NCBI GenBank assembly: GCA_000004985.1
Contig: GG738855.1
Strand: one strand, 5' to 3'
DNA: 64,000 nucleotides
Origin: Naegleria gruberi
Lineage: Eukaryota
Translations under genes and position numbers: made by a program
Shown here: one piece after another, positions 1-64,000 of the stretch
Position numbering within the stretch: position 1 is the first letter of the stretch
Layout of the letters: the number at the start of each line of letters is the position of its first letter
The notes under the pieces: generated by a model
Told to the model about the DNA's origin: nothing
Databases searched by the model: none
What the model saw: only the letters and a program-made list of their open reading frames with translations

Positions 1-53
1 CGACTCCAAATAATTCCCATCAATCTTCAAGCTTTTTCAATTCATCAACAACA

Positions 54-1337
54 ATGGTAACCAATGATGAAACTGATTGGGAAATTATTGTAAAGAATAG
101 AAATGCTCAACAAATAGCACGTATGGCCTCTGCTACTGGTTTAGTATTTCATAATAATCTATCCTCCTCACCATCAACTACTTCATCTTTATCGTCTTCA
201 AATCTATCAAATCAACATCATCACTGTGTTACCACTCCAAAATTGGATACATCTTCTTTAAATGAAACATCATTCAGAAAGAACTTTATCACTCGACATA
301 GTTCTGATCAGAGAATTGCAATCTCTAGTAATAATAGTAGTGGTAGTACATGTAATGAAGAGTCCACATTTGGTACTGGGTCAAGCAAGCAGAGAAGCAA
401 GACAAGTTTTTTGTGGGGAAGATCTTTAGAGAGGAAGAATTCTGCAAACAGCAATACTTGTATGCCTCCAATAGAGGATTCTAAGAATGCTCAACTCGAT
501 ATTTCGGCCTCTTCAATAGAGAGTAGTGCCACCAATGTTGCATCAGATGAGAGCTTTTTAGAGTTTTTACAGAGTGTAGATTGTCGAATGAATGTTATTT
601 CGATAGAGTCAATTGATTCTGCCTCTACACAAGACACATCATCCAAAGAGACTTTGAAAAAGTCCAAATTTTGGGATAGACTCAAGATTATCAAAAAGGC
701 AATTAAGAAACAGCTTATGGAAGAAGAAAAACCTAACAGCACCCAACAAACACTTCACACTCAACAACCATCTAAACACTCGAGAACCAATAGTATTACA
801 AGTAATCCACATACACTTGATTTGGATTGTAAAAGTACATCATCTTCCTCTCTGACAAGCGTTAGTGATGAAGACAAGTATACGGTTGTTATTACTAAAC
901 CAGCAATAGTCTCTAATAGTGCAATTAGATCTGCTGAGGATGAAATGAGACATTGTCTTAATGATCCAATTTGTTTACAATTATTTGATGAATTTTGTTG
1001 TCAGGAATGCTCTCAAGAGAATTTACTTCTTTGGAAGGAGCTCAATAAGGTCAAGACTAATTTCAAGAAACTTTCAGATAAGAGAAGAAGCAAAACCCTT
1101 CGAACCATTCACTCGAAATTCTTCTCTGAGAAGAATGAAAATTTCGATGTAAATGTTAGTGGTCGAACTAAAGTTCAAATAGAGGAACAAGCAAATAGCA
1201 AGAGAGTTAGTTTAGCATCTGGCGCACACGTTTTAAATAGCTTACAACGAGATTGTATCAACAATTTATGTGACAGCTTTTCGAGGTTTATTCTCACTGA
1301 GGATTACAAACTATGGAAACAAAACTTTGATAGGTAA
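54..1337 (+). CDS. RGS-domain protein with Ser/Thr-rich N-terminus
   Basis: Single 427-aa ORF. The C-terminal ~120 aa match the RGS fold signature (…DPICLQLFDEFCCQECSQENLLLWKELNKVK…SFSRFILTEDYKLWKQNF). The N-terminus is low-complexity Ser-rich, typical of dictyostelids. Confidence 0.75.
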   Translation: MVTNDETDWEIIVKNRNAQQIARMASATGLVFHNNLSSSPSTTSSLSSSNLSNQHHHCVTTPKLDTSSLNETSFRKNFITRHSSDQRIAISSNNSSGSTCNEESTFGTGSSKQRSKTSFLWGRSLERKNSANSNTCMPPIEDSKNAQLDISASSIESSATNVASDESFLEFLQSVDCRMNVISIESIDSASTQDTSSKETLKKSKFWDRLKIIKKAIKKQLMEEEKPNSTQQTLHTQQPSKHSRTNSITSNPHTLDLDCKSTSSSSLTSVSDEDKYTVVITKPAIVSNSAIRSAEDEMRHCLNDPICLQLFDEFCCQECSQENLLLWKELNKVKTNFKKLSDKRRSKTLRTIHSKFFSEKNENFDVNVSGRTKVQIEEQANSKRVSLASGAHVLNSLQRDCINNLCDSFSRFILTEDYKLWKQNFDR

Positions 1338-1515
1338 ATTTTGGAAAATCAATACCCCAAAGTTAAATTTGTGTAAATATTTGAAGAGAGTGAATTCAAA
1401 AGGATTCAATTATTTCAATTTTCTTTAATTAAACTTGTTTTTAATTACAATTAATTTGATTATTATTATGGCGCCATGATGAACTCGAATTAAAATAAAA
1501 AATAAATATTAAAAA

Positions 1516-2268
1516 ATGTCTCAAGATCAAACGGAAAAGCTTTTGAGAAAAAGATCAACATCAAGTGGTTTGAAGATTATTGGTAATTATCAAATTTTAA
1601 ATGGCGGAATATGTTTATTATGATGATCAGTTCCTGAACCTGTTTTTAAAAAGTTGGATTTACAAACTGTTTCTACTCTGATCGGAAAGGAAAATGCTTT
1701 GTTTATTGATGTAAGGTATGATTATTATTGTTGTATTTTATAAATCAACATCATCATGATTGTACGATCGGATCATCATAGAGATGAAGACTATGAAGGA
1801 GGTCATATTAAGGGATCTATTCATCAACCATTTTCTTCTTTCGATGAGTTGTGTCCATCTCTTGTTACCCTTGTTGAAGAGAAGGCATCCACTTTGGACA
1901 CTCTTGTTTTCTATTGTATGTTTTCGGAACAAAGATCTCCTCAGTGTGCTGCTGCTTTTGCTGAAAAGATTTCTGGAAACAAGGCTTTGGAACATTTAAA
2001 GATGTAAGTTATTGGATAATTTAATGTATGATTAATTGTGATGATCGGATTAATGAATTGTAATATGCTATTATTATAATAATAATATTATAGAATTATT
2101 CTTTCTGGAGGATTTAATTCATTCTTGAAAAAGTATACACCACCAAATGATCTTATTGAGGAATATAATGCTGAATGTTATAAGGAAGTTGATGGACAAT
2201 TATTGCACATGATCGATGCTCAGTATTTGGATGTCATTACCGATAAGAATGTCAGTGTTAGCGAATAA
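1516..2268 (+). CDS. Cdc25/Acr2-like rhodanese-fold phosphatase (about 4 exons)
   Basis: Hand-spliced from the sequence. Exon 1 reads ATG…attattg|gtaatt, followed by a ~48-nt intron ending cag. Exon 2 ends …FIDVR, followed by a 66-nt gtatga…atag intron. Exon 3 encodes DEDYEGGHIKGSIH…LVFYCMFSEQRSPQ, which carries the CX5R active-site motif. A gtaagt…tattatag intron precedes exon 4, which ends …ILSGGFNSF…VSE* at 2266-2268. Confidence 0.65.
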
Positions 2269-2326
2269 AATAGCTAGCTCAGAAATTAAGATCTAGTAGT
2301 AAAACTGCAGATGAGGAACCACAATT

Positions 2327-5300
2327 TTATTTCTTTTTTCGTTTGAAAAATTGGAAAGCAGATGAGGAACCACTATCTGAAGAGGAGCCTCCCTTCTCAA
2401 GGGATTGAGTAAGCATTTCAATAATGTCGTCACAAGGAACATGAGACGATTTGGCAATATCTAATGGTGTTTTACCTTGCTTATTTTTCAAGTGTAAAAC
2501 CTTGTACATTAATGTTTGTTTTGGTTCTACTCTTGGACTCGATAGATTTGTAGTTGAAGCACTTCTACTATTTTCTCTTGGTGTTGAAAGGAGACCTCCT
2601 GAAGTTGGAGTGGTATTTTGATTTGGTGATAAATTTGCAACAGAGCTAGCTGCAACACTAGGTCTCTTGTTCATTTGAACACCAACAATATTATACAGTG
2701 ATAGGAGATATCTTACAGCAAATGTATTGCTGTCGCTACAAGCATATGCAAGACAAGTTTGATGTTTGTCATTATCTGGTTCCATCAACAACTCATTGAG
2801 GACTTCAATATTTTCTTGAGACTCTTCGTCATATTTTTGTTTTTCTGCAAGCTTTTGTTCTGGTGTGAGCTCTACATTCTTTGGTGCTAATCTGAGGGCC
2901 GATCCTAATGTACTCTTTCTAGGTTGAAGTAGCTCATTAATAATCAATTGCATGGATTTCAAATCACCCTTAATTACACAATCGTGTAGAATATTTCTTC
3001 CATGATAATTTTGACTCTTCAAAACTTTAATGAATTGCTCTCTAGAAATGTATGGCAAAATTGCCTCCAAAATTGGTTGTTTTCGTTTCAGTACACTGTT
3101 GTTGTTACTTTCTGTTGATGAATTGTTGGTTTGAGAATTATTCTTGCTTAGTTCAGGATTGAGTTTCTTAGCTCTCTCTGAAGGATCATTGTAAAACAAG
3201 TCACGAGCCTCTTGTTCACTCAAGCCATAGAATTTTTTAGCTGAGAGAATGAGTGTCTTGGTTGACCATCCCATTTGAGGAACAAGCAACTCCATGGCTT
3301 TGAACATAATATTCTTCTTCAATTGGAATTCATCTTGAAGGAAGTGACTAATGTGATTAGGGAATCTAGAACCATTTGTATTGGTTTTGGAATTGGCTGG
3401 AGAGGGTGATGAATTATTTTGAATTGGGCTTGATTTAATCTTGATAGAATCTTCAAGAAGGACACCTTGTTGATTACTGGTATAACCTCCTCCTGCCATT
3501 CCATTAATACCTGAAAGAGCAGCCAATGAGTCTGATCTCATTTTGAGTGCAGCAGGAAGCTTGAGAGGTTCTCTCTTCTTTCTTCTATCGTTTGTTAAGA
3601 GTTTGTTCTTATTTTCATAATTGACTTCACCAGATTCACCAACAAACATTTCATCCAATTCTTGGAAAATATCAGCAGAAACGTCAGTATCACAACTAGA
3701 AACACTAGTTGTTGGTGATGGAGCTCTATTCGAAATTGGAGTATTATCACTATGTTCTGATGATTGTTTAACTGAGTCAACTCTAGGTGAGTCATATTTA
3801 GTTGATTCATTGATGGTATCCTCATCTTTTTCCTTGGACATTTCATGTTCGAGAAGGAATTCTTCAATCAAAAGTAAATCTTCATCTGGTACTTGAGATG
3901 ATTCTCTCTTTGATTCTACCGATTTTTCATCAGCAGCATTAATTACATCCTTTGTTGAGTTTTGTGAGGAGAGAGTTCTTGGTGAAGGTTGAGTTGGCAC
4001 TTGTTGTACCTCAACTTCTCTCCCAACAAGATTGAAGAGTGGAACACATCCTTTTTGATCCTTCTTTAGTAAAATAGCTCCCTTCTGAATGAGATAAACT
4101 ATTCTATCCAATGGTAATTCGAAACAAGCACGGTGCAACATGGTTTCACCTCCACGAATTGTAGTATCCAATGAAGCACCAAACAAAATGAGCATGTCAC
4201 ACACTGCAAAGCAACCTCTCTTCAATGCTACATAAAATACATTGTATCCAAATTCATCATCCACTTGTTGAATAATCTTTTCCAATGCATTGTTATTATA
4301 TGGAGATGAAGCTCCAGTAGCAGGAGATGAACTAGTTGGTGAAGGAACATCTGCCTTATTCTTATTACCGAAAAAGCTCTTTCTTCCAGAGCCTCCTCCA
4401 CTATTAGAATGTGGATTGGCCACAAGTTCTGATCCATTTCTAGCTCTTGAAACTCCTGTCTTGATTGTTGAACTCTTAATTTTCGTACACAAGAATGCAC
4501 AGCTCTCAGTAGCATTAAAGAAGGAAGTATAAAAGAGTGGAGTCATTTTCATGGCATCCGAAACAAATAAGAAATCAGGTCCACATTCATCAAATAACCA
4601 TTCCATAATAACACTCTGATTGTACTTGGATGCCAAGTGCATTAGTGTACACTTTTGAATAGAATTAAACTTGGTATTGAGTAAATATTTAGTCCACAAT
4701 AATTTCAAAGATGGTTCCGTTGCAAATTTAAATTGTTTCCAAGTGTCGAGAACGTCCTCTTTCATGGAGGTAAATTCCTTCCTTGACATGACTTCAACTT
4801 CACGTGTAGGTGATCCAGTACTACTTGATGGACTGCCAAGAGATTGGAGGTCTGCGAATCTAGTACTGTTCCTGTTTAGTTTTATACTATTTCTATTAAC
4901 ACTGAGACTGTTACTGACAGTAAGAGTTGATGATTCGTTACCACTCAATTTCATAGATCCAGTTGTAAAGAAGAAGAATCTAAAGTAGAGTAATTGTTTC
5001 AATCGGTAGAGAGAATGAATAGAAATGTGATAGAGACCACTCAAGTCCATTAAAGCACTTCCCTTTGAAGATAATACCGAAGTTGTGGTATCTAAAATTA
5101 TTGATTTGGCACTAGTTTCCGCAACTGTATCTTTTTCAATCAATGGCTCAACTTGGCTGGTTTCGTTTGCTTTCGAATGCTTTCTGTTAACTTTCTTCTT
5201 CTTGGCAGATAAATGTTGTGATGATGGAACAAAGCAATTCAACACCAACTCCTTCCAAGTATCTTCATCCAACGAAGAAGCATCTAAATTATCAAAGAAT

Positions 5301-5815
5301 TGAGCCACTTTAACAATATCAATATCATTATAAATTGTTGTACTATTTGTACTTCCGTGATAACTGTGAGTAGAACTACTTCTACTCAGAAAACCATTTC
5401 CACTCAACTCTCCCATATCATCGACCAGTTTACCAATTTGGTCTAAATTCATTGGAGTTATTGGAGATGAATAATTATTATTAACATTTTCAATGGATTG
5501 TCTGTTTGTTTGACTCGGTGTTATTGTTGTTGTTGATGGTGGCATCATTGGAGTAGTGTGATTATTATTATTTGATGAAGGAGTTGAAAATTGGTTATTA
5601 TTATTTGGAGGAGAAGTGGTAGTTGAGTAGTGGTGGTTATCAGTTGTTGTTATTATTGAAGAAGTATTCGTCATTATGGAAGCCTTTCGAGGGGTAGAAG
5701 GAGAGTTAGCAGAGTTTAATGTAATGGTTTCATCGGTGGTGGTAGAAGTATTACTAATGGGCTGTTCAGGTTGAGTTATTCTGGATGATGATGTTGATGA
5801 TTCTATTGAAGTCAT
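2327..5815 (-). CDS. Large low-complexity protein with ankyrin-type repeats
   Basis: 1162-aa single ORF. It is Asn/Ser/Thr-rich, and its C-terminal third has ankyrin-like units (…GRNILHDCVIKGDLKSMQLII…, …TCLAYACSDSNTFAVRYLL…, …GKTPLDIAKSSHV…). Confidence 0.7.
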   Translation of the reverse strand: MTSIESSTSSSRITQPEQPISNTSTTTDETITLNSANSPSTPRKASIMTNTSSIITTTDNHHYSTTTSPPNNNNQFSTPSSNNNNHTTPMMPPSTTTITPSQTNRQSIENVNNNYSSPITPMNLDQIGKLVDDMGELSGNGFLSRSSSTHSYHGSTNSTTIYNDIDIVKVAQFFDNLDASSLDEDTWKELVLNCFVPSSQHLSAKKKKVNRKHSKANETSQVEPLIEKDTVAETSAKSIILDTTTSVLSSKGSALMDLSGLYHISIHSLYRLKQLLYFRFFFFTTGSMKLSGNESSTLTVSNSLSVNRNSIKLNRNSTRFADLQSLGSPSSSTGSPTREVEVMSRKEFTSMKEDVLDTWKQFKFATEPSLKLLWTKYLLNTKFNSIQKCTLMHLASKYNQSVIMEWLFDECGPDFLFVSDAMKMTPLFYTSFFNATESCAFLCTKIKSSTIKTGVSRARNGSELVANPHSNSGGGSGRKSFFGNKNKADVPSPTSSSPATGASSPYNNNALEKIIQQVDDEFGYNVFYVALKRGCFAVCDMLILFGASLDTTIRGGETMLHRACFELPLDRIVYLIQKGAILLKKDQKGCVPLFNLVGREVEVQQVPTQPSPRTLSSQNSTKDVINAADEKSVESKRESSQVPDEDLLLIEEFLLEHEMSKEKDEDTINESTKYDSPRVDSVKQSSEHSDNTPISNRAPSPTTSVSSCDTDVSADIFQELDEMFVGESGEVNYENKNKLLTNDRRKKREPLKLPAALKMRSDSLAALSGINGMAGGGYTSNQQGVLLEDSIKIKSSPIQNNSSPSPANSKTNTNGSRFPNHISHFLQDEFQLKKNIMFKAMELLVPQMGWSTKTLILSAKKFYGLSEQEARDLFYNDPSERAKKLNPELSKNNSQTNNSSTESNNNSVLKRKQPILEAILPYISREQFIKVLKSQNYHGRNILHDCVIKGDLKSMQLIINELLQPRKSTLGSALRLAPKNVELTPEQKLAEKQKYDEESQENIEVLNELLMEPDNDKHQTCLAYACSDSNTFAVRYLLSLYNIVGVQMNKRPSVAASSVANLSPNQNTTPTSGGLLSTPRENSRSASTTNLSSPRVEPKQTLMYKVLHLKNKQGKTPLDIAKSSHVPCDDIIEMLTQSLEKGGSSSDSGSSSAFQFFKRKKK

Positions 5816-6243
5816 CTCGTTTGTTTTATTTGAAATAATAATGTGTGTATATATATTCGAAGAAAGTATTACTCGAGGTGTTTTTGTAGAGCAAAATTTC
5901 TTCTTCTTGAAAGATAATATTATATCTTGTGATTTGGCAAACGGTTTTTGAATTTGATTTTTTTAACCGGAATGTTGGTGATGATTGTTAATTTGCGCCA
6001 AGTTTACTTGTGCTATTTTGTGTGGTGGAAAAATGAGAGTGCTGACACTAAACATGGACAAACCAAATGGGTTGTTTGATGCTAAGAAAGTTATTGAACT
6101 CTAACAATTAATTGGCTATTCGTTTCGTTTAGTTTATTTGATGGGATAACAAAATTTCTGCTTTTAAACAGTTTGAAAATCGATCGACTTAGACAATCAT
6201 TAGTATTTAATGAGTTTCATGGATTTTCATTCAAATATGTGTG

Positions 6244-6264
6244 GGGGTCATGGCGCAGTCGGTA
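6244..6264 (+). tRNA. 5' fragment of an elongator tRNA-Met(CAU): acceptor 5' strand plus D-stem and D-loop
   Basis: The sequence ggggtca-tg-gcgcagtcggta is exactly the acceptor strand, positions 8-9, the 5' D-stem and the D-loop complementary to the 3' fragment at 7120-7171. Confidence 0.6.
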
Positions 6265-7119
6265 TTATTAATAGATTTTAGGGTAGGTAACGCTCTCAAT
6301 CTACCTCAACGTAACTTTAAATATAAACTTTATTTATTTTTAGAAAGGGTGGTTTGCGCTCTCAAGCAATGTTGCTCTTTAATGTACTGTTGCTATACTT
6401 TACATTGAATTGAATTTATTGATTAATTATTTCAACTTTTGAAGATTTCTTACTATTTTTCATACTATTAATAATTTTTAATTTTCTTTCTTTTCTTAAT
6501 TCTTCATCATATTCAATTTCTTCTGTATAAAAACTAATATCACTATAATTTAAATTTGATTGTTTGGAATAATTTGGAAAATAATTATTTTCTGATTCAT
6601 TAAATTCTTGAATTGTTTTTGATATTTTTTCAATTTCATTATCAATAAATTCATAAATTTGTTCATGTTTTTTAAAATTAATTTTCATTGATAAAATTAA
6701 ATTTAAAAATAATAATCCTTTTCTAAAAATAGATAAGGTAGGGTTGCGCTTTCATTAATACTCAACGTAACTTTTAAAATAAAAAACTTACCCAAAAATT
6801 TTACATTGAAAATTATCATCTTCAGATTTAAAATTAATTAAATTAATTTCATCTGATAAATTTGTTTCATCAATATGTTCTCTAAAATTTTCATTTGTTG
6901 TAAAAATTAAAAATGAATTTGAATTATGAATTATATCTTCTCCTAATTCATCTGAAATTTCACTAATTCTAATTATTTGTAAATTTTTAATTATTGAATA
7001 TAATCTTCCAAAATTAATACAAATTGGTGAATGTTTACAATTTGATTTAATTATAAATGTATCATTATCTTTTAAATAATAAAATTAGGTAGGGTTGCGC
7101 TCTTAAGTATATCAACGTA
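6265..7119. other. 855-bp AT-rich insertion or intervening sequence splitting the tRNA-Met gene in its D-loop, with TA/GTA at both junctions
   Basis: It lies between the two tRNA halves. It carries four copies of a ~35-nt motif, GGTAGG(G/T)T..CGCT.T…CAACGTA(A/G)C, at ~6283, ~6347, ~6736 and ~7087. It also carries an intron-containing ORF on the minus strand. Confidence 0.5.
6416..7080 (-). CDS. Hypothetical intron-containing ORF inside the tRNA-splitting insertion
   Basis: On the minus strand the reading frame …SEDDNFQCKIFG is followed by gtaagt…tttttag, a ~70-nt intron that contains one repeat copy. It then continues in frame into the 90-aa ORF MKINFKKHEQ…EIINQ*. No upstream ATG was found, so it may be a fragment or pseudogene. 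Confidence 0.3.
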
Positions 7120-7171
7120 GCGCGTAGGTCTCATAATCCTAAGGTCGTGAGTTCGATCCTCACTGACCCCA
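7120..7171 (+). tRNA. 3' fragment of an elongator tRNA-Met(CAU): D-stem 3' strand, anticodon arm, variable loop, T-arm and acceptor 3' strand
   Basis: The fragment reads gcgc-g-taggt-cTCATAa-tccta-aggtc-gtgag-ttcgatc-ctcac-tgacccc-a. The anticodon is CAT with U33 and A37, the T-loop is TTCGATC, and the 3' acceptor pairs with ggggtca at 6244-6250. A T6 run at 7174-7179 gives a Pol III terminator. Confidence 0.65.
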
Positions 7172-7179
7172 ACTTTTTT
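7172..7179 (+). terminator. Pol III oligo-T terminator after the tRNA-Met 3' fragment
   Basis: ttttttg lies 3 nt after the discriminator base. Confidence 0.5.
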
Positions 7180-7718
7180 GCTAGTTGGATCTAACAAATT
7201 CTAGAATAGCACCATTTATTGAAACAGCTTGCCATACAAATTCTCTATCTCTTTTCAAGGCATTAATCAAAATTTTGTGGTTCAAGTTTGATCGATTCCT
7301 ATGCTAATTACCTGTCATATCTAAATTGCTCTCGAACAAACCTCAATACTAACCAATCCTTGAAGGAGTTCAATGTCATTTCTCAATCTTTCAAGAAATA
7401 AACTGAATGGCTAATCCAGATGATTTCAGTCTTTCAATCACTTGATGCATATGTAAACAAGAACCAGTTCCGTCTTCTAAAGATTTATATCCATTAAAGC
7501 AGGTCTCAAGGCTGAATCACCTTAAAGGTGAAACAGTCCCTGAGCTTTAATACCCATTAGTATAATTACTTGTTCTCAATCTTGTTTTTATTAATTTGCA
7601 AGGTAACATCTTCAATTCATTAGATCCATATGAATATGATCTTGGTCTAGAATCTTATTATTCTCTGAGAAGGATTTATGTTTTGCACGATTTTGCCTTA
7701 ATTGCAACATACACACCA

Positions 7719-7801
7719 GCCCGCGTAGCAGAGTGGTCAAATGCGTAAGACTTAAGATCTTATCCCGAATGGGTTCGTGGGTTCGAACCCCACCGCTGGC
7801 A
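7719..7801 (+). tRNA. tRNA-Leu(UAA), class II with a long variable arm
   Basis: A cloverleaf can be drawn. It has acceptor gcccgcg/cgctggc (6 of 7 pairs), an A-box tagcagagtgg, D-arm gca/tgc, anticodon stem taaga/tctta with loop cTTAAga, variable hairpin cccgaatggg, T-arm gtggg-ttcgaac-cccac, a B-box ggttcgaaccc, discriminator a, and a downstream T-rich stretch. Confidence 0.75.
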
Positions 7802-8081
7802 TTTCCTTTTCTTTTTTGTTTTCTGTGCATTGGTGATGTCTTTGCAACTTGAATGGAAAGTTTTCTGAATTTGAATTATATTCTTATAGACCAGATGCTT
7901 TTCCAATAACTATAATAACTCATAAAAACAGATTCCTTCCTTGAAAAAGCTTTTAATTATATTAATTTTCCAAGAGAGAATTCAAAGAGCTATTTTCTAC
8001 ATGGCTTGTCCATTATGATTGATTCAAAACTCATAAGGTCTTTGCCTTAATTATATTTTCTTTATTTATTACAACAACTGA

Positions 8082-8830
8082 TTAATCTTTACTGATATAC
8101 CGAATTTCACAATCTTTAAAAAAAAATGAAATATAACAAAAAAATCTACACAATCCTTCTAAGGTATCTAGATTTGTGCAATATATATCAACCTCATTAA
8201 TTAATCTCTCACCCATTAGAATGAAGGCAATATAAACTCTCTCGTAATTCATCATAAAAAATAAATTATTACTTGATCTCTTGTCCACACTTTTTTCGAA
8301 ATGGTATTTCAGCATAGAAAAGAATAAATTCTTTACCTCAGTTTCATTTTCAAAATCACAATTATCCAAATTACGTTTTGAAAATTTACCATAAATATTA
8401 TTTCCAATTACAATCATTTCTTCATCCAATCAAACATTTTTTTGGTTGATACTTCTTGTTCTTTTCCTTGAGAGGAAGAAACCATTTTGATAATACTATT
8501 TCTATAATACTATCCTGAACAATATAACTCTACTGCTGTAGTATTACCCGTATGATCATATATGGTTTCCCACCACGAAGACGTCTTTTCCTCATCCAAT
8601 GAACATTTATGCAAAAATTCAACCCATGGATGTCAAGGTTCACTCTCTATCATGTCGAGAGGAATTTTATGATTAAATATTCCCAATTTTTCATTGAATT
8701 TATACTGAGGGTCTTTCTGATAAAACGTGTTTTCCTCAATTCCGAAGGTGTAAATTTGTGCATTATTTTTACTTAATTTTACAAAACTAAGGAGTGACTT
8801 AGGAATCATCCAACCATTGTGTAGGATTTA
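8082..8830 (-). CDS. Hypothetical multi-exon gene of unknown function
   Basis: 115-aa ORF MDEEMIVIGNNIYGKF… plus an upstream protein-like minus-strand reading frame (…NGWMIPKSLLSFVKLSKNNAQIYTFGIEENTFYQKDPQYKF…, …HPWVEFLHKCSLDEEKTSSWWETIYDHTGNTT…) separated by intron-like AT-rich stretches. Boundaries are not resolved. Confidence 0.3.
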
Positions 8831-9096
8831 TAAACATGTATTGATGGCTGAACAACATGAGTATTATGTCTAAATGTACACAACCTCAGCCAATAAAAAG
8901 TCATCAATTTGTTATAATAGATATATATTATGAGTGGTAAAATATTTATTTGCCAACAGTAGATGGTGATAGTTAAAATTGATCAACAATAGTTGCTCCA
9001 CAAATTGAGGATCATCCACTACTGAAGCGCTTATGAAGTTTGTCGCACAAAAACGCAATCGATTATCAACAATCATTACAAAATTCTAAAAAAAAA

Positions 9097-10290
9097 TGCT
9101 CTCTTGGTTAAATGGTGATTCAGCAAATGTTTTTTCCTTTCCGTCTAAACCAGAGGTAACAATTTTGAAGGAACCACAAAGTTCTGACTCTCCTATTATT
9201 GTTGATGGTATTAAATTATTTTCATACAAGGGTTTGTTTTAATTGCATGTCATGATGGATTGACCAGTAGTATAATAACTGTAACTCTCTTTTGTATTGA
9301 AAACTTCATCAAATTAATTATCAATCATTTGATACAAACAAACAAATGGAATTACAATGTTGGTTGGTTAATGAATCATTGAAGATATACTTGCCATTCG
9401 TGAGGAAATAGCAAACGAGGAGGATTATGAAATTCTCTATGAGGAACCTGAAAATTATCGTAAAATGTTCATCAAGAAGAGAGGAGAGGGTTCAACAGGT
9501 GAAATTAAACGACACAAATATACTAGAACAAATTTTCCATCCTCTCCAAAGGAAATGTTTGTTGCTGTTAGGGATTTTGAGAGGAGAAAGAGTTGGGATG
9601 ACAGACTGGAGGAGAGAAATGTCATGAGAGTTTTTAAATTTACTGATAAGGAGTAGGTTTCTTTTTGATGATTGGATAATCTTATCCTAAACCTATTTTT
9701 GTTATTACGGATCGATGTTATATTGTATCACAATACTACTCTACTATATTAATTACTGATGATAATTTAAATTATAACTATGATGTAAATAATTATTTAG
9801 AACTGGTAAAGTTGTTATCAATTCAATTGAGAGAACTGCACATAAGGGTGCTTTTCCTGTTCAAGGAAGAGATTTCATATCTCTTACTGGTGTTGTTATT
9901 ATGAATGAAAATCACTACTTGACTCGTTCTCATGCCCTCGAATACAGTTTACTTCCATACGCCACAAATGGAAATAAGAAGGAAAATCCACCTCCTCTTC
10001 CACAAGATAAATATGGACCTTCTGAGGGTTTCAATGGTTACATTAGAGGTTGTAACAAGTTTTTTGCAAATGAATGTTTTGGAAATGAAACAACAACTAC
10101 TTACACAACAGTTTTAGAGACTGATGTTCGTGGTTGGGTTCCATCAACAGTTTATAATTGGTTTGTAAAATTTATTCCTGCCAATGGTGAAGTCAATCTA
10201 GGAAAAGGATTGGAATGGAGAAGGACAAACTCAATTTCAAACGAATTGAATGATTTTTATTATAATATTGATTCACCATTGTTTAAATAG
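9097..10290 (+). CDS. START (StAR-related lipid-transfer) domain protein, multi-exon
   Basis: Exon segments encode …YEILYEEPENYRKMFIKKRGEGSTGEIKRHKYT…PKEMFVAVRDFERRKSWDDRLEERNVMRVF… and …GKVVINSIERTAHKGAFPVQGRDFISLTGVVIMNENHYLTRSHALEY…WVPSTVYNWFVKFIPANGEVNLGKGLEW…, which is a START/PCTP-like pattern. The exact start and splice sites are uncertain. Confidence 0.5.
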
Positions 10291-10398
10291 TGGATTACAT
10301 CCATGTAATTAATTGTATATATAGAACTATACTTGTAAATATATTCCTTTAAATTATTTGATTTTATAAATCAGTTTGTAATAAATTTCCGTTACAAT

Positions 10399-12093
10399 TT
10401 ATTTACGATTGATAAATTTTTGAATTGGAATTGCACCACTATCACTACCTGTTGCGATACATTTAATAAATTCAGTTGGTTCCAACATTGTAATATCACA
10501 AAAGTATTTAAATCTATTTGCAACATATTGAGCTTCCTTATATCCCATAAATTGAGTGAGATAGTCAACTTGTTGATCGTCCTCTTGGTAGCTTTGTTCC
10601 AATTTCTTCAAAAATGACTGGACAAGTAGTGAATTAATAAAGTGTGCTTCCTCAAAAAGTGTTGGGAACGCCTTAGAAAAGGTATAGCCCTTCTTCCATA
10701 CTGCATTTCTCTTTTGATTACTCGAGTAAATGTCCATATAATATTGATCATAATCCAAAATTAGATATTTCTCACTGTAGTACAAGGTTCTGAATCCTAC
10801 ATTATTGGAAAATACTGGCGAAACTGACAATCCAACCATGGCAAAATTATTCTTGGTGTTACCCAAATCATTAACCTTATTGGGTTGTTGGTTTCTGAAT
10901 AATCTGAATTGATCCTTATGCAAGTGACCGTACAGAATGGTGGTAATCATTTCACTATATTTTGACACAAGTGCCAAGAATTGAGATTCATACATTGGCT
11001 TCCACAATGATTTGTTATCAAATGAATTTTGACTTGCTGGAATATGGGTTACAATGTAAACAGTTACATCTCTAATTGAGAGTTCACTTCTTGCCTTTAA
11101 CAATTCCATTTCCATCCAGGCAAGTTGTCCTGATGGATCACTTGGTGGCTCAGCTCCATTTGTCATATTTGGATATCTATTCGCAGAGTATAAAAGTGAA
11201 TTTAAAACAAGAATAACCAACTTGGATTCTCTTCCCTGAGAAGTCTTGACAATTTCATACTTGTAATATCCACCCTTCAAGAAGGTATTTCTTTGATAGT
11301 CCTCAGTGAGTCCAAACATTTTTCCCCATCCAACAGGTCCAGTCCACAAACTTTGATACCAAGTCAAAGCTTCATTTCCATGATCAGGATCTTCAATATA
11401 TGGCAAATAATAATCAGGATACAAATCATTATTTCCAATGCATGGCAATATTGGCAAATCATAAACATTTAACTGTTTTGCCAAGGTAGATTGCAACATT
11501 TTCGTCACATCCAATGTATTTTGCAAAACAAATGATCCATTAGGCAAGTGATGAGCATTGTAATCTCCATTCATGACAATAAAATCTGGTAAAATTCCAT
11601 TATGCTCCCTAATAACTTGTGCAATTTGTGAAAATGTGCTTTCCACAAGTGTCTTTGGAGCATCACATCCATATCTTCCGTACATTGCATAATCAGTAAA
11701 ATTCGTATCAATTCCCTCGAAAGAAGGTGAACTAGAATTACGAATCAAAATTTTTCTCTTTTCCTCAATAAACAAAAAATCTTGGATTTTTTGTTTGGTA
11801 TTTCTCAAATGATGAAACTCTTGTTGAACACGTTCTGGCTGATTTTCCGTAACTACTTGTTGTGGTTTTCTACAAAAGTATTGATGATTAGGAATGGTTG
11901 GATCATAGAATGGATCATAGTGAATATCAGTCATCCACAAAAAGTAACCAAATGCCGATTGTTCTCCTCCTCGTGATTTTAATGATGAGAATTTATTAAC
12001 TTGTTGTGTTGTTGAACATATTGTTGAAGAAAACAACAAAATGATGAAGAAGGAGAATAAATAATTGGGTGATGATGAAACATGTTGAGACAT
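10399..12093 (-). CDS. Acid-sphingomyelinase-like phosphodiesterase (calcineurin-like metallophosphoesterase), secreted
   Basis: 564-aa ORF with an N-terminal signal peptide. It carries WMTDIHYDPFY, GDYNAHH and GHLHKDQF metallophosphoesterase motifs in the order typical of SMPD1/ASM-like enzymes. Confidence 0.8.
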   Translation of the reverse strand: MSQHVSSSPNYLFSFFIILLFSSTICSTTQQVNKFSSLKSRGGEQSAFGYFLWMTDIHYDPFYDPTIPNHQYFCRKPQQVVTENQPERVQQEFHHLRNTKQKIQDFLFIEEKRKILIRNSSSPSFEGIDTNFTDYAMYGRYGCDAPKTLVESTFSQIAQVIREHNGILPDFIVMNGDYNAHHLPNGSFVLQNTLDVTKMLQSTLAKQLNVYDLPILPCIGNNDLYPDYYLPYIEDPDHGNEALTWYQSLWTGPVGWGKMFGLTEDYQRNTFLKGGYYKYEIVKTSQGRESKLVILVLNSLLYSANRYPNMTNGAEPPSDPSGQLAWMEMELLKARSELSIRDVTVYIVTHIPASQNSFDNKSLWKPMYESQFLALVSKYSEMITTILYGHLHKDQFRLFRNQQPNKVNDLGNTKNNFAMVGLSVSPVFSNNVGFRTLYYSEKYLILDYDQYYMDIYSSNQKRNAVWKKGYTFSKAFPTLFEEAHFINSLLVQSFLKKLEQSYQEDDQQVDYLTQFMGYKEAQYVANRFKYFCDITMLEPTEFIKCIATGSDSGAIPIQKFINRK

Positions 12094-12522
12094 TTTTTAA
12101 TAATTTAAAATTTTCAAATAACTATTTTGAAAATCTACCAATATTTTCACATGGTGCATGTGCTGAGAATGTTAATATTGCTGATATTTGAATAATTTAA
12201 TTTTATTAAGGAATTTGTAAAATTTTATTAAAAATAATTAAATATTCGTTTTTAAAAGAAAAGGAGAAAATTAAGAAATAAACCCTTAACTCCTTATCTT
12301 ACACAACAAAACAATCAAAATAAACACTATTAATATTGATAATACTAATAATATATCCAGATGAAAAAGAAGAACTTTTAATATCCATTTTTGAACCTTT
12401 CCAATCTTTATGAACAAAAACAGGCTCCAAAATAAATTTTTAGAAAACTAGTCGCACAAAATGCCGACCTTAAAATATCCAAATAAGCGCAGTAAATTTG
12501 TATAAAATAAAATCATAAAAAA

Positions 12523-13896
12523 ATGCAACAACTTAATACTAATTTATCATCTGCTACCACTGGTCAAGAGCAACCACATACTCCAAAGACACCAAAAACA
12601 CCAGGTTCTTTCCCTGTTGTTGCTGCCACTGGTAAATCAAGTCAAGATGAAGCAGTTCCAATCTTTTGTAGACAATACAAGATTATTTGTAAGAATTCTA
12701 TCGGAAAGGTTGTTTTGAGAGAATTCGATTCTATTGAATGTGATGGTACTGTTGTTATTGAAGGTTTGTATTTTAAAATTTGTTAAGCTTAACACAATCT
12801 TGTTAGGTTTCCCATCTGAAGAAGGAATGACTGCTATCATGACTGCCAATTATATTATTAAACAATTACAGCTTCCATTGGTTGGTGATATTGTTTCTCC
12901 ATACTTTACTCCTCTTGGTGTTGTCAGAGATGGTTTGGTATGTTTAATACAATTAATTGCTAATTATCTAACATTTATTTTAATGATTGGACTTTATTGT
13001 GTGTTGTATAACATTTAATTGTTATTGTATTAATCATCAATATTAAATTGATGTAAAATTTTACTATCCTACCATTCACCATGTGTTGAACAAAATAATA
13101 ATCAACATGATGACAAATATTATAACACAATGTTCTTGTTAAATTTAATTATTTAAAGCCTTCTCATGGTATTAGAATTTATGGTAACAAGAAGATTGTT
13201 GTTTTCGTTTCTGAATATGAAATCAAGGATCCAGAAATTCAAAATGATGTCATTGATGCTGTTTATGATTTCTGTCAAAGACACAGATCCAAGTGTTTAA
13301 TTTCTGTTGATGGTTTGGACATGGACCCAACTGTTAAGAAACAACCTTCCGATGATATCAAGATTGGTATTCAAGCTGCTGGAGGTGCTGGTGAAGAAGG
13401 TGATGATGAAGAAGGAGAAGATGAAGAAGGTGATGAAATGATGAGCTTTGAAGATGAAGATGCTCCAAAGACCACAGAAGAACTTCTTAAACTTTTGGAA
13501 CAAGAAGATTACAAGGAAAAGGTTTGGTATGTTACCAACAATGAACATTATGCCAAGAAATTGCAAGAAATGAACGCTACTGTCGCAATTGAAGTTGCTT
13601 GTACAGGTATCAGTGGTGGTATTCTTGCTGAAGCTCCATTTAGAGGTGTTCCAGTTTTGAGCTTGTTCGCTCCACTCAATCGTTTCCTCAAGATTGGTAC
13701 CAGAGCTAGTATTGCTCTCATTCATGCTCTTAACAAACTCATCAGTGAAGATCAAACAAGTATTCTCATTGATACTTCTGAATTGGATAAGACTGCTAAG
13801 GAATTGGAATCTAAGTTAAAGGATGTTTTGGGTAAGATGGGTGCTACTGGTGATGAAAAGGTCCCAGGTTCTGCATTCCACTCAATGTATATGTAA
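12523..13896 (+). CDS. Possible PAC2-family (proteasome assembly chaperone 2-like) protein, 3 exons with an acidic insert
   Basis: The exon ORFs are 12523-12786, ~12790-12950 and ~13160-13896. The reading frame across them reads …TVVIEGL|FPSEEGMTAIMTANYIIKQLQLPLVGDIVSPYFTPLGVVRDGL|KPSHGIRIYGNKKIVVFVSEYEI…. This resembles the PAC2 N-terminal pattern. A poly-Glu/Asp tract follows. The assignment is tentative. Confidence 0.4.
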
Positions 13897-14272
13897 ATTT
13901 AATTGTAAAAATTGTAATTATAATTTTAAGGGAATTGTTTTTAATTCGATTGATAATCATTCAATTGAGCTCATTTTACTGTTGAATTGTTTCCATCAAC
14001 ATTTGATATTTGCAAATGTGAATATCGTCATTGGAAAGGTGTGAAAACAACAATGTGATTCTCAAAATCCCTTATGTCCAAAAGCAGACCTATCCAATTT
14101 TGCCAATTGTGATTTCTTTTGACCGAAATAAGACTCGAGTATCTAGTTTAGTTTAGGTTCTCTTCAACAATTTCAAAAAAAAAAAATATGACACCACTTA
14201 CTAGAGAAGACTTTTCAACCTTCACAACCGATCAAGTGTGAATTTTTCAAACAACACAAGTGTCCAGACAGA

Positions 14273-15094
14273 GTGTTGAATTGTAAGTTTTCAATTTATT
14301 TGACGACTCTTAATTTCTTTCTTTTTATTATTTATTTTGTTAATTTCTATTCGAAAGTATTGCGTGAGAAAGATTATAATGGAGTTAAAGTTCTCTCCTC
14401 CACAAAGGACGACTATTTGAAGGAGGGAATTTCACAGGCCTCTTGTGTGCTATTGGTGAGGGAATTGGAAAAGGTTCTCAATCCAACTATTAACAATTCA
14501 GTTTCTACACAACCTGCATTGGAAACATCGGCAGAAACTAAAAAGTTATTAGAAAAAGGAATGAAATGTATGGAAAATAATGATCTCCAAGGATGTTTTA
14601 ATGCCTTCTTTGATGCCTCACAGAATTTGGATGATCCAACCATAATTACTGAATATTTTGACAAGCTATATAAGGCAGGATTCACAGATGAAAAATCGTA
14701 TGCACTCCTCATGGAGTATTTTCTGATTCAGGCTGAAACTGGGGATGCATTCTCATCTAATATGATTGGACAACTTCATTGTGGATATTGTGGACATGCA
14801 AAGGAAAGTAAAAAGGCCTTATTATGGTTTGAAAAGGCAGCTAAACAAGGAGAAGTTTCTGCTCAATTCAATTTAGCTAAATTATATTTGGATGGAGATG
14901 GTGAGCATGTACCAATCGATTATTCAAATGCTCTGAAATGGTTCAGAAGAGCAGGTTTAGAAAATTCACATCCAGACTCACTTTACTACCTCTGCACAAT
15001 GTATGAAAAAGGTTTAGGTGTGAGTGCAGATTTGAATTTAGCAGAGGAATATTTTGAAAGAGCTAAAGCTTTGGGTTCAATACTTACTCAATAA
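14273..15094 (+). CDS. Sel1-like (TPR-like) repeat protein; the first exon probably lies upstream
   Basis: Sel1 repeats are present (…AQFNLAKLYLDGDGEHVPIDYSNALKWFRRAG…SLYYLCTMYEKGLGVSADLNLAEEYFERA…). The first ~28 codons of the listed ORF look like intron sequence (a gtaagt donor at ~14278 and a cgaaag acceptor at ~14355). Confidence 0.6.
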   Translation: MLNCKFSIYLTTLNFFLFIIYFVNFYSKVLREKDYNGVKVLSSTKDDYLKEGISQASCVLLVRELEKVLNPTINNSVSTQPALETSAETKKLLEKGMKCMENNDLQGCFNAFFDASQNLDDPTIITEYFDKLYKAGFTDEKSYALLMEYFLIQAETGDAFSSNMIGQLHCGYCGHAKESKKALLWFEKAAKQGEVSAQFNLAKLYLDGDGEHVPIDYSNALKWFRRAGLENSHPDSLYYLCTMYEKGLGVSADLNLAEEYFERAKALGSILTQ

Positions 15095-15248
15095 TTAGAG
15101 TAAATCAGTGTAATTTATTTTCAAACATTTTTGAATACCATTATGAACACAATATTCAACCTGGGGACCAACCCAGCAAAACTCTTCCTTTATGATGATT
15201 TCAAATCTAGACATGTTTAGAGAAAATCCAAAACATCCTACTTATAAT

Positions 15249-16734
15249 TTACATGATAGTACAACAACCCTTTTTACCTCCACCTTCACAGTTGGCAAGC
15301 TTCTTTTCTAATTCCTCAATTCTAGCCTTCAGCTTCTTTTCGTTTTCTAAAAGCTCAGCAATCTTTTCTAACCTTGGATCTCCTCTAGAAACTCTGAGTT
15401 TGTTCTTAATTTGCTTGGCTCTATCAGAAAAGTAGAGAGTGCTCAAGGTCTCTTCACTATTTACATCTGCTGAAGAAACACATGATATCATTACACAAAA
15501 TGCATTACCTCCAATGGAATCTTTCAATAACCGAGTCAGGATTGAATTTCTGTATGGTACAAAGTTTGTTTTCTTCACAAGGGCATTAATGACATTACCC
15601 AAGTTGGATAAACTGAGATTGATATTTGCTCCTTCCTTCAACCGGTCTCCTGTAGCTTCTGTTGATGAGGCTCTTTCACTACCAGCAAGATCGACCAGTG
15701 AAATCTTGTTGGATCTCAAACTGAGACCATCTTCATCACCTTTATCAACTTGATCCATGTAAATTGTCAGAACAGCGTGAGATCTTGAGGAGAATTGATT
15801 CATTTTGGTTTCGCCAACAGTTCTCCTACTAGCTCCTTCATCCAACAACTCGTTCAATTCCTCTTCACTTCCGATTGGCCTTTCAATGAGATTTGTAACA
15901 ATAATTCCCTTCACCTTATCTTCTCTAACATCATATTTTAACTTTTCAGTTCTATTGTGGAGAAGATCGTGAATATTTTCATTATAAATTTCAATATATG
16001 AAGCCTTAATGGTAATATCCGTTTTCTTTTGTTCCTTTCTCACATATTCAAAGAGCTCTCTCACAAAACGAGTCATTATTCCTTGTTGTTGTTGATCTCC
16101 TTTCACACCTTCCATTGTGTAGGTTTTTCCACTTGATGTTTGACCGTATGCAAAGATACAAGCCTGAATTCAAATACAACCTTAATGAAAAGATTAGTCT
16201 TTAAAAACATACATTATATCCCAATATAAATCTCTCCAAACACATTGCTCCTGTAGCTTTATAAATTTCAGTTTGAGCAGAAGTTTCATCAAAAACTCCA
16301 TCAAAGAAAAATTCCTTATCTTCCTTATCCTTTCTCACCAGTTTGATTTTTCCTTCCGATTTGCCTATCGATAAGCAAGAACTACTCTTGAGAGATAATT
16401 CTCTCTGATTCAATGGTCTTGATCTCACCACAACTTTAATATTAGTCTCGTCAACTGCTGACACCATCGTATTGATAGCTTCTAAAGCAACTTGTTGTGA
16501 CTTTTCTTCCTCCTTCCTAGGCGAAACAATAATGGTTGTGGTACCAGCACTCAATTTTGAATTATCCTTCTTTTCATTATTTGTTGATGAAATTGCCGAT
16601 CCAGGAGCACTTCCTGCCTTCTTCTTCTCTACTGCAGTGGTTGTAGCAGTAGCAGTGGAGGGACTCTTTGCTGCTTTAGGATTTTTGTTATTAGTATTAG
16701 CAGCAGGCGCATTTGTTCCTTTTGATGCAACCAT
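15249..16734 (-). CDS. Kinesin motor protein (2 exons; intron ~16164-16212)
   Basis: Exon 1 (16213-16734) reads …IKVVVRSRPLNQRE…FFFDGVFDETSAQTEIYKATGAMCLERFILGYN. A gtatgt…gaattcag intron follows. Exon 2 reads ACIFAYGQTSSGKTYTMEG…LVDLAGSERAS…NINLSLSNLGNVINAL… followed by a short coiled coil. These are canonical P-loop, switch and neck motifs. Confidence 0.9.
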
Positions 16735-17167
16735 TTTTTTTAAAGAATTTTTTGAGGTCAGTTAAGGTCGGTTGAGGTGGTTATTGTTTGGCGTAGGTGT
16801 TTTTGGAAAAATTTAAAGTTCCTTAAAGATATGTGAAGAATAGGAGAATTGGAAGGAAATTTGAAATACATATATGAATGGGCCAAACCTCTTATAGTTG
16901 ATTAAGAATAAGTATTCATTGCATGATATCAAATGTAATGTTGAACATTCAACTCAGATACTCTCAATTAATGTCATTTCTCCAAATCCAAGTATCACTG
17001 TGAAACCAGTAGCCCATTTTACAATAAATTCAATATTGAAATTAATCTTACAACAGTAACATGAAAATCAATGAGCGCGCGATACTACATTTGCGGTGGT
17101 TGTTTCAATCAAAACACAGATTTTTTCTTGAATTTTTAAAAAATACAAAAAAATCAATTTCATCATC

Positions 17168-19213
17168 ATGCACAACAATAAAACATTTGCCTGTTGTTGT
17201 GCAACTCTCTTGGTGGTGCTATTGAGCATTTTGATGATCTCATCGAGGGATGCTCTCGTATTTGGAAAGTTTATCATCAACAACAAAAAAGTAATGCCAA
17301 CCATTACTTTTGAAGAGTTGAAAAAGTTATTGCCAAAGGAAGATTTGAGCAAGTTGAAGGCCGAAGCCTTGATTAATACAGTATCTATTTATTGTTCATC
17401 ATCAGCATCATCAACAAGTAAATATTATTTGAAGGAAACATCGACATCATTTACCTATACATTTGGTAATTATGATTTTGATAAAGCCATCGCTGTTGGT
17501 ATTCTCTATGATGGTTATTCACCAGTTTTGAATAATCAAACTGATGCTGTTGATGGTTGGATGCGTTTGTGGGTCTCTACCTTCACCAATGTTAATAGAG
17601 AATCAAGTGGTGTTGATGCTTGTTATAAATCGGAAATTAACAGACAATATGCTGCTGGTATGGTTGAAGGTTTATTGACACAACCACAAATTTACAACTT
17701 TTTCCAAAATCAATATAGTAATTGGAAGTTTGCAAAGAATAATGTGGATTTGAAGGCCAAGTTTGGTGACAATAATGAATGGGTCAAGTCACACGAAAGA
17801 TTCAGGTCATCTCAACAACAAGGAAGAAATAGTTCTAATTATTATTTCCCATCTGCATTGGTTGCCTACATGCAAGACAATTACAATTGGTTGAATCAAC
17901 AAGTTGCTTCCAATCCAACATCTAATTATTGGAAACAAGTTGGTGGAACTTTGACTCAATTCAATGGTCTTGTTCAAGGTTATACTATTCGTGCCGAACA
18001 AGAAAAGAATGAAGTTTATGGAAGTTTGAATTGGTTGGATTTATACTTTTTACAAGCTGCAGGTGATATGGAAACTTTGGAAACAGCTATTAAGGATCCA
18101 TCAACCACTACCAGATCCAGAAATAATAATAATAATAATGGAATTGTTCTCCCAGATGAAGAAACCATGACTGATTGTAGTGCTCTCATTAAGATTACAC
18201 CAGATTGCCTTAACCTTTTCGCAGGACATACAACATGGAGAGGATACAACATTATCAACAAGATGTACAAGGTCTATAGTTTATTGTTGAACAATGTTGC
18301 CTCAAAGACTGTATCATTTGCTTCATCTCCAAGCTTTTTGAGTAGTAAGGATGATTTCTATGTCACTGAAAATGGTCTCGTCACTATGGAAACAACCAAT
18401 GATGTTTTCAATGAAACCCTCTTCCAATATATTACACCAAAGAGTGTCTTGTGTTGGGTTCGTTCCATTGTTGCCAACAGACTTGCTACAACCTCTAAGG
18501 AATGGGTCTACTATTTTGGACTCTACAATTCTGGTACTTATAACAATCAATGGATGGCTTTGGATTACAAGAACTTTAAACCTGGAGTATGTCATTTGCC
18601 AAAGGATTCTTTCTGGATTTTGGAACAAATTCCTGGATCCGTCATGACTAGAGATGTTACTGATGTTTTGAATAAGCAATCCTTCTGGAGCTCTTTTAAT
18701 ATTCCTTATTTTGAACATATTTATAACATTTCAGGATATCAACAAGCCAAGCAAAAGTTTGGTAATGATTATGATTATAATTTGTGTTCTAGAGCTCTCA
18801 TTTTCAAGAGAGAACAAGCCAAGATTGGAGCTGATAGATCTAAACCAGTTGATTATAAGGATTTCGGTAGAGTTTTACAATTCAATGAATGGAAGACTGA
18901 TCCATACAGTTTAGGCGATCCTAGCAAAGCTGTCTCATCTAGATATGATTTGAGAGATCTAAGATTCGCTGCCTTTGGTGGTATTGATACTAAGGTTACT
19001 GACTATGTCAAGAATTTGAAACACACTTCCATGTGGGGTATTTGTGGTCCTACCCATCAAGACGAATCTCAAACTCCACCATTCACTTGGACTGATAAAT
19101 TCAAGGCCACCCATTTGGGCCAACCTCAAACTTATAATTTCGATTGGGTTGATTTGGAAGATGTTGACTCCTTCTATTCCTCTCTTTCACAAAAATCTAA
19201 AAGAAGAAATTAA
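17168..19213 (+). CDS. Phospholipase B-like (LAMA/PLBD family) protein, secreted
   Basis: 681-aa ORF with an N-terminal hydrophobic leader. Its overall composition and motifs are typical of dictyostelid PLB-like proteins (…CSALIKITPD…LFAGHTTW…). Confidence 0.75.
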   Translation: MHNNKTFACCCATLLVVLLSILMISSRDALVFGKFIINNKKVMPTITFEELKKLLPKEDLSKLKAEALINTVSIYCSSSASSTSKYYLKETSTSFTYTFGNYDFDKAIAVGILYDGYSPVLNNQTDAVDGWMRLWVSTFTNVNRESSGVDACYKSEINRQYAAGMVEGLLTQPQIYNFFQNQYSNWKFAKNNVDLKAKFGDNNEWVKSHERFRSSQQQGRNSSNYYFPSALVAYMQDNYNWLNQQVASNPTSNYWKQVGGTLTQFNGLVQGYTIRAEQEKNEVYGSLNWLDLYFLQAAGDMETLETAIKDPSTTTRSRNNNNNNGIVLPDEETMTDCSALIKITPDCLNLFAGHTTWRGYNIINKMYKVYSLLLNNVASKTVSFASSPSFLSSKDDFYVTENGLVTMETTNDVFNETLFQYITPKSVLCWVRSIVANRLATTSKEWVYYFGLYNSGTYNNQWMALDYKNFKPGVCHLPKDSFWILEQIPGSVMTRDVTDVLNKQSFWSSFNIPYFEHIYNISGYQQAKQKFGNDYDYNLCSRALIFKREQAKIGADRSKPVDYKDFGRVLQFNEWKTDPYSLGDPSKAVSSRYDLRDLRFAAFGGIDTKVTDYVKNLKHTSMWGICGPTHQDESQTPPFTWTDKFKATHLGQPQTYNFDWVDLEDVDSFYSSLSQKSKRRN

Positions 19214-19410
19214 ACTGCCAAAAATCAATAAATATTTATTGAACCTGTACAGATTTTCTCTTGATTTTCACCTTCTCCAACTCATTGAACCAACACTTTC
19301 ACTTTTTCACACCCACTCAACCAATTCATTTCAACACACACAATGTTAACTATTTAACTCGACGCTAAAAAGAATCACACATTGAAAAATATCTTTGAAA
19401 TTAAAAAAAA

Positions 19411-20619
19411 ATGCCAAACACGCGCCACCATCACGTAATTTCCAAATATTTATTTACTCACTTTGAACGGAGAGATCTTTCGTTATTGATGAATGGTTAT
19501 GTAAATTATCAACAAGATGATCAGATAAATACTCTTCCGTATGTAGCATCCATTCCGATTGATATATCGGAAGATGAAGGGTTGATGGGAGGTAAAATTG
19601 GTACATTGGTTGGATTATTTATTTTGAGTGTTGTATTTGGTATATTGCCATATATTGTTCATCATTTATCTCAATTGGAAAGATTGAAAAAGTTAAAGAA
19701 GGCACTTCATATTGTTCAACTTATTTTCGGATATTGTAATGCTATTGCTGCTGGTGCAATTTTGGGAAGTGGATTGACTCACTTGTTACCTGATAGTATT
19801 GAATGTTTTAATAATTATTTTGAATTGTATAATCATCAGTTTGATAATTCAACATTGAGTTCAGTAGTTTTTGGTGATTCACCAACTACTAATGGTACAT
19901 TTACTCCAATTTCGGATACAGTTGTTGATTATCCTTGGTCAATGATGATTGCTGGTACTATTAGTTTGTTTTTGGTTGGTTTGGATAGAGTTTTCTCTGA
20001 ACATTCACATGGATCTTCGAATAGTTATGGAGGACATTCTCACTCACATAAAGGAGAGGAAGACCATTTAATTGTAAATTCTGAGGAAAGACATGAAATG
20101 TACAGTGAATTGGAACATGAAGAAAATAAGGAACGTCACAAGTATTCCTTCCTTGTCAAATCATTGCTTTTTACATTTGCTATTTGTGTCCATTCAGTTT
20201 TTGAAGCATTTGCACTTGGGTTGGAGACAAATACTGAATCATTTGTATCCTTGCTAGTTCCTATTGTAGCTCACAAGGGTTTCGAATCATTGACAACAGG
20301 ATTCATTGTATTGAGATATACATTGTGTAAATCATGGTTCCAGGTTCTTATTTTGATACAGGTTGCCATCTATGCATTGAGTACACCTATTGGAATGGGA
20401 ATTGGTATGGCCATCAGCAGTGGCGATTTGTCCTTTTCTTACTATATGATTTCAGGTATTATTCAAAGTATTGCTTGTGGGTCTTTCCTTTTCATTGCTT
20501 GTTTCGAAATTATTCCAACAAGTTTGGAGGAAAATTTTGGATTGTGGGATAGAGCTTTGAAAATGTTCTTGATTTGTTTAGGATTTGGAGTCATGTGTAT
20601 TTTGGCTGCCTTCTCATAA
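19411..20619 (+). CDS. ZIP (Zrt/Irt-like) metal transporter
   Basis: A multi-TM protein with a His-rich cytosolic loop (HGSSNSYGGHSHSHKGEEDH) and a conserved HSVFEAFALG-type motif in the TM core. Confidence 0.8.
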   Translation: MPNTRHHHVISKYLFTHFERRDLSLLMNGYVNYQQDDQINTLPYVASIPIDISEDEGLMGGKIGTLVGLFILSVVFGILPYIVHHLSQLERLKKLKKALHIVQLIFGYCNAIAAGAILGSGLTHLLPDSIECFNNYFELYNHQFDNSTLSSVVFGDSPTTNGTFTPISDTVVDYPWSMMIAGTISLFLVGLDRVFSEHSHGSSNSYGGHSHSHKGEEDHLIVNSEERHEMYSELEHEENKERHKYSFLVKSLLFTFAICVHSVFEAFALGLETNTESFVSLLVPIVAHKGFESLTTGFIVLRYTLCKSWFQVLILIQVAIYALSTPIGMGIGMAISSGDLSFSYYMISGIIQSIACGSFLFIACFEIIPTSLEENFGLWDRALKMFLICLGFGVMCILAAFS

Positions 20620-20675
20620 ATCAATTTATTAGCTTTGAAATCTCGATTACTTGCATCCAAATTTCTAATCAAGCA

Positions 20676-21836
20676 TTATTGTTGTAACTGGTTTCGGATT
20701 GTGTTTGCTTCATAAGAAGAGATAATACTTCTTCCTCTAGTTTTCCTAGTTACTGCTTCCTCTTTTTGTTCGATACTTTGTGCAGAGGTCCTCATAAATT
20801 CATTCATTTCTTCATCGGTTGGCATTGGTTTCGTGTGGTGTTCATCATTCAGCAAGTAACATTTTGTCATTCCCTTTCCTTTCACTTCGATATTCCTCTC
20901 CTCAAAAACAAATCCCAAATCATGAACTCTCTCATAGGTTGATCTGGTTATCTGTATTCTTCCTGAAAGAGATGTTGATTCCATTCGAGAAGCTGTGTTA
21001 ACTGCATCACCCCACAAATCGTAGGCAAACTTTTTGGTTCCAATCACACCAGCCACAACTGACCCAGTATTGATACCAATGAATGTATCACCTCTCTTCA
21101 ATCGTTGGGCAACTGATTCAGGTAAGATATTCTTCAATAGATTTTCAGAGTGTTTCTTCTCGTCTTCCAACAGAGCTGCTGCCTTTTTTTCTGAGGTGAT
21201 ATCCTTTATGGTTAAAATAATTAGAACGCCCTTTCCTGATACCTTAACTGTGAAAAGATTGAGTTTTGTTGGGAATTTTGTTCCATTTTTTCTTAAACAT
21301 TCGGATTCTAATGAATCATGACCTCCACTATCATTTCCTGAAAACTCATTTACGAGGGCACTCACTGATTTTCTGACAGATTCTTTTGTTTTCCCTTCCT
21401 CGAATATGGAATAGAAGGAGGTTCCAAGGATTTCCTGTGTTGCAAGACCAAGCATATTAAGGGCTGGTGTGTTGATTAGTTCCACTTCTCCTTCTGTATT
21501 GATGATTATTGAACCATCAACACTTGAATTAATTACAGAGCATACGCCCGAATAAGATCCTTGTCCTTCATCTGATTGCCTTTCTGATTTTAGACTAAAC
21601 TTATTAGACAATGGATCTGAGAATAGATTGTAGAGTGCTAAATTCTTCAATCTCTCATTGTTTTCGAGAGTTTCAATAGGAATATAATTCAATAGCATCT
21701 TTGTGTAGTAATATTGATTAGAATTCGACCCCATAATTGAGAGAATCAATTTACAAAAAATTAAAGAAATACAAGTACCCAAAATAGTAAATAACAATAC
21801 AGAAACATAACTGGATTTCTGAAGAAACTCTTGCAA
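20676..21836 (-). CDS. C-terminal part of a receptor-type protein: TM, PAS domain and a truncated class III nucleotidyl-cyclase homology domain
   Basis: The PAS-like segment reads …INTEGEVELINTPALNMLGLATQEILGTSFYSIFEEG…. Then …LPESVAQRLKRGDT is joined directly to FIGINTGSVVAGVIGTKKFAYDLWGDAVNTASRMESTSLSGRIQITRSTYERV…FEERNIEVKGKGMTKCYLL. Only the second half of a cyclase catalytic domain is present. Confidence 0.7.
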   Translation of the reverse strand: MQEFLQKSSYVSVLLFTILGTCISLIFCKLILSIMGSNSNQYYYTKMLLNYIPIETLENNERLKNLALYNLFSDPLSNKFSLKSERQSDEGQGSYSGVCSVINSSVDGSIIINTEGEVELINTPALNMLGLATQEILGTSFYSIFEEGKTKESVRKSVSALVNEFSGNDSGGHDSLESECLRKNGTKFPTKLNLFTVKVSGKGVLIILTIKDITSEKKAAALLEDEKKHSENLLKNILPESVAQRLKRGDTFIGINTGSVVAGVIGTKKFAYDLWGDAVNTASRMESTSLSGRIQITRSTYERVHDLGFVFEERNIEVKGKGMTKCYLLNDEHHTKPMPTDEEMNEFMRTSAQSIEQKEEAVTRKTRGRSIISSYEANTIRNQLQQ

Positions 21837-22182
21837 ATTCTTGCATAAATGATGCTAGTTTTAGAGAGAGAGGATATGACCTAGCTTGATTAGTGTAATG
21901 TTCAAAAAACAAGGTACTAATTTCTTGCATTGTAAAGTTGGTTGACTGGTATTTGTAGAATTTCTTAGTTAACTCAGACACTTTGGATGAAGTTGAAACA
22001 AATTCAGACATCATATATTCGACACCAATACAATAACTATAGTAATTTTGCACATTAAATGTAAAATTATTTGCTTGCAAATATTCAGTACAATTATCTG
22101 AAACTCCAAATTTCAATGTCTTGTCCATCGATGGATAGATACCAACAAGAGGTGTATCGTATGCTAAATATTATGGAAATTA

Positions 22183-23181
22183 TCAGTAATTAAATTGAGG
22201 TTGAAACTTACGAATATTAATATTACCAAATATCAGATCCGTATAATTAGACGAAAGTCCATCAATTTGATCCAAAAGAATGTGGCTCAGCTCGTCAAAT
22301 GTAGAACTAGTTCTTAAAAACGGATGGGCAATGTTAGTAGCCCCAAAGTTGTTGGTATTTCCTAAACCATAAACGGATAAAAGTTCTGATAAGTAGTATC
22401 CACAAATTTGTACAAAATAAATTACTCTAGCTCCAGCTTGAATATTATAATAAGTTTTGAGTGCGCTTACTGCATTTCCATTAATTTCATTATAAAACAT
22501 TCCCAAACAAAATGGGTTGACTAAAACCAAAACCATGACTGAAACTATGAGGGTGTACTTGGCTTTGGTAATTTTCGAAATCAAACTGGAATCAAGTGAA
22601 GAGTCAATAGATGATTGCTTGGAAAGTGACTGATATATTCTAGCTATCTTGTCTCTTGGAGTCTCCTTCTTGATTGTTTTTACCAATCTTTTAAGGTAGT
22701 ACTGTCTGTAAAGAACAGTAATAATGAAGCACATAGCGATTGGCAACAATGCTAAACTACCAGCTACGAGATAGATTTGAAAATACGATAATAATGAAGT
22801 TGTGGATAATTGGCTAGAATCTACATAATTCGAACAAAATGCAGACAGAACATCAAATGCATTATCTCTGTTACTCCAATAATACATGAAACTATAGTCC
22901 TGTATAGAATTCATGAAAGTACCATTAATAACAGACCTAACGAGCTGATCTCTTGTTGATTGAGAAATTGTTGTGGAGTTGGACAATAACAATAAATCAT
23001 TGAGAGGAAAACTTTCTTGGATTCTTTCTAAGAAGCTTTTCAGATTATTGGTAAATTCATTGACTGATATTCTTCTTATTTGCACTGTACCTGAATAGTA
23101 TCCATTGTCTCTAATCGTAGGAATTAATGCTGTGTGTTCTCCTGCACCGTAACTATTTATGAAATTAGCAAAAGAGCTCAA
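22183..23181 (-). CDS. Middle exon block (extracellular/luminal plus TM) probably belonging to the same receptor-type gene as 20676-21836 and 23344-25563
   Basis: 332-aa ORF with a C-terminal TM helix. It is flanked by short gtaagt…ag introns (for example an intron at ~23140-23178 and a donor at 23338-23343). Confidence 0.5.
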   Translation of the reverse strand: MSSFANFINSYGAGEHTALIPTIRDNGYYSGTVQIRRISVNEFTNNLKSFLERIQESFPLNDLLLLSNSTTISQSTRDQLVRSVINGTFMNSIQDYSFMYYWSNRDNAFDVLSAFCSNYVDSSQLSTTSLLSYFQIYLVAGSLALLPIAMCFIITVLYRQYYLKRLVKTIKKETPRDKIARIYQSLSKQSSIDSSLDSSLISKITKAKYTLIVSVMVLVLVNPFCLGMFYNEINGNAVSALKTYYNIQAGARVIYFVQICGYYLSELLSVYGLGNTNNFGATNIAHPFLRTSSTFDELSHILLDQIDGLSSNYTDLIFGNINIRKFQPQFNY

Positions 23182-23343
23182 TAAACTTACGCTGTATAGA
23201 TAGGAGCATCAAAAACACCTTTTTGTGCAAGTAATATCAAATCGTGTAGAACATTCTTGTCATTTTCCATTCTATGAAGATAGTTTTGGATATATTCCTT
23301 TAGTAAGAGTTAGAGAATGTTATATTGGAGGGATACTACTTAC

Positions 23344-25563
23344 CTGAAAGGTTTCTGTTGGGAGACTATCATATTCTGTCTTCCAATCACTTCCATAATT
23401 AATATAATAATTAATTGCACTTTGCATACTTCTGACATTTCTTATTACAGACATTCCAACTTCCTCAGTCAAACAAGCAGAATTCAAGTTTACAACACCA
23501 ACTCTAATCGAAGATCCAATGTAAATAGCAAAAGAAGCGCCTCCTAAACCAACACTGAAAATGATCACAAAAATTAAAATAAACAGACTGTTTCTCAAAC
23601 TTTCGTTTGGTTTGTTCCTAATTCCATTCCTGAACAATAGGTCCTTGTGCATTTCATGTTCTTCTTCTTCGTCTACCTCACTTACTGGTGCTTCAGAGAA
23701 TAAATCAGATTCGGTAGGATCGAATGAAGTTGGTACTACTTGTGACTCTTTTCTAGGCCTTTTAGCACTCATGTACAAACCTCTTGCATCCTTTTCCAAT
23801 CGATTGGCTTCTTCATAGAGGGTTTCAGATTTCACCTTGTCAAACTGAAAAAGCTCAACGTACGTGGCATACAACCTGAGAATCTGTTTACTTCTCTTAC
23901 TTCCCATTAATTCCTCAAACATTTGATTACATTCCACTGTAATCTCTGCAATCTTATTTGCAATCTTTTCAATGGTCGAGTATTGTGGTGATTCTTCAAT
24001 AAGTTCCTTCCAAAAGTCTCTGTGGAGAGACAGAAGCATATCCTGATTGTATTTCAATTCTTTGATGGTTCCATCGTCACCCAAATCAGAACTATTAATT
24101 GATGAGATATTTAGCCTATGCTCTTGCAATTCTAATGATTTGTATAGGGAAATAGTTCTCATAAAAATATTCTTTGAATGTCTAACAATATGGTAGAGTA
24201 TATCAATGGATTTGTCCAAATTGATGCTCTCATCTTCTTCTGCATGAGCTAACAGCATGGAAATGTAAAATAAACATTTAGGATCTCTGATATTCTTATT
24301 TATGAGCGTCTTGGCAGTAAGTAAATATAATTCCCTTTCTGTCACATCTCCAGCAACAATTGCATGCTTTATTCTATGGTATTGACTAAAATAGAAGCTT
24401 AATTTAGAGAAATATCCTCTTCCATGATTCTCTTGCATAATATTTGTACAATTTACATCAACGCATGCAAGAATTGACTTTCTGTCAGATGATTTCAGAT
24501 CAATCCCACTGAGTAGGGTTTTTCTGACTGAGTTGATTATCAAGCGCTGGTACAATTCCATCAAGATTATGAAAATAACAAAGAAAATGATTGCCAAGCC
24601 AAATGTCAAAGGCAGGCCAATTATTTGTAAATAGAAATTATTTCCCTTCAGTATAGTAGAAACCAGTGAACCAATAGAAACGCCTGTTCTAGCACCTGCA
24701 ACAGCAAATAATATTGAATTATCAACAGTATTAAAACATGTCTTGAAATAGAATGTAACTGAAGCAAATATCAAGCTCATTACAATATTCAATGAATCTG
24801 AGATGATCTTGTATTCCAATGGAATTGAAAATATGAGTAATACACCCATAAAGTTTACAATGTCAAGCGTCATAATATGAATGGGATAAGATGAGCAAAA
24901 AGGAACCCTATCATAAGTATTCATGTCACTAACAATCAATCTATTCAGGATTATTAATGCAAAGAGTATTGCCAAACATCCAATAGCTAATACAATTACT
25001 ACCATGTTTCCAGAATCAATACAAGATACTTGATTGTACCTGTACAATAGTCGCTCCAATGTAGTTTCATTAATGAGATTCGAACAATTATAAAATCCCA
25101 CCAGTATGTTTACGAAAAGAGGAGAAAGTACAAGAAGTAAATTACCAAATATCCATAATCCTATTCTTACATATCTAATATTATCGAGTGCTTTCGTAAC
25201 TACCCACACAGAGGCAATGCAAAGAACCAAATTCATCATGACAAACATCATAACACCCAAACCTATTCCAATACTTGCATAATATCCCCACATGTCCACC
25301 AGCAATGTAATGGGGAAATTGATTATTGAATATATTATATTCGAGTATAACTCTCCTACCTCTCCATTTCTAATCGAAGGAATAAACACAGAAATATACA
25401 GAAATAAGGAATGAAACAATAGAGTTGATAGATACCATTTCCATCCACGCTTTGAACCCTGTATCTTTACGGAAAGGAATGTGGAGAGAGTATTTTGGAG
25501 AGTCTTATTATTGAGGTTGGCTCTAATCAAATTCTGACTAATCGAACTGCCAATATCAGTCAT
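23344..25563 (-). CDS. N-terminal multi-pass membrane region of the putative receptor-type gene
   Basis: ~740-aa ORF with at least 8 hydrophobic helices. It ends at a GTAAGT donor (minus strand, 23338-23343) rather than at a genuine stop codon. An ~83-nt micro-exon follows at ~23189-23271. Confidence 0.55.
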
Positions 25564-26058
25564 CCTTTTTTTTAATTTCCTACTCTGATGAATTGTAGAT
25601 GATGAGAATATTAGAAAAATTCATTATATAATTGGAGAGATTATAATTATTATGGATGATTATTGAATCTCTAGAAATATATATATTATGAAATAGAGAT
25701 GGAGATGGAATAATTATAATTTAATAATATTAGCTGTTACGTATGATGGTTAGTGCTGTTTTCCTAATTTTGATCGGATCGTAGCAGTAAAGTGCTCACT
25801 AGCCATCAAACATTTTTACATTTTTTTAATTGTTATGTTTAACGAGAGAAGTGAATTGGTGGTGATATTATTTCCACGTTCCTGTTCAATTACAACAAGC
25901 AATGTTACATCATTCTAATCTAGAATTATAGTGATGATACTCGACTTCCACTATTGAAAACAAGTGAAAATTAAAAACTTTTTATAAATTTGTAAGTTTC
26001 TCTTAAATTTGTTCGATTTGACAAATTGTAAATGGAAATTAAAAGTTACAATTATATC

Positions 26059-29000
26059 TTATGCAACATTCTTTGCCTTCTTCATTCTGGCTCGTATGAA
26101 AAGTGCAATCACAACAGCAAGAAGAACACCAGCAACGCACACGACAACTACTCCACCAACTGATGAGGCTACTACAGCAATTAACACTGTGTTGTCGTTC
26201 ACTAGGATTGGTTCTGAGTTTTCTGGTTCTCTTCCCTTTGTGTTTGCCTTTTTATAGTTTTGGTCAATTACTGCAAAGGAAGTCAAGTGACTAGTTCTGC
26301 AACTCATTGAAAAAGTAACAATATTTGAGGAGGGAGAAAATTTCAAATCATTAATTGTCGTTTCTATGCCGTCTGTCTTCCACTCCTTGTCTGAATTATC
26401 AAAAAACATGCAGGTGAAATTTAATAACGCATTTGTATCTTTGGCAGTTGACAAATTGGAGAAGTACAATTCGATAGGTTCTTCCAGGTCAACTATTGGA
26501 ATTTTCTCATCATTGATATTGAACATGGAAATTGTTACCACTGAACTAATTGCATAAGCTTCCTCACTTGAAGGACCACTTGAAGAAGAAACTGAGCTAA
26601 TCACCTTTACCACCTCAGTTGAATTAAATCCTCTTTCATTGATAAGATAATCTTTCACTGCTGTAGGAAAATTGACTGTTACTGAACTTCCAAACTTTGT
26701 GAACGTGATATTCTGGTTATTAACCTCTTTTAACGAATAAATCAATTCTTTCGTCTCAATATTTCCATTTTGTCCACCACATTTGAAGGTGTTATTGACC
26801 AATTCTAAAGTTCCAATACAGTAAGGAGTGGTACAATTTCTACCAATCCATCCTTCCTTACAAATGCAATTATCAGGTCCAATACATGTTCCTTGATTAC
26901 AAACTCTTTGATCAATCGAAGGAATTCCAAAACAAATTGGAACAGAACAGTCCGAACCAGTATAATTGGCATTTCAGAGACAAGTATTTAATCCAACACA
27001 CGAACCATGTGAAGAACAAACTGCCTCATTATTTTCTGGTATTTCATTACATGAAACCATTTGACATTCCGAGCCAAAATACCCAACCTCACATTTACAA
27101 ATGTTGAATGATTGGCATGAGCCCTTTCCTCTGCAAACTGATGAAGAATTACTTGATTTTCCATAGCAAGATGTGAAATTACATTGAGGACCTGAATAAC
27201 CTTCCTTACAAAGACACGAATCCTTATTGAAACAAGTTCCGTGTGAAGAGCAAGCAGTCAACTCATTCTTTCCAATACCAAAACAATAGAACTGATCACA
27301 TTGGTTACCATAATAACCTAATTTACAAGTGCAGGAATTAGGCGAAGAGCAAATTCCATTTGATGAACAAGTAGAAACGTTTCTATTAGAAAGTCCAAAA
27401 CAAATTGGAATGTCACATGCAACACCAGTGAAATTTGCATTACATTCACAAGTATTGACATTGACACATGAGCCATTTCTAAAATTACAAACTGAAGAGT
27501 CAGTGGATGGGATTGAAAAACAAAGAGGAAGTTGACATGAATTTCCTGTAAAATTTGGATCACATTTGCAAGTGTTCAATTCTGTACAATTTCCATTTCC
27601 AGAACAAACTGAACTATTCGAATTCTTCAAACCAAAACAATAGAAATTTTCACAATTATTACCAAAATAACCTGAATTGCAGTCACAAGTATTGAACCCG
27701 CTGCATTTTCCTCTTCCTGAGCAAACATTAGTTTCATTATTTCGAATTCCATAACAGGAAGTCAACTCACAATTAGATCCTTCATAGAACTCATTACAAA
27801 TACACTTATTAGGTGAAACACACGTTCCTTTCCCACTACAAACTTTAGAATTGATGGCAACAATACCATTACACATTTGAATATCACATTCTGGTCCTCC
27901 ATATCTATTCGAAAGTGAACAGTTACATGTATTATATCCTACACATGTTCCATTTCTATTACAAACGTTTGGATCATTAGAAAGTTTCCCAAAACATACT
28001 GGAAAGCAAGGAGAAGGTGTTCCATCATCATTACAAACTAATCTATGAAATTTCTTAATGGAAGTTCCATCAATGAATAGAAATTGATTATTATCTATCA
28101 TTGTAATACCCATTATGCTTTTTAGAGTTGGAATAGTTCCATCTGGAAGAATAGCTTTTCCTCCAATACCAACAAGTGTTGAGATTATTCCATTGTCAGG
28201 AGAAACCATACGAATCCTTGAATTGTCTGTATCTGCCACATATAAAGTGCCATCTGGAGCCAAAACTGCCGAATGTGCTCTATTTATCGATGCACTATAT
28301 AATTGTTAAAAGAAACATGTATTCGATTTAGACTAAAGTGATGTTAACTTACCTTTTAGCTGGACCGCCATCTCCACTAAATGAAAATGATCCACTCCCA
28401 TCTCCAACCAATGTTGAGATAATATCTGTCGCTTTGCTAACAACTCGTATAGCTCCACTGAAAGTGTCAGCAATCACCAAATCATCTTTTTCACTCAATG
28501 AAATTCCATAACTGAAATCGATTTGAGTTTGAGAGCCAACTACTTGACCATCCCCAGAATAACCTCTTGTTCCACCAATATAGGTATATATAAAACCTGT
28601 TGTTGGTTTGATATTTCTAATTCTGGCATTATTGGTATCAAGAATGTAGACTAAACCAGAGGTATTACTGTAAGCAACAGAGTAAGGGGTGTCAAGTTTA
28701 GCTGCAATGGCTAGCTCTCCATCTCCAGTAAATCCTGCTGATCCAGTTCCTGCAATAGTTGAAATAAACCCATTAGAAACCTTTCGAATTCTATTGTTAT
28801 AAGAATCTGCAATATAAACATCACCTTTGAATGGATCTACAGAAACACCTCTTGGGAAATACAACTTTGCATTGATTGCCAGCACTCCATCTCCAGAAAA
28901 CCCTCCACTTCCAGTTCCGGCTATGGTTGTAATCGTACCATTCAATTAATCTTTCGAATTTTGTGAGCATTTGCATCTGCAATATATAATCTCACCATTA

Positions 29001-29185
29001 GCATAGGCAATAGCATGTGGAAATAAAAATTTAGCCAAGAGAGCTTGACCACCATCTCCAGAATCACCACTTGAAGATGATTGTCCAGCAATTGAAGTGA
29101 CAAGTGTCAGATCATAAACTGCATTGACATGCATAATAGTAATACAAAGAAGAACAATGATCAACAAGAGCACCTCTTTTGCCAT
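26059..29185 (-). CDS. Type I membrane protein: signal peptide, NHL repeats, ~13 tenascin-like EGF repeats, juxtamembrane domain and TM. The reading frame is disrupted.
   Basis: The signal peptide is MAKEVLLLIIVLLCITIMHVNA. NHL units of the form YIADSYNNRIRKV…TIAGTGSxGFSGDG are present. A 60-nt intron lies at ~28271-28330. EGF modules of the form C.G.G.C…N.C.C..GY.G..C are present. The C-terminal TM is …VVVVCVAGVLLAVVIALFIRARMKK. The ORFs 26974-28263 and 26059-26802 share one frame and are separated only by a TGA at 26974-26976. An apparent 2-nt loss in a (TA)n run lies at ~28960-28975. Confidence 0.7.
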
Positions 29186-29336
29186 TTTGTTTCTAAGATA
29201 ATATTGTCAAGTAGTAAGAAATCTACATTTCATTTCGGCTAGTTTCGGGATGTTGAATCTCATTCGAAATAATCTTCCTTTACACCTGAAAAGCGACTCG
29301 TCATCAATGATCAATCTCATCAAAATGACAGTTTAT

Positions 29337-30476
29337 TTAAATTACAACAAGATTTTTCAATACATAATTACATTTGCCATCAAATACTGTTCCTGAAGGT
29401 GATTTGAATCCATTGGTTGTAATAAACAAGACAATTGTGTCAACCAATGAATAAGATTCACTTTCCAATTCGTATTGAACGAATCCATCAGTAAGTTTCT
29501 TTTGAGTAATGCTAAAACTTGGATTGTCTAATGTGTTCATGTACCAAGTTGAGTAACTTGAGCCACTGTTAACAACATTAGTTGGTTTTGAATTTCTGAC
29601 GAAATAACGTTTGATACTCAAGTTGATTGTATCAGTATATGGACAGGATCCACCATTCGCAATTTCAAAACGAATCTTCTTAATAGTTGCTGATCTTGGT
29701 AGTTCAATAGTTAAAGGAGTTTGTGTGAAAGTTCCAATTGAATATTGACTACTACTAGAAGTTAAAGAATGATAGTAATAATCACATCTATAACTATCAG
29801 AAGCACAATATGTAAATTGATTACCAATCAAGAAAACTTTTCCTGCTTTCAAAATGGTAGCATCATGATAAATTCCAGTAAATGAGCTAGTCTTTCCTTC
29901 AATGAATTCAATAAGAGCATTGTCATTGGAAGTGATTTGTCTATTCTTTGCAATCTTGTTAGAAGATCCAGGCTCTAAAAACCATAATCTTTCTTTCAAT
30001 TCTGCAATATCCTTATTCATCACGTCAAACATCAAATCAATTTTTTCTTGTTGAGATATTTCAATCTTCTCCAACTTGAAATTGTACATTAAAAGTGAAT
30101 CTGATGGATCTGGCAATACAATATTAATGACATTTCCATTAATGGAATAGGAAGGTTTGACAACACTCATTGAAACACAACTTTTGTAATATCTAAATTC
30201 TGCCAAATTAGAATTACCATCTTGATAGATGTATTTGTTGTATTGAAGGGAAGTTTCCATTGTGAGGAGAGTTGCGTTTAGTTTCATTGTTACTTGAATT
30301 GTATTCGAATCTTGTTTCTTTTCAATGGTAAAGACGAATTGACCAAAACCTGGACCATCTAGACCTGGTTGACCACGAAGGTGTAGTTGTTTTGCAAGTG
30401 GTGGTTGATATTGCGCACTTGCACAACTGAATAGAACAACGAAAACTAAAGAGATTAGGATAATGTTTAGTTTCAT
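29337..30476 (-). CDS. Secreted protein of an uncharacterised family, paralogous to 46674-47627
   Basis: It has a signal peptide and a short collagen-like GQPGLDGPG segment. Blocks are shared with ORF 46674-47627 (FRYYKSCVSM/FKYYKTCLMN; DVMNKDIAELKERLWFLEPG/EVMMKDIAQLKGMLWFTDRD). Confidence 0.65.
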   Translation of the reverse strand: MKLNIILISLVFVVLFSCASAQYQPPLAKQLHLRGQPGLDGPGFGQFVFTIEKKQDSNTIQVTMKLNATLLTMETSLQYNKYIYQDGNSNLAEFRYYKSCVSMSVVKPSYSINGNVINIVLPDPSDSLLMYNFKLEKIEISQQEKIDLMFDVMNKDIAELKERLWFLEPGSSNKIAKNRQITSNDNALIEFIEGKTSSFTGIYHDATILKAGKVFLIGNQFTYCASDSYRCDYYYHSLTSSSSQYSIGTFTQTPLTIELPRSATIKKIRFEIANGGSCPYTDTINLSIKRYFVRNSKPTNVVNSGSSYSTWYMNTLDNPSFSITQKKLTDGFVQYELESESYSLVDTIVLFITTNGFKSPSGTVFDGKCNYVLKNLVVI

Positions 30477-30839
30477 TTTTTTGTTTGTTTATTCGTTGTA
30501 GTACAAGTGCTGACAGATTCTTAATTGGAAACTAATTAGGATTTTGTAAAGATCTTCAAATTCCAATATGTTTTTAATTGTATTCATTGAAGACATTTGA
30601 CGTATTGAACTGTTGGGAATTCTCATTTTGTATTCTGCAATTAATTTTCAAATCTCTCTTCACTTTATTAATTACAAATTAACTATTTCAATTCTATTTT
30701 GTAGATTGAATTTTAATTGAATTTAATTCGAACAGAATGTTTCTGAAGAACTCTTTCGAACAATTTCGTGTCAAGTTCACAACCCGCCCAAGCTATCAAA
30801 ATCACAGCTCCACTCAAAAACATCTCGCCACACTGTTGG

Positions 30840-33773
30840 TTGTTGAACCACATCAAAAAAATATTCGAAACATGAATCGCACCAACACGCTTTCGTTTCT
30901 TCTTCTTCTGACATTATCCATTCTTCTTTTAACACTTTCGCGTATCCATGCAGCCATCAAAACTTCATCAATTCTTGCCTTTGGCTATAATCATAGATGG
31001 TAAATTCGGTCAGACACCAAATTTTGGTCAAAAATTACCTGTCAGACATTTGACTCTCGAACAGATATTGTTCAACTCTACTGAATCCATCAAAAAAGCA
31101 AAGATATCATCTAGTAACTTACCAGATAGTCTTCTTCCAGTGTTATCGCATGTGAGTGGAAGTAAACAAGGAGGAAATTTTGTGTTTCATGTCAAGTATA
31201 TGAATAATGGTCAATTTGTGAATCAGACAGTGTTTTCATGTGGGAAAATGGGAAAGTTAACACCTCTAGTACCTATTTCGTCAACGCCGATGCCATCTTA
31301 TGGATTTGTGAGTGAAGGAGTTTCGAATTATGGAGACGAAAGATTGGTCAATCAAGAAATTATTAGTTTAAATTGCAAATATTCTTGTATTGCTGTAACT
31401 AATCAAGGATTATTATTCATCAAGTGGCACAATGAAACTAGTTGGAAATTAGTAGAGTTGCCATCAACCTTCACAAATCCATCAAATTATGAAAATGTCA
31501 ATTTGAGAATTTCACAAGCAGTCATTGGAGTTTCCTTAACTGAAGGATCTAACATTGAAGAAACCTTCCTATTACTGACTGATTCTGGATTTGTTTTGAG
31601 TTTTGGATATTGTAATAGTGGTTTGAGAGGTGATTCAACAAGTGCAACAGATTCTCTTTCGTCTAATTCATTCTATACCTTTACTACACTTTCAAATATT
31701 AGCTCCATTGGAGTTGGACCAGGTATTGGCTATGCCATCAATAGCACTGGTCAATTACACGTGTGGGGAAACAATCAAAATGGAATTCTAGGCGATCCTG
31801 ACCCAAATCTCATTCTTTCAACTCCAAAACATTTGGAATTTAATTGTTTCATGAAGAAATTGTCATTTGGTGAGAGTTTTTGTTTATATTTGTGTCAGGA
31901 TGGAAGAGTTTTTGGTAATGGACAAGATGCTGAAGGTGAAATATCAGCAGCACCTGGATCAATTATTTACACTCCTGTGGAAATTACTAGCTCGTTATCT
32001 GCTACATTTAATAGTGATATGATTATTGACATTTCGACTAGTGAAAAAACCAGTTTGGCTCTCACATCAACTGGTAAGATAGCAACATGGGGAGATGATA
32101 GTCAGCTCGCATTTGGAAGAGAAGGAAATGGTGGATACACAATTCCAGCAACATTTAGTTCTCTAAATATTGTAAAGGCATTTTTTGTTTACAATATTGG
32201 AATTGCAATTACAAATACCAATGAAACTTATTATTGGGGATCTAATAGTGCTGGAGAAGCATGTTTGGGTGATTTGTGGTTTGCTGCCAAGCCAACTGTC
32301 ATTCCAACATTGTCAGATGTTTCACAAACACATGTCAATGAAATTTATTTAAGAGCTGCTTGTGGAATGATGCTATCCACAGATGGTATCACCAGTTCTA
32401 ATATCACATACTGGGGGAAATGTAGTTCTGGATTGGATGGTCAATATGTTGATCCAACAGTCGCAGTTTCTGCCACAACCTTTGACAACTCACTTTTTAA
32501 TAATGAAATTCTCAAAAAGTTTGCTCTGTTTAGAGGAACAGCTGTTGTTAACTCTATTTCTGGGAACAGTTATGGATGGGGAGAAGGTAGAGATTATCAA
32601 TTGGGAGATGATTCAAGTCATCCTGTTCCATTAGCACTATCAGTGAATGTTACTGATATTTTTAGCTCTAATCAATTTACAATTTTGGTTAAAAACGATG
32701 GTGGTGTTTATGGATTGGGGACTGTATCTAGCTCTGGAGCATTTGGTTCGTCCGTGCAAATGTTAACCACACTCACAAAATTGGACACTGATTACGTGAC
32801 AAGTGATGGAAGCTCTGTAATTCAAGTTAAAGCTCTAGAAGGTATATCATATCTATTGACATCAAGTGGAAAGGTCTATGGTGCTGGATCCAATGCAAAT
32901 CAACTCATTATTAACAATTCCACAACCAAATTCGAAAACTTTGTAAGAATTAGTGGAGATGATTTACCAGATAATCACAGAATTCGAAAGATTATTGTCT
33001 TTCCAAATTCTCCACTAATATTTATTACCTATGAAGGAGATGCTTATTATGTCTATCAAGGTATTCACAAGTTTCAGCTCCCAAATTCAAACGATTCATT
33101 TGTAATTCATGCATCTTCAAATTATTTGAATTTCTATGTTATTACAAAGAAAGGAAATGTTTACGCTATGGGAACAACTAATGAATTTATGGAAATTTCT
33201 CAAAATCCAATGGTTTCAAGTTTGAATAACATGACATTGTATGCAACAAAGGAATCTCTTGGTGGTGTGCCTTACTTTATTTCCCCTGAAACCAATTTAG
33301 CCATTTTGGCCATCTCTAATGGATGGACATGTAATGGAACAGCCTCTACCAGTGATTCTGTTTGTAATGGACATGGAGCATGTGTCGATCAGGATGTATG
33401 TGCCTGTAAAGAAAATTATGATGGATCCTATTGTGAAAAGTTCACTTGTGGCGGAATTTCCAATGAGGATACAACCACTGTTTGTTCTGGAACAGGAAGT
33501 TGCACATCATTTGACACATGTGTTTGTAAACAAGGATATAGTGGAGCAAATTGTGAAATTCCTTCTTGCTTTGGAGTAGCAAGTAGCAACACTGGAATTG
33601 TATGTAGTGGAAGAGGTCAATGTATGGGATTAGATAAATGCAGTTGCATGACTGGATATTTTGGATCCAAGTGCGAATACAAGGCATGTTATTTTGAAAG
33701 TATAAGCGCCGGTACAGGAGCTATTCTATCAATCAAGAACAAGCTTTGTAGAGATATCAATAAATATCTTTAA
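30840..33773 (+). CDS. Secreted protein with RCC1-like beta-propeller repeats and C-terminal tenascin-like EGF repeats
   Basis: The signal peptide MNRTNTLSFLLLLTLSILLLTLS… is in one frame and the mature protein is in the next frame. The ORF track starts the ORF at 30948. The apparent 1-nt frameshift is near 30990. It has RCC1-like units (HVWGNNQNGILGD, TWGDDSQLAFGREGNGG, YYWGSNSAGEACLGD, GWGEGRDYQLGDD). Its C-terminus is CNGHGACVDQDVCACKENYDGSYCE…CSGRGQCMGLDKCSCMTGYFGSKCE. Confidence 0.7.
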
Positions 33774-34379
33774 TTTTGGAATGTTGTTGGTGCATGTTCT
33801 TTTTTCTGTTGTTTACAAACCATGTTTCTAATTGGTCATGGATACTCTTTCCAGTCGTTCGTCCTTTTCATATTCATTTCTATTAACTGCATTGGATTCG
33901 AATTGAGGAGACTTCCTTCAATTGTTGACTTTTCTAGAATTGGATAATTTATCGTAAATTTATTAAATTATGGTGATGTAAATCTGATGGTGCCATAATT
34001 ATTTGAGCTCCCGCTTCAATCAATTAAGAAATCTTTGGCCAAGTTATAAAATAGGAAGAATAGCAATTATTGGCGCTAAAAAAAGGAAGTTATCTACGGT
34101 TATTTGAATTGAACACCATTTCTAATTCAAAGTAATTGTAACGTGTTGTGAGGAGATTCTTTTGTTTTCCTGTTATCACAATGTGTTGTTTGGAAACTTT
34201 AGCCCATTTACAGTAATTTGTCCTACGCTAGTCGTTTGTTTACCAATTCGGATTGTCATCATTAGAAACTGTACGAAACTTAATTAAAAAAAACACACAA
34301 CAGTTCCTTCTCCATTTCCATCTCATTACTATTCTCACAACTAGGCCTTCTATCAACAACATCAACACCAAAATACTGT

Positions 34380-35982
34380 TTGACAACAACTCCTTTTGAA
34401 ATGACACAAGACCCACAACCAACATCTCAGCCAACTACTATCTCTACAAGTAATGACAAGCTCCATCCACCATCAACATCAACAACACAACTCCATCATC
34501 CAACAGAGAGCCATACTAAAAAAGATGCAGATAACGAATCCAATAAATCATCTACTAAGAGCAGTTTCAGAAGAAAGCAAAAACAACGAGGCTGCTTATG
34601 TTTCCGAGGAGGGAAAGCAATTAAAGTGAACACTTGTTGTGGTGTTTTGGAATTGTCTTGGATCAAAGTATTGGCCATTGTTGGTATGGCTCTTAATTCC
34701 TTCACATTTCTTGTATTATTGGCCTTGTTAATTTTCAGTCAAAACTCAAATGCAGCCACTAATATTGATCTCTTAGCAATAAGAAGTGATTTATATCTGT
34801 ATACAGCTTGGGTGGATGCTTATACACTTGTTGCTGCCTATTCCCAAAATAAGACCTATTTGAACTATTACTACAATTACCGTGATACCCTTAACACCTT
34901 GAAAGATGAACTTGTTTCAAAATTACCCTCCACTCTAGTGTCTCAACTCAATTCAACAGAAAGTTATCAATATTCTACATATTTAGAAGCTGCTGATACC
35001 CTGGCTGTGAATATGATGGAGAATGGAAACTATTCGGGTGCTGTTTCTGTACTCACATCTGGATTCTACTATGCTACAAAGTTAAAATATAGAAATTTGC
35101 TGGATATTATTCTCAAATATATTCTGGATTCGCAAACAGAGGCAGAAAATTTATCGGATGCAGCTGTCATTTCTTCACTGGTCATTATAATGTGTAGCTG
35201 TTGCAGTGACAGTCCCTGCCATTCTGTTCATCTTTGCATTCGCTATCAATAGAGAAGCATTAATGGCACAAAGATATAAAAAGGCAAGAGCTGTTGAATT
35301 GATGGATACAATGAGTAATGAAAAATTGAGAGCTCTCTTCCAAAAACACTGTATTAAGGAATTGAATAATGAAAACTTTGAATTTTTGGAAAAAGTTAAT
35401 GAATATAAGAGATTGGTAGAACATCAAATTGAGTTGGTTCAATTATTGAGTGATGGAGATTCAATCCATTCCAATGAATTAACTCAATCTAGTTCCAATG
35501 TCTCAAGTAGTCAAATAAGTGCTGCCGAAGAACCCACTACAGCCAATACAAACACCAACAATTCATCAGATTCTAAAAAGAAGAAGCATACAATGACATC
35601 AGTCAAGTCCATTTCTGATTTGGAAAATGAGTTGGAAGAAATTGAAGGAAAAAAGTTTGCACTTGCCACTGAAATTTACAATAACTTCCTCGATTTGAAA
35701 GGACCAAAGACTGTCAACACCACCAAATCCCATGCTGATAAGGTAAAGATTGAATTGGAGTATTTCAAGAGCAAGCAAATTCATTCCTTGTCCGATGATT
35801 TGTTCACATCTTTGGAGAGTGAAATTTCCATAGTCCTTCTCGATTCACATTATAGATTTAAAGAATCGATGGAATTTTTGAAGGAAATGAGAGTGAAGAG
35901 AATTAAAGATATCAATGAAAAGAAGAAGATTAAATCCAATCAACACCACGATCAACACCATCATCACAATAATGGACATTAA
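34380..35982 (+). CDS. Two-TM membrane protein with a cytosolic RGS domain
   Basis: ORFs 34380-35252 and 35206-35982 overlap in different frames within one hydrophobic helix (…AAVISSLVIIM | VAVTVPAILFIFAFAI…). The shift lies at an atgtgt(gt) dinucleotide run. The downstream RGS domain reads …LRALFQKHCIKELNNENFEFLEKVNEYKRL…ATEIYNNFLDLKGPKTVN…. Confidence 0.65.
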
Positions 35983-36200
35983 ATTATACTATTAATTATG
36001 TTGAAAAATTTGATTAGATTTGTGGTGTTCCATTTAAAATATTGGAAAGAGACAATCCATAAAATTAATGCCGATAATAATATTCAAGTGATGAAGGAAA
36101 TTTCTCTGATTTTGGATGATGATTTGGAAATATTCCCATTCTATTTGATAAAACCTTTTATGGGCTTTATTGATAATTTTTTTTAATAAAAAAAGATTTA

Positions 36201-36959
36201 ATGTTATCATCACACAACAATCATTATCAACCAACTCTGAGGGTGAGAAACATCTCATCCGATGATTTTGAACATGAGCAACATCCACCACATCATCACG
36301 ATGAAGAAGAATTGGAAATGAGAACAACAGGAGAGCCTCCACACTTTTTAAAAGATAATTTCGATTATGCACACTTTGAAAAATTGGCTCTTAGTAATGT
36401 GGGATTAAAACACGATGAGCATGATGATCACTCGGAGGGACACTACTTGGAGAGATCTTATGTGAGCAAGGGTGGTCTGGTGGTGAATATTCCACAACAA
36501 CAAGAGGATGGAAATAATAACGGAAATGGAGAAACACTGGTAGCCTTTCAAGAACATTCTGACGATGAACAACAACAGCAATTCTCAAGTAAATTACCAA
36601 AGGTACCACTTCTTAAGGAGATGAATAATACATCAACTGCTGCTGGAAATCATGATAATATTACGAACAAGCCAGGAAGACACTACTTTGCACCAGTGGA
36701 AGCAACACGAGAGGAAAAGTTAGCGTACGTGAAGAAGGTAGCAAGAACCTTGTTCATGATCTTTCTTGTTATTCTCATGAGTGCTATGGTAGTCATTGAT
36801 TACATCTCCAATCCAAAGAATACCTGGGTGATTAGGTTGAGTATTTTCGTGTCGATGGTCATCTTGTGGAGGTTTCTGTATGAATACCTCTTTGAAATTA
36901 TATTTGAGTGGATATTGGAGTATCTTGTTTACAAGGAGAAGAAGCAAACCTCTGTCTAA
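36201..36959 (+). CDS. Hypothetical His/Glu-rich protein with a C-terminal pair of TM helices
   Basis: 252-aa ORF with an acidic, His-rich N-terminus. Its C-terminus reads …LFMIFLVILMSAMVVIDYI…IRLSIFVSMVILWRFLYEYLFEIIFEWILEYLVY. Confidence 0.5.
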   Translation: MLSSHNNHYQPTLRVRNISSDDFEHEQHPPHHHDEEELEMRTTGEPPHFLKDNFDYAHFEKLALSNVGLKHDEHDDHSEGHYLERSYVSKGGLVVNIPQQQEDGNNNGNGETLVAFQEHSDDEQQQQFSSKLPKVPLLKEMNNTSTAAGNHDNITNKPGRHYFAPVEATREEKLAYVKKVARTLFMIFLVILMSAMVVIDYISNPKNTWVIRLSIFVSMVILWRFLYEYLFEIIFEWILEYLVYKEKKQTSV

Positions 36960-37134
36960 TGCTTTTACCTTCTACTAACAACATGTGGTTCCATACAACT
37001 TCCGACTTGCGACTTTTGAGACAATGAGTGGTTTTATTTTTTTTGAAAAGGTAAAAATTTAACGGCTAGTTGGGGCGCACCTTGAAAATATACGAAGTTC
37101 TTTCCATCACAAAACAATTTTCCACATCAACAAA

Positions 37135-40100
37135 ATGCCGTCATTCCTCTCCAAGGGCAACAAACAACAACAGAGGGCCAGATCTTCTTCATCATCCAGT
37201 TACTACAACAGCCGAAATAAACATGATGGTGAATTACGTTTTCATGATGATGACGATGATATTGACAATTTCTTGGAACCTTCACATGACGTTCAACAAC
37301 ATCACGAAGCGGAATCAAAGAGAAAAAGTATTACTCTTGCAGCACAATCAGTACCTGCCATAGTTTCAAATTCTGTTATTGGATGGCTTTCTGCTGTATC
37401 ACTCGTTGTTCACTTGATAGTTTTAATAGCTTTTATTGCACTACCTCTCTTTTTAATATTTATTCATTTTGATTTTTGTTTCAAATGTGGAGGAGCAGAG
37501 TTTTTAATAATATTTCTGATGAGTTTGTTTGGAGTGGGATTACTCTTGTTTGGAATGCTGTATCCTCTCCGACAATATATTATTGAAAGGAGGAAACAAT
37601 CAAAGTTAACACAAGAAGATATCATACAACAACAATTGGAAGCACCTCTAGAAGATATGGAAGATGGTGAACATGGTATTGATTTTGATGAATATCATCA
37701 TGATAATCAATTTGATGATGCACCAGCGGATCGTGGTTTGACAAGTGGAAAAATTTCAATCTCCCTCGCTAGAGCAAATAGTAATTCTGGTTGGTTTAAG
37801 AGATTTTTCGATATTTCAGAGTTTTTAAAAACAAGTAAGAAGGAAAAGGCTGCATGTTGTGTTTTCTCTACTTGTAGTATTGCTTCCTTCATTTGGTTGG
37901 CAGTCACAATCATTGTATTTTTAACATTTATTTTCTTTGTGAGGTCAACTAGAGTTAACAAATCTGGACACATTTATTCATCAGTTATTTCTGGTAAAAA
38001 GGTTAGGATTGAGAGAGAACCTACAGGTATGGTTCACGTTGCTGCTGAAAATATTAATGACCTTGCTTTTGGTCAAGGTGTTGCTGCTGCTCAAGACAGA
38101 CTCTTCCAAATGGAACTCTACAAGATTATTGGTAAAGGCTCATTGGCAGAGATTGTTGGTTCGGATGCTCTCATTTTGGACAAGCTTTCACACGTTCTAG
38201 GTTTAAGAAAGTATGCTGAGGAGAATTTAGCAAATATTCCAAAGGATATAGTTTCTATTATTCAATCCTATGTTGACGGTATTAATGCATATATTGAATC
38301 AGGTCCTGCTCTGAGTGCAGAATTTTCTCTTGTTGGTTTCAAACCAACTAAATGGGAAGTTATTGACGTTTTGACATTTGAGAAATTATTTGCCTTACAA
38401 ATGACTTACAACTACATTTTTGAATTGGCAAGATTAGTTGTTTTGGAGAGAGGTGCTACATTGGAGAGAGTAACAGAGCTTTCATCACCAATGTATGCTA
38501 ATTATTTCACAGTTTTCAATAGGGAAGAATTAAAGATGAATATCACTGATGAGGAGGCTGAAGAAATTGAGAAAAAGTTGTGGGATCAATCAGGTGCTTA
38601 TATTCCATCTTCCACAAATTCTGGTGACGAACATGTTCATAATTTTGGAGAAATGCTGTATGAGAAGCTATCAAATGACAAGTACCTCAAATTACTTTTA
38701 CCAACCAAGAAGGGAAGTAGCAGAGGTTCAAATAATTGGGTTGTCGGCAAGAGTATTTCCGATTCCTCAAGTGGTTACAATGTTAACGATCCTCATTTGG
38801 ATATTATGGCTCCCGTTATTGTTCAACAAATTCACTTAAAGATTGTTAAGGATATTACTGCTGTTAATGATATTACATCAGTCAAGATGGAAGAGAATAC
38901 ATTTGAATTGATTGGAGCAAGTTTCCCTGGATTACCAAGTGTTGGTATTGGTAGATCAGCTTTTATTTCTTGGAGTATTACCTTGTCTTTTAGTGATGTT
39001 CAGGATTTGTATGTATTGACTCCATGTCCTGATCAACCAGACACTCACTACATGGTAGATGGTAAACCAGAAGAATACAAGATTAGAAAGGTTAATATCA
39101 AGGTTGCTGGTGAAGAGAATGTGGAATTGGTAGTTAAAGAAAGTAGATTCGGTCCTGTTATTAATGACCCATTGATTACCATTGCTCATGCAGATGTAAA
39201 GACTCAAAAGCCAATGGCTCTCAAATGGACTGCTCACTTACCAAATGATACTTCTATTATGGGTCTGCAACAAATGACTAATGCAAAGACTATGGATGAG
39301 TTCGCCAAGGCTACAAGGTTACTCACAGCTTTACCTTTTAGCATTGTTTTCACTGATAGAAATGGTAATATTGGTTATTCGTTGACAGGTACAACACCAA
39401 TTAGACAACAAGGACATACTGGCATGTTTGCAATGCCTGGTGATATTTCCAAATATGAATACAAGGGATACGCCACTGGTGATCAAATAACAGTTATTAA
39501 TCCACCAAAGGGTTATATTATTACAGCCAACAACAGAATCACACCTGGTGGATTCCCTTATATTGTTAGCAACGATAACGAATTTGATTATAGAGCTAAA
39601 AGAATTGATGAAATGATTAGAAATGTTTTAGATGTAGAAAATAGAAAGATCACACAAAAAGACATGATAGAGGCACAAAATGATGTAAAGAGTTTGATCT
39701 ATGAAGAGCTCAAGTTTGTACTCAGAAATATTTCTCAATCACTCAAGGAAGATCCATATGCCAAATATGTTAATGGTTTGCTCAATGATTGGGACGGAAA
39801 GATTCTTAGAGAATCTACTCATGCCACTTTATTTGAATTTTTCCTTACAAATCTTATCAAATTACCTGAGCATGAAGTCGGAAAGAAGTACTGGAATGAT
39901 TTCTTCTATCTAAGAAGAGCTTTATCCAGTAATGGCGATATTGCTTGCACAGTCCACAGAAAGCAAACTTGTCAAGAGTTTGCAGTGGCCACTTTTAAGG
40001 AAACTGTTGACATTTTATTGAAACACTTTGGACAAATTCCTCCTTGGAAAGTTGTTCACTATATTGATGCATCCCATCCATTATTGGGATTGACACCACT

Positions 40101-40437
40101 TTCTTGTTTATCTGACAGAAAGATTCACTCCAATGGTGGCACATACACTGTGAATATCAACAATTTTGTCTATGATAAGGTTACTGAAACAACTATTCCA
40201 ACTGTAAATGCAGCAGTTTATAGACAAATTATTGGTGGAGGTGAATTCTCTAATTCTAAAATTGAAGGACAAGATGATTTATGGATCTCACCACTTGGAC
40301 AAGATGGAAATATGTTTTCAGAACACTATGACAACTTTATTGAAAAGTATATTGAGGGATCCTATCTCCCACTCACCACTGAGGCCAAGTACTTGTCTGA
40401 CGTTTTTGAAATTCTTCCAACAGAAAAGTCGGATTAA
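37135..40437 (+). CDS. Penicillin amidase / acyl-homoserine-lactone acylase family Ntn-hydrolase with an N-terminal low-complexity plus TM extension
   Basis: 1100-aa ORF. The predicted autoproteolytic N-terminal nucleophile lies in …KKGSSRGSNNWVVGKS…NDPHLD…. These are the SNxW and NDPHL motifs of PGA/PvdQ-type acylases. The ~300-aa N-terminal region has two hydrophobic helices. Confidence 0.8.
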   Translation: MPSFLSKGNKQQQRARSSSSSSYYNSRNKHDGELRFHDDDDDIDNFLEPSHDVQQHHEAESKRKSITLAAQSVPAIVSNSVIGWLSAVSLVVHLIVLIAFIALPLFLIFIHFDFCFKCGGAEFLIIFLMSLFGVGLLLFGMLYPLRQYIIERRKQSKLTQEDIIQQQLEAPLEDMEDGEHGIDFDEYHHDNQFDDAPADRGLTSGKISISLARANSNSGWFKRFFDISEFLKTSKKEKAACCVFSTCSIASFIWLAVTIIVFLTFIFFVRSTRVNKSGHIYSSVISGKKVRIEREPTGMVHVAAENINDLAFGQGVAAAQDRLFQMELYKIIGKGSLAEIVGSDALILDKLSHVLGLRKYAEENLANIPKDIVSIIQSYVDGINAYIESGPALSAEFSLVGFKPTKWEVIDVLTFEKLFALQMTYNYIFELARLVVLERGATLERVTELSSPMYANYFTVFNREELKMNITDEEAEEIEKKLWDQSGAYIPSSTNSGDEHVHNFGEMLYEKLSNDKYLKLLLPTKKGSSRGSNNWVVGKSISDSSSGYNVNDPHLDIMAPVIVQQIHLKIVKDITAVNDITSVKMEENTFELIGASFPGLPSVGIGRSAFISWSITLSFSDVQDLYVLTPCPDQPDTHYMVDGKPEEYKIRKVNIKVAGEENVELVVKESRFGPVINDPLITIAHADVKTQKPMALKWTAHLPNDTSIMGLQQMTNAKTMDEFAKATRLLTALPFSIVFTDRNGNIGYSLTGTTPIRQQGHTGMFAMPGDISKYEYKGYATGDQITVINPPKGYIITANNRITPGGFPYIVSNDNEFDYRAKRIDEMIRNVLDVENRKITQKDMIEAQNDVKSLIYEELKFVLRNISQSLKEDPYAKYVNGLLNDWDGKILRESTHATLFEFFLTNLIKLPEHEVGKKYWNDFFYLRRALSSNGDIACTVHRKQTCQEFAVATFKETVDILLKHFGQIPPWKVVHYIDASHPLLGLTPLSCLSDRKIHSNGGTYTVNINNFVYDKVTETTIPTVNAAVYRQIIGGGEFSNSKIEGQDDLWISPLGQDGNMFSEHYDNFIEKYIEGSYLPLTTEAKYLSDVFEILPTEKSD

Positions 40438-41238
40438 GATTCGCACATCTTTAGCCAAACAGGTAAAGGATTTGTTTATTTTGAGCAATCAAAGTTTAAC
40501 GGTGAATACCTCAACTGCAAGATGGGTTATTTTACTTGATGCATTCATTAGAAGAGATTAATTTAATTCAAACAATCATGCATCTTTGGGTCATAAACAT
40601 AAAGCTGATTTACCATATTTACTGATTAACATCGTTCTAAAGTTACTGTTCGACTATCTCTGTATTACCCATAAATGGACATTATTAATCTCTCACTTTT
40701 GAATTACCCTTTTCGAATAACATTGTTTAAATTCTTCGAATAATTTATTATTATTGGTGAGGCAATGGCAAAGAAATTGAGTGTTTCTATTGTGGCTACT
40801 GAAGAAACAAATAGGGAGGTTTCGTCCAAATACTTGGTAAGGTCGTTACTGGTCTTGTCCCACTTGTTAGAAACAAGAAGAAGGAAAAGACGAAAGTATA
40901 CGAAATGGGAGATTCCACTAATGTTGTATGGACGAATGGATGTATGAATTTTGAAATGTATCTGAAAGGAAACTATTCTGATAGTTTGGCTTTACATAGA
41001 GAATTTTCTGAAAAACATCCAGAAGATAAACCAACTCTACAGCTCATCAAAAAAAATCTTAAAGAAACTTCCAAAAATGTTAATGAAACACGGGATGACC
41101 TGAACTGGTCAAAGCTAGTCAACTTCTGCTTGTCACTGATATTTCCTTCCCAAGTCATTGAACTGAAGTGAGATAAACTTGCCGAAACTCATCACGGATC
41201 GCTTCAAAACAATACGAAAAATTGCCTCATCATTGAAC

Positions 41239-43462
41239 ATGCATTCATTATCGGCAATATTCATCCTACTTTTTTACACTATTCTATTCGCAAGGAATTT
41301 ACAGTTCTTTTACTTGTTTTCACATTTCATCAACCGATGCAAAAGTTTGCTCTTCTCGAGGGTCATGCCTTTCTACCAACAATTGCACATGTTCTACAGG
41401 TTTCTACGGAAGTAATTGTCAGTGGAGTGATGATCCAATACTAAACGAACCTACTTTGGATTTATTTGGTTTAGGAATTGGAATTGTTAGACGAAATGTT
41501 TCGAATCCAACCTATGATTTGATGATTTCTGCAACTAAATTAACTTTTCTTGATTCTAAATTGAGAGAATTGATGGGATGTTCATTGGAAAGTGAAAATT
41601 GTTATTCTGTAATTGAATTTAAATGGTCAATTAGTATGAATGCAATTAGTTTGGATTCTTCTAATGGATTTGTGATGGCAAATTTATCCCAAGTTGATGT
41701 ATTGACATTTTCTCCAGTCATTCAATTTCAAAGTAGCAAAGGTTTGATTTCTGGCAGTCAGTTGATTACTTCTATTGAACTAAAGACGAAATATTCTAAC
41801 GTTAACATGAGTACTAAAGGATGTACTCTAANAAGGAACATCACATTGGAAATTGAAAATACAGTAACTTGTCTCTGTTCACACACAACCATGTTCTCTA
41901 CCTTTATTGAACATAACAGTACATTTGCTGTCAAAGTCAAACAACAGCTGTCAACGCTATATTATGCTCAAATAGCTTTTGGTGTATTCTATTTTATCAT
42001 TTCCTTAATAATATTAATTCTATTATTTGCTTTTAGAAAGGAACAACCAATTTCAAGTAGATTAGCAACTCCATTTATGGGAATGATAGCCCTATTGGTA
42101 GAAAGTTGTTTAATTTACATTACTCAGAGAGGAATTTTAGTGAATCAACTGAAATCTAGTAATAATCAAATGTGGGAGAGTGGAGATAATGATTCCAATA
42201 TTATTGCAAATATTGTTACAATTTTTGTAAACTCTTTAAATTTAACAGCAATATTTTGCTATGTTATTCAAGTGGTTAGATTTGAATTGATGAAATTCAT
42301 GTACAAATTAATTCACAAGACGAAAGGAAATGAGTCTAAAAGTGATATAGTATTGAAATCTATTAGAATATCAACATCAACAAGTTTATTCTTACTCTTG
42401 ACAACTTTATTTATGAGTTTTAATCTGGTTTATTGGACAATTTGGGTTGTTTTGAGACGAATTAATGTAATTGAGCCTTCAACTTACACTTACATTGTTT
42501 CCATTTCGTATACTGTCATAATATTCTTCTTGAGTTTAGTAATTGCAACTGTATTAGTATTCGATTTTATTATAACAATTAAAGAAAAGAAAGAAGAGAA
42601 GAAGAATGAGCCCACAGATTCAACAGTGAAAGAAAATCTGGTAAAGAAATCAATCAAGATGAAGAATTCACTCTCAAAGGTTTATGATTTTTTCATTAGT
42701 TTAGATGAGCCACTCTATTTCAGAGTCGAAATGATTCTCTACCTAATATGTTTCGTATTTCTAATAGTGAATCAAGTGATTGGACTCATTGGATTACCAT
42801 ATCGATTCATAGACGAGGAAAATTACAAGACAGCTCTCCAATATGATGTAATTTCATTTATATTTGAAGTTTTATACGTTTTCACCTATATTCTAGTATT
42901 TGGTGGATATGCTTTGTTGATCCTACTCATTTACAAAGTAAAGATTTGGAGAAAATTTTCAAAGAATGGAAAATCAAAGCAGGATGATGGAATGTTGAAG
43001 AATAAGGAACTTTTACTTGTGATTAGGAATGAGGAATCGTACGAATCATTTGAAAAGTTTTGTGAAAAGGAATTTTCCTTAGAGAATCTTTATTTACATT
43101 CAATATTGGAAAAACATTCAAAAATAGTGAATGGAGAGACATTTGAAGGGTTATCAACTCTACTTAATCAAATATTTGAAGGATTCATCCAATCAGGAGC
43201 AACAAATGAAGTGAATATTCCAAACAGTTGTAGAACAAAGATTGTCAACCTCCACAAAAAATATGGTTTTGAAAAGAAGGATTCAGATTTAAAGAATGTT
43301 GATTTAGAAGAAGTGAGACAGGCATTCTTTTCATTAGTTCAACAAGTATTTGTCAATCTTGGTGACACCTTCTCTCGATATTCTCTAACAACTGAATGGA
43401 AAGTTTTCAAAAAGGCAATTGAATTGAAAGAACACATTACGGAGAAAGCAAACTTGTATTAG
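41239..43462 (+). CDS. Adhesion-GPCR-like receptor: signal peptide, tenascin-like EGF, GPS/GAIN-like motif, 7TM and a C-terminal RGS domain
   Basis: The signal peptide MHSLSAIFILLFYTILFA is in one frame. The reading frame then shifts by +1 into …TDAKVCSSRGSCLSTNNCTCSTGFYGSNCQ… and continues into ORF 41456-43462. A GPS-like motif (…VTCLCSHTTMFSTFIE) lies just before seven hydrophobic helices. The C-terminal RGS domain reads …ESYESFEKFCEKEFSLENLYLHSILEKH…AFFSLVQQVF…. One N sits at 41832. Confidence 0.65.
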
Positions 43463-43910
43463 ATTGAAATACTACATTAGATGATAACCTTCAAGAATTC
43501 AAACGGTGGAACGGAATTAATAGAAAATGACATAGAATATTGTTTTTTACTTTTCACCAAATGAGTTGACAATTGGTCCAAACTGCAGCAGAATTAGCCA
43601 CCAATAAAGTAGGCTTTTTGTATTGATAATTTAGTAATCACGTTTTGTCTAATGCAGTTGTACAACATAGCTTAGTGCAAATCACGTTTCGAATAATCAC
43701 GTTTGTTTCGAATATATTGTTGCTGGTGAATAGTTTAATTTATTTCATTTCTCTTGCTTTATTTTCATGCTACAAATGACACTTATAGAACTAAATGGCA
43801 ACTTTTCAAACTTATTCTCATCAATGAGAAAGCTACAACATTGTTCAAAGCCAAAATATTTTACTCATTCCAGTTCATCTTTTGCAAAATTTTTTGTTTT
43901 GAATAATGTT

Positions 43911-45030
43911 CTAGGCGATTTATTTCGCCTAAATTTTAGGCGAAATTTCTGGCGTTCCCAACTCATCGTCCATTCAGTAACACCTTTTTAGTTTTACCAT
44001 TATGGCAACTACTGGTTATTTTTGTTACTGAATGTTTTTGTTGGATTTTTAGCAAAAGGTGTATCACCTTGTGCCCAGCATGTGTGAAGAGACTTCACAA
44101 CTGCTTCATCAATGTACTTATTATTCAGACGGGTAGTAGAACAGATTCTTTCTATTGCTTGCATTTGTTATGGTTCTGTCAATAAAATAAATTTTTTTTT
44201 ACGGAAAGCCAGCTGTCTGATCTGACTTTTCGACTTTAAAATTTTTTCCAATTTTTTGCTAGAAAAATTTTCAAGTCGAAATTCCATAGTTTTTTCCCTA
44301 ATTGATTTCTAAGGCTATTCTCTTTATGAATATTTAATATTTGAAGGAGAAAATTGGTAAATATATTATATATTAATAATATCATAATTTGGTTTTCAAA
44401 CTTCGAATGAAATTGAGAACACACCTGTAGAACATGCTATCTATCACTAACTTTATGTTTGCAGCCTTGGTGGTGATGGAGAAAATATTATTTCTGTAGT
44501 TTTGGTATTTATTTTATAGAGAATTATTTTTATCATACTGAACTTTCTCAGATTATACTCTTGTATGTCTAAAATCATATATATCAGTTTTACATATCCA
44601 TAATATGTACATCATAAGTTATTAATTTATTCTCTAAAATTGGGGATTTTCAAAAATAAAAAATAAAAAATAAAAAAAATTAATAACTCCTTTATTATTC
44701 GATAATTAATGGAAACCATTGATTTTACATTCTGATATGAAACAATATCTTCGGAATTATGTCCCTGATTATGAAATTGCAATAAAAACATCATCTATTT
44801 ATCAAAAACTAATTCTGTATATATTGTTGGAAAGAGGGTGCTGATACCAAATATCAAAACTTTTTCTTAATAATGGTGATTGTCTATTCAGATAGATGTA
44901 GATTATGTTTTAGTTGAATGCTGTTGTTGATTACCAGTTTGGACAACAATCTAAATGCGGTTCAGTAACACCATATTAGAAGTTGGGAACACCAGGAAAT
45001 TTATCTAGGCGAAAAAAATCTGCCTGAAAT
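43911..45030. repeat. Pair of ~60-80-bp inverted repeats (43911-43990 and 44960-45030) flanking ~1 kb of non-coding DNA; possible MITE/TIR remnant
   Basis: taggcgaaatttctggcgttcccaac…ttcagtaacacc at ~43940 is matched in inverted orientation by ttcagtaacacc…gttgggaacaccaggaaatttatctaggcgaaa at ~44963. The motif taggcgaaaaaaatctgc recurs at 46472. Confidence 0.4.
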
Positions 45031-45151
45031 GGTTATGCCAAATTTATCTTTACGGTCATAACTACCATTTAAAGCACTGTACACCAGCAAGAATAAAAAA
45101 CACCATCAAGAAATTTATTAAAAAAATGGTTTAGTTGGTTGTTCCTTAATC

Positions 45152-46090
45152 TTACTTCTTTCTGAAAGGTGGAGAGATTCTATTGGAGGGTCTCTTACTT
45201 CTTCTGCCCCTTACTGGTGTGATGATAACTTCCTCTGATTCGAGTGTGGAAGAAATAGAAGCAACCTTAATGACATCATCCCCATCGGAAGAAGTAGTCT
45301 TTTTGCTTGATATTGGGACGGATTCTGATGGTAAAACATCATTGTTTGCCGAGTCTGTTTCTTGTGACATTTCATCAGAAGGAGACAATTCTTCTTCAGC
45401 TGGTAATGAATTGCTTGTATTTTGGAATGATTCTGATGGTAAAACATCATTTGTTTCTTGAGAGATTTCTTCAAAAACCTCATCATCAAAATTGGCAGCA
45501 TCTTTATCACATCCTAAAACACGAGAGGATAGATATTTAGGATCAATAGGATACTTGCATTGAGTGAATGGAGTTTCTGTAGATAGAAATCCACCAGTTG
45601 CTTGCCATTCAACAACAATTTTGTTACCTTGTGTTAAAGAAAGTACTTTAGCCTTTCTCTTTCTGATCTCTCCGTCATTAATCTTAATTGCCTTTGCATA
45701 TGGAGGCTTGTCAACCATTACCAGTTGATTGATTTTGAAGGTAGATTCTACATTTGCTTTGTGTTTGTTGACTCTTTCGGCTTGCTTTTTAAATCTTTTT
45801 TGGACCGTTTCAACAATTAAAGCAGTGTCAATAATGATTGAGCACTTCTCACGTTCATCACAAAAATCAGATATTCTACTTGGTGCCACCTTATCAAACA
45901 AGTCTTGAGGAGTGAACTTTGTAACACTATGTACCGTGTTATTATGTTTTAAGACAACTTCCTTCAAATGGTCAACCCAAGTTCCAGCGTCGTTTTCATC
46001 AACAATGGATCGAATTTTGACCTCTATGCCATCTTTGGTAGTTCTGTTGCACCTTTCAGCCAATCCGTTTTCTGAGGGACTGTAAGGGTT
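45152..46090 (-). pseudogene. 5'-truncated integrase-domain C-terminal fragment of an LTR retrotransposon
   Basis: The reading frame …SPSENGLAERCNRTTKDG… is the integrase catalytic-core signature GxxER.NRTL. It is followed by a Ser/Glu-rich tail with an internal duplication (NDVLPSES…). No RT lies upstream. The fragment starts at a perfect hairpin at 46069-46116. Confidence 0.55.
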
Positions 46091-46673
46091 GGTAGCTGAA
46101 TCCTTACAGTCCCTCAGAAAATCCTTACAATAATTTGCTCAACTGGCTGAATTGGTGAAACAAAGGGAGTTTGTACTTGTTGACTAATGCTGTTTGGAGT
46201 TTCACTATTTGGAGTACTGTTGGAAATTACAATTCTGTGAGGTTGATTTTGAGTAGCAATATAATTTTGGAATCTACTGAGGAAACTTGGGTCACTGGCT
46301 AGTTGATTAATAAGAGAAACAATCAGTCCTTGGTCCATATTGAATATTTTTTAAGATTTTAACATATTTTACAACAACAGTTAAATTTTTCAATTTATAG
46401 TGGTCAAGGATTATAACTAAGGATTCTTGATTAATTGCAACCGTTCCAATAAAAGTACTTTTTATTTGTTATAGGCGAAAAAAATCTGCATAATGATTCA
46501 TGCAATCCTTAGTTATAAATGAAACCTTGTATCTATTCCTTATTGATGTGGTTACAACTCGTAATGGTTCCCTTGGTTGGACTGATAAACAAGGAATGCA
46601 GAAAAAGAAAACATACACCAAACATTAACTGTCAGGGAAGTTGTCATAGACACATCAAAACAAATCAAAAAAA

Positions 46674-47627
46674 ATGGTCAATTCTCATAGTTATCCATTT
46701 CGGTGCGAAGATGGAGAAGGTAAATTCATAGAATTACATTTATCATTCTCCGAACCCGAACATCTAATTACTCTGTCTTGTACCTACAATTATCACAAGT
46801 ATTTGTTTACTGAAGAAACATCATCTGTAATTCATTTTAAATACTACAAAACATGTTTGATGAACAATGCCATTGATTGCAAGGTTTCTGAGGACAACAT
46901 TACCTTGGTTGTGAAGGAGTGTTCTGATATTGGGTCCAGTGTCAAATTTATTCTTAACAAACAAGAAAGGGATGCTGATGAAAAATTGAATACCATGTTA
47001 GAAGTCATGATGAAAGATATCGCACAATTGAAGGGAATGCTTTGGTTTACTGATAGAGATTTGAATAAGTTCTCCGAGAAATACATTACCAATTGGAATA
47101 GTGTATTTATTAGAGTCAATGGTTCACCTATTCTAGGCAAAATATTCACAAATACTTACTCAAAGAAAGAATTTTATGTTAATACCACTGGTTGTAAAAT
47201 CAAAAAGGATTCAATCAATTCTCCATTATTTAAATCTTATCGTGAATCAGATCTGGAACCTATTATCATTTACTTTAAACAAAAAGTGGATTTCTCAAGA
47301 ATTGAAATTTCTGTTAGTGTTCATCAATCAAACAATCAAGACTTGGTCAAGGTTTATGTTTTTGGAGTAATGAAACCTCAGGGAGTGATTAGAAAATTTG
47401 ACATTGAATTAATTAATGAAAATCTAAGCTCTCATTACCAAGAGCCAAAGGAAGATTGGTTTATTATGCCTAAATTGGAGAAGATTTCAGAACAAGAGTG
47501 TAAGCTAAATGGATTAGTTTCAATTCATTTCGATTCGAATAACGCATATGATGGAATTGGAATTGCAGTAAGAAACCAACGAAACGATATGTTCAACTAC
47601 ACCATTCCTCTTTTAAGAATATATTAA
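46674..47627 (+). CDS. Paralogue of the secreted-family gene 29337-30476; probably lacks its first exon or is a partial copy
   Basis: 317-aa ORF sharing FKYYKTC and EVMMKDIAQLKGMLWF blocks with 29337-30476. No signal peptide is present in the ORF. Confidence 0.55.
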   Translation: MVNSHSYPFRCEDGEGKFIELHLSFSEPEHLITLSCTYNYHKYLFTEETSSVIHFKYYKTCLMNNAIDCKVSEDNITLVVKECSDIGSSVKFILNKQERDADEKLNTMLEVMMKDIAQLKGMLWFTDRDLNKFSEKYITNWNSVFIRVNGSPILGKIFTNTYSKKEFYVNTTGCKIKKDSINSPLFKSYRESDLEPIIIYFKQKVDFSRIEISVSVHQSNNQDLVKVYVFGVMKPQGVIRKFDIELINENLSSHYQEPKEDWFIMPKLEKISEQECKLNGLVSIHFDSNNAYDGIGIAVRNQRNDMFNYTIPLLRIY

Positions 47628-48176
47628 CAATTTTAAAATTATTGATTGTCATATATAAAAGTTTGGTACCTATAACCTCGGATACCTCTTACTCCAATCT
47701 CTTATTGATTTAAGATTTTGAAATTGTTTATTATTGAATTTTTATAAAGAGTATTGACACGAATCAGAAGCTTCTTATTGTGACAACACTTGATAGAAGA
47801 ATGGGAAAGTGGCTGCATTAATTCAACATATTGAAAGTGAACAAGGTTCTCAAGATTTGGAACTCTTCTTCATGAAGAGGAGGTTATTGGGTGGTGACTA
47901 GAGAGAAACATTTCCTTGTAGCTTTTCTACTAGTAAATGATTAATTGACCAAGATGTTGACCTGTAATATGGAAACACAATAAAATTCAATAATACTGAT
48001 AAATACAGTAGTGAATATGAATGGTAATCATAAATCACTGAAAAAATCATGATTGGATCCTTTTTGAGACTTTTGGAAGTCAACTTGNNNNNNNNNNNNN
48101 NNNNNNNNNNNNNNNNNNNNNNNNNNNNNNNNNNNNNTAGTGTCATCACAGACTAAACCTTTAGATAATAATCAAA

Positions 48177-49064
48177 GTGGTTCTGGAAATGACCNCAGTT
48201 TCATCACAAACTAAACCCTTGGATAACAACCAAGGTGGTTCTGAAAAGAACCTAGATGCTATTCTTCACGCCATCACTTCATTGGGTGAGAGAATTAAAC
48301 ATCTTGAAGCAGTTCCACCCATCCTTCAAGAAGCTGATCAACTTGATGACAACTCTGATGAGGATTCTGCTGAAGATTCCACTGGTAAACATTGGGGTAT
48401 GTCAACAATCAAGGAGATTAGAAGACACTACGAAGTTGGCGACAGATTAGCCGATGGAGATGTCTTAAGTTTTGTTTCAGCCAAAACTCTTCGTCGTTAT
48501 CAAACCAATGATGCTCTTTTGAATAGAGTTCAATCATTAATGGCTAGATTTGAATCCGTTATTCATAATCATCGTACTCATCCCCGTTTGCAAGAAATCC
48601 AATCAAAGGGCTTGCAAAAGATGATGGAAATGTTGCATTTGAAATCTAGACTACTCCATTTCGCTTTAAGTCACCCAATGAACGTTGCTAACATCATTGA
48701 AATCACAGAATTAGTTTATCTTCTCTGTGAGGTCGAGAAAATCTTCTTGGAAGAAGGTTTGTTTGATAGTAATTTTGAGGTTGCCACCAATTTCATTCAA
48801 CCATTCGTACAGAGCAATACGTTCGCTGACATAACCGAAAAAGCACGTAGTAAGAAGAGAGAGAAAGCTGTTATCAAGACTGCTTTTGTTGGAAAGATTC
48901 AAAAACCCAACAAAATGAAAGAGAAGTTGAACAAACCCTACACTTCTCAACACAACAGCTACTCTAAGTCTTACAAGAGTAACTCCAATTTTCAAAAATC
49001 AGGAGACTCAAAACCAAAGTACAACAACAACAACGGTGGAGGATCCTTCAGCAAGGACCTCTGA
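48177..49064 (+). CDS. DIRS-like ORF1 (Gag-like)
   Basis: 295-aa ORF immediately upstream of the RT ORF and overlapping it. It is preceded by two ~55-bp tandem repeats at 48140-48250. Confidence 0.6.
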   Translation: MVLEMTXVSSQTKPLDNNQGGSEKNLDAILHAITSLGERIKHLEAVPPILQEADQLDDNSDEDSAEDSTGKHWGMSTIKEIRRHYEVGDRLADGDVLSFVSAKTLRRYQTNDALLNRVQSLMARFESVIHNHRTHPRLQEIQSKGLQKMMEMLHLKSRLLHFALSHPMNVANIIEITELVYLLCEVEKIFLEEGLFDSNFEVATNFIQPFVQSNTFADITEKARSKKREKAVIKTAFVGKIQKPNKMKEKLNKPYTSQHNSYSKSYKSNSNFQKSGDSKPKYNNNNGGGSFSKDL

Positions 49065-50916
49065 CTTGGTGGGTTGTCGTCTTGGCAAGTTTGTAACTCA
49101 GTGGGAGAGTTACAACTTCAACCCATTCATAGTGGATTGGATTCGGAATGGAGTTCCAATCTACTCAAATCCCACCCTTTGGAAAGAATTCAAGCAAAGG
49201 AAGAATTTCTCTCCAAAGGAGACCTCTTGGATGGATCAAGAAATCCAAGAGATGTTGAGTTCCAATGTCATCGAACTTGGAAACAAATCTACGGTACTCA
49301 ATCCAATAAACATTGTCCCCAAGAAGGGCTCAGATCAGTTTCGTTTTATTCTGGATCTCAGGAAAGTAAACTTGGGGATCAAGGATACTTCGTTCAAGAT
49401 GGACAACATTCAAAAATGTTTGAAGTTTGTTCAGAAAGGAATGTGGGCAACAAAGATAGACCTGAAGAAAGGCTATTTTCATGTTCCCATCAGAGAGAGT
49501 CATCGACACCTTCTGGGATTCAAGTACAAGAGCCTTGTATACCAATTCAAATGCCTTCCATTTGGTCTAAGTCAAGCTCCCAGAAACTTCACCAAGATAA
49601 TGAAGGAACTAATGACCAAGTGGAGAAAGCAGGGCATCTTGGTATTCATTTACATCGACGATATATTGATTCTAAGCAACCACAAGGAAACTACCCAACA
49701 ACACACAGAGATAATCTTGAAAGACCTAGAAACATTAGGATGGATTATACAGAAGGAGAAAAGTGTGTTGACACCTTGTCAATGCATAGAATTTCTGGGT
49801 CTGGAATTGGATTTAATATCAGGTTTGGTAAAAATTCCACTCAACAAACAAGCCACTGCGATAAAACTGATCCAAGACTTCTTGTCAGCGAACCAACTGA
49901 ACAGATATGTAGCTTGCAAGAAAGTGGCTCAGTTTCTTGGGAAGATGGAATTTCTAACCCTATCAAACCATTATTTTGCACCATTTCTGGCTCGTCTTCG
50001 AAAGGATATGGTGAAAGTAGTAAACGACAAATCCTGGCACGCATCGATGAGAATATTCAGAGGTGCAACCAAAGACCTCAAGATATTGAAAACTCTGATT
50101 CAGGAAAACAGTGGAGTTCCATTCGAACTGAACTCAATGAACCCGATTCGAGTGAATTCAGATGCTTGCCCAACAGGTTATGGAATCGCAGAATCAACCA
50201 TTACAATTGGAAGATTCAATTCCTCAGAGCACATCAATGTCAAAGAGTTAAAAACACTCCTCATTTTCTTCACACAAGCAGATCAATTAAACCTTTATGG
50301 TCCTGGTCAAGCATTCGAGATAAGAGGCGACAATGTAACAGCAATATCTTATATAAGGAGAGGTTACGGAGTCATCGAAGAACTCTCACAAATAGCCAGA
50401 GATCTCTACAAAATTCTAATGAGAAGAAAATGGTGGATTTCCAAAGTGATTTATATTCCCTCAAAGGAAAACATTTTGGCGGACAGACTGAGTCGTCTAA
50501 CAGAATGGAAATCCTCTCAAGAACTATTGAATCTAGTTCAGACAGAATTTGGAAAACACCACGTGGACAGATTCTCAACATTGGAATCAACCACAACAAT
50601 TCAATTCAATTCATGGATAGAGAACGACACATTTCTGAACCCATGGGAACAAAATCTGATGAGCTATTGTGCTCCTCCTCTGGGTCTGATATCTCAAGCT
50701 CTAGTTCACTGCATCAAGTCAGGAGCCAAAGCGACATTTGTGGTTCCAGATTGGCCCTCTTCGATATGGTTTCCAGTCTTGCTAAAGATATCAGAAAGAA
50801 TGATAACTGTTTCGAGAAAGATGCTTATAATAACGCCCTTATCAGAGTTGCAAGACAAGTTCGAGAATTCGAATTTCCTGGTTGTTCAAGTGCATGGCAA
50901 GTTATTCAAACAATGA
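49036..50916 (+). CDS. DIRS-like reverse transcriptase / RNase H ORF
   Basis: RT motifs are present (…KIDLKKGYFHVPI…, LPFGLSQAPRNF, VFIYIDDILILS). An RNase H-like region lies downstream. Confidence 0.8.
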   Translation: MEDPSARTSDLVGCRLGKFVTQWESYNFNPFIVDWIRNGVPIYSNPTLWKEFKQRKNFSPKETSWMDQEIQEMLSSNVIELGNKSTVLNPINIVPKKGSDQFRFILDLRKVNLGIKDTSFKMDNIQKCLKFVQKGMWATKIDLKKGYFHVPIRESHRHLLGFKYKSLVYQFKCLPFGLSQAPRNFTKIMKELMTKWRKQGILVFIYIDDILILSNHKETTQQHTEIILKDLETLGWIIQKEKSVLTPCQCIEFLGLELDLISGLVKIPLNKQATAIKLIQDFLSANQLNRYVACKKVAQFLGKMEFLTLSNHYFAPFLARLRKDMVKVVNDKSWHASMRIFRGATKDLKILKTLIQENSGVPFELNSMNPIRVNSDACPTGYGIAESTITIGRFNSSEHINVKELKTLLIFFTQADQLNLYGPGQAFEIRGDNVTAISYIRRGYGVIEELSQIARDLYKILMRRKWWISKVIYIPSKENILADRLSRLTEWKSSQELLNLVQTEFGKHHVDRFSTLESTTTIQFNSWIENDTFLNPWEQNLMSYCAPPLGLISQALVHCIKSGAKATFVVPDWPSSIWFPVLLKISERMITVSRKMLIITPLSELQDKFENSNFLVVQVHGKLFKQ

Positions 50917-51821
50917 GAGAAATCAGTATTCTCTCTTCAATAGGTGAAAAAACCTTCAGAACCTACAACAGGATTTATGGTGGTTTTCTTTGGTTTATCA
51001 ATGTGTTCGATCTTACCATTGATAATCCTTTAGCTATTGAATATTACATCTCTTACCTTCTGGTTAATGTTCAAGGTTACAAAGCAAATACTGTGCAAGC
51101 AGCTATTCAATTCTTTGCTAACCTTGATGGCAGAACAATTAATATTTCCGTCTCTTACCCTAAAGTTAAAAAAGGTGTCCTTAAGCTTTATTCACTTTCG
51201 GATAAAGTTTCTCTTCAAAGAGATCCGATAACAATCAAACATTTGACTGATTATTTGAAGTGCAAAGACAAAGTGGATAATTTCACTTTCCGTCTTACAT
51301 CTGCTATTCTAGTAATTGGTTTTAGACTATTTGCAAGACCTGGTGAGGTTGCGCGACTAAAATGGTCATATATCAAGATGCTTAAAAAAGGAAGAATCAA
51401 GATTGATCTCAGTGGTCATAAAACTGACTTCTTCCTTATTGAAAAACCAATTACTATCGAAAGGAATACTAAAGATCCTAATCTTTGCCCAATTTCAATA
51501 CTAAAATCATACATGGATTTGGTTAGGAATTTCAAAGATGCTGAGTCCCCATTATTTTCCTTCGAAAACGACAAATTCTTTGATTCAGATGGTATTTCAA
51601 AAATACTAAAGAATGCAGTGGGTATAGTAGATCAAGGCGTAACAGTCTCAGGTCACAGCCTTAGAATAGGTGCTATCACAGAAGGACTCAGAAAGGGTAT
51701 GTCTACAACTGATCTAATGGTCGGTGCAAGACATAAAAAGGAAAAAAATTTATTTCCTTACCTTAGATCTGAAGGCCTAGCTGGCAAGAATTTCACTAAC
51801 ACTCTATTTTCTCTGGACTAA
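49074..51821 (+). CDS. DIRS-like overlapping ORF encoding a C-terminal tyrosine recombinase
   Basis: It stays open for 915 codons in a frame different from the RT ORF. The YR motifs lie in the last ~170 aa. Confidence 0.7.
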   Translation: MSSWQVCNSVGELQLQPIHSGLDSEWSSNLLKSHPLERIQAKEEFLSKGDLLDGSRNPRDVEFQCHRTWKQIYGTQSNKHCPQEGLRSVSFYSGSQESKLGDQGYFVQDGQHSKMFEVCSERNVGNKDRPEERLFSCSHQRESSTPSGIQVQEPCIPIQMPSIWSKSSSQKLHQDNEGTNDQVEKAGHLGIHLHRRYIDSKQPQGNYPTTHRDNLERPRNIRMDYTEGEKCVDTLSMHRISGSGIGFNIRFGKNSTQQTSHCDKTDPRLLVSEPTEQICSLQESGSVSWEDGISNPIKPLFCTISGSSSKGYGESSKRQILARIDENIQRCNQRPQDIENSDSGKQWSSIRTELNEPDSSEFRCLPNRLWNRRINHYNWKIQFLRAHQCQRVKNTPHFLHTSRSIKPLWSWSSIRDKRRQCNSNILYKERLRSHRRTLTNSQRSLQNSNEKKMVDFQSDLYSLKGKHFGGQTESSNRMEILSRTIESSSDRIWKTPRGQILNIGINHNNSIQFMDRERHISEPMGTKSDELLCSSSGSDISSSSSLHQVRSQSDICGSRLALFDMVSSLAKDIRKNDNCFEKDAYNNALIRVARQVREFEFPGCSSAWQVIQTMREISILSSIGEKTFRTYNRIYGGFLWFINVFDLTIDNPLAIEYYISYLLVNVQGYKANTVQAAIQFFANLDGRTINISVSYPKVKKGVLKLYSLSDKVSLQRDPITIKHLTDYLKCKDKVDNFTFRLTSAILVIGFRLFARPGEVARLKWSYIKMLKKGRIKIDLSGHKTDFFLIEKPITIERNTKDPNLCPISILKSYMDLVRNFKDAESPLFSFENDKFFDSDGISKILKNAVGIVDQGVTVSGHSLRIGAITEGLRKGMSTTDLMVGARHKKEKNLFPYLRSEGLAGKNFTNTLFSLD

Positions 51822-52559
51822 CCCATTGGTTTATCAACGAAATTCTTTATTGTTTTATTTGGAGAAATATGGCTAGTTGCGAGGAACGATGCAACGTTAG
51901 TATTTCGACAAATTGTAAACAATAAAATTGAGTTGATAAATAATTTTTATGCTCAAAAAAATTAAGAAACATGGTAAACACACCAAGCAAAATCATTGCT
52001 GACCCACCCACCCATTCCCTTAATTTCATCAAGAATTCCTTGAATTCTTTCAAATAGTCCTTCACTCCTTGAGTGTTTTTTCCTATTTGTCTTTTAGTTT
52101 GATCTTGGTAAGTGATCCTTCTAAGGATGCAGGATTAGTATTACCTTGTGATACAATAATTTTTATTTCTAACTAACATCATTTGAATAATTCGAAATAT
52201 GCTCGTAAAGTTAGCCAGATTTATTTTTTCAAAAAATATTTCTGATAGAAATTACCAGGCATTTTTTTACAAGCAATTCACTAGTTAAAATAGAGAACTT
52301 TAATGGATTGGAGTTTTTACTGATTTTTTCCTGCAATGCAGGTTTTTTATAGGGGAGTTGTTCTATTTCAATCTCGATTTTGTAAACAACTTTATTAACT
52401 CGGGACAATGCTGAATAAAGTCAATGACCTAAAAGGCAGCATTTCCGAGCAACATACCTCATCCTTTGGATGAAGAATATGTTGAGTGAGCTTCTACCCA
52501 TTGGTTTATCAACGAAATTCTTTATTGTTTTATTTGGAGAAATAATAAAAATCTATATG

Positions 52560-53700
52560 AATTTTCTGAAACAAATGGAATGAAAAATAAATAAAAGGTG
52601 TAAGTTTATTAATGTCTCTTGTATCAATAACGACCTGAGAGACCACACTTTTTCGGCATTTAAGGACTCTGTGCAACATTTGAATGATTTGGGTTAAGAT
52701 TGAGTGCCGTTGAGTGAGTGTGCCTAAAGTAGGCTGATTGGAATTTTGAGTTTTTGATAAAAGGTTGTCGGGAGGGACGGTTGTACCACATAGTGTTTTT
52801 GTAACAATTTTCTAAATAAATGGCGAATGCCTTGTAAATTTCTAGAGCTACAGCCTTAGGAAGTCTTTTGTTCTTTGACCATAAGAGCCTATCGCTGCGA
52901 GAGCAGCTTCCGTTAAAATCAATAATAAGGCAGTTCCTCACTTTGTCTGAAGGGAGACGAATCGGATCGAGGTTAAATTTGGAGGAAATATTGTCCCAAG
53001 TAGCATACAGTTCCTGTTTTTCATGGTTGCTTTTAGAGCACGATGAGAAAACGTGTGTCCAGTCTTCGGCAGTTTGACATGAATCACAGGTTGTATTGTT
53101 ATCTAGAATAATAGCGTGGTGAAGGTTTAGGAAAAGGAGTCTTTGTTGATAGTAGGAGAGATGGAAATTTCTCCAAAAGGAAACAGTTGAAAGGTGCCAA
53201 TTAAGATTTGAATCTAACTGGCCCAACTCTGAGATGGTTTTTTTGGATCTTTTGAGTTCAAGAATATCGTTTCGTAAGTTGGTGATGGGTTTGTGTGACG
53301 ATCTGTCACAAAGAACCCATCCACTCTCTGTTGGATTGAAGTATGCATTGAGTTTGTTGATATTTAAGGCTGCATTTGTCCAGAGAGAGTCTGTAGATTT
53401 GCCTCGGAGAGCTTTTTGAATCGAGGCCCTTGCAATGTTGCGGGTGATTGTGGATGAGGAGTTCACAAATCTACAGACCGATGCTGTGCATTCAATGTCT
53501 AACACATCTACAGGAGACGTGAGACCGAGACCACCATGTCGCTTATCACCATAGATGACAGCTTTGGAAAGTTTGAAATTACACCCTAATTTCTTCTTAA
53601 TAGAACCACTAATATTTGATTCAAGTTTGGTTAACGTGGATAGGGGGACGGCATCAACACTTGATAAGTATCTAGGGATAGAGAGTACTTGGTTTGGGTT
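52560..53700 (-). mobile_element. 5'-truncated non-LTR (LINE/TRE-type) retrotransposon ORF2 3' fragment
   Basis: The minus-strand frame …KLSKAVIYGDKRHGGLGLTSPVDVL… is the GGLGL motif found C-terminal to LINE RTs. A CCHC finger follows (CDSCQTAEDWTHVFSSC). The 3' UTR has an AATAAA near 52560. Confidence 0.5.
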
Positions 53701-56230
53701 TGGTTAGGATTCAGAGTTGATTTATTTGGGTTATTTAAGAGATTACTTAGTGAAGATTCAAATCAATGATTATAATTCTTATCATCTATTAATGATGTAA
53801 ATTTGATGTTTTCATTTCTTATATTGATAGATATTTAAAGGTCAGGTCAGAACTAACTTTTGAATTATGGACTTTGAGAAGTCAAATGTTTGGGACGTGA
53901 ATCTACTCATTAGATTGAATAGGTATTGCTAATAAAGGAACATTTCATTGATTTATTGATTATAACGGTCAAATTGAGTTGAATGGAAGTGAATCACATG
54001 TTGATTCATCGTGGATGGGTAGTTTCGCCACGTAGTGGTGCAACTACCAACCTTTGTAGATTGAATCAGGTTGATTTGCATGCAATATGAATAAGTAACA
54101 TTATCAAGAGTGATTATTCCCCAATTCAACGATCAATATTCAATAATCGGTTTGATTTCAATCAATAGCATGATCATCAAGCTTTGAATTAATATTCCAG
54201 TAATCAACGGCAGTCTATTTTTAAATTTAATCAAAGACCATATATAGTATCTTGACTTTTGTGATCTGGAAACTATCTAGATGTTCTATATTGAATAATC
54301 TATTTGAAAATGAGAAGAATTAACTTCTATTGAGTTTTATTGGTATTGCAAGGTATTACGATTTATAATAATCTTCACAGAAATCACTCTCGAAATATAA
54401 ACTGTACTACAATGTATGAGAAACATAATGGTGGTGGAATTAATCAATAAATCGTTGAAATGACTGAGATGAAATGTAAACTATGGTCTATTTGTTATGT
54501 AATGGTGACTAGACAGTGTCAATTTCATCAAATTATTTCAAACTGGTAAGATTCAATAAAAAACGACTCTATACACCAAACATGCAATACGGAATGAGTT
54601 TCAATATTTAATATCGTGAACTGACTCTGTTGGATACCATCTCTATAAATATAACAATATGAAAAGTGTCAACATTCAATTTCACATGCGTTACTATGTA
54701 GAGTCATCATTATATCATCTAAATAGGTTGTATTTCATGTTTCAGTCACATTGACAGTCTTGATATTGAGATGTGTATACTAAGGTTGATGAAATGGTAC
54801 CTTCACTGATTACTGACATGAATATAACAATTGAATTTATAATTCTTGTATAATTAATTCATTATTCAACGATTTTGATATGATGGTAAAATTTAATTTT
54901 GAAATTAAGGTTCTTCCTAATTGATTACCTTAGATGTTCCTTAGTTGAGTTGAAGATGTTGAGCCATGAATATGAAACTTTCTCAGATTGTTCTCCTCAT
55001 CAAGAGGAGTGTATTCATATTTGATACTTGTATGATATTTTGTAAAATGAATGAGATGGAGTATATTTTATATGTTGAAATGTGACAATTTGACAGATTG
55101 TTATTATTATCATACTGAATTCAACTCTAATAGACTTAAATTGATACCATATGTATAACAGTGTGATTAAATGTATCTGGTAAAGTTACATGATGGTTGG
55201 ATGTACTTTCATTGAGATAGAGTGTACACTTGGATAAAATCAATATTGATATTGAACATTAACTGACTTACTAATTGAAAGTAATACGAATTGGTTCCAA
55301 ACTATATACAATGTATTTAGTTGATGTATACTATATGTGGTATCAATTCTAGATTGATTGTATGTATAATGAGCGAGTTGGAGCATAAGCTTTGATTTCA
55401 TGTCAAAGTTCTATAGTATAGTTGACATTTCGACATCTACTGAACCAATATTTATGAAATTGATACCATATGTTAATTAGAGTGTCTATATATCATGATA
55501 TCAATTTCAGTGAAAATGGAGTTGTTTCTGTACCTTCAGATTTCCATCCATTCTTGAAATATCCCCCATGTACTATCTACTGGATGCATTTATTGAAATG
55601 AAAACATATAATTTGATGAAAGTCCACTTTATTTGAGATGTAGAACTCGATATTATCATTTATTTTGAGATTGGTAACATTCCCTATAGTATCCTTAATT
55701 GTCTTAATTGACTAAAAAAGGTCAAGGAGAGATTTCAAAACATAAAATAAATGATATTTTCGAGATTTACTATCGATTTCCAATCGATTGATATGTATTT
55801 TGTAGATTGAGGATGTAGTTCTCTATTTGAAGATTTCCTCCTGATCTTCTAAGTCACCCTTGATAAATCACTCTTTACCTGAAAGATGGAATGTTCACCA
55901 AAACGTCTAAAAACTGAATTATATACATTATTTGAGATGTGGAACATGATGGTAATGTTTCATAAAGTGATCATTTTCCAGATTTTCATCCATGTACACA
56001 GTTGACTAGTTGGTATGATAGAGTTGAAATCATGAACATGAAAGTGAAAATAAACTTTATATTCTATCTCCACTCATCGAATGGAGCATTTTCATGCATA
56101 TATTGTTGATTGAAGTGATGTATTTGACAGACTTGGTCTGACTTGTCTTTTCTTAAAGTCATCTATAATATATCAACATTTACCTTTCCATGGTACCATT
56201 TCTGATTTATATGATATGAAATTGAATTCT
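53700..56230. repeat. ORF-free AT-rich degenerate satellite-like region, roughly 300-bp periodicity, subtelomeric-type
   Basis: No ORF over 60 aa. Short motifs recur at ~300-500-bp spacing (ttgataccatatgt at 55144 and 55450; gatgaaatg at 54467, 54781 and 55075). The composition is similar to 59390-59990. Confidence 0.35.
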
Positions 56231-56335
56231 AGGGTTGGGAAAGCGTGTTGTTTTGATTTGTTTCTTCTGTGGCTCCATGGTCTTTANNNNNNNNNNNNNN
56301 NNNNNNNNNNNNNNNNNNNNNNNNNNNNNNNNNNN

Positions 56336-57222
56336 NATGGTAAAAGATTGGAGGAAGAACTACTCTTTGTATAAGTTGGATCATCTTCCTTATTGTTTGG
56401 CAATGAGTAACCAAAGTTATTCTCGAGCATATTTTGGTGTGATTCTATAATATTCAAAAGTGTACTCTCAATATTAATGAGTTTGGTAATTTGGTCACAG
56501 ATTTGAATTCTTTGTGCTCTCAAATTCACCTTATTTGAACTCGTTTGGCTATTGGACATGGAGAAGGCAGGAGTTGTTTCCTCACCATCTTCTTCAAAAT
56601 CCATAAGGAAGAGAGAACCAGGTTGCTCTTCATCCATCTCGGTTAAAATTTCCCACAAGTTTGACAACTCCTTGATTCCATTTTCCATTGCGTTTTTCAA
56701 TGTACCCAACTTGTTAATAGAATCTAAACTAACTCTTTTAAGCTCAGTGTATTGTTCGAAACTCTCAGCACCATATAAAGAAGAACCAAAGCTTGTCTCA
56801 CTGTCTTGGTGTTTGAGGACTGCAGCCTTTGCCAAAGTAGTTTTCATTTTGGAAGGAGAATCTTTCTTGTATGGGGATCGACATCTAGAACCATGATTAT
56901 TTGTTGGTCTTTTGGTTCTTCCAGTTGTTGGTGAAACTGGCATCATGTCATTGTTAGTAGAGGAGAAATTAGTATTATTGGTGGAGGGAATTGTTGTATT
57001 ATTGGAGGTACTTGTGTTAGTAGTTGGTTCAACAATAATTGTGGAGGTTGTAGTGGTTGGAGTCTTGCTGTCATTCTCGGATCCAGCAAGTAAAACTTTA
57101 AGAGTGGAGACTTGTTTACGGAAGTGAATTTGTTGGTGGTGAAATTCTCTGATGAGTTCCATCTTGTTGAAAGGAACAGTTGTAGTAAATTGCATCATGG
57201 AAAGGTTCTTAAATATGTACAA
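56336..57222 (-). CDS. Hypothetical Ser/Thr/Asn-rich protein; the C-terminus runs into the N-gap
   Basis: ORF 56284-57222 continues into the 56287-56335 gap. It has low complexity and a possible coiled coil. Confidence 0.4.
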
Positions 57223-57990
57223 GTTTGTCTATTTACTAGTTATGATCACAAGTATAAAGATTGATGAAATCAAGAGATTATGTTGTTCGTATTGAATACG
57301 TTCGTTGTTGTGTGCTCTAAACTAAAAAAAGCTACTCCACTTGAACTTGCTTTGATGTGCACGCTAATTGCCTCTCACGCTTGGTTGGTCACTCAAATAT
57401 ATCAAGCCAAAATGGAGACTTTTTTTAGAGAGAAGAAAAAAAACAATAAGTAAACCAGGGTAATATTTATTACAAAAATGTCTCCCGCTCTCAAACAACA
57501 TCGCTAATTTTATTGAATACCTGCGTTATGGTGCTGAGAGTGTTGGTGTTTTATCAAGCTTGAGGATCTCTTTCAAAAGTGCAGTGTGTGCAACTTTGAA
57601 ACCATGGCCAATGCTTAACAACACAAAATAAATATTACAGAAGATAATTTTCTATCAATATCATTGTAAGAGGTTGACTGAGGAGAGATAACACAATATT
57701 ATGATAAGAATAGATTATTGCCATTTTTAGATTTGGATTCGATTATTTTGATATCTGGCAGTTTAAGACTATGGTCTATAGTCATTTTGGATATGAGGCA
57801 TTGGGCTGGATTTTATTCGTTCCATTTTAGTTTTAAATTGTTATCCTTTTCAATTTTGTCTTTTTTGTAAAGTGTTTGGTTTAGTAAAAAAGAAATTAGC
57901 TATTAAGGAATAAGTATTAAAGAGAAACATATCATATTGTCAATGATCTCNNNNNNNNNNNNNNNNNNNNNNNNNNNNNNNNNNNNNNNN

Positions 57991-58717
57991 NNNNNNNNNN
58001 ATTGGCATTATTGGATGATTCCTTTGATTCTTCTTGTTGTGGAGCATTTTCTTGAGTTTGTTGTTGTTGGGCTGCTCCTGGGAAGAGATTATTCAACAAT
58101 GATGACAAATCGAATGGATTGGCTCCTTGTTGTTGTTGACCATTATTAGGATTATTGAACAAGGATCCAACAACATTTTCAATGAGTGGAGCAAATTGTT
58201 CAAAACCAGCTCCCATACCACCTCTTCTTCTACAACCACCACGTGACCATGGACAACCAGATTGAGGACGAGCATCACCAAATGGACAATGTCCTTGACC
58301 TCTTCTACCACCATGCAAATTGAAATTCTTGAAAATTTCACTAAATGGATCCTTTGGACTATCATTGTTATCAGTTTCACTCTTTGGAACAATATTTTGG
58401 CAGACAATCTTGATAACAGTTTCAGAAGCGAGAATTGAGTTCAAAATCTTCCAATCTTCTTCATCTGACAAGGATACCCAATCATTTTGATCGTCAAGAT
58501 AGAAGAGTTTGAAACTGGTATCTGTGACAATGGATTTGGTTTTCAATTTTTGAACGAATTCCTCAAAGGTAATGCCACTTTGATCCAAAATGAGTCTGTG
58601 GACACTCTTTGGTTTTTCCTCCTTCAAGGTTGTTTCAGAGAGTGGTTGAATTGAGGAGTTTTCATAAAGGAAAACTTTGAAATGTTTACTAGCAGTTACT
58701 TGTTTTGCGCTGAACAT
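57991..58717 (-). CDS. PB1-domain protein with a Gly/Arg/Cys-rich and Gln-rich tail; the C-terminus is truncated by the N-gap
   Basis: The N-terminus reads …FKVFLYENSSIQ…FKLFYLDDQNDWVSLSDEEDWKI…, a PB1-like pattern. Then come GRRGQGHCPFGDARPQSGCPW and a poly-Q tail. The ORF runs into the gap at 57951-57990. Confidence 0.45.
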
Positions 58718-59389
58718 GTTGTTGTGCAGTTTTTTTGTTATTGGAATATTGTGAAGAGAATAGTGTTGAGGACTCCTTTTTATACCTCTTCAAACCGAAC
58801 GTTTTAGAAGTGCTAATGTATGTCTATTATTAATTCTATTTTCCAATAGACTCTTTCCGAGGTACCGTAGCAATTCATTGAGGATAATTGAGCGCAGTTT
58901 TCTTGTTTGATTGAAGTAGAGCACAACATAAGGTCCTTTTGGTTGAAGCGTGCGCACTTTAAGACATTTGAGGCTGAGAGAAAGGGGAAAATGTAAACAA
59001 AGAATATCACCAATTTTCATTCGAACAACTTGTTAATACTTGTTATTTATTTATATTGTTGTTTCATTTGTACAAATTGCACGATAACACCTTCAAATTC
59101 ATTCAGCTTTCTTTGGAATTTCTTATTGAGTTTTTCCAACTTGATAAATTCTCTCCACTTTACATTTGGATTAGTTCCTGTATTATTTGGGAATGTAGCT
59201 GAAGGAAGAGACCTGATAACAGGGCTTGCACCAGTCATTCCAGTTACATCTCCATGCACAGCACAAAACTCGTTGGCCTCTTGTTCATCAGGGATTATAA
59301 CTTCCTGCCTTTTCAAAANNNNNNNNNNNNNNNNNNNNNNNNNNNNNNNNNNNNNNNNNNNNNNNNNNTCTTAATGACATGGGTAGTTC

Positions 59390-59990
59390 ACTAAGGTAGT
59401 CACTTTGTCATATGATAACTATCTAAGATGATATTGAAATCATTCCAAAATTGATTCTATGAGAGTATATGATGATTATAACATGATAGTAATGAATTGG
59501 TGTCGATTCTTACCATTCATGACATGTAAGAATGTTACCTTTGATCAATTGGGACAGTAGCTTGACAGATATTCCAATTATATAGATATTAATTTCTACC
59601 ACTCAAATACGTTATCAATATCATTAATAAGAGTAGTGGTATGATATTCTATCTTGTTGCACATCTTGATATTGACTTGTCATATTGCCATGAGTAGTTG
59701 CTGACATGGTTGAATGACATGAATATTGAATGATGTCTAAATGATATGAAATTGATAGAAACATCATTATATGATATTATTAACATATTGTATCAATTTG
59801 GTAATGAATCTCATTGTCCTTAGGGTACTTCCCTATTGAGGTACTACCTTAATTGACTATCTCAATATTTAATATGAGATATGATATTTATTTCAATTCT
59901 ATCATGTTATATATGTAACTTGAAGCATTTTGATATCATTTTTAATATTTAAATATGATTTATTAGATATTATATATAGCAACTCTTTGA
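59390..59990. repeat. AT-rich degenerate repeat block related to 53700-56230, immediately proximal to the telomere-like array
   Basis: It shares word content with 53700-56230 (atgacatgaatat, tgatattgaaat, gataccat-like). Confidence 0.3.
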
Positions 59991-60020
59991 TTTTCAAAAT
60001 TGACTTTGAGATTCCCTTAT

Positions 60021-60404
60021 AGGGTTTGGGTTTGGGTTGGGTTGGGTTTGGGGTTGGGGTTGTGTTGGGGGGTTGGGGGTTTGGGTTTGGGTTTGGGTTT
60101 GGGTTTGGGTTTGGGTTTGGGTTTGGGTTTGGGTTTGGGTTTGGGTTTGGGTTTGGGTTTGGGTTTGGGTTTGGGTTTGGGTTTGGGTTTGGGTTTGGGT
60201 TTGGGTTTGGGTTTGGGTTTGGGTTTGGGTTTGGGTTTGGGTTTGGGTTTGGGTTTGGGTTTGGGTTTGGGTTTGGGTTTGGGTTTGGGTTTGGGTTGGG
60301 TTGGGTTTGGGTTTGGGTTTGGGTTTGGGTTTGGGTTTGGGTTTGGGTTTGGGTTTGGGTTTGGGTTTGGGTTTGGGTTTGGGTTTGGGTTTGGGTTTGG
60401 GTTT
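60021..60404. repeat. (GGGTTT)n telomere-like array, about 60 units; degenerate at the left and perfect toward the N-gap
   Basis: The sequence reads agggtttgggtttgggttgggttgggtttggggttgggg… and then becomes perfect gggttt hexamers up to the gap at 60405. Confidence 0.85.
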
Positions 60405-63302
60405 NNNNNNNNNNNNNNNNNNNNNNNNNNNNNNNNNNNNNNNNNNNNNNNNNNNNNNNNNNNNNNNNNNNNNNNNNNNNNNNNNNNNNNNNNNNNNNNN
60501 NNNNNNNNNNNNNNNNNNNNNNNNNNNNNNNNNNNNNNNNNNNNNNNNNNNNNNNNNNNNNNNNNNNNNNNNNNNNNNNNNNNNNNNNNNNNNNNNNNNN
60601 NNNNNNNNNNNNNNNNNNNNNNNNNNNNNNNNNNNNNNNNNNNNNNNNNNNNNNNNNNNNNNNNNNNNNNNNNNNNNNNNNNNNNNNNNNNNNNNNNNNN
60701 NNNNNNNNNNNNNNNNNNNNNNNNNNNNNNNNNNNNNNNNNNNNNNNNNNNNNNNNNNNNNNNNNNNNNNNNNNNNNNNNNNNNNNNNNNNNNNNNNNNN
60801 NNNNNNNNNNNNNNNNNNNNNNNNNNNNNNNNNNNNNNNNNNNNNNNNNNNNNNNNNNNNNNNNNNNNNNNNNNNNNNNNNNNNNNNNNNNNNNNNNNNN
60901 NNNNNNNNNNNNNNNNNNNNNNNNNNNNNNNNNNNNNNNNNNNNNNNNNNNNNNNNNNNNNNNNNNNNNNNNNNNNNNNNNNNNNNNNNNNNNNNNNNNN
61001 NNNNNNNNNNNNNNNNNNNNNNNNNNNNNNNNNNNNNNNNNNNNNNNNNNNNNNNNNNNNNNNNNNNNNNNNNNNNNNNNNNNNNNNNNNNNNNNNNNNN
61101 NNNNNNNNNNNNNNNNNNNNNNNNNNNNNNNNNNNNNNNNNNNNNNNNNNNNNNNNNNNNNNNNNNNNNNNNNNNNNNNNNNNNNNNNNNNNNNNNNNNN
61201 NNNNNNNNNNNNNNNNNNNNNNNNNNNNNNNNNNNNNNNNNNNNNNNNNNNNNNNNNNNNNNNNNNNNNNNNNNNNNNNNNNNNNNNNNNNNNNNNNNNN
61301 NNNNNNNNNNNNNNNNNNNNNNNNNNNNNNNNNNNNNNNNNNNNNNNNNNNNNNNNNNNNNNNNNNNNNNNNNNNNNNNNNNNNNNNNNNNNNNNNNNNN
61401 NNNNNNNNNNNNNNNNNNNNNNNNNNNNNNNNNNNNNNNNNNNNNNNNNNNNNNNNNNNNNNNNNNNNNNNNNNNNNNNNNNNNNNNNNNNNNNNNNNNN
61501 NNNNNNNNNNNNNNNNNNNNNNNNNNNNNNNNNNNNNNNNNNNNNNNNNNNNNNNNNNNNNNNNNNNNNNNNNNNNNNNNNNNNNNNNNNNNNNNNNNNN
61601 NNNNNNNNNNNNNNNNNNNNNNNNNNNNNNNNNNNNNNNNNNNNNNNNNNNNNNNNNNNNNNNNNNNNNNNNNNNNNNNNNNNNNNNNNNNNNNNNNNNN
61701 NNNNNNNNNNNNNNNNNNNNNNNNNNNNNNNNNNNNNNNNNNNNNNNNNNNNNNNNNNNNNNNNNNNNNNNNNNNNNNNNNNNNNNNNNNNNNNNNNNNN
61801 NNNNNNNNNNNNNNNNNNNNNNNNNNNNNNNNNNNNNNNNNNNNNNNNNNNNNNNNNNNNNNNNNNNNNNNNNNNNNNNNNNNNNNNNNNNNNNNNNNNN
61901 NNNNNNNNNNNNNNNNNNNNNNNNNNNNNNNNNNNNNNNNNNNNNNNNNNNNNNNNNNNNNNNNNNNNNNNNNNNNNNNNNNNNNNNNNNNNNNNNNNNN
62001 NNNNNNNNNNNNNNNNNNNNNNNNNNNNNNNNNNNNNNNNNNNNNNNNNNNNNNNNNNNNNNNNNNNNNNNNNNNNNNNNNNNNNNNNNNNNNNNNNNNN
62101 NNNNNNNNNNNNNNNNNNNNNNNNNNNNNNNNNNNNNNNNNNNNNNNNNNNNNNNNNNNNNNNNNNNNNNNNNNNNNNNNNNNNNNNNNNNNNNNNNNNN
62201 NNNNNNNNNNNNNNNNNNNNNNNNNNNNNNNNNNNNNNNNNNNNNNNNNNNNNNNNNNNNNNNNNNNNNNNNNNNNNNNNNNNNNNNNNNNNNNNNNNNN
62301 NNNNNNNNNNNNNNNNNNNNNNNNNNNNNNNNNNNNNNNNNNNNNNNNNNNNNNNNNNNNNNNNNNNNNNNNNNNNNNNNNNNNNNNNNNNNNNNNNNNN
62401 NNNNNNNNNNNNNNNNNNNNNNNNNNNNNNNNNNNNNNNNNNNNNNNNNNNNNNNNNNNNNNNNNNNNNNNNNNNNNNNNNNNNNNNNNNNNNNNNNNNN
62501 NNNNNNNNNNNNNNNNNNNNNNNNNNNNNNNNNNNNNNNNNNNNNNNNNNNNNNNNNNNNNNNNNNNNNNNNNNNNNNNNNNNNNNNNNNNNNNNNNNNN
62601 NNNNNNNNNNNNNNNNNNNNNNNNNNNNNNNNNNNNNNNNNNNNNNNNNNNNNNNNNNNNNNNNNNNNNNNNNNNNNNNNNNNNNNNNNNNNNNNNNNNN
62701 NNNNNNNNNNNNNNNNNNNNNNNNNNNNNNNNNNNNNNNNNNNNNNNNNNNNNNNNNNNNNNNNNNNNNNNNNNNNNNNNNNNNNNNNNNNNNNNNNNNN
62801 NNNNNNNNNNNNNNNNNNNNNNNNNNNNNNNNNNNNNNNNNNNNNNNNNNNNNNNNNNNNNNNNNNNNNNNNNNNNNNNNNNNNNNNNNNNNNNNNNNNN
62901 NNNNNNNNNNNNNNNNNNNNNNNNNNNNNNNNNNNNNNNNNNNNNNNNNNNNNNNNNNNNNNNNNNNNNNNNNNNNNNNNNNNNNNNNNNNNNNNNNNNN
63001 NNNNNNNNNNNNNNNNNNNNNNNNNNNNNNNNNNNNNNNNNNNNNNNNNNNNNNNNNNNNNNNNNNNNNNNNNNNNNNNNNNNNNNNNNNNNNNNNNNNN
63101 NNNNNNNNNNNNNNNNNNNNNNNNNNNNNNNNNNNNNNNNNNNTNGAGAAAGTTACTGAGGGAAAGATCACAAACTTTAGAATAATGTTTATTAGAACCT
63201 AAATTGTACTATTTGGAAATTAGAAGAAATTGGAATAATTGAATGGAATGAGAAAGAGAAAGAAAAATATCAAGAAACCAACTTATCATGACTAAATATT
63301 GA

Positions 63303-63968
63303 CTACTGAAACCTCAGTAACTTTCTCAAATAAGGATGGCGATACTGTCTCGACAATTTGTTCACATCCAAATTCAAATCTTCTTCAAAAATTCTCGTTT
63401 CCTCAGTGTTGAGAATTTCGTGTAATTTATCAAAGGTTGGTGGATATCTTTTATCTTGGAGTGAATGCTCAAACCAATCATTTTGTTCCAATTTGATAAA
63501 ATCATGATCCTCCTCAATATTTTTACGTGTATATTCTGAAGCGTCTTGAATATTGGTTGGTGTGTTATTGGTTGGAGTGGTGTCCAATTCTTCAACAATG
63601 TCCTCTTTCTTGTGTGATTGTTCTGAGCGTTCCTTGAGTGAGATAATGATAGCATCTCTTTCCTTATTAGCTGTTTTTCTAATCAAAAAGTAAAGCTCAA
63701 TAATAATTAGAATTACTATTGGAATACCCAACAAATAGGTCATTTTTCTACTCAGTAGAACTGGCATTAGGACAATAATGTAGAATGGTGAAAGAATAAA
63801 GCAAAATCCAATATTTTCTGCAACAGTATTGAGAATCTTTCCATCACTTTCAATTGATCTTTCATACCAATACATGATTAAATACTTTTCAACAATATAT
63901 GTGAATATAAAGTATAAAACTACTGCAATATAAACTAGTGGCATGCAAGTTCCATAAAATAGGCACAT
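63303..63968 (-). CDS. C-terminal part of a multi-pass membrane protein; the gene continues beyond the window end
   Basis: 221-aa ORF with three hydrophobic helices and a charged C-terminal tail. The upstream part lies beyond 63969. Confidence 0.45.
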   Translation of the reverse strand: MCLFYGTCMPLVYIAVVLYFIFTYIVEKYLIMYWYERSIESDGKILNTVAENIGFCFILSPFYIIVLMPVLLSRKMTYLLGIPIVILIIIELYFLIRKTANKERDAIIISLKERSEQSHKKEDIVEELDTTPTNNTPTNIQDASEYTRKNIEEDHDFIKLEQNDWFEHSLQDKRYPPTFDKLHEILNTEETRIFEEDLNLDVNKLSRQYRHPYLRKLLRFQ

Positions 63969-64000
63969 TATTAGTAATGTAATCTTGATGCTATACTCAG

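What the first reader, a model, noticed from the sequence alone, without database searches (positions are those of the whole stretch)
6244..7179. Elongator tRNA-Met(CAU) gene split in its D-loop by an 855-bp insertion that carries a 4-copy motif and an intron-containing ORF
A 21/21-nt 5' fragment (acceptor, positions 8-9, D-stem, D-loop) lies at 6244-6264. A complete 52-nt 3' fragment (D-stem 3' strand to the discriminator, plus a T6 terminator) lies at 7120-7171. They are collinear on the same strand and reconstitute a full cloverleaf when joined. The interruption sits at a TA/GTA in the D-loop, with gta present at both junctions. This is not the canonical 37/38 eukaryotic tRNA intron position. 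The insert contains four copies of a ~35-nt motif GGTAGGgTtgCGCTcT…CAACGTAAC. Two are subterminal in direct orientation, and one sits inside a 70-nt spliceosomal-type intron of a minus-strand ORF. Possible explanations are a novel element that targets tRNA D-loops, a disrupted tRNA pseudogene, or a non-canonical intron or split tRNA arrangement.
Basis: seen in the sequence. Interest (0 to 1): 0.8.

Follow-up and report, generated by a model that had tools for sequence, protein, structure and literature searches.

The report
tRNA-Met gene killed by AT-rich insertion
One of the roughly 900 tRNA gene copies of the amoeba Naegleria gruberi was cut in two by an 855-bp piece of very AT-rich, foreign-looking DNA; it is most likely a recently inactivated tRNA copy, not a new kind of tRNA intron.

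Summary
Bases 6244-6264 and 7120-7171, once joined, form a perfect 73-nt elongator tRNA-Met(CAU) with a T6 terminator. They are separated by exactly 855 bp, with GTA at both junctions. The window is Naegleria gruberi nuclear DNA.

The insert cannot act as a tRNA intron. It has 18 runs of four or more T on the tRNA strand, two of them T6. No bulge-helix-bulge forms in any splice register. The A and B boxes lie about 890 bp apart.

The insert is the most AT-rich stretch of the window (20% GC). Its minus strand carries a real but 5'-truncated coding sequence of 199 codons with no ATG and no detectable homolog. Third-position GC is 1-7%, against 20-43% in host genes. A canonical 69-nt GTAAGT...TAG intron interrupts it in frame.

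The "35-nt motif" is the core of a ~68-bp intron-shaped unit present four times. One copy ends at the left junction and one is truncated at the right junction. The copies differ by 19-25% while the tRNA halves are undamaged, so the segment arrived ready-made and recently.

Best reading: one multicopy tRNA gene (924 tDNAs reported) was inactivated by a single insertion. The class and source of the insert remain open because the rest of the genome could not be searched.

The parts
6244..6264 (+). tRNA-Met(CAU) 5' fragment: acceptor 5' strand, U8-G9, D-stem 5' strand and D-loop up to A21. It contains the A box.
6262..6264 (+). GTA at the left junction, which is G19-U20-A21 of the tRNA.
   Evidence: It is duplicated at 7117-7119.
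6265..7119 (.). 855-bp insert, 20.2% GC, the most AT-rich 855-bp stretch of the window.
6265..6334 (-). Repeat unit copy 1, full length. On the minus strand its 3' end (...ATCTATTAATAA) coincides with the left tRNA junction. The 3' splice-site AG is lost.
6335..6412 (-). Repeat unit copy 2, degenerate (GTAAAGT...GAGAGCGCAAACCACCCT...AAAG).
6416..6722 (-). Exon B of the minus-strand coding sequence (101 codons plus 1 nt) with its TAA stop at 6416-6418. GC3 is 0.07.
6723..6791 (-). Repeat unit copy 3. It is a 69-nt spliceosomal-type intron (GTAAGT...TTTTTAG) that joins exons A and B in frame and contains the GC-rich core AAGCGCAACCCTACC.
   Evidence: Host introns have the same shape.
6792..7084 (-). 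Exon A of the minus-strand coding sequence (97 codons plus 2 nt). It has no ATG and is open up to a stop at 7085-7087. GC3 is 0.01.
7069..7119 (-). Repeat unit copy 4. It lacks the first ~22 nt of the unit (the 5' splice-site part) and ends at the right tRNA junction inside the conserved CAACGTA(AC) box.
7117..7119 (+). GTA at the right junction. It belongs to the unit consensus CAACGTAAC, so it is either a 3-bp microhomology or a 3-bp target duplication.
7120..7171 (+). tRNA-Met(CAU) 3' fragment: D-stem 3' strand, anticodon arm, variable loop, T arm with the B box, acceptor 3' strand and discriminator A.
7174..7179 (+). T6 RNA polymerase III terminator of the tRNA gene.

Best explanation
This is a copy of the Naegleria gruberi elongator tRNA-Met(CAU) gene that one recent DNA insertion between D-loop position 21 and D-stem position 22 has inactivated.

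The inserted 855 bp arrived as a ready-made segment from a donor with a very different base composition. It carries the 3' part of a protein-coding gene on the opposite strand: 199 codons, third-position GC near zero, and one canonical 69-nt spliceosomal intron. It also carries four diverged copies of a ~68-bp intron-shaped unit with a GC-rich core.

The segment is truncated at the end that would hold the gene's start, inside a repeat unit. There it is joined to the tRNA through a 3-bp identity (GTA). This is the signature of end-joining capture at a break, or of a 5'-truncated insertion of a mobile element.

RNA polymerase III cannot make a tRNA from the locus, because the A and B boxes are torn about 890 bp apart and the insert is full of T-run terminators.

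Shown: the split, the composition, the coding signal, the repeat structure, and the lack of intron features. Inferred: a single event, its recency, the end-joining or truncation mechanism, and loss of function.
For: - Organism: an ORF of the window is 100% identical to an N. gruberi protein.
- Split: the joined halves give a perfect tRNA-Met and nothing is detected when they are unjoined.
- Not transcribable as one unit: 18 runs of T>=4, including T6 at 6625-6630 and 6668-6673, lie on the tRNA strand.
- No bulge-helix-bulge: the best central helix is 3/4 pairs with flanking helices of 2/4 or fewer.
- Composition: 20.2% GC against a window mean of 33.9% (sd 3.1), the lowest in the window.
- Real coding sequence: at most 3 stops in 222 codons was never reached in 3000 shuffles. 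GC by codon position is 0.26/0.22/0.00 and 0.24/0.20/0.07. GC3 of 25 host ORFs is 0.20-0.43.
- Intron: 69 nt, GTAAGT...TAG, in frame, the same shape as host introns.
- Age: the units differ by 19-25% from each other (alignment), whereas all 21 stem pairs except the usual 31-39 U.U, and the D- and T-loop signature bases, are intact in the tRNA halves. The repeats therefore diverged before arrival.
- Tolerable loss: N. gruberi has 924 tDNAs (PMC2888827).
Against: - Perfect preservation of both tRNA halves could also reflect selection for a function rather than youth.
- The left end of the insert coincides with the end of a repeat unit and the right end lies inside another. That fits an element with defined, repeat-marked ends better than a random captured fragment, although the units cover about 30% of the insert.
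- No donor locus, second copy or homolog was found, so the source is unknown.
- There are no terminal inverted repeats, no poly(A) and no recognisable transposase or reverse transcriptase, so no mobile-element class is identified.
- The genome outside this window could not be searched.
Confidence: 0.62

Rival explanations
1. The insert is a copy of a so far undescribed N. gruberi mobile element, or a non-autonomous derivative, whose ends are marked by the ~68-bp units. It may have a preference for tRNA genes, either by sequence (GGTA|GCGC in the D arm) or by tethering to the Pol III machinery. The GTA would then be a 3-bp target-site duplication.
For: - Direct repeat units sit at both ends, and the left terminus coincides with a unit boundary.
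- A 3-bp duplication flanks the insert.
- The unit core starts GGTAG...GCGC, which resembles the target GGTAGCGC. In Dada transposons, sub-terminal repeats mimic the target and terminal inverted repeats are absent (PMC3706591).
- The composition and codon bias are unlike host genes.
Against: - There are no terminal or sub-terminal inverted repeats at the ends.
- The ORF has no transposase, RT or endonuclease similarity.
- The right-hand unit is truncated rather than complete.
- No other copy was found in 64 kb of this genome or in about 70 kb of N. fowleri and Willaertia loci.
- The only other tRNA gene in the window is intact.
- A genome with 924 tDNAs makes accidental hits likely.
Confidence: 0.22
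2. The 855 bp is a functional non-canonical tRNA intron, or the two halves are expressed separately and joined, as in archaeal, red-algal or nucleomorph disrupted tRNA genes. In that case the locus still yields tRNA-Met.
For: - The halves are collinear, on the same strand and completely undamaged.
- Position 21/22 lies in the region where ectopic introns occur in other lineages (PMC3728597, listed).
Against: - 18 T-run terminators lie on the sense strand, the first only 12 nt into the insert.
- No bulge-helix-bulge forms in any of 16 registers.
- The sequences next to the two junctions are direct repeats, not complementary.
- The size of 855 nt is far above known nuclear tRNA introns.
- The 5' half has only an A box and the 3' half only a B box.
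- The insert carries a coding sequence on the other strand.
Confidence: 0.03
3. The arrangement is an assembly artefact, or is present on only one haplotype of this polyploid strain, so the split does not represent the functional state of the locus.
For: The same window contains an internal telomere-repeat block followed by a 2.7-kb gap, so this scaffold contains at least one questionable join.
Against: - The two halves fit exactly, with a 3-bp overlap, at a distance of 855 bp.
- There are no Ns or low-complexity sequence at the junctions.
- A chimeric join would not restore collinearity on the far side.
Confidence: 0.05

Closest known systems
tRNA pseudogenes created by insertion of mobile or captured DNA in multicopy tRNA gene families
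   Same: One copy of a highly multicopy gene is interrupted by unrelated DNA. The flanks are otherwise intact, there is a short junction identity, and there are no processing signals.
   Different: The inserted DNA belongs to no recognised repeat family. It has a codon bias foreign to the host and contains four intron-shaped repeats.
Dada DNA transposons (target-specific for tRNA, U1 and U6 genes; PMC3706591)
   Same: Insertion lies inside a small-RNA gene. Terminal inverted repeats are absent. Short sub-terminal repeats resemble the target.
   Different: Dada makes 6-7-bp duplications, has sub-terminal inverted repeats and encodes a DDE transposase. Here the duplication is 3 bp, the repeats are direct, and no transposase is present. 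Dada is known from animals.
Ectopic BHB-dependent tRNA introns and split or permuted tRNA genes (Archaea, Cyanidioschyzon merolae, nucleomorphs; PMC3728597, PMC3978253)
   Same: The interruption lies outside position 37/38, in the D arm, and the halves are collinear.
   Different: Those introns are short, fold into a bulge-helix-bulge and are transcribed with the tRNA. This insert is 855 nt, has no BHB and is full of Pol III terminators.
Introners / introner-like elements (PMC9860276)
   Same: Several similar, short, GT...AG-bounded units occur in one transcription orientation. One of them is a perfectly in-frame intron of a coding sequence.
   Different: Only four diverged copies are seen, all within 855 bp. 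The published survey scored N. gruberi NEG-M as lacking introners. Mobility was not shown.
Filler-DNA capture (organellar, viral or genomic fragments) at double-strand breaks by end joining
   Same: A single foreign-composition fragment, a junction with 3-bp microhomology, no terminal repeats, and a truncated gene.
   Different: No donor was identified. One fragment end coincides with a repeat-unit boundary. The ORF matches no known organellar or viral protein.

Membership tests
Eukaryotic elongator tRNA-Met(CAU) gene (intact, functional) | A contiguous cloverleaf detectable by tRNA finders | tested here: not met
   ARAGORN and Rfam find nothing at 6244-7171 in the native sequence. The 3' fragment alone scores 25.6 bits, below the 29-bit threshold. 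The cloverleaf is recovered only after deleting 6265-7119.
Eukaryotic elongator tRNA-Met(CAU) gene (intact, functional) | Internal A and B box promoter at tRNA spacing, with no internal T-run terminator | tested here: not met
   The A box (~6251-6261) and B box (~7150-7160) are about 890 bp apart. 18 runs of T>=4 lie between them.
BHB-type (endonuclease-spliced) non-canonical tRNA intron | Bulge-helix-bulge: a 4-bp helix flanked by two 3-nt bulges that carry the splice sites | tested here: not met
   All 16 combinations of splice register and bulge phase were enumerated. No register had a 4/4 central helix, and the flanking helices paired at 3/4 or fewer.
BHB-type (endonuclease-spliced) non-canonical tRNA intron | A mature spliced tRNA is present in the cell | not testable with these tools
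   No RNA data are available.
Split tRNA genes (Nanoarchaeum type) | Complementary trailer and leader sequences next to the two halves | tested here: not met
   The sequences next to the junctions are direct repeats of one another. Folding of mini-precursors gives only AU-rich chance pairing.
Dada transposons | 6-7-bp target-site duplication | tested here: not met
   Only GTA (3 bp) is duplicated.
Dada transposons | DDE transposase, or clear derivation from an element that has one | tested here: not met
   No Pfam, PHROG, PDB or sequence-database match was found for the ORF.
Dada transposons | The same insertion site in many copies of the target gene | not testable with these tools
   The N. 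gruberi genome is not in any searchable collection. The exact-protein look-up of the N. gruberi protein itself found nothing, and three further look-ups of window ORFs also found nothing.
Cut-and-paste DNA transposon / MITE | Terminal inverted repeats | tested here: not met
   None of the 25 longest of 57 inverted pairs, the only ones listed, joins the two termini.
Non-LTR retrotransposon insertion (5'-truncated) | Reverse-transcriptase-related ORF and a poly(A) or simple-repeat 3' tail | tested here: not met
   The ORF has no RT similarity. On the minus strand the 3' end is ...CTATTAATAA, with no A run. An intron is retained. The truncation with microhomology is compatible, however.
Introners | Many near-identical introns in unrelated genes of one genome | tested here: inconclusive
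   There are four copies at 75-81% identity, all inside the insert, and none elsewhere in the window. The published survey lists N. gruberi NEG-M without introners. The whole genome was not searchable here.
NUMT (nuclear copy of mitochondrial DNA) | Sequence identity to the mitochondrial genome | tested here: inconclusive
   The ORF matches no protein in 5.8 billion, a set that includes NCBI nr. This argues against a mitochondrial gene. The mtDNA sequence itself could not be compared. The AT content and GC3 near zero are mitochondrion-like.

The most novel reading that the evidence does not exclude
The ~68-bp GT...AG units are a small family of mobile, intron-forming elements (introner-like). 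They belong to an AT-rich selfish or horizontally acquired element of Naegleria, and their GC-rich core (GGTAG...GCGC) directs insertion into the GGTA|GCGC site of tRNA D arms. That would be a DNA-level, tRNA-specific element of a new type in a heterolobosean.
Probability: 0.07. Interest if true: 0.7.

Novelty: new member of a known kind. Interest (0 to 1): 0.3.

Why it matters
As it stands the finding matters little. It is a dead copy among about 900 tRNA genes, and it shows that tRNA finders miss such copies.

The insert itself is the interesting part. It is a real, intron-bearing coding fragment whose codon bias (GC3 about 0-7%) is unlike any host gene in the window, and it is studded with four intron-shaped repeats. 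If the genome holds more copies, this would point to an undescribed AT-rich mobile or horizontally acquired element in Naegleria, and possibly to intron-generating repeats in a genome reported to lack them.

Tried and rejected
- Organism guesses: I first took the window for a ciliate, because of the (GGGTTT)n telomere repeats, and considered an IES. This was rejected because long ORFs use the standard code with TAA stops. I then suspected a dictyostelid with tRNA-targeting retrotransposons. This was rejected when an ORF proved 100% identical to an N. gruberi protein.
- Homology of the insert ORF: a word-index search of 5.8e9 proteins found nothing. Full phmmer on 1.84e9 representatives gave one hit, P0017. 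P0017 is a BRCA2-repeat protein whose score is the sum of 13 near-identical ~30-bit matches, which is not credible. Pfam, PHROGs and PDB sequences gave nothing above threshold. AlphaFold gave pLDDT 44, so no fold search was run.
- Other copies of the motif: the metagenome scan gave two hits in one unrelated coding sequence. IMG/VR gave five single chance hits, and the ORF had no relative there. Prokaryote genomes gave eight scattered hits against about 30 that I estimate by hand would occur by chance. N. fowleri and Willaertia loci gave none.
- Synteny: the orthologue of the neighbouring phosphodiesterase gene in N. fowleri and Willaertia has no tRNA gene within 10 kb, so there is no empty-site comparison.
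- Exact-protein look-ups for N. gruberi contigs failed.
- Internal tandem duplication of unit plus exon was rejected.
- Rfam at E<=10 shows no snRNA, snoRNA or rRNA identity for the units.
- U12-type intron, Helitron, CACTA and solo-LTR readings were considered from the terminal sequences and dropped, because the termini do not fit.

Full report
**Source of the window.** The window has 32% GC, and its long ORFs use the standard code and end in TAA. The ORF at 10399-12093(-) is 100% identical over 564 residues to a predicted protein of Naegleria gruberi. The next hits are N. fowleri (44% identity) and Willaertia magna. The window is therefore N. gruberi nuclear DNA.

**Check of the observation.** The sequence at the stated coordinates is as described.
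- Joining 6244-6264 to 7120-7171 gives a 73-nt sequence that ARAGORN calls tRNA-Met(cat). All acceptor, D-stem and T-stem pairs are intact and there is a single U.U at 31-39.
- It has G1-C72, a TTCGATC T loop and no run of three G-C pairs in the anticodon stem. From general knowledge of initiator identity elements, it is an elongator tRNA.
- In the native sequence, neither ARAGORN nor Rfam at gathering threshold reports a tRNA there. Only tRNA-Leu(TAA) at 7719-7801 is found. The 3' fragment alone reaches 25.6 bits against a threshold of 29.
- A T6 run follows at 7174-7179.
- The insert is exactly 855 bp, and GTA occurs at both junctions.
- The 16-nt motif core occurs three times with up to 3 mismatches, against 0.05 expected, and nowhere else in the 64 kb. 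A fourth copy is found by repeat search.

**Can the insert be a tRNA intron?** No, for four reasons.
- The tRNA strand of the insert has 18 runs of four or more T. The first starts 12 nt after the junction, and two runs are T6, the same length as the gene's own terminator.
- I enumerated all four splice registers allowed by the GTA ambiguity, each with all bulge phases. None gives the 4-bp helix flanked by two 3-nt bulges that the splicing endonuclease needs.
- The sequences next to the two junctions are direct repeats of each other. They cannot form the leader-trailer helix of split tRNA genes.
- The A box and B box are about 890 bp apart. That this is too far for TFIIIC-dependent transcription is an inference from established knowledge of Pol III promoters, not tested here.

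**Anatomy of the insert.**
- Composition. At 20.2% GC it is the most AT-rich 855-bp stretch of the window, whose mean is 33.9% with sd 3.1.
- Open reading frame. The minus strand carries two open stretches of 98 and 111 codons in the same frame, separated by three stops that all lie in motif copy 3. A frame with at most three stops in 222 codons was never reached in 3000 shuffles, where the minimum was 5 and the mean 12.9.
- Coding periodicity. GC at codon positions 1/2/3 is 0.26/0.22/0.00 and 0.24/0.20/0.07. This is genuine coding sequence.
- Foreign codon bias. Its GC3 of 1-7% lies far outside the 20-43% (mean 31%) of the 25 long host ORFs in the window. RIP-like decay would not leave 199 codons open, so the bias looks native to the donor.
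- Intron. The interruption is a 69-nt GTAAGT...TTTTTAG segment (6723-6791) whose removal joins the two stretches in frame. Host introns in the window have the same shape and size.
- Truncation. The first stretch has no ATG and is preceded by stops, so the coding sequence is cut off at its 5' end.
- Homology. Nothing credible was found. The 5.8-billion-protein search gave no hit. The full HMMER search gave one hit, a BRCA2-repeat protein whose E-value comes from summing 13 near-identical 30-bit matches. Pfam, PHROGs and PDB sequences gave nothing above threshold. The structure model is unreliable, with pLDDT 44.

**The repeats.** Aligned on the minus strand, the motif is the core of a longer unit of about 68 bp: GTAAGTTTTTTATTTTAAAAGTTACGTTGAG-N10-GAGCGCAACCCTACCTTATCTATTTTTAG. 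The unit is intron-shaped.
- Copy 3 is the intron itself.
- Copy 4 (7069-7119) lies just upstream of exon A and ends in ...TTTAAAAG. It lacks the first ~22 nt of the unit and stops at the right tRNA junction inside the conserved box CAACGTA(AC).
- Copies 2 and 1 lie in tandem after the stop codon.
- Copy 1 ends exactly at the left tRNA junction.

The GTA at the right junction therefore belongs to the unit, and the GTA at the left junction belongs to the tRNA. This is either a 3-bp microhomology or a 3-bp target duplication. There are no terminal inverted repeats, no poly(A), and no tandem duplication of unit plus exon.

**Order of events (inference).** The unit copies differ from one another by 19-25%. 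The now useless tRNA halves show no damage at any paired or signature position. If the units had multiplied in place, the tRNA halves should have decayed to a similar extent. The segment therefore arrived already assembled, and recently.

**How it most likely works.** One copy of a multicopy gene suffered a break or an integration at GGTA|GCGC. A pre-existing AT-rich segment, truncated within a repeat unit, was joined in with a 3-bp overlap. The copy can no longer be transcribed as a tRNA. N. gruberi is reported to have 924 tDNAs (PMC2888827), so the loss is harmless and a chance hit on a tRNA gene is not remarkable.

Whether the segment is captured filler DNA or a truncated copy of a mobile element cannot be decided here. 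Both ends lie in repeat units, which favours an element. The absence of any transposition hallmark and of any second copy favours capture.

**Comparison with known systems.**
- Dada transposons insert in tRNA and snRNA genes and lack terminal inverted repeats. They make 6-7-bp duplications and encode a DDE transposase (PMC3706591). Both features were tested here and not met.
- Ectopic tRNA introns of red algae and archaea need a bulge-helix-bulge. This was tested and not met.
- Introners are families of similar introns. Here there are only four local copies, and the published survey lists N. gruberi NEG-M without introners (PMC9860276 supplement).
- A nuclear copy of mitochondrial DNA would fit the composition. 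But the ORF matches no known protein, and a spliceosomal intron is not a mitochondrial feature.

**Searches for other copies.** All were negative or at chance level: the window, N. fowleri and Willaertia loci, metagenomes, IMG/VR, and prokaryotic genomes. The orthologous neighbourhood in N. fowleri and Willaertia has no tRNA gene, so no empty site could be examined.

**Verdict.** The exotic readings, a new intron type or a split tRNA, are not supported. The locus is a recently inactivated tRNA-Met gene copy. What remains of interest is the unidentified insert, with its foreign codon bias and its four intron-shaped repeats. One BLAST against the complete genome would settle its nature.

Noticed in passing
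window 60026-60405, then Ns to 63144: About 380 bp of (GGGTTT)n with irregular GGGTT/GGGGTT variants at the inner end, G-rich strand pointing right. A ~2.7-kb run of N follows, and then unrelated coding sequence. It looks like a chromosome-end telomere repeat that was scaffolded to another piece, which would put the tRNA locus about 53 kb from a chromosome end.
   Followed up: partly
window 7719-7801 (+): An intact tRNA-Leu(TAA) gene (57.8 bits) lies 548 bp downstream of the broken tRNA-Met on the same strand. It carries no insert and no motif copy.
   Followed up: yes
window 6738-6751, 7089-7102 (minus-strand reading GAGCGCAACCCT): The GC-rich core of the repeat unit is identical over 12 nt to what I recall as the universally conserved bacterial/organellar SSU rRNA segment around position 1100, the complement of the common 1100R primer. 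This came to light through primer lists in a literature search. Weaker resemblance extends on both sides. Rfam gives no rRNA hit. It may be chance, and it is unexplained.
   Followed up: partly
window 7184-7654 (-): Three open stretches in one frame lie between the two tRNA genes. The last one (7184-7303) matches DUF4116 at 24.8 bits, just under the 24.9 cut-off. It is probably a decayed fragment of a DUF4116-repeat gene that abuts the tRNA-Met terminator.
   Followed up: partly
window 48213-48257 (-): A sub-threshold match to the histone 3' UTR stem-loop (24.7 bits against a gathering score of 34, E=0.014).
   Followed up: no
window 9837-9919 (-): A sub-threshold C/D-box snoRNA (snoR1) match, 26.4 bits against 49. 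It overlaps the 5' end of the START-domain-like ORF at 9901-10290.
   Followed up: no
window 5816-10398: A 4.6-kb gene-poor interval holds both tRNA genes and only short or decayed ORFs, while the rest of the window is densely packed with long ORFs.
   Followed up: no

What the first reader, a model, noticed from the sequence alone, without database searches (positions are those of the whole stretch)
20676..25563. Receptor-type gene with a PAS domain and only the C-terminal half of a class III cyclase catalytic domain
The region from …RIGINTGxVVAGVIG… to …GDxVNxASRMES…VKGKG… is well conserved. The N-terminal half of the cyclase domain is absent from the continuous ORF. That half carries the metal-binding Asp residues and the FSDIVGFT motif. 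LPESVAQRLKRGDT runs directly into FIGINTGS. The protein may be a catalytically dead pseudo-cyclase, possibly a regulatory or dimerisation partner, or the first half may be supplied by another exon or gene. The large multi-TM N-terminal region (23344-25563) probably belongs to the same gene.
Basis: partly seen in the sequence, partly recalled or inferred. Interest (0 to 1): 0.55.

Follow-up and report, generated by a model that had tools for sequence, protein, structure and literature searches.

The report
Broken receptor cyclase gene in Naegleria
This is one of the many membrane receptor adenylyl cyclase genes of the amoeba Naegleria gruberi; in this assembly a one-base frameshift and an internal deletion have removed the catalytic first half of the enzyme domain, so it is an ordinary damaged gene copy (or an assembly error), not a new kind of half-enzyme.

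Summary
The minus-strand ORF 21836-20676 has a PAS domain and only positions 104-182 of 183 of the class III cyclase profile, and RLKRGDTFI runs straight into GINTGS.

The window is Naegleria gruberi. My four-exon model (25563-21751) is identical to XP_002680149.1 / NAEGRDRAFT_64855 (1226 aa).

A metagenome contig that is 98.3% identical, introns included, shows what is missing.
- After RGDTFI it continues with AEALADVSVFFSDMVGFT...KIKTIGDAYFAVG, an intron, then GVGNTQSDH. That is an intact N-terminal half.
- It lacks an extra C present at window 21814-21813.

The window copy therefore carries two lesions. One is a +1 frameshift, which truncates the annotated model. The other is an in-frame deletion of about 106 codons plus one intron. 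It removes both metal-binding Asp, the substrate Lys and the phosphate-binding Arg.

- Paralogues in N. fowleri, N. lovaniensis and N. gruberi have the full architecture (TmcB-like region, PAS, complete cyclase).
- No complementary half lies in the 64 kb.
- dN/dS against the intact relative is 0.24, so the damage is recent.

Best reading: a recently inactivated copy or null allele. An assembly error cannot be excluded without reads. A functional half-domain pseudo-cyclase is unlikely. Interest is low.

The parts
23344..25563 (-). Exon 1: start codon, about 8 hydrophobic segments, cytosolic TmcB-type TPR region, one further TM segment
   Evidence: ORF list; Pfam TPR_TmcB E = 1.1e-12; splice model identical to XP_002680149.1; hydropathy scan
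23298..23343 (-). Intron 1 (46 nt, GTAAGT...AAG)
   Evidence: Model restores the frame and matches the annotated protein P0193
23191..23297 (-). Exon 2
23153..23190 (-). Intron 2 (38 nt, GTAAGT...TAG)
22212..23152 (-). Exon 3: probable extracellular/loop region with two TM segments
22164..22211 (-). Intron 3 (48 nt, GTAAGT...TAG)
21815..22163 (-). Exon 4, part upstream of the frameshift (original frame)
21813..21814 (-). +1 frameshift. The window reads ATCCAG where the 98.3%-identical contig L001 reads ATCAG. In the original frame the window then runs into a stop at 21753-21751, which is the end of the annotated 1226-aa model
   Evidence: Gapped alignment; insertion at CDS column 1499; coordinates; tail of P0193
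21735..21809 (-). Last transmembrane helix (YVSVLLFTILGTCISLIFCKLILSI), readable only in the shifted frame
21195..21518 (-). PAS domain (PAS_9)
   Evidence: Pfam E = 6e-15; coordinates
21078..21191 (-). Signalling helix / cyclase-transducer-like segment (EKKAAALLEDEKKHSENLLKNILPESVAQRLKRGDTFI)
   Evidence: Aligns to adenylate cyclase 8 residues 943-966 just before C2; weak HNOBA C-terminal match; invariant in paralogues
21076..21077 (-). Deletion junction (TTCATTG|GTATCAAT). About 106 codons plus one intron, roughly 370 nt, are present in the relative L001 and in paralogues but absent here
   Evidence: The blastn alignment with L001 stops at 21077 while L001 continues with the N-terminal half of the domain; alignment A1; tblastn gap
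20850..21077 (-). Retained C-terminal half of the class III cyclase domain (GINTG...AGVIG...YDLWGD...VNTASRMES...VKGKG)
   Evidence: Pfam profile positions 104-182 of 183; PDB matches
20676..20849 (-). C-terminal tail and TAA stop (20678-20676)

Best explanation
The locus is Naegleria gruberi gene NAEGRDRAFT_64855. It belongs to the large Naegleria family of receptor-type class III adenylyl cyclases.

The family architecture, from N- to C-terminus, is:
- a TmcB-like multi-pass membrane region with a cytosolic TPR segment;
- an extracytoplasmic region;
- a final TM helix;
- a cytosolic PAS domain;
- a signalling helix;
- the cyclase catalytic domain.

In the intact form, a signal sensed by the membrane, extracellular or PAS parts would pass through the signalling helix to a homodimeric catalytic domain that makes cAMP. 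The Lys...Asp substrate signature points to cAMP. This mechanism is inferred from the family and was not tested here.

In this genome copy two recent lesions have inactivated the gene.
1. A one-base insertion at 21814-21813 shifts the frame just before the last TM helix and ends the protein at 1226 aa.
2. An in-frame deletion of about 106 codons plus the intervening intron fuses the signalling helix directly to strand beta-4 of the catalytic domain. It removes beta1-alpha3, both metal-binding Asp, the substrate Lys and the phosphate-binding Arg.

The half cyclase is therefore the remnant of a normal enzyme in a pseudogene or null allele. It is not a designed half-domain.

Shown here: the lesions relative to an intact near-identical sequence, and the family architecture. 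Inferred: that the lesions exist in the organism rather than only in the assembly, and that the product is non-functional.
For: - Organism and gene: the spliced model is identical to XP_002680149.1 from N. gruberi. TTTGGG repeats in the window match the reported candidate N. gruberi telomere repeat.
- Intact relative: contig L001 aligns over 2368 nt at 98.3% identity, introns included. It lacks the extra C and carries AEALADVSVFFSDMVGFT...KIKTIGDAYFAVG, an intron, then GVGNTQSDH after RGDTFI.
- Paralogues: those from N. fowleri and N. lovaniensis match Guanylate_cyc positions 3-182 of 183, together with PAS_9 and TPR_TmcB. The frame-repaired product is collinear with N. fowleri FDP41_009091.
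- Extent of the gap: alignment A1 shows it exactly from TFI to GINTG. About 120 residues of adenylate cyclase 8 C2 have no counterpart.
- Two independent disabling lesions lie within about 740 bp of one gene.
- Recency: dN/dS against L001 is 0.24 (p = 5e-5 against neutrality), and all motifs of the retained half are intact, so the damage is recent.
- No flanking repeat longer than a possible ATTG microhomology is visible that could explain an assembly collapse.
Against: - No reads were available, so neither lesion is verified in the organism.
- The window is a draft with several N gaps, although none lies inside the gene.
- dN/dS of 0.24 shows no relaxation of constraint. This is also what an intact gene with two assembly errors would give.
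- The deletion keeps the reading frame. That has a 1 in 3 chance, but it is also expected if a truncated product were tolerated or used.
- The 3' breakpoint could not be seen directly, because L001 ends 268 nt into the deleted segment.
Confidence: 0.62

Rival explanations
1. Assembly or sequencing artefact. The gene is intact in the organism, and the extra C and/or the roughly 370-nt deletion exist only in the draft reference sequence.
For: - The window is a gapped draft: 50-N gaps at 48088, 56287, 57951 and 59319, and a 2739-N gap after a telomere tract.
- The frameshift is a C to CC length change.
- dN/dS of 0.24 and perfectly preserved motifs in the retained half are what an intact gene would show.
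- The nearest relative is intact.
Against: - Two separate errors within about 740 bp of unique, gap-free sequence would be unusual.
- The deleted segment is not flanked by a repeat that would cause collapse. At most 4 nt of microhomology is possible.
- Established knowledge, not tested here: the N. gruberi NEG-M reference is a multi-fold Sanger assembly, in which consensus indels and clean internal deletions are rare.
Confidence: 0.28
2. Functional truncated protein. The C-terminal ORF (PAS, signalling helix, half cyclase), alone or fused to the receptor if the frameshift is an error, acts as a catalytically dead regulator or dimerisation partner of paralogous cyclases.
For: - The deletion is in frame, and the PAS domain, signalling helix and the beta4-beta5 dimerisation-arm region are retained.
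- Naegleria has many paralogous cyclases that could be partners: at least 81 according to PMC9928731.
Against: - The truncation is not conserved. The 98.3%-identical relative and all examined paralogues have the full domain.
- The missing part is about half of the fold (beta1-alpha3), not just catalytic residues. From established structural knowledge of class III cyclases, known pseudo-cyclase domains keep the whole fold.
- The frameshift detaches the ORF from its promoter-proximal exons.
- No exact copy of the ORF product is on record in any other assembly.
Confidence: 0.07
3. Split gene. The N-terminal half of the catalytic domain is supplied by another exon or another gene, and the two halves assemble.
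For: None found.
Against: - The codons for TFI and GIN are adjacent in the DNA, so no intron can insert sequence there.
- tblastn with three N-terminal-half queries finds nothing above noise in the whole 64 kb.
- The near-identical relative encodes the half in place.
- A database search with that half was uninformative: only 3 candidates were scored.
Confidence: 0.03

Closest known systems
Naegleria gruberi predicted protein XP_002680149.1 / EFC47405.1 (NAEGRDRAFT_64855, UniProt D2V7M3), 1226 aa
   Same: It is this gene. The sequence is identical to my four-exon model 25563-21751, including the last 20 residues (QLCFCIVIYYFGYLYFFNFL).
   Different: The annotated model stops at the frameshift-induced stop codon. 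The PAS and half-cyclase ORF downstream (21836-20676) is not part of any annotated N. gruberi protein found in the search.
Naegleria fowleri FDP41_009091 (XP_044557556.1, 1605 aa) and other Naegleria TmcB-like/PAS/cyclase paralogues (N. lovaniensis C9374_007051 and C9374_003576; N. gruberi NAEGRDRAFT_81665)
   Same: Collinear architecture: multi-TM region, TPR_TmcB, extracytoplasmic region, TM helix, PAS_9, signalling helix, cyclase. Identity is 34% over about 1380 residues and 70% in the retained cyclase half.
   Different: They have the complete catalytic domain (profile positions 3-182 of 183) and an uninterrupted frame. Neighbouring genes differ, so N. fowleri FDP41_009091 may be a paralogue rather than the orthologue.
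Environmental Naegleria contig ERZ929261 k127_182879 (L001) and its product P0005
   Same: 98.3% DNA identity over 2368 nt with the same introns. It is an allele or orthologue from a closely related strain.
   Different: It has no frameshift, and the N-terminal half of the cyclase domain is present with both metal-binding Asp and the substrate Lys. The contig ends inside the domain.
Class III adenylyl cyclase catalytic domains with solved structures (mammalian AC8/AC9 C2, mycobacterial and cyanobacterial homodimeric cyclases)
   Same: The retained half aligns from beta-4 to the end and keeps the adenine-specifying Asp (YDLWG) and the transition-state Asn and Arg (VNTASR).
   Different: About 105-120 residues have no counterpart here: beta1-alpha3, the two metal-binding Asp, the substrate Lys and the phosphate-binding Arg of the IRxG motif.
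Dictyostelium TmcB (tiny macrocysts protein B) family, Pfam PF25474
   Same: The N-terminal multi-pass region is followed by the TmcB-type TPR segment (E = 1e-12).
   Different: The Naegleria proteins carry a C-terminal PAS-cyclase module. From my own knowledge, not tested here, TmcB itself is not described as a cyclase.

Membership tests
Class III nucleotidyl cyclase catalytic domain (Pfam PF00211) | Full-length domain (about 180 residues, beta1 to beta8) | tested here: not met
   Only profile positions 104-182 of 183 match. Paralogues match positions 3-182.
Class III nucleotidyl cyclase catalytic domain (Pfam PF00211) | Two metal-binding Asp (the FSD motif in beta1 and the IGD motif in the beta2-beta3 turn) | tested here: not met
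   Both lie in the deleted segment. They are present in L001 (FFSDMVGFT, KTIGDAY) and in paralogues.
Class III nucleotidyl cyclase catalytic domain (Pfam PF00211) | Substrate-specifying pair (Lys and Asp for ATP) | tested here: not met
   The Asp is retained (YDLWG, 21023-21009). The Lys (KIKTIGD) is deleted.
Class III nucleotidyl cyclase catalytic domain (Pfam PF00211) | Transition-state Asn and Arg (VNxASR motif) | tested here: met
   VNTASRMES at 20999-20985.
Naegleria TmcB-like/PAS receptor cyclase family | N-terminal multi-TM region with TPR_TmcB, a later TM helix, and a PAS domain before the cyclase, collinear with paralogues | tested here: met
   Pfam matches; hydropathy scan and collinear BLASTP to N. 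fowleri FDP41_009091; same domain set in six paralogues.
Naegleria TmcB-like/PAS receptor cyclase family | Single uninterrupted reading frame from receptor to cyclase | tested here: not met
   An extra C at 21814-21813 relative to L001 leads to a stop at 21753-21751 in the original frame.
Pseudo-cyclase (catalytically dead but structurally complete regulatory cyclase-homology domain) | Whole fold retained, with substitutions at catalytic positions | tested here: not met
   About 106 residues of the fold are deleted and not substituted.
Pseudo-cyclase (catalytically dead but structurally complete regulatory cyclase-homology domain) | The degenerate form is conserved in orthologues | tested here: not met
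   The closest relative (98.3% DNA identity) has the intact N-terminal half.
Pseudogene / null allele | Disabling lesions relative to an intact close homologue | tested here: met
   A frameshift and an internal deletion relative to L001.
Pseudogene / null allele | Relaxed selection | tested here: inconclusive
   dN/dS is 0.24 over 745 codons, from 18 synonymous and 16 non-synonymous differences. This fits either a very recent inactivation or an intact gene.
Pseudogene / null allele | Lesions present in the organism's DNA; no full-length transcript | not testable with these tools
   No reads or RNA-seq of the strain were accessible. Exact look-ups found no independent contig.

The most novel reading that the evidence does not exclude
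The in-frame deletion allele is real and expressed. It would be made either from an internal start or as a full-length receptor if the frameshift is a sequencing error. The resulting PAS-signalling-helix-half-domain protein would heterodimerise through the retained signalling helix and beta4-beta5 arm with paralogous Naegleria cyclases and act as a dominant-negative regulator. That would be a naturally occurring half-domain pseudo-cyclase.
Probability: 0.05. Interest if true: 0.55.

Novelty: already known. Interest (0 to 1): 0.12.

Why it matters
The value is mainly curatorial.
- The reference N. gruberi model NAEGRDRAFT_64855 ends in a frameshift-derived tail.
- The PAS/half-cyclase ORF downstream of it is unannotated.
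- The locus should be flagged as a disrupted gene or re-sequenced.

It is one example of turnover in a very large, lineage-expanded family of receptor cyclases, and it lies about 35 kb from a telomere-repeat tract. It does not reveal a new signalling mechanism. If the low-probability reading were true, and a truncated domain were used as a regulator, it would interest people who study cyclase dimerisation.

Tried and rejected
- A homologue search with the whole 1581-aa conceptual protein was swamped by low-information candidates and gave only 4 weak hits.
- Exact-sequence look-ups found nothing on record, so I obtained no independent contig of the same strain. These used the neighbouring phospholipase-B and ZIP ORFs, the C-terminal ORF with two alternative starts, and the annotated protein P0193.
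- Two exact-pattern scans of JGI metagenome contigs, one with each flank of the deletion junction, returned nothing.
- The last homologue search used the 72-aa N-terminal half from L001 to look for a stand-alone partner gene. It scored only 3 candidates and did not even return P0005, so it is uninformative.
- I looked for an intron that could explain the frame change at 21854-21751. No GT...AG pair of plausible length and phase exists, and the relative simply has one C fewer.
- I considered loss of the deleted segment by cryptic splicing or retro-processing. The 5' breakpoint has no GT in any register allowed by the ATTG microhomology, and the other introns are still present.
- I did not run structure prediction of the truncated domain. 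A predicted partial fold would not tell whether the fragment is stable.
- Searches for the metagenome project accession and for TmcB literature gave nothing useful.
Full report
**Observation**

The minus-strand ORF 21836-20676 (386 aa) contains a PAS domain (PAS_9, E = 6e-15, residues 107-214). It also matches the class III cyclase profile PF00211 at E = 3.2e-25, but only over profile positions 104-182 of 183. The sequence ...LPESVAQRLKRGDTFIGINTGSVVAGVIG... is read from uninterrupted DNA, and the junction lies at 21077|21076.

Against solved structures, the helix before the junction aligns with residues 943-966 of adenylate cyclase 8. The part after the junction aligns with residues 1088-1160 of its C2 domain (E = 8.6e-32 for the chain). 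About 120 residues of a normal domain therefore have no counterpart.

**Gene structure and organism**

The window has about 34% G+C. The four long minus-strand ORFs between 25563 and 20676 join through three short GTAAGT...AG introns of 46, 38 and 48 nt, which keep the frame.

The resulting 1226-aa product is identical, residue for residue, to Naegleria gruberi XP_002680149.1 / NAEGRDRAFT_64855. The window also carries a (TTTGGG)n tract at about 60028-60404. This is the repeat reported as the candidate telomere repeat of N. gruberi (PMC3622300). The window is therefore N. gruberi reference-type sequence, and the gene lies about 35 kb from a telomere-repeat tract.

The annotated model ends in a 20-residue tail (QLCFCIVIYYFGYLYFFNFL) and a stop at 21753-21751. 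The PAS/half-cyclase ORF overlaps this tail in another frame. No intron of plausible length or phase can link the two frames.

**The decisive comparison**

A homologue search with the 386-aa ORF returned P0005 at 95% identity. It is encoded on a 2636-bp metagenome contig, L001 (ENA ERZ929261).

L001 aligns with window 23445-21077 at 98.3% identity over 2368 nt, introns included. It is an allele or orthologue from a very close strain. A second contig from the same sequencing run covers the 5' end at 99.2% identity. Two differences matter.

1. L001 reads GAAATC-AGTTATG where the window reads GAAATCCAGTTATG, with the CC at 21814-21813. In L001 the frame runs straight from ...ARVSSEI into SYVSVLLFTILG..., the last TM helix, and on into the PAS domain. 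The window therefore has a +1 frameshift.
2. The alignment stops at 21077. L001 continues after RGDTFI with AEALADVSVFFSDMVGFTKISSGLPPVDLVRMLNTVINGFDDLTEKFQLEKIKTIGDAYFAVG, a 52-nt GTAAGT...TAG intron, and then GVGNTQSDH. This is the missing N-terminal half, with both metal-binding Asp and the substrate Lys.

Alignment with paralogues places the window's gap exactly between TFI and GINTG. About 106 residues are missing. Together with the intron, the deletion is roughly 370 nt. Its 3' end was not seen, because L001 ends inside it.

Paralogues read IR(I/V)GINTG at this position. The two breakpoints may therefore share an ATTG microhomology. This is inference only.

**Family context**

An exhaustive profile-free search with exon 1 found 68 related cluster representatives. 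The named ones are Naegleria proteins of about 1500-1700 aa.

Four of the six I scanned match Guanylate_cyc together with PAS_9 and TPR_TmcB. The N. fowleri and two N. lovaniensis proteins match profile positions 3-182 of 183. The N. gruberi model P0133 breaks off at position 126. The other two are gene models that break off before the cyclase domain; P0129, for example, ends at FFSDM.

The frame-repaired window product (1584 aa) is collinear with N. fowleri FDP41_009091. Identity is 34% over about 1380 residues and 70% in the retained half. Naegleria is known to hold a very large set of membrane cyclases, at least 81 according to PMC9928731.

The intact form is thus an ordinary member of a known, expanded family. 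Its Lys...Asp signature points to adenylyl cyclase. This assignment rests on established class III cyclase knowledge and was not tested here.

**What the lesions do**

The deletion removes the following:
- strands beta1-beta3 and helices alpha1-alpha3;
- both metal-binding Asp;
- the adenine-binding Lys;
- the Arg of the IRxG motif.

It keeps the following:
- the beta4-beta5 arm;
- the Asp of YDLWG;
- the Asn and Arg of VNTASR;
- the VKGKG end.

Half of the fold is missing, so the remnant cannot be a catalytic domain. From established structural knowledge, it is unlikely to fold as one. In addition, the frameshift ends translation of the receptor part before the last TM helix.

**Real lesion or artefact?**

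Arguments for real lesions:
- There are two independent lesions within about 740 bp.
- The sequence there is unique and free of gaps.
- No flanking repeat is present that would collapse in assembly.

Arguments for caution:
- The window is a gapped draft.
- Between the window and L001 there are 18 synonymous and 16 non-synonymous differences in 745 codons. This gives dN/dS = 0.24, with p = 5e-5 against neutrality.
- The retained half has every conserved motif.

Constraint therefore acted until very recently, or still acts. I could not find any independent contig of the same strain.

My estimates are:
- about 0.6 for a recent pseudogene or null allele;
- about 0.3 for an artefact;
- less than 0.1 for a functional truncated protein;
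- about 0.03 for a split gene.

The idea that another exon or gene supplies the first half is excluded for this window. The flanking codons are adjacent in the DNA, and tblastn finds no N-terminal half anywhere in the 64 kb.

A regulatory pseudo-cyclase is not supported. The truncation is private to this sequence, it removes fold elements rather than catalytic residues only, and it sits downstream of a frameshift.

**Verdict**

The feature is real in the sequence, but it is the remnant of a normal receptor adenylyl cyclase gene in a damaged or mis-assembled copy. Interest is low. The practical outcome is a correction to the annotation of NAEGRDRAFT_64855.

Noticed in passing
window 60028-60404, then N run 60405-63143: A tract of (TTTGGG)n, degenerate at its inner edge, on the + strand. 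It is followed directly by a 2739-N gap and then by more unique sequence. TTTGGG is the reported candidate telomere repeat of N. gruberi (PMC3622300). Either a chromosome end has been scaffolded or concatenated to another piece, or the tract is interstitial.
   Followed up: partly
window 48088-48137, 56287-56336, 57951-58000, 59319-59368, plus single N at 41832, 48195 and 63145: Several 50-N gaps and isolated N bases lie in the 20 kb next to the telomere-repeat tract. Assembly quality falls towards this end of the scaffold.
   Followed up: no
window 21751-21813 (minus strand): The last 20 residues of the public N. gruberi model XP_002680149.1 (QLCFCIVIYYFGYLYFFNFL) are translated from the shifted frame. 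They are an annotation artefact of the frameshift, and the PAS/half-cyclase ORF downstream is not in any annotated protein recovered here.
   Followed up: yes
window 26974-28263 (minus) and 30948-33773 (plus): Two ORFs carry many teneurin-type EGF repeats. The second combines an RCC1-like beta-propeller with EGF repeats. The ORF 26059-26802 next to the cyclase gene has a weak GPS-motif match and a C-terminal TM segment, so it may be the end of the same EGF-repeat surface protein.
   Followed up: partly
window 17168-19213 (+), 19411-20619 (+), 15249-16115 (-), 10399-12093 (-): The neighbouring genes look ordinary and intact: phospholipase B-like (E = 1.7e-146), ZIP metal transporter, a kinesin motor fragment, and an acid-sphingomyelinase-like metallophosphoesterase.
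   Followed up: partly
L002 10001-11909 (N. fowleri homologue) compared with L001 2369-2636: The intron inside the cyclase domain sits at different positions in the two lineages. It follows FFSDM in the N. fowleri gene and follows AYFAVG in the N. gruberi-type gene. Several public gene models of the family stop at such introns (for example P0129 and P0006 end at FFSDM), so apparently truncated cyclases in this family are often annotation artefacts.
   Followed up: partly

What the first reader, a model, noticed from the sequence alone, without database searches (positions are those of the whole stretch)
37135..40437. Bacterial-type penicillin-G-acylase / AHL-acylase family Ntn-hydrolase with a eukaryotic-style N-terminal TM extension
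The enzyme core has the GSNNW nucleophile and NDPHL motifs. This family is overwhelmingly bacterial, so in an amoeba it suggests horizontal acquisition. It could act on N-acyl-homoserine lactones or other amides, for example in a bacterivore's interaction with prey quorum signals. A ~300-aa low-complexity N-terminal region with two TM helices has been added to the bacterial core.
Basis: partly seen in the sequence, partly recalled or inferred. Interest (0 to 1): 0.5.

Follow-up and report, generated by a model that had tools for sequence, protein, structure and literature searches.

The report
Membrane-anchored amoebal penicillin-acylase-family amidase
This is the already-annotated Naegleria gruberi "penicillin amidase" gene, an intact self-cleaving amidase of bacterial ancestry; it is one of at least three copies in this amoeba and belongs to a previously undescribed family of amoeba enzymes that share a three-helix membrane anchor, so it is an old, domesticated gene and not a recent bacterial import.

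Summary
The ORF at 37135-40437 (+) is real and is 100% identical to N. gruberi XP_002680022.1 "penicillin amidase". It matches Pfam PF01804 at E = 1.6e-160. The catalytic set is conserved: Ser532 in GSNNW, His554 in NDPHL, Asn799, Arg823 and Asp621/624. The model matches D-succinylase at TM 0.85.

Two details need correcting. There are three TM helices, not two. The N-terminal region is a conserved module, not merely low-complexity sequence.

The gene is not a lone or recent transfer. An exhaustive search found about 50 protein clusters sharing the same plan: a TM1-Cys loop-TM2 hairpin, a cytosolic linker, TM3, then the acylase. Named members include two more N. gruberi paralogues, N. fowleri, N. 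lovaniensis, Willaertia and Balamuthia (Amoebozoa). This eukaryotic group is sister to a small bacterial group that includes Meiothermus. Codon usage is native.

Best reading: a polytopic, lumen- or surface-facing, self-processing N-acyl amidase with unknown substrate. The AHL idea is untested, and the PvdQ equivalog model fails (59.6 bits against a cutoff of 950).

New lead: a family-specific Cys991 co-varies with the hairpin-loop Cys, which suggests a disulfide tether for the catalytic chain.

The parts
37135..40437 (+). Complete intronless CDS (1100 aa plus TAA), identical to N. gruberi XP_002680022.1 / D2V7M8 'penicillin amidase'
   Evidence: exact identity to P0103
37135..37383 (+). Cytosolic N-terminal tail (res 1-83). 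It starts with a low-complexity Ser/Gln/Asp stretch, followed by the conserved D-x-D-x-FLEP...H-x-E-x-E..RKS-x-T motif (res 46-67, 37270-37335)
   Evidence: alignment of four orthologues; pLDDT <50 for residues 1-50
37384..37464 (+). TM1 (res 84-110)
   Evidence: Kyte-Doolittle peak of 3.04; AlphaFold helix 81-110
37465..37497 (+). Short extracytosolic loop HFDFCFKCGGA (res 111-121) with Cys115 and Cys118. A loop Cys is conserved in 36 of 39 family members
   Evidence: low K+R content in the loop across the family
37498..37572 (+). TM2 (res 122-146), ending in the conserved P-x-RQYI motif
37573..37848 (+). Cytosolic, variable, acidic low-complexity linker (res 147-238). It is basic at both membrane-proximal ends
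   Evidence: pLDDT <50 for residues 170-226; positive-inside statistics
37849..37947 (+). TM3 (res 239-271), preceded on the cytosolic side by the Cys cluster C241/C242/C247. TM3 is positionally equivalent to the single signal anchor of the bacterial relatives
   Evidence: helix 234-271, pLDDT 78-94; the Meiothermus anchor and the family's TM3 are both followed by T-L-P-x-x-x-G
37948..38499 (+). Acylase alpha-chain region (res 272 to about 455; the C-terminal boundary is approximate)
   Evidence: Pfam match starts at residue 289; PDB alpha-subunit matches cover residues 286-446; pLDDT >90
38500..38727 (+). Spacer/linker region (res about 456-531; approximate) ending in ...KKGSSRG just before the nucleophile. 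It holds the family-conserved L-T-x-E-E...D-x-SGAYIP motif
   Evidence: lower pLDDT in this stretch; A5 consensus
38728..40434 (+). Beta-chain region (res 532-1100), starting at the predicted N-terminal nucleophile Ser532 (codon 38728-38730). Key residues: His554 (38794-38796), Asp621/Asp624 (38995-38997, 39004-39006), Asn799 (39529-39531), Arg823 (39601-39603), the Cys938-Cys946 pair, and the family-specific Cys991 (40105-40107)
   Evidence: Ser532 is invariant in 59/59 and 229/229 aligned sequences; H554, D621, D624, N799 and R823 are conserved in at least 224 of 229; E. coli PGA beta chain residue 1 aligns to query residue 532; codon positions checked

Best explanation
The gene encodes a polytopic membrane protein. 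Its large C-terminal domain is an S45 (penicillin-acylase-family) N-terminal-nucleophile amidohydrolase that faces the lumen of the endomembrane or phagosomal system, or the cell exterior. Predicted topology: N-terminus in the cytosol, TM1 out, a short Cys-containing loop outside, TM2 in, an acidic cytosolic linker, TM3 out, then the acylase domain outside. By analogy with all characterised S45 enzymes, the precursor should cleave itself between Gly531 and Ser532. That frees the Ser532 amino group as the catalytic base and nucleophile. The result is a membrane-anchored alpha chain (about 60 kDa including the spacer) and a 64-kDa beta chain. The mature enzyme would then hydrolyse an amide (N-acyl) bond in a small molecule, using Ser532, His554, Asn799 and Arg823. 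Evolutionarily it is one of at least three N. gruberi paralogues of an old eukaryotic family found in Heterolobosea, the amoebozoan Balamuthia and many uncultured eukaryotes. That family descends from a bacterial single-anchor acylase related to the Meiothermus group and gained the TM1-TM2 hairpin early. Shown here: gene integrity, domain, fold, conserved catalytic residues, TM segments, charge-bias topology, family membership and phylogenetic position. Inferred: autoproteolysis, enzymatic activity and cellular location. The substrate is unknown.
For: Identity and annotation. Domain: PF01804 at E = 1.6e-160. Fold: AlphaFold pTM 0.80 with pLDDT >90 over most of residues 270-1100; Foldseek against PDB gives D-succinylase 7eby at E = 1.9e-44 and TM 0.85, followed by cephalosporin acylases, MacQ, PGA and PvdQ. 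Catalytic residues: S532, N533, H554, D552, D621, D624, N799, R820 and R823 are conserved in at least 224 of 229 homologues. Topology: three hydrophobic helices. Across 38 family members, K+R averages 3.0 after TM2 against 0.66 in the loop, and 3.1 before TM3 against 1.3 after it, p about 5e-7. The Cys938-Cys946 pair, shared with about half of the periplasmic bacterial homologues, fits an oxidising compartment. Family: long 3-TM forms dominate the top 40-50 hits of the exhaustive search, with names and eukaryotic gene neighbours. The HMM built from non-heterolobosean long forms scores 706 bits against 530 bits for the bacterial HMM. Bootstrap support: 100% for long forms plus the Meiothermus group, 62% for long forms alone, 99.5% for the window gene with paralogue XP_002674471, 92.5% with Willaertia added. 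Native codon usage. Protein-level expression of the N. fowleri orthologue has been reported by MS in extracellular vesicles and in an immunogenic band (PMC9312180, PMC7350353).
Against: No biochemical data exist for any member of the eukaryotic family. The N. fowleri orthologue was identified in gel bands of about 140 kDa and about 100 kDa. The predicted sizes are 155.6 kDa for the precursor, 74 kDa for the alpha chain and 81.5 kDa for the beta chain. Efficient autoprocessing is therefore not evident, although these identifications are low-ranked and match only a fragment entry. Deep branches of the distance tree are weakly supported (62% and 58%). The in-group and out-group for the focused tree were chosen from the first tree, which inflates the 100% value. 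Only three lineages are named (Naegleria, Willaertia, Balamuthia); the rest are unnamed metagenome proteins judged eukaryotic from architecture and a few contexts. Topology rests on the positive-inside rule, not on experiment.
Confidence: 0.75

Rival explanations
1. It is a quorum-quenching N-acyl-homoserine-lactone acylase that the bacterivorous amoeba uses on prey signals.
For: S45 enzymes include AHL acylases (PvdQ, MacQ), which appear among the structural matches. The enzyme has His at beta-23, as AHL and cephalosporin acylases do, where E. coli PGA has Gln (my own knowledge of PGA numbering; query His554). The domain is predicted to face the phagosome lumen or the outside, where prey molecules would be found. 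Some metagenome annotations name family members 'PvdQ', but these labels are automatic.
Against: The NCBIfam PvdQ equivalog scores 59.6 bits against a cutoff of 950. PvdQ is among the weakest PDB sequence matches (E = 1e-7, compared with 1.6e-43 for D-succinylase). No substrate-pocket analysis was possible. No literature links amoebal S45 enzymes to AHLs. Three diverged paralogues in one amoeba suggest several substrates.
Confidence: 0.2
2. It is a recent horizontal transfer from bacteria, or bacterial contamination in the assembly.
For: The family is overwhelmingly bacterial. The gene has no introns.
Against: The gene is flanked by eukaryotic genes with RCC1/EGF and RGS domains. GC, GC3 and codon usage match the neighbours. 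The best bacterial identity is only 33%. Orthologues exist in three independently sequenced Naegleria species and paralogues lie on other N. gruberi scaffolds. The protein carries eukaryote-type low-complexity inserts and a polytopic anchor.
Confidence: 0.02
3. It is a catalytically inactive or unprocessed membrane protein that has been co-opted for binding or another structural or receptor role.
For: The N. fowleri orthologue was reported in a ~140 kDa gel band, close to the 155.6 kDa precursor and far from the 74 and 81.5 kDa chains. The W. magna homologue is transcribed at a low level (PMC7285305).
Against: Every catalytic and calcium-site residue is conserved across about 47 diverged family members. 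That pattern indicates purifying selection on catalysis. A loop-to-beta-chain disulfide would also keep the chains together under incomplete reduction.
Confidence: 0.1
4. The eukaryotic members arose by several independent bacterial transfers, or by eukaryote-to-eukaryote transfer among amoebae that share habitats, and not by vertical descent from one early acquisition.
For: Only amoeboid lineages from two supergroups are named. Balamuthia is 45.8% identical to Meiothermus but only 33.6% identical to Naegleria. Deep nodes are weak. Anaeramoeba carries a separate single-anchor S45 lineage that prefers the bacterial HMM. A diplonemid acquisition by HGT has been reported (bioRxiv 10.64898/2026.01.29.702485).
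Against: The 2+1 TM architecture, the loop Cys and Cys991 are shared across the long forms and absent from the bacterial sister group. This favours one origin of the architecture. Transfer between eukaryotes after that origin is not excluded. No viral vector was found.
Confidence: 0.35

Closest known systems
N. gruberi XP_002680022.1 / UniProt D2V7M8 'penicillin amidase', and N. fowleri Q25548 'penicillin amidase homolog (fragment)'
   Same: It is the same gene, 100% identical. The N. fowleri orthologue has been in databases for decades and has been seen by MS.
   Different: No paper I could find describes the membrane architecture, the paralogues, the catalytic-site status or the phylogeny. 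In the held literature it appears only as a name in tables.
D-succinylase (DSA) of Cupriavidus sp. P4-10-C (PDB 7eby/7ea4)
   Same: It is the best solved-structure match by sequence (E = 1.6e-43) and by fold (TM 0.85, 22% identity). It has the same G|SNNW nucleophile context and the same NDPH motif.
   Different: It is a soluble periplasmic bacterial enzyme with no TM hairpin. At 22% identity the substrate cannot be transferred.
Bacterial single-anchor 'penicillin acylase family' proteins of the Meiothermus group (L001 ORF 2806-5190, P0160)
   Same: They are the closest prokaryotic relatives: 33-37% identical to the window protein and 46% to the Balamuthia member. They share the T-L-P-x-x-x-G motif after the anchor and, in some members (3 of 6, Meiothermus included), the Cys938/Cys946 pair. 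With the eukaryotic family they form a 100%-supported group.
   Different: They have one N-terminal hydrophobic segment only, with no hairpin, no cytosolic linker and no Cys991.
E. coli penicillin G acylase (PDB 1gk9 etc.) and the glutaryl-7-ACA / cephalosporin acylases
   Same: Same Pfam family and alpha-beta-beta-alpha Ntn fold. The beta-chain Ser1 aligns with Ser532. The equivalents of Asn-beta241 and Arg-beta263 and the calcium-site aspartates are conserved.
   Different: Identity is 18-21%. The query has His554 and Leu555 at beta-23/24, where PGA has Gln and Phe (my own knowledge). That resembles cephalosporin and AHL acylases more than PGA. The name 'penicillin amidase' therefore marks the family and is not evidence for that substrate.
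AHL acylases PvdQ and MacQ
   Same: Same superfamily and mechanism. Both are recovered by Foldseek with probability 1.0.
   Different: The PvdQ equivalog HMM fails by a wide margin (59.6 against 950 bits). TM to MacQ and PvdQ is about 0.69-0.71, and identity is 15-18%.

Membership tests
Peptidase family S45 / Pfam PF01804 (penicillin amidase family) | Full-length match to the family HMM above the curated threshold | tested here: met
   536.8 bits against a cutoff of 21.3, profile positions 1-670 of 675
Peptidase family S45 / Pfam PF01804 | Ntn-hydrolase alpha-beta-beta-alpha fold | tested here: met
   AlphaFold pTM 0.80; Foldseek against PDB gives TM 0.85 to 7eby, and 82 PDB chains match at E <= 1e-3, all 50 rows listed being S45 acylases
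Peptidase family S45 / Pfam PF01804 | Nucleophilic Ser at the first position of the beta chain, preceded by Gly (the autoproteolytic site) | tested here: met
   G531-S532 in GSNNW. S532 is invariant in 229 of 229 homologues and aligns to residue 1 of the E. coli PGA beta chain
Peptidase family S45 / Pfam PF01804 | Oxyanion-hole and supporting residues (equivalents of His/Gln beta-23, Asn beta-241, Arg beta-263) and the calcium-site aspartates | tested here: met
   H554, N799, R823, D621 and D624 are conserved in at least 224 of 229 sequences. Mapping to PGA numbering comes from the alignment plus my own knowledge
Peptidase family S45 / Pfam PF01804 | Autoproteolytic maturation into alpha and beta chains | not testable with these tools
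   Published gel-band sizes for the N. fowleri orthologue (about 140 and about 100 kDa) are inconclusive
Bifunctional acylase PvdQ (NCBIfam NF051460 equivalog) / AHL acylase | Score above the equivalog cutoff | tested here: not met
   59.6 bits against a cutoff of 950, and only a partial match covering residues 529-747
AHL acylase (functional class) | Hydrolysis of the N-acyl bond of AHLs | not testable with these tools
No supporting literature was found
Penicillin G acylase sensu stricto (EC 3.5.1.11) | Close similarity to PGA and the PGA-type pocket (Gln beta-23 / Phe beta-24) | tested here: not met
   18-19% identity to PGA beta chains. The query has His554/Leu555 at these positions (PGA residues from my own knowledge)
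Eukaryotic hairpin-anchored S45 family (defined here) | 2+1 TM architecture in front of the acylase domain | tested here: met
   47 representative clusters with complete domains share it
Eukaryotic hairpin-anchored S45 family (defined here) | Cys in the TM1-TM2 loop together with Cys at position 991 | tested here: met
   C115/C118 and C991 are present. Family counts: 35 with both, 3 with neither, 1 and 0 mixed
Eukaryotic hairpin-anchored S45 family (defined here) | Phylogenetic placement inside the clade | tested here: met
   HMM preference of +176 bits. NJ bootstraps of 100%, 99.5% and 92.5% for the nested Naegleria/Willaertia groups and 62% for the whole eukaryotic set

The most novel reading that the evidence does not exclude
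The TM1-TM2 hairpin is a purpose-built tether. Its extracytosolic loop cysteine (Cys115 or Cys118) forms a disulfide with the family-specific Cys991 of the beta chain. After self-cleavage at Gly531|Ser532, the alpha chain stays covalently fixed to the membrane through TM3 and the catalytic beta chain through the disulfide to the hairpin. This would define a previously undescribed class of surface or phagosomal amidases. The class is shared by amoebae of two eukaryotic supergroups, including the brain-infecting Naegleria fowleri and Balamuthia, and probably acts on bacterial N-acyl compounds.
Probability: 0.25. Interest if true: 0.55.

Novelty: new variant of a known kind. Interest (0 to 1): 0.38.

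Why it matters
The gene itself is ordinary and already annotated. "Penicillin amidase" genes in Naegleria, Willaertia and Balamuthia are not isolated bacterial imports. They are members of one old, expanded eukaryotic subfamily of S45 Ntn-hydrolases with a distinctive three-helix anchor and a co-varying cysteine pair.

This matters in three ways:
- It corrects the evolutionary reading, from a recent HGT in one amoeba to an ancient acquisition followed by a domain gain and duplications.
- It gives a concrete, testable structural hypothesis for how a two-chain self-cleaving enzyme is kept on a membrane.
- It points to a surface-exposed or vesicle-exposed enzyme family, apparently absent from animals, in the pathogens N. 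fowleri and B. mandrillaris. The N. fowleri orthologue has already been seen in immunogenic fractions and in extracellular vesicles.

The ecological idea that amoebae degrade bacterial N-acyl signals, lipopeptides or beta-lactams remains attractive but has no direct support.

Tried and rejected
1. Profile search for the N-terminal hairpin module across 5.8e9 proteins. It returned nothing, not even the four source proteins, so it is uninformative and I did not count it as evidence of uniqueness.
2. Word-indexed searches. They missed all the paralogues and long forms because only the 8000 candidates sharing most words are scored. From alone the gene looked like a Naegleria-only island next to bacteria. 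The exhaustive HMMER search overturned that.
3. First genome scan with the 59-sequence alignment. It failed for lack of a conserved stretch. A 10-sequence alignment worked.
4. Giant-virus vector idea, prompted by the ORFan-rich, F-box/TnpB context of P0185. IMG/VR scans gave no hit and BFVD gave no structural match. The neighbours carry Dicty_CTDC repeats, so the contig is more likely an unidentified GC-rich eukaryote. This is unresolved.
5. AlphaFold-database fold search for named eukaryotic homologues. The library was unavailable.
6. Iterating the hairpin HMM to reach Balamuthia. Controls stayed clean only for two rounds. From round 3 the reversed-sequence control produced hits, so I rejected the later inclusions. 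Homology of the hairpin beyond the Naegleria-proximal subclade rests on architecture only.
7. First NJ tree on 229 sequences. Deep nodes had 0-45% support, so I replaced it with the focused L-INS-i analysis.
8. Contamination or recent HGT. Rejected on context, composition and orthology.
Full report
**1. The observation**

Window positions 37135-40437 (+) hold one uninterrupted ORF of 1100 codons ending in TAA.
- Its translation contains GSNNW at residues 531-535 and NDPHL at 551-555.
- It matches Pfam PF01804 (penicillin amidase) over residues 289-1084, covering profile positions 1-670 of 675, at E = 1.6e-160.

Two details need correcting.
- The region in front of the domain has three hydrophobic helices, not two: about 84-110, 122-146 and 239-271 by Kyte-Doolittle analysis, and helices 81-110, 116-156 and 234-271 in the AlphaFold model.
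- It is not just low-complexity sequence. Among four orthologues there are 62 invariant columns. They include a D-x-D-x-FLEP...RKS-x-T motif, an H-x-x-FCF-x-CGGAEF loop between TM1 and TM2, P-x-RQYI after TM2, and S-T-x-x-x-KSG after TM3.
- Only the first ~45 residues and the acidic TM2-TM3 linker are low-complexity and variable.

**2. Whose gene it is**

- The protein is 100% identical to XP_002680022.1 / D2V7M8, "penicillin amidase [Naegleria gruberi strain NEG-M]". The window is N. gruberi, an amoeboflagellate of the Heterolobosea, and the gene is already annotated.
- Orthologues exist in N. lovaniensis (C9374_009879), N. fowleri (FDP41_006504) and an unnamed environmental relative at 60% identity.
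- Neighbouring ORFs are eukaryotic: RCC1/EGF, EGF-rich, and two RGS-domain membrane proteins.
- GC (0.359), GC3 (0.277) and synonymous codon usage (r = 0.94 with eight neighbouring ORFs) cannot be told apart from the neighbours. The extension and the core do not differ either.
- Contamination and recent transfer are excluded.

What the literature held here says:
- A "penicillin amidase homolog (fragment)", Q25548, of N. fowleri is listed in two proteomic papers. One found it in a ~140 kDa band of extracellular vesicles and the other in a ~100 kDa immunogenic band (PMC9312180, PMC7350353).
- A 2026 preprint notes that the gene occurs in several protists and reports an HGT into the diplonemid Rhynchopus.
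- I found no paper that describes the membrane architecture, the paralogues or the phylogeny.

**3. Is the enzyme intact?**

- In a 59-sequence alignment Ser532 is invariant, and N533, W535, D552, P553, H554, N799 and R823 are at least 90% conserved.
- In a 229-sequence alignment S532, N533, H554, D552, D621, D624, N799, R820 and R823 are conserved in at least 224 of 229 sequences, across both the eukaryote-type and the bacterial proteins.
- Residue 1 of the E. coli PGA beta chain aligns with query residue 532. The PGA stretch "NWNN" aligns with "TANN" (N799/N800) and "ADR" with "AKR" (R823). These are the equivalents of Asn-beta241 and Arg-beta263; that numbering is from my own knowledge.
- D621 and D624 align with the calcium-site aspartates.
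- The AlphaFold model (pTM 0.80; pLDDT >90 for 546 residues) matches D-succinylase 7eby at E = 1.9e-44 and TM 0.85. Cephalosporin acylases, MacQ, PGA and PvdQ follow.
Everything needed for an S45 Ntn-hydrolase is present.
- Position beta-23/24 is His-Leu, as in cephalosporin and AHL acylases, not the Gln-Phe of PGA. The database name "penicillin amidase" is a family label only.

**4. The gene is not alone**

The word-indexed search suggested a Naegleria-only island whose next relatives were bacterial proteins at 27-28% identity. The exhaustive HMMER search of 1.84e9 representatives gave a different picture.
- It returned 13163 hits.
- Directly after the Naegleria orthologues come dozens of proteins at 30-41% identity (E from 1e-139 to about 1e-80). 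They are 900-1200 aa long, and their acylase domain begins 120-370 residues in.

Exact look-ups named some of them:
- two further N. gruberi proteins, XP_002674471.1 and XP_002671819.1;
- Willaertia magna KAL9645851.1;
- Balamuthia mandrillaris KAL6042778.1 and KAL6072646.1, which is an amoebozoan and therefore from a different eukaryotic supergroup.

Context of the unnamed members:
- One lies on a 35-kb contig among Ist1, Dpy-30, PPR and PIG-X genes.
- Another lies among F-box and Dicty_CTDC-repeat genes.

Using HMMER domain coordinates, 47 complete representatives have an extension of at least 100 residues with at least two hydrophobic segments. The roughly 250 bacterial-type proteins have one segment (or none) directly in front of the domain.

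**5. Shared architecture**

The extensions all follow one plan:
- TM1, then a loop of about 12 residues that almost always contains a Cys, then TM2;
- a linker of median length 74 residues, variable and often acidic;
- frequently Cys residues just before TM3;
- TM3, a T-L-P-x-x-x-G motif, then the acylase.

The Meiothermus enzyme has the same T-L-P-x-x-x-G motif after its single anchor. TM3 therefore corresponds to the bacterial signal anchor, and what eukaryotes added is the hairpin plus linker.

An HMM built only from the four Naegleria-type orthologues detects the hairpin in other members.
- It finds P0113, P0112, P0124 and the paralogue P0125 at E about 1e-5 to 1e-7, against 1e-3 for the reversed-sequence control.
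- A second round adds the paralogue P0110, P0115 and P0138, with controls still clean.
- From round 3 the control fails.
- Sequence homology of the hairpin is thus shown for the Naegleria-proximal subclade. For Balamuthia and the rest, the evidence is architecture and the conserved Cys.

**6. Topology**

Across 38 members:

| Region | Mean K+R |
|---|---|
| 15 residues after TM2 | 3.0 |
| TM1-TM2 loop | 0.66 |
| 15 residues before TM3 | 3.1 |
| 15 residues after TM3 | 1.3 |

- Both comparisons give Wilcoxon p of about 1e-6 to 5e-7.
- By the positive-inside rule the N-tail and the linker are cytosolic. The loop and the acylase domain are extracytosolic.
- This matches the periplasmic location of the bacterial enzymes. 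It also fits the Cys938-Cys946 pair, which about half of the bacterial homologues share.

**7. Phylogeny**

- A first NJ tree (229 sequences, 705 columns) put 46 of the 47 long forms in one clade of 64, together with N-terminally truncated fragments and six short proteins including Meiothermus. Support was only 45% and the deep nodes were unresolved.
- A focused L-INS-i alignment used that clade plus the 30 nearest outside sequences (94 sequences, 719 columns, 200 bootstraps):

| Grouping | Bootstrap support |
|---|---|
| Long forms plus the Meiothermus group | 100% |
| Long forms alone | 62% |
| Meiothermus group | 58% |
| Four Naegleria-type orthologues | 100% |
| Orthologues plus paralogue XP_002674471 | 99.5% |
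| The above plus Willaertia | 92.5% |
| Balamuthia with P0137 | 99.5% |

- An HMM built from the non-heterolobosean long forms scores the window domain at 706 bits, against 530 bits for an HMM of 66 named bacterial genomes.
- The Meiothermus group also prefers the eukaryotic HMM by about 90 bits. Anaeramoeba prefers the bacterial one.
- Balamuthia is 45.8% identical to Meiothermus. The heterolobosean sequences are simply more diverged.
- P0160, from the Meiothermus group, sits next to OEP genes and is therefore bacterial.

The most economical reading has four steps:
- A bacterial single-anchor acylase related to the Meiothermus group entered eukaryotes once.
- It acquired the hairpin.
- It then diversified by duplication, giving at least three copies in N. 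gruberi.
- It is now found in Heterolobosea, in at least one amoebozoan and in many uncultured eukaryotes.

Whether it spread by descent or by transfer between amoebae cannot be decided with distance trees and three named lineages.

Caveats: these are distance methods, the in-group and out-group were chosen from the first tree, and support is moderate for the key node.

**8. An unexpected covariation**

- Cys991 ("LSC991LSDR") is present in 42 of 47 long forms, in 12 of 176 other homologues and in 0 of 6 of the Meiothermus group.
- Among the 39 long forms with three resolvable hydrophobic cores, the counts are:

| Cys991 | Loop Cys | Count |
|---|---|---|
| present | present | 35 |
| absent | absent | 3 (P0141, P0195, P0168) |
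| absent | present | 1 |
| present | absent | 0 |

- The three members lacking both cysteines lie apart from one another: P0141 and P0195 in separate subclades of the tree, and P0168 outside the 64-member clade.
- My hand-computed one-sided Fisher value is 4.4e-4, which ignores phylogeny.
- Both cysteines lie on the extracytosolic side (section 6).
- This suggests a disulfide between the hairpin loop and the beta chain. Such a bond would keep the catalytic chain covalently attached to the membrane after self-cleavage.
- This is inference. The tools return no model coordinates, so the geometry could not be checked.

**9. Function**

What can be said with evidence is that this is a membrane-tethered, extracytosolic, self-processing Ser-Ntn amidohydrolase. 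The substrate is unknown.
- The closest characterised enzyme, D-succinylase, is 22% identical.
- The PvdQ equivalog model fails (59.6 against 950 bits).
- PvdQ and MacQ are only distant structural matches.
- No literature connects amoebal S45 enzymes with AHLs.

An N-acyl compound of bacterial origin (AHL, lipopeptide, acylated siderophore, beta-lactam) met at the surface or in phagosomes is a reasonable guess for a bacterivore. Three diverged paralogues suggest more than one substrate. I put AHL specificity at about 0.2.

The reported ~140 kDa band for the N. fowleri protein leaves processing open. The predicted sizes are 155.6 kDa for the precursor, and 74.2 and 81.5 kDa for the two chains.

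**10. Verdict**

Bacterial ancestry and an added membrane module hold. "Horizontal acquisition in an amoeba" has to be replaced by membership of an old, expanded eukaryotic subfamily, and the AHL role is unsupported.
- The gene itself is already known.
- The hairpin-anchored eukaryotic S45 subfamily and its co-varying cysteines appear to be undescribed, making this a new variant of a known kind. Interest is moderate.

Noticed in passing
window 60022-60404 (then gap 60405-63143): A 64-copy (GGGTTT)n array runs directly into an assembly gap of 2.7 kb. TTTGGG is the published candidate telomere repeat of N. gruberi (PMC3622300), and the G-rich strand points 3'-outwards as at a chromosome end. The acylase gene therefore lies about 19.6 kb from a telomere-like array, i.e. 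it is subtelomeric. About 850 bp of unrelated sequence follows the gap, and it has no inverted CCCAAA array. This suggests either a scaffold join across a chromosome end or an interstitial telomere tract.
   Followed up: partly
window 34380-35982 (+) and 41456-43462 (+): The acylase gene is flanked on both sides by genes for multi-TM proteins with a C-terminal RGS domain (PF00615, E = 1e-6 to 3e-7). The upstream one is split over two overlapping ORFs (34380-35252 and 35206-35982), implying an intron or a frameshift. The downstream ORF contains an N base (position 41832).
   Followed up: partly
window 36201-36959 (+): A 252-aa ORF ends 175 bp upstream of the acylase start codon. It has no Pfam match, is His/Asp/Glu-rich at the N-terminus, and has two hydrophobic helices at the C-terminus. 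It looks like a separate small membrane-protein gene. Its GC3 (0.39) is the highest and its codon-usage correlation (0.81) the lowest of the nine ORFs compared.
   Followed up: no
window 26974-28263 (-) and 30948-33773 (+): There is an EGF-repeat protein (teneurin-type EGF) and a protein that combines an RCC1-like beta-propeller with EGF repeats. This is an unusual domain combination, typical of the expanded Naegleria surface-protein repertoire.
   Followed up: no
window 7719-7801 (+): tRNA-Leu (anticodon TAA), the only tRNA gene found in the window.
   Followed up: no
L083 (JGI metagenome 3300076029, contig Ga0643523_0000049), gene at 10001-12871: A hairpin-anchored family member (P0185) lies on a >100 kb contig of 58-72% GC. 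The contig is densely packed with ORFans, an F-box protein, two large Dicty_CTDC-repeat proteins and a TnpB/Cas12f-like gene. It may be an unidentified GC-rich amoebozoan or a giant virus. No match was found in IMG/VR or BFVD.
   Followed up: partly
P0094 / P0108 (Anaeramoeba flamelloides KAJ3429975, KAJ6239118): A metamonad also carries an S45 'penicillin amidase' with a single N-terminal anchor. It retains the nucleophile Ser but prefers the bacterial HMM over the hairpin-family HMM (258 against 219 bits). It therefore looks like a separate eukaryotic lineage of the family.
   Followed up: partly
N. fowleri and N. lovaniensis orthologues (P0105, P0002) compared with window residues ~490-520, ~570-590, ~632 and ~1035: The orthologues in the other two Naegleria species carry long low-complexity inserts (Gln/Ser/Thr/His/Asn runs, up to about 70 aa) inside the spacer and in surface loops of the beta chain. 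These add 250-280 residues relative to N. gruberi. They may be real eukaryotic-type expansions or unrecognised introns in those gene models.
   Followed up: no
tool behaviour: A profile search with the TM-rich hairpin alignment returned no hit at all, not even the proteins it was built from. Negative results from that tool for TM-rich or short profiles should not be trusted.
   Followed up: no

What the first reader, a model, noticed from the sequence alone, without database searches (positions are those of the whole stretch)
41239..43462. Adhesion-GPCR-like architecture fused to an RGS domain (EGF, GPS, 7TM, RGS)
A single reading frame joins a tenascin-like EGF module, a GPS-like motif (…CLCSHTTMFSTFIE…), seven hydrophobic helices and a clear C-terminal RGS domain. 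7TM-RGS fusions are known in plants and fungi as a self-contained GPCR plus GAP. An adhesion-GPCR-type ectodomain with GPS in front of such a fusion is unusual. It would couple ligand or adhesion sensing directly to G-alpha GTPase acceleration. The signal peptide sits in a different frame from the EGF module, so an apparent 1-nt frameshift lies near 41300.
Basis: partly seen in the sequence, partly recalled or inferred. Interest (0 to 1): 0.7.

Follow-up and report, generated by a model that had tools for sequence, protein, structure and literature searches.

The report
Naegleria GPS–7TM–RGS receptor-like gene
This is a gene of the amoeba Naegleria gruberi for a membrane protein with an EGF module, a worn-down adhesion-receptor cleavage motif, seven membrane helices and a G-protein "off-switch" (RGS) domain. 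It belongs to a large family already described in the sister species N. fowleri, so it is real but ordinary for this organism.

Summary
One open frame (41237..43462) encodes an EGF module, a CLCSHTTMF GPS motif, seven hydrophobic helices and a C-terminal RGS domain. A signal peptide (ATG 41239) sits one base out of frame.

The organism is Naegleria gruberi, not a dictyostelid. The annotated protein (523 aa, 100% identical) starts inside the GPS motif, so the public model lacks the ectodomain.

The architecture is not unusual here. An exhaustive search found about 70 full-length relatives in N. fowleri, N. gruberi, Willaertia and metagenomes. All carry CxCxH(T/A)TxF, seven TM helices and a C-terminal RGS tail. 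Bosch et al. 2022 (PMC9283941) described 28 such "7TM RGS" proteins in N. fowleri, with GPS, EGF and lectin modules. They showed GAP activity for three of the RGS domains.

This copy is a reduced member. Its ectodomain is about 215 aa, only the last ~70 aa of GAIN-B are recognisable, and the first GPS cysteine and tryptophan are missing. It also has a 5' frameshift and lies 16.6 kb from a telomere-like repeat.

Verdict: new member of a known kind, low interest.

The parts
41239..41292 (+). Signal-peptide-like start (MHSLSAIFILLFYTILFA), in the frame offset by one base from the rest of the gene
   Evidence: Translations. Relatives P0129 and P0123 have a signal peptide directly upstream of the homologous EGF start.
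41270..41275 (+). T6 homopolymer run, the candidate site of the 1-nt indel. Removing one T joins ATG 41239 to the EGF frame.
   Evidence: the corrected CDS gives a 740-aa ORF with one terminal stop. The exact position of the indel between 41239 and about 41305 is inferred, not shown.
41315..41419 (+). EGF-like module (aa 27-61 of frame A, six cysteines)
   Evidence: Pfam EGF_2 21.6 bits against cut-off 22.1. 45-58% identical to EGF repeats of family members, E about 1e-10.
41432..41674 (+). Ectodomain stretch (aa 66-146) with no recognisable domain. It begins with a remnant of the 'N.PT..[FY]G[LI]G' motif that follows the EGF in relatives.
   Evidence: Family GAIN-B HMM scores aa 66-193 at 1.5 bits, inside the range of 200 shuffles. 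AlphaFold pLDDT is below 50. Motif match.
41675..41896 (+). Remnant of GAIN subdomain B plus the GPS motif (aa 147-220), ending in CLCSHTTMF (41870-41896). It lacks the first GPS cysteine and the tryptophan.
   Evidence: 35.7 bits, E 4e-13 against the family HMM built without the window. Alignment A4: 29 of 29 relatives have C-x-[YF]-x...W, the window does not. Pfam GPS 12.5 bits.
41832..41832 (+). Ambiguous base 'n' (codon 199 = ANA), a sign of low sequence quality in this stretch
41882..41890 (+). H216-T217-T218, the position equivalent to the H-L|T/S autoproteolysis site of adhesion GPCRs
   Evidence: H and the second T are invariant across the alignment. H-T-T occurs in 97 of 142 motif instances and H-L-T in the metazoan-type hits. 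Cleavage itself was not tested.
41891..41893 (+). ATG used as the start of the public 523-aa gene model, which therefore begins inside the GPS motif
   Evidence: P0001 is 100% identical to 41891..43459.
41888..41926 (+). Stachel-like strand TMFSTFIEHNSTF (family consensus T-x-F-[SA]-x-F-[LIV]-E)
   Evidence: Position counts. The comparison with the adhesion-GPCR tethered agonist T-x-F-x-x-L-M comes from established knowledge, not from a test here.
41921..42967 (+). Seven-transmembrane domain. AlphaFold helices are at aa 229-265, 278-307, 318-361, 382-408, 414-457, 495-523 and 527-577, with a long lysine-rich third cytosolic loop.
42977..43447 (+). RGS domain (aa 581-737; Pfam match aa 597-713)
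   Evidence: Pfam RGS 31.1 bits against cut-off 23.9. PDB RGS5 and RGS16 hits. Foldseek TMt 0.6-0.78 to RGS16, RGS9, RGS8 and RGS4. E612, S614, E616, N617, N660, D710, T711 and R714 are conserved family-wide.
43460..43462 (+). Stop codon TAG

Best explanation
The locus is a Naegleria gruberi paralogue of the heterolobosean GPS-7TM-RGS family, the "7TM RGS" proteins of Bosch et al. 2022.

The encoded protein has an extracellular N-terminus: signal peptide, one EGF module, about 80 aa of unassigned sequence, and a shortened GAIN-B/GPS remnant ending in H-T-T. A GPCR-fold seven-helix bundle follows, then a cytosolic RGS domain.

Most likely mechanism (inferred). The protein is a receptor-like GTPase-activating protein. 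The membrane-anchored RGS domain speeds up GTP hydrolysis on one or more of the many N. gruberi G-alpha subunits. An event at the ectodomain or helix bundle (ligand binding, adhesion or shedding) changes that GAP activity or removes the protein from the membrane, as proposed for plant AtRGS1.

Shown here: the domain order, the topology, membership of the family, and conservation of the G-alpha-contact residues of the RGS domain.

Shown by others, for three N. fowleri relatives only: RGS-domain GAP activity and G-alpha binding.

Inferred: everything about regulation by the ectodomain.

This copy is a reduced member. Its ectodomain is about 215 aa against 700-2000 aa in relatives. The signal peptide is one base out of frame in the assembly, most simply through an extra T in a T6 run (sequencing error or real mutation).
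For: Organism and public model: (100% identity to an N. gruberi predicted protein).

Single ORF.

Domains.

Family: an exhaustive HMMER search with a GPS+7TM profile that excludes the RGS gave 83 hits below 1e-30. About 73 are full-length, each with a 140-260 aa C-terminal tail and nearly all with CxCxH(T/A)TxF. Pfam finds RGS in 27 of 28 members and GPS in 24 of 28. Named members are N. fowleri, N. gruberi and Willaertia magna. The best BLASTP hit is 45% identical over 662 aa to an N. fowleri 2632-aa protein, E 8e-166.

GAIN homology at family level: ADGRL3 6e-13, plus ADGRG1, ADGRE5, ADGRF1, latrophilin-1, CELSR1 and ADGRD1.

Topology: positive-inside rule met and six N-x-S/T sequons in the ectodomain.

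N-terminus: signal peptide followed by the same EGF start in P0129 and P0123, E 7e-17.

Literature: PMC9283941 reports 28 N. fowleri 7TM RGS proteins, many with GPS, EGF and lectin modules. The RGS domains of 7TM RGS2-4 act as GAPs on Nf G-alpha 2, 3, 5 and 7. PMC8584482 reports 44 G-alpha subunits in N. gruberi.
Against: No expression or protein data for this gene were available.

The signal peptide is out of frame in the assembly, so as written the gene has no in-frame start with a signal peptide.

The GAIN remnant lacks the first GPS cysteine and the tryptophan that all 29 aligned relatives keep. The ectodomain was not foldable with confidence (pLDDT 56).

The gene lies 16.6 kb from a telomere-like repeat, a region where decaying paralogues are common.

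GAP activity and any link between ectodomain and RGS are untested for this protein and for every member of the family.
Confidence: 0.75

Rival explanations
1. The locus is a decaying subtelomeric paralogue (a pseudogene or a gene on its way to being one). A large-ectodomain family member lost most of its ectodomain, half of its GPS signature and its reading frame at the signal peptide. The intact 7TM-RGS frame then reflects recent decay rather than function.
For: The frameshift between signal peptide and EGF lies where relatives have an uninterrupted signal peptide plus EGF. This is the only one of 30 aligned sequences lacking Cys1 and Trp of the GPS. aa 66-146 have no detectable homology to the family GAIN region. 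The ectodomain is about 215 aa against 700-2000 aa in relatives. A (GGGTTT)n telomere-like array lies 16.6 kb downstream.
Against: A 741-codon frame is fully open in AT-rich DNA. Every family-invariant residue of the GPS core, TM6 and RGS is retained. Codon-usage score is as good as in neighbouring genes. The ambiguous base at 41832 shows imperfect sequence quality nearby, so a 1-nt homopolymer error is plausible.
Confidence: 0.2
2. It is a true adhesion GPCR (class B2). After GPS autoproteolysis its tethered agonist activates G proteins as a GEF, and the fused RGS domain acts as built-in negative feedback.
For: Family-level GAIN homology to solved adhesion GPCR ectodomains. The strand after the H-T-T site has the hydrophobic spacing of a Stachel. 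GPCR fold of the helix bundle.
Confidence: 0.1
3. The gene has an upstream first exon (40905-41167) spliced to 41305 through a 137-nt GT-AG intron (GTGAGA...TTTACAG). The signal-peptide-like ATG 41239 then lies inside the intron and there is no frameshift.
For: The intron scan finds this in-frame GT-AG solution. ORF 40905-41171 has a coding-like codon score, 0.17 against -0.46 and -0.99 in the other two frames.
Against: The resulting N-terminus has no signal peptide, although the ectodomain carries a disulphide-rich EGF and six glycosylation sequons. The 88-aa exon has no Pfam hit and no significant similarity to any family member. Relatives show a signal peptide directly abutting the same EGF start.
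Confidence: 0.08
4. The RGS part belongs to a separate transcript or gene from the 7TM part.
For: None found. A separate soluble RGS gene does exist elsewhere in the window (54..1337), so stand-alone RGS genes occur in this genome.
Against: There is no stop codon between TM7 and the RGS domain. The public model already joins them. About 70 relatives have the same fusion.
Confidence: 0.01

Closest known systems
Naegleria fowleri '7TM RGS' proteins (Bosch et al. 2022, J Biol Chem, PMC9283941), with annotated N. gruberi paralogues such as D2VYI3 (NAEGRDRAFT_74131) and D2V990 ('GPS domain-containing protein')
   Same: Same order of modules: EGF or other adhesive modules, GPS motif CxCxHTTxF, seven TM helices, C-terminal RGS. 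Identity is 37-47% over the whole GPS-7TM-RGS part. The RGS contact residues are conserved.
   Different: This copy has by far the shortest ectodomain. It has one EGF and no REJ, RCC1, NHL or lectin modules. Its GAIN is truncated and lacks Cys1 and Trp. Its 5' end is frameshifted. The public model omits the ectodomain.
Metazoan adhesion GPCRs (class B2: ADGRL3/latrophilin, ADGRG1, ADGRE5 and others)
   Same: An extracellular adhesive module, then GAIN/GPS directly before TM1. The C-x-C-x-H-x-T-x-F core matches. The family profile matches solved GAIN domains. The membrane domain has a GPCR fold.
   Different: The 7TM is not detectably 7tm_2. The -1 residue is Thr rather than Leu. The cytosolic tail is an RGS domain, so the expected output is G-alpha deactivation rather than activation. 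In this copy the GAIN domain is incomplete.
Plant 7TM-RGS protein AtRGS1, and the Trichomonas 7TM-RGS proteins
   Same: Seven TM helices with a C-terminal RGS domain, acting as a membrane GAP for G-alpha subunits (from PMC9283941 and PMC3971589).
   Different: AtRGS1 has a short N-terminus without GAIN/GPS or EGF. Homology of the 7TM parts was not tested here, because no AtRGS1 sequence or AlphaFold-database library was available.
Polycystin-1 / PKD-REJ family
   Same: Several relatives (P0002, P0013, P0045) combine REJ and GPS modules as polycystin-1 does.
   Different: This gene has no REJ match. There is no PLAT domain after TM1, and it has seven rather than eleven TM helices.

Membership tests
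Heterolobosean GPS-7TM-RGS family (Naegleria '7TM RGS') | Full-length collinear similarity of GPS, 7TM and RGS to known members | tested here: met
   BLASTP 45% identity over 662 aa to the N. fowleri protein P0005, E 8e-166, and 46% to N. gruberi P0006. The annotated product of this gene, P0001 (aa 219-741 of the window frame), scores 635.8 bits, but the A2 query profile includes this gene's own GPS+7TM, so that score is partly circular; the independent support for membership is the BLASTP similarity above.
Heterolobosean GPS-7TM-RGS family (Naegleria '7TM RGS') | Seven transmembrane helices, N-terminus outside, C-terminus inside | tested here: met
   Hydropathy, AlphaFold helices and the K+R distribution. 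The topology is predicted, not measured.
Heterolobosean GPS-7TM-RGS family (Naegleria '7TM RGS') | C-terminal RGS domain above Pfam's curated threshold | tested here: met
   31.1 bits against 23.9.
Heterolobosean GPS-7TM-RGS family (Naegleria '7TM RGS') | CxCxH(T/A)TxF motif just before TM1 | tested here: met
   CLCSHTTMF at aa 212-220. These columns are invariant in alignment A3.
Heterolobosean GPS-7TM-RGS family (Naegleria '7TM RGS') | GAP activity of the RGS domain on a Naegleria G-alpha | not testable with these tools
   Shown only for N. fowleri 7TM RGS2-4 (PMC9283941).
Adhesion GPCR (class B2) | Complete GAIN domain (subdomains A and B, about 320 aa) directly before TM1 | tested here: not met
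   Only aa 147-230 match the family GAIN-B/GPS HMM, and aa 66-193 score within the shuffles. There are only about 150 aa between the EGF and the GPS motif. At family level GAIN homology is present.
Adhesion GPCR (class B2) | GPS motif with four cysteines and two tryptophans, above the Pfam threshold | tested here: not met
   Pfam GPS 12.5 bits against 22.5, covering profile positions 17-43 only. Cys1 and Trp are absent. Relatives pass at 22-43 bits.
Adhesion GPCR (class B2) | Secretin-like 7TM (Pfam 7tm_2) | tested here: not met
Adhesion GPCR (class B2) | Autoproteolysis at H-L|T/S and tethered-agonist activation | not testable with these tools
   The sequence is H-T-T. H and the +1 T are conserved. 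No biochemical data exist.
RGS domain (PF00615) | RGS fold and G-alpha-contact residues (equivalents of RGS4 S85, E87, N88, N128, D163, R167; numbering recalled from memory) | tested here: met
   Foldseek TMt 0.6-0.78 to RGS-G-alpha complex structures. FSLEN, EVNI and DTFSR align with RGS5 and RGS16 and are conserved family-wide.
EGF-like domain | Six-cysteine EGF pattern above the Pfam threshold | tested here: inconclusive
   EGF_2 21.6 bits against 22.1, just under the threshold. The six cysteines have EGF spacing, and E is about 1e-10 to EGF repeats of relatives that pass Pfam strongly.
Plant-type 7TM-RGS (AtRGS1) | 7TM plus C-terminal RGS | tested here: met
   This is architecture only.
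Plant-type 7TM-RGS (AtRGS1) | Sequence or fold homology of the 7TM region to AtRGS1 | not tested
Polycystin-1 / PKD-REJ | REJ module, GPS, TM1, PLAT, then ten more TM helices | tested here: not met
   No REJ or PLAT hit, and seven TM helices.

The most novel reading that the evidence does not exclude
The heterolobosean family may be an old, independent marriage of a GAIN/GPS ectodomain with a non-class-B GPCR-fold bundle and an RGS output. It would be an 'inverse adhesion GPCR', in which shedding of the N-terminal fragment or exposure of the Stachel switches a built-in GAP instead of a GEF. The window gene would then be a naturally minimised member (one EGF plus a stump of GAIN-B without the first disulphide). 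It would either no longer cleave itself, making it a constitutive or differently gated form, or it would show how little of GAIN is needed. That would push the GAIN-7TM pairing back towards the last eukaryotic common ancestor.
Probability: 0.15. Interest if true: 0.55.

Novelty: new member of a known kind. Interest (0 to 1): 0.22.

Why it matters
The practical gain is a gene-model correction. The public N. gruberi protein (523 aa) begins inside the GPS motif and hides an EGF-GPS ectodomain and a probable signal peptide.

Biologically, the gene adds an unusually small member to a family already known from N. fowleri. That family is thought to let amoebae with dozens of G-alpha subunits couple surface cues to G-protein shut-off.

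The family-level result may interest people studying the origin of adhesion GPCRs: there is real GAIN homology but no detectable 7tm_2 homology. That result concerns the family, not this locus, and the architecture itself is already published.

Tried and rejected
1. Intron rescue of the frameshift. A scan of all GT..AG introns of 20-500 nt found that ATG 41239 can reach the main frame only through a 55-nt intron (41345-41399). That intron would delete most of the EGF module. I rejected it because the EGF is homologous to EGF repeats of relatives.

2. Upstream exon 40905-41167. Its codon score is coding-like, but it has no homologues and yields no signal peptide. It is kept as a minor rival.

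3. Looking up the annotated protein in assemblies for transcript evidence. Nothing is on record.

4. AlphaFold model of the ectodomain alone with a trimmed alignment. pLDDT was 56 and the Foldseek matches were meaningless, so there is no fold evidence for or against a GAIN-like domain in this copy.

5. Foldseek against the AlphaFold database, to find AtRGS1-like or Trichomonas relatives. The library was not available.

8. An early note placed the ambiguous base at 41813. The correct position is 41832.

Full report
**What is in the sequence.** Frame A of the + strand is open from 41237 to the stop at 43460-43462, which is 741 codons. The only blemish is one ambiguous base at 41832. Its codon is ANA, which cannot be a stop.

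Reading along the frame:
- An EGF-like six-cysteine module lies at aa 27-61 (41315-41419).
- About 150 aa of ectodomain follow, with six N-x-S/T sequons.
- The motif CLCSHTTMF lies at aa 212-220.
- Seven hydrophobic segments follow.
- A C-terminal RGS domain closes the frame.

Pfam scores:

| Family | Score (bits) | Curated cut-off (bits) |
|---|---|---|
| RGS | 31.1 | 23.9 |
| EGF_2 | 21.6 | 22.1 |
| GPS | 12.5 | 22.5 |
| any 7TM family | no hit | – |

An ATG at 41239 opens a textbook signal peptide (MHSLSAIFILLFYTILFA) in the frame offset by one base.

**Origin and public model.** The window is Naegleria gruberi, not a dictyostelid. A 523-aa "predicted protein [Naegleria gruberi]" is 100% identical to 41891..43459. 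That model starts at the Met inside H-T-T-M-F, within the GPS motif, so the public annotation lacks the whole ectodomain.

**The family.** I built a profile of GPS plus 7TM that excludes the RGS domain and searched 1.84 billion representative proteins exhaustively.
- The search gave 269 hits, 83 of them below 1e-30.
- About 73 cover the whole profile. Each has a further 140-260 aa C-terminal tail, and nearly all carry C-x-C-x-H-(T/A)-T-x-F.
- Pfam finds RGS in 27 of 28 sampled members and GPS in 24 of 28. Their ectodomains carry EGF, REJ, RCC1, NHL, PKD or lectin modules.
- Named members come from N. fowleri, N. gruberi (for example D2VYI3, and D2V990 "GPS domain-containing protein") and Willaertia magna. 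The rest are unnamed environmental assemblies.
- The window protein is 37-47% identical to these over 550-660 aa.

**What is published.** Bosch et al. 2022 (PMC9283941) describe 28 "7TM RGS" proteins in N. fowleri. They state that a number carry GPS motifs, EGF-like repeats and lectin domains "reminiscent of the adhesion GPCRs". They show that the RGS domains of 7TM RGS2-4 are GAPs for, and bind, particular Nf G-alpha subunits. De Mendoza et al. 2014 (PMC3971589) list 7TM-RGS architectures in many bikonts. N. gruberi is reported to have 44 G-alpha subunits (PMC8584482).

**How adhesion-GPCR-like is it?**

*At family level the ectodomain relationship is real.* A 28-sequence profile matches solved adhesion-GPCR ectodomains over about 250-340 profile positions that cover GAIN-B, GPS and TM1. 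ADGRL3 scores 6e-13, ADGRG1 6e-10 and ADGRE5 6e-9, and ADGRF1, latrophilin-1, CELSR1 and ADGRD1 also match. The weak tail of the exhaustive search consists of true GAIN+GPS+7tm_2 proteins.

*The membrane domain is a different matter.*
- No member hits 7tm_2 or any other Pfam 7TM family.
- hhalign of a 66-sequence 7TM-only alignment against 7tm_2 segments gives probability 0.2%.
- The AlphaFold model has pLDDT mostly above 85 in the bundle and the RGS, and pTM 0.66.

The bundle therefore has a GPCR fold of unassigned class. The residue before the putative cleavage site is Thr in this family (H-T|T) and Leu in the metazoan-type hits. The following strand, T-x-F-[SA]-x-F-[LIV]-E, keeps the hydrophobic spacing of a tethered agonist.

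**This copy is a reduced member.**
- Its ectodomain is about 215 aa, against 700-2000 aa in relatives.
- A family GAIN-B/GPS HMM built without the window recognises only aa 147-230 (35.7 bits, E 4e-13). aa 66-193 score 1.5 bits, inside 200 shuffles.
- In a 30-sequence alignment it is the only sequence lacking the first GPS cysteine and the tryptophan. It has KTKYSNVNMS where the others have C-[RK]-[YF]-W-[DN]-E...W.
- An AlphaFold run on the ectodomain alone was of low confidence and its fold matches were meaningless.

Whether a GAIN-like fold or autoproteolysis survives here is therefore open.

**The 5' end.** No GT-AG intron links ATG 41239 to the EGF frame without deleting the EGF.

Two relatives, P0129 and P0123, have a signal peptide directly followed by C-F-x-x-S-S-x-D-x-x-V-C-S..G.C...C.C..G-[FY]-Y-G-S-x-C...N-x-P-T...[FY]-G-[LI]-G. 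This is the same as the window's frame A (37-39% identity, E 7e-17). Signal peptide plus EGF is therefore the ancestral arrangement, and the assembly carries a 1-nt indel.

Deleting one T of the T6 run at 41270-41275 gives a clean 740-aa ORF. I cannot tell a sequencing error from a real mutation. The nearby 'n' argues for the former. The telomere-like (GGGTTT)64 array 16.6 kb downstream and the eroded GPS argue for decay.

An alternative first exon (40905-41167, with a 137-nt intron) is possible. It gives no signal peptide and has no homologues.

**Mechanism.** The RGS domain keeps the residues that contact G-alpha in R4-type RGS proteins: FSLEN, EVNI and DTFSR. These are conserved across the family. 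The domain sits on the cytosolic side by the positive-inside rule.

The best-supported reading is a receptor-like GAP that shuts off G-alpha-GTP at the membrane, with the ectodomain or bundle modulating that activity or the protein's residence at the surface. The GAP step is shown only for N. fowleri relatives. The regulation step is inference by analogy with AtRGS1.

**Verdict.** This is a new, reduced and possibly decaying member of a known kind. The useful products are a corrected gene model and the family-level finding of GAIN homology without 7tm_2 homology.

Noticed in passing
window 54..1337 (+): A separate 427-aa ORF with a serine-rich N-terminal part and a C-terminal RGS-like region (…CQECSQENLLLW…DVNVSG…CDSFSRF…). 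It is a soluble RGS protein with no TM segments.
   Followed up: partly
window 60022..60404, then Ns to 64000: A telomere-like array of about 64 copies of GGGTTT (96% matches), followed only by Ns. The window appears to end at a chromosome or scaffold end, so the gene studied is subtelomeric, about 16.6 kb away.
   Followed up: partly
window 40905..41171 (+): An 88-aa ORF just upstream of the gene, with coding-like codon usage (0.17 against -0.46 and -0.99 in the other frames). It has no Pfam hit and no significant homologue among the family. It ends at a good splice-donor-like site (AAG|GTGAGA).
   Followed up: partly
window 37135..40437 (+): A 1100-aa ORF with a penicillin amidase domain (Pfam 537 bits) preceded by about 290 aa containing hydrophobic segments. 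This is the upstream neighbour.
   Followed up: partly
window 48088 onward (about 200 N): An assembly gap of Ns. Together with the single 'n' at 41832, it shows this part of the scaffold is draft quality.
   Followed up: no
window 45152..46063 (-) and 46674..47627 (+): Two ORFs of 303 and 317 aa downstream of the gene, with no Pfam match. Their function is unknown.
   Followed up: partly
proteins P0129 (2274 aa) and P0123 (2953 aa), from the representative search: Large proteins that share the window's N-terminal module (signal peptide, EGF, 'N.PT..YG.G'). They match only the GPS and TM1 part of the profile, and too little sequence follows for a 7TM plus RGS. They may be a GPS single-pass or truncated branch of the family.
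   Followed up: no

What the first reader, a model, noticed from the sequence alone, without database searches (positions are those of the whole stretch)
48138..52545. Near-complete DIRS-type retrotransposon with a fully nested tyrosine-recombinase ORF
The gag-like ORF1 overlaps the RT/RNase H ORF. A 915-codon ORF in a second frame is open across the entire RT ORF and ends in an unmistakable YR catalytic domain. This is the hallmark DIRS arrangement. An overlapping ORF this long is very unlikely by chance. A 48-bp direct repeat lies at 51822 and 52497, and there are two ~55-bp tandem repeats at the 5' side. The left terminus falls in an N-gap.
Basis: partly seen in the sequence, partly recalled or inferred. 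Interest (0 to 1): 0.5.

Follow-up and report, generated by a model that had tools for sequence, protein, structure and literature searches.

The report
Intact DIRS-type retrotransposon in Naegleria gruberi
This is a young, coding-intact tyrosine-recombinase (DIRS-order) retrotransposon in the amoeboflagellate Naegleria gruberi; its very long stop-free second reading frame over the reverse-transcriptase gene is real and kept by selection, but that layout is already a known DIRS trait.

Summary
The window is Naegleria gruberi: the recombinase ORF is 100% identical to an NCBI N. gruberi protein. It carries gag-like ORF1, a pol ORF (RT, RNase H, Dam-like MT) and a tyrosine recombinase (YR) with all catalytic residues. 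The YR frame is open across the whole pol ORF. Synonymous shuffles predict 29-43 stops there, and only the gag stop is seen (0/2000). The same holds in five of six relatives with RT identity as low as 52%, and in two distant DIRS elements. The overlapped peptide itself is not conserved, so only stops are avoided. The literature already describes long pol/YR overlaps in DIRS1-like elements and DIRS-like fragments in N. gruberi.

Points not described before:
- The gag stop is always UGA-C, sits exactly on a conserved pol Asp codon, and is in frame with the YR frame. This suggests +1 frameshifting and/or readthrough at one site.
- The pol stop and YR start overlap as AUGA.
- The termini look like split direct repeats (B1-A2-B2), not DIRS1 inverted repeats plus an internal complementary region. 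The left end is lost in the gap.

Verdict: a new member of a known kind, of modest interest.

The parts
48088..48137 (.). Assembly gap of 50 N. The left terminus and A1 repeat are presumed lost here.
   Evidence: The sequence to the left of the gap has no similarity to A2.
48139..48252 (+). Two 56-nt copies, 82% identical, with a 58-nt period. The copies are out of frame with each other, and an N lies at 48195. This may be an artefact of the gap edge, drawn from a paralogous copy, or a real 5' duplication.
   Evidence: TRF did not report it. A paralogue with 84% YR identity exists in N. gruberi.
48177..49064 (+). Gag-like ORF1. The first ATG is at 48189. The N-terminus is uncertain. There is no zinc knuckle and no Pfam match.
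   Evidence: It aligns with the ORF1 of relatives at 16-47% identity. 'Gag' is assigned by position only.
49062..49065 (+). Gag stop in UGA-C context. It overlaps the first conserved pol-frame codon (U-GAC, Asp) and is in frame with the YR frame. Proposed recoding site.
   Evidence: TGA-C at the same position in all six family members. The pol-frame sequence upstream of it is not conserved.
49036..50916 (+). Pol ORF, with its frame open from 48931. RT about 49315-49809; RNase H about 50161-50484; Dam-like MT about 50503-50823. There is no pol-frame ATG before 49231.
49065..50912 (+). 'X': the stop-free stretch of the gag/YR frame that overlaps pol in the -1 frame. It is Ser/Arg-rich, and its sequence is not conserved beyond what pol imposes.
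50913..50916 (+). AUGA: the YR start codon overlaps the pol stop codon.
   Evidence: Present in five of six family members.
50913..51821 (+). Tyrosine recombinase, 302 aa, identical to an annotated N. gruberi 'predicted protein'.
51821..51869 (+). B1 repeat, starting at the last base of the YR stop codon. It begins with the conserved motif CCATTRGTTT.
51830..51940 (+). Imperfect hairpin across the B1/A2 junction (40-nt arms, 70% complementary).
   Evidence: I2. DNA fold z = -4.5. Equivalent hairpins occur in L004 (z = -4.7), L005 (z = -6.1) and L008.
51870..52495 (+). A2: a 626-nt non-coding segment between the B copies. It is inferred to be a copy of the element's missing 5' end.
   Evidence: By analogy with L005, where A1 (61-306) equals A2 (4079-4324) at 97%.
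52496..52544 (+). B2 repeat, the inferred right end of the element.
   Evidence: 49/49 identical to B1.

Best explanation
A young, probably still functional, tyrosine-recombinase retrotransposon of the DIRS order in Naegleria gruberi. It belongs to a Naegleria-type family whose other members were recovered from environmental assemblies.

Shown:
- Gag-like ORF1, pol (RT, RNase H, degenerate MT) and YR are all intact.
- The gag/YR frame carries a single stop, the gag UGA, from gag to the end of YR.
- Stop codons, and only stop codons, are purged from that frame across pol.
- The gag stop is UGA-C, placed exactly on the first conserved pol codon.
- The pol stop and the YR start overlap as AUGA.
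- The 3' end is B1-A2-B2, with a conserved hairpin at the B1/A2 junction.

Inferred mechanism:
1. One genomic RNA is translated from the gag start.
2. Most ribosomes stop at UGA-C and produce Gag.
3. A fraction shift +1 at that stop (NNN-U-GAC) and produce Gag-Pol.
4. The YR is reached by ribosomes that stay in the gag frame, most simply by UGA readthrough. They translate the unconstrained Ser/Arg-rich spacer X into the YR domain. This would explain why X must be stop-free while its sequence is free to drift.
5. Termination-reinitiation at AUGA may be a second route to YR.
6. After reverse transcription, the internal B-A junction copy supplies the circle-junction information to rebuild the termini, and the YR inserts the element.
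For: Identity and domains:
- YR ORF 100% identical to an N. gruberi protein.
- Domains.

Stop avoidance in the YR frame:
- Seven family sequences were compared: the window plus six environmental loci, L001-L006.
- Six of the seven have no stop in the YR frame over pol other than the gag stop. L002 is cut before gag and shows none.
- The seventh, L005, an aged copy whose A1 and A2 differ by 3%, has two extra stops.
- 29-43 stops are expected from shuffles, and 0/2000 shuffles reach the observed value.
- Two distant DIRS elements behave the same way: L007 and L008 have 0 stops where 17 and 35 are expected.
- A third distant element, L009, has 57 where 59 are expected, so the test can also come out negative.

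The avoidance is specific to stops:
- The +1 frame has 56-73 stops.
- T|AY, T|GY and T|GG codons do occur in X, which contains Tyr, Cys and Trp.

X is not conserved as a protein:
- X identity equals the constrained-shuffle null for seven of the twelve more distant pairs (z 0.2-2.4) and is 2.5-4.1 in the other five.
- Third-base matching is only slightly raised: 0.507 against 0.435 expected in pol, compared with 0.496 against 0.478 in YR.

Recoding site:
- UGA-C occurs at the same codon in 6/6 members.
- The window has no pol-frame ATG before the conserved motifs.
- The database search returned no N. gruberi protein matching this intact 626-codon pol ORF; the best hit was 57% identical.

Other features:
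- AUGA overlap in 5/6 members.
- Repeats.

Literature:
- The long pol/YR overlap is typical of DIRS1-like elements.
Against: - No expression data exist. Readthrough, +1 frameshifting and reinitiation are all inferred from sequence alone.
- That gag and X share a frame follows geometrically from a +1 gag-pol shift combined with X = pol -1, so it is not independent evidence for readthrough.
- In L007 and L008 gag is not in the X frame, so entry into X must work differently there.
- The conserved AUGA offers a route to YR that needs no open X frame.
- No consistent RNA structure follows the UGA (z from +0.2 to -3.0).
- A1 is not visible in the window. No single copy shows all four of A1, B1, A2 and B2.
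Confidence: 0.7

Rival explanations
1. The YR is made only as the 302-aa protein, by termination-reinitiation at the AUGA pol-stop/YR-start overlap or from a separate transcript. The open X frame serves some other purpose, for example a separate fast-evolving accessory product.
For: - AUGA is conserved in 5/6 family members, and YR conservation starts exactly at that Met.
- L009-type DIRS elements express YR without any long overlap.
- Gene callers annotate the short protein.
Against: - It gives no reason for the complete and specific purge of stops over about 620 codons in lineages as diverged as 52% RT identity, or in L007 and L008, which lack AUGA.
- X shows no protein-level conservation, which argues against an accessory protein.
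Confidence: 0.25
2. The long open second frame is a by-product of composition or codon bias and has no function.
For: The gag tail is low-complexity and hydrophilic, which by itself keeps the neighbouring frames open for short distances.
Against: - 0/2000 codon-usage-preserving shuffles come near the observed value.
- The other alternative frame has 56-73 stops.
- Only one of 170-198 stop-prone codon junctions ends in T, against a 21-24% T3 frequency.
- The pattern recurs in independently diverged lineages and is absent in L009 at similar GC content.
Confidence: 0.01
3. The element is a DIRS1-like element in the strict sense, with inverted terminal repeats and an internal complementary region. 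B1 would be the left ICR and B2 the tip of the right ITR. The left ITR would be hidden in the gap.
For: [quoted passage not shown]
- B1 lies directly after the YR stop, where L007 has its ICR.
- B is 70% complementary to a segment 31 nt downstream.
- The MT domain and the long overlap are DIRS1-like traits.
Against: - No segment after B1 is a good reverse complement of the right end. The best is 70% over 44 nt, against 98-100% in the positive control L007.
- In L005, where the left end is visible, the internal copy of the 5' end is direct (97% over 246 nt), and there is no long ITR.
Confidence: 0.12
4. B1-A2-B2 is not the element's terminus. It is a secondary rearrangement, such as a partial tandem duplication or a fragment of a second, nested copy.
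For: - A1 was not observed.
- DIRS elements are reported to cluster and may insert into one another.
- In L005 the repeated A segment runs into gag coding sequence, which would also fit a head-to-tail tandem.
Against: - B2 is not preceded by YR coding sequence, and the repeat boundaries are sharp.
- The B-hairpin-A arrangement after the YR stop recurs in L004, L005 and L008.
- The left flank of L005 (1-60) is not the sequence that precedes A2, so L005 is not a simple tandem.
Confidence: 0.12

Closest known systems
DIRS1-like retrotransposons (DIRS-1 of Dictyostelium discoideum; L007 here is a textbook example)
   Same: - Gag-like ORF1, pol with RT, RNase H and a degenerate adenine-MT domain, and a YR instead of an integrase.
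- The YR ORF lies in the -1 frame of pol and overlaps it over its whole length.
- The catalytic YR domain lies in the non-overlapping 3' part.
   Different: - No ITR/ICR complementarity could be shown. The repeats are direct (B1 = B2 in the window, A1 = A2 in L005).
- Gag lies in the YR frame and pol at +1, whereas in L007 and L008 pol is at -1 and the YR frame at +1 relative to gag.
- The YR motif is HSLR, not HSTR.
[quoted passage not shown]
   Same: Split direct repeats in the order A1...B1-A2-B2, together with an MT-bearing pol.
   Different: - Phylogenetic placement was not tested.
- All ORFs here are on one strand.
- B and the start of A also form an imperfect inverted repeat, so the termini look intermediate between the two types.
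Ngaro and VIPER/TATE, YR retrotransposons with split direct repeats (VIPER occurs in kinetoplastids, which are also Discoba)
   Same: YR plus RT/RNase H, and termini of the A1...B1-A2-B2 type.
   Different: These groups lack the MT domain and usually have no ORF overlap. This element has both.
Stop-codon-dependent recoding in other systems: antizyme and Ty3 +1 frameshifting, and UGA-C/UGA-CUA type readthrough. This comparison rests on my own knowledge.
   Same: - A UGA followed by C at the gag/pol boundary, with the pol frame starting at the +1 codon.
- The next base is U in 4/6 members and G in 1/6.
   Different: - The resemblance is purely sequence-based.
- No conserved downstream stimulatory structure was found.
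- There is no experimental support.

Membership tests
DIRS order (YR retrotransposons) | Reverse transcriptase of the Ty3/gypsy-related type | tested here: met
   Pfam RVT_1 4.2e-26. Ty3 RT 4ol8 at 1.3e-20, or 2.5e-27 with the family profile. YIDD motif present.
DIRS order (YR retrotransposons) | RNase H domain following the RT | tested here: met
   The family profile aligns to the RT/RNase H polyprotein 8r0s through profile position 498, E = 1e-24. D376, E404, D432 and D483 are invariant. There is only a weak direct hit to archaeal RNase HI, E = 0.15, and no Pfam RNase H match.
DIRS order (YR retrotransposons) | Tyrosine recombinase with the catalytic residues R-K-H-x-x-R-H/W-Y, in place of a DDE integrase | tested here: met
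   The profile hits Cre at 8.8e-11 and XerA at 3.6e-10. R142, K170, H248, R251, H/W and Y283 are conserved. PF00589 is on record for relatives. The window protein alone does not reach Pfam significance.
DIRS order (YR retrotransposons) | Gag-like ORF1 upstream of pol | tested here: inconclusive
   An ORF of the right size and position is conserved among relatives at 16-47% identity. It has no Pfam match. Its fold was not tested.
DIRS1-like superfamily | Methyltransferase-like domain at the C-terminus of pol | tested here: met
   Pfam Dam at 6.7e-5 and 23.1 bits, below the 28.1-bit cut-off, over aa 490-596. PF05869 is on record for more distant DIRS relatives and, faintly, for L001's pol product. 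The domain is reported as catalytically inactive in all DIRS1 elements (PMC4738411).
DIRS1-like superfamily | Long overlap of the YR ORF with pol | tested here: met
   The overlap covers 1,852 nt and is kept by selection. It is described for half of 28 DIRS1-like elements.
DIRS1-like superfamily | Inverted terminal repeats | tested here: inconclusive
   The left end of the window copy is missing. In L005, where the left end is visible, only a 25-nt arm at 80% is found. The positive control L007 shows a 225-nt ITR at 98%.
DIRS1-like superfamily | Internal complementary region that is the reverse complement of both termini | tested here: not met
   The right end (B2) is only 70% complementary to the post-B1 segment and is 100% identical, in direct orientation, to B1. 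In L005 the internal copy of the 5' end is also direct. The L007 control shows ICRs at 98-100%.
PAT-like superfamily | Split direct repeats A1...B1-A2-B2 | tested here: inconclusive
   B1 = B2 (49/49) with A2 between them in the window. A1 = A2 (97% over 246 nt) with B1 between them in L005. No single copy shows all four parts.
PAT-like superfamily | RT/RNase H groups with PAT, kangaroo and TOC in a phylogeny | not testable with these tools
   No reference sequences for PAT, DIRS-1 or Ngaro were available. Database hits carry no family names.
Ngaro / VIPER | No MT domain and no long ORF overlap | tested here: not met
   An MT-like domain and a full-length overlap are both present. The criterion is taken from PMC3266345.

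The most novel reading that the evidence does not exclude
In this Naegleria family a single UGA-C codon at the end of gag is a three-way decision point. Termination gives Gag. A +1 shift onto the overlapping GAC gives Gag-Pol. Readthrough gives Gag-X-YR. X would be a translated spacer whose only constraint is to contain no stop codon. More generally, the long pol/YR overlap of DIRS elements would be a 'translate-through' device. It would let eukaryotic ribosomes reach a 3'-proximal recombinase gene on a single mRNA.
Probability: 0.25. Interest if true: 0.6.

Novelty: new member of a known kind. Interest (0 to 1): 0.35.

Why it matters
- Piednoel et al. 2011 found seven DIRS-like sequences in N. 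gruberi. [quoted passage not shown]
- This copy has all three ORFs intact and perfectly identical B repeats. It could therefore anchor a heterolobosean lineage in the phylogeny of YR retrotransposons and help date their origin.
- The analysis also turns a long-noted curiosity, the long pol/YR overlap, into a quantified statement that can be tested: stops are purged but the overlapped peptide is not conserved. It also points to a specific candidate recoding site (UGA-C).
- None of this changes what kind of element it is.

Tried and rejected
- Look-ups of the N. gruberi paralogues P0001, P0002 and P0004 by exact protein found nothing on record. Genomic copy number and other complete copies could therefore not be examined.
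- There is no second copy of any part of the element in the 64-kb window.
None belongs to the family and none carries a YR on the same strand, so it added nothing.
- Pfam finds nothing for gag, for X or for the neighbouring ORFs.
- A2 does not encode a gag N-terminus, unlike the repeated segment of L005.
- I looked for a conserved RNA structure just after the gag UGA. The folds are inconsistent, with z from +0.2 to -3.0. A recurring hairpin about 70 nt downstream coincides with the conserved pol peptide DWI...PI and is too far away to count as a stimulator.
- The pol frame is open 134-293 nt upstream of the gag stop. I do not count this as evidence for anything, because the hydrophilic low-complexity gag tail rarely generates +1-frame stops.
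- The shared frame of gag and YR is not counted as independent evidence for readthrough, because it follows from the frame geometry.
- Structure prediction of gag or X was not run. Only window sequences and database hits may be submitted, so no adequate alignment could be supplied.
Full report
**What is there**

The window is Naegleria gruberi. The 302-codon ORF at 50913-51821 is 100% identical to an NCBI 'predicted protein [Naegleria gruberi]' on a 613-kb contig. Paralogues at 84% and 51% identity exist in the same species, and a 47% relative in N. fowleri.

- a gag-like ORF at 48177-49064;
- a pol ORF at 49036-50916;
- a 915-codon ORF in another frame at 49074-51821.

The 50-N gap at 48088-48137 and a lone N at 48195 are confirmed. 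The two repeats are also present. One is a 49-nt perfect direct repeat at 51821 and 52496. The other is a 56-nt pair, 82% identical, at 48139 and 48197. The 58-nt spacing of that pair puts the copies out of frame. It sits at the edge of the gap, and a paralogue at 84% YR identity exists in the species. It may therefore be a gap-edge artefact, but I could not decide this.

The surrounding window carries ordinary host genes, including phospholipase B, penicillin amidase and an RCC1/EGF protein. It holds no second copy of the element.

**Domains**

- Pol contains an RT. Pfam RVT_1 scores 4e-26. The best solved relative is Ty3 RT, at 1e-20 with the single sequence and 2.5e-27 with the family profile.
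- An RNase H region follows. The family profile aligns to the RT/RNase H polyprotein 8r0s through profile position 498. D376, E404, D432 and D483 are invariant.
- A weak Dam-like methyltransferase match comes next: 6.7e-5, below Pfam's cut-off. Pfam has PF05869 on record for more distant DIRS relatives and, faintly, for the pol product of L001. This domain is described as an inactive MT typical of DIRS1-type elements (PMC4738411).
- The recombinase family profile hits Cre (9e-11) and XerA (4e-10). The catalytic residues R142, K170, H248-x-x-R251, H/W and Y283 are conserved.
- ORF1 has no recognisable domain. It is called 'gag' by position only.

**The overlapping frame**

I recovered six relatives from environmental assemblies, L001-L006. 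Their RT identity to the window is 52-72%, their YR identity 31-65% and their gag identity 16-47%.

In the window and in five of these relatives (L001-L004 and L006), the YR frame has no stop across the whole pol ORF other than the gag stop (L002 is cut before gag and shows none). L005 has two further stops.

Shuffling synonymous codons within each pol ORF predicts 29-43 stops in that frame. None of 2000 shuffles came close to the observed value. The other alternative frame has 56-73 stops. Of the 170-198 pol codons followed by AA, AG or GA, only the one forming the gag stop ends in T, although 21-24% of all pol codons do. The avoidance is therefore specific to stop codons in one frame.

L005, the exception, is an aged copy. 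Its A1 and A2 repeats differ by 3%.

Two distant DIRS elements, at about 30% RT identity, show the same purge. L007 has 0 stops where 17 are expected, and L008 has 0 where 35 are expected. A third, L009, shows no purge, with 57 against 59 expected. This matches the published statement that about half of DIRS1-like elements have a long overlap (PMC3266345). In every case the YR frame is the pol frame minus one.

**The overlapped peptide is not conserved**

- At identical pol residues, third-base matching is only slightly above expectation. It is 0.507 against 0.435 in pol, compared with 0.496 against 0.478 in YR and 0.492 against 0.457 in gag.
- The null model shuffles third positions while keeping pol, its codon classes and the no-stop rule. 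For seven of the twelve more distant pairs, the identity of the overlapped peptide 'X' equals this null (z = 0.2-2.4). In the other five it is modestly above it (z = 2.5-4.1).
- X is Ser/Arg-rich.

Selection therefore removes stops but shows little sign of caring about the sequence. The simplest reading is that ribosomes must pass through X to reach the YR domain.

**Junctions**

- In all six family members the gag stop is TGA followed by C. It sits exactly on the first conserved pol-frame codon (U-GAC, Asp). The pol-frame sequence upstream of it is unconserved.
- The window has no pol-frame ATG until 169 nt past the gag stop, which is after the conserved GGRL and DWIRNG motifs.
- Consistently, the database search returned no N. 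gruberi protein matching this intact 626-codon pol ORF. The best hit was 57% identical.
- I infer a +1 frameshift at the stop codon that produces Gag-Pol.
- Because X is pol minus one, gag and X are in the same frame. Readthrough of the same UGA-C would give Gag-X-YR. This co-framing is a geometric consequence, not independent evidence.
- In L007 and L008 the geometry differs: pol is at -1 and X at +1 relative to gag, and X opens 150-320 nt before the gag stop.
- The pol stop and YR start overlap as AUGA in five of six family members. Termination-reinitiation is therefore a live alternative route to YR.
- No consistent RNA structure follows the UGA.

**Termini**

- B1 starts at the last base of the YR stop codon (51821-51869) and begins with a motif conserved in L004 and L005, CCATTRGTTT.
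- A 626-nt non-coding segment, A2, follows at 51870-52495.
- A perfect second copy, B2, follows at 52496-52544.
- In L005 the left end is visible. A1 (61-306) recurs as A2 (4079-4324, 97% identical) 32 nt after the YR stop, and the left flank is unrelated.

Together these give the A1...B1-A2-B2 pattern of split direct repeats described for PAT-like, Ngaro and VIPER elements (PMC6681497).

The DIRS1 criterion is an internal region that is the reverse complement of both termini. It is not met here. B2 is only 70% complementary to the post-B1 segment. The control L007 shows a 225-nt ITR at 98% and ICRs at 98-100%.

B and the first 70 nt or so of A do form a conserved imperfect hairpin. DNA folding gives z = -4.5, -4.7 and -6.1 in three elements, and L008 has an equivalent. 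The termini therefore look intermediate between the two published types.

A1 of the window copy is not to the left of the gap. It is presumably inside the gap.

**Comparison with what is known**

The element works like, and is a member of, the DIRS order. Within the order it combines DIRS1/PAT-type coding features (MT domain, long -1 overlap) with PAT/Ngaro-type direct repeats. Ngaro and VIPER are excluded by the MT domain and the overlap. Choosing between DIRS1-like and PAT-like needs a phylogeny with reference sequences, which I did not have.

Piednoel et al. 2011 already reported seven DIRS-like sequences in six families in N. gruberi. They called their status uncertain because of frameshifts. 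DIRS-1 itself is described as having three overlapping ORFs.

**Verdict**

The element is a new, intact member of a known kind.

Three points are worth keeping:
- the quantified, stop-specific selection on the overlapped frame;
- the conserved UGA-C and AUGA junctions;
- the split-direct-repeat termini.

The expression mechanism remains an inference.

Noticed in passing
window 60022-60404, running into the N block up to about 63200: A (GGGTTT)x64 tandem array, 96% matches, lies directly against a roughly 3-kb run of N inside the scaffold. It resembles a telomere repeat and may mark a scaffold join or an interstitial telomeric array.
   Followed up: partly
window 45152-46063 (- strand): A 303-aa ORF whose N-terminal part reads like the end of a retroviral-type integrase core (…HNNTVHSVTKFTPQDLF…). 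It has no Pfam match even at E = 5. It may be a fragment of a different retroelement next to the DIRS copy.
   Followed up: partly
window 52660-53505 (- strand): A 281-aa ORF immediately to the right of B2, with a Cys/His cluster (CDSCQTAEDWTHVFSSC). It has no Pfam match. It may be the tail of another transposable element, which would make 45-54 kb a small cluster of transposable elements among host genes.
   Followed up: partly
window 46068-46121: A near-perfect 23-nt inverted repeat, 96% complementary, with an 8-nt loop, just past the 5' end of the 45152-46063 minus-strand ORF (I3).
   Followed up: no
window about 49130-49165, and the equivalent positions in L001, L003, L004 and L005: A hairpin (GAUUGGA...UCCAAUC) recurs about 70 nt downstream of the gag stop, in shifted registers. 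It coincides with the conserved pol peptide DWI...PI. It may be a coding coincidence or an RNA element.
   Followed up: no
L007, whole locus (TARA ocean metagenome contig, 4840 bp): An apparently complete textbook DIRS1-like element. It has a 225-nt ITR at 98%, both ICRs at 98-100%, and a 1109-codon YR-frame ORF that encloses pol. It is useful as a reference or control.
   Followed up: yes
L005 and L006 (the same sequencing run, ERR1078381): The YR of L005 is nearly identical to the N. gruberi protein P0004. This environmental sample therefore probably contains a Naegleria-like organism that carries at least two DIRS families.
   Followed up: partly
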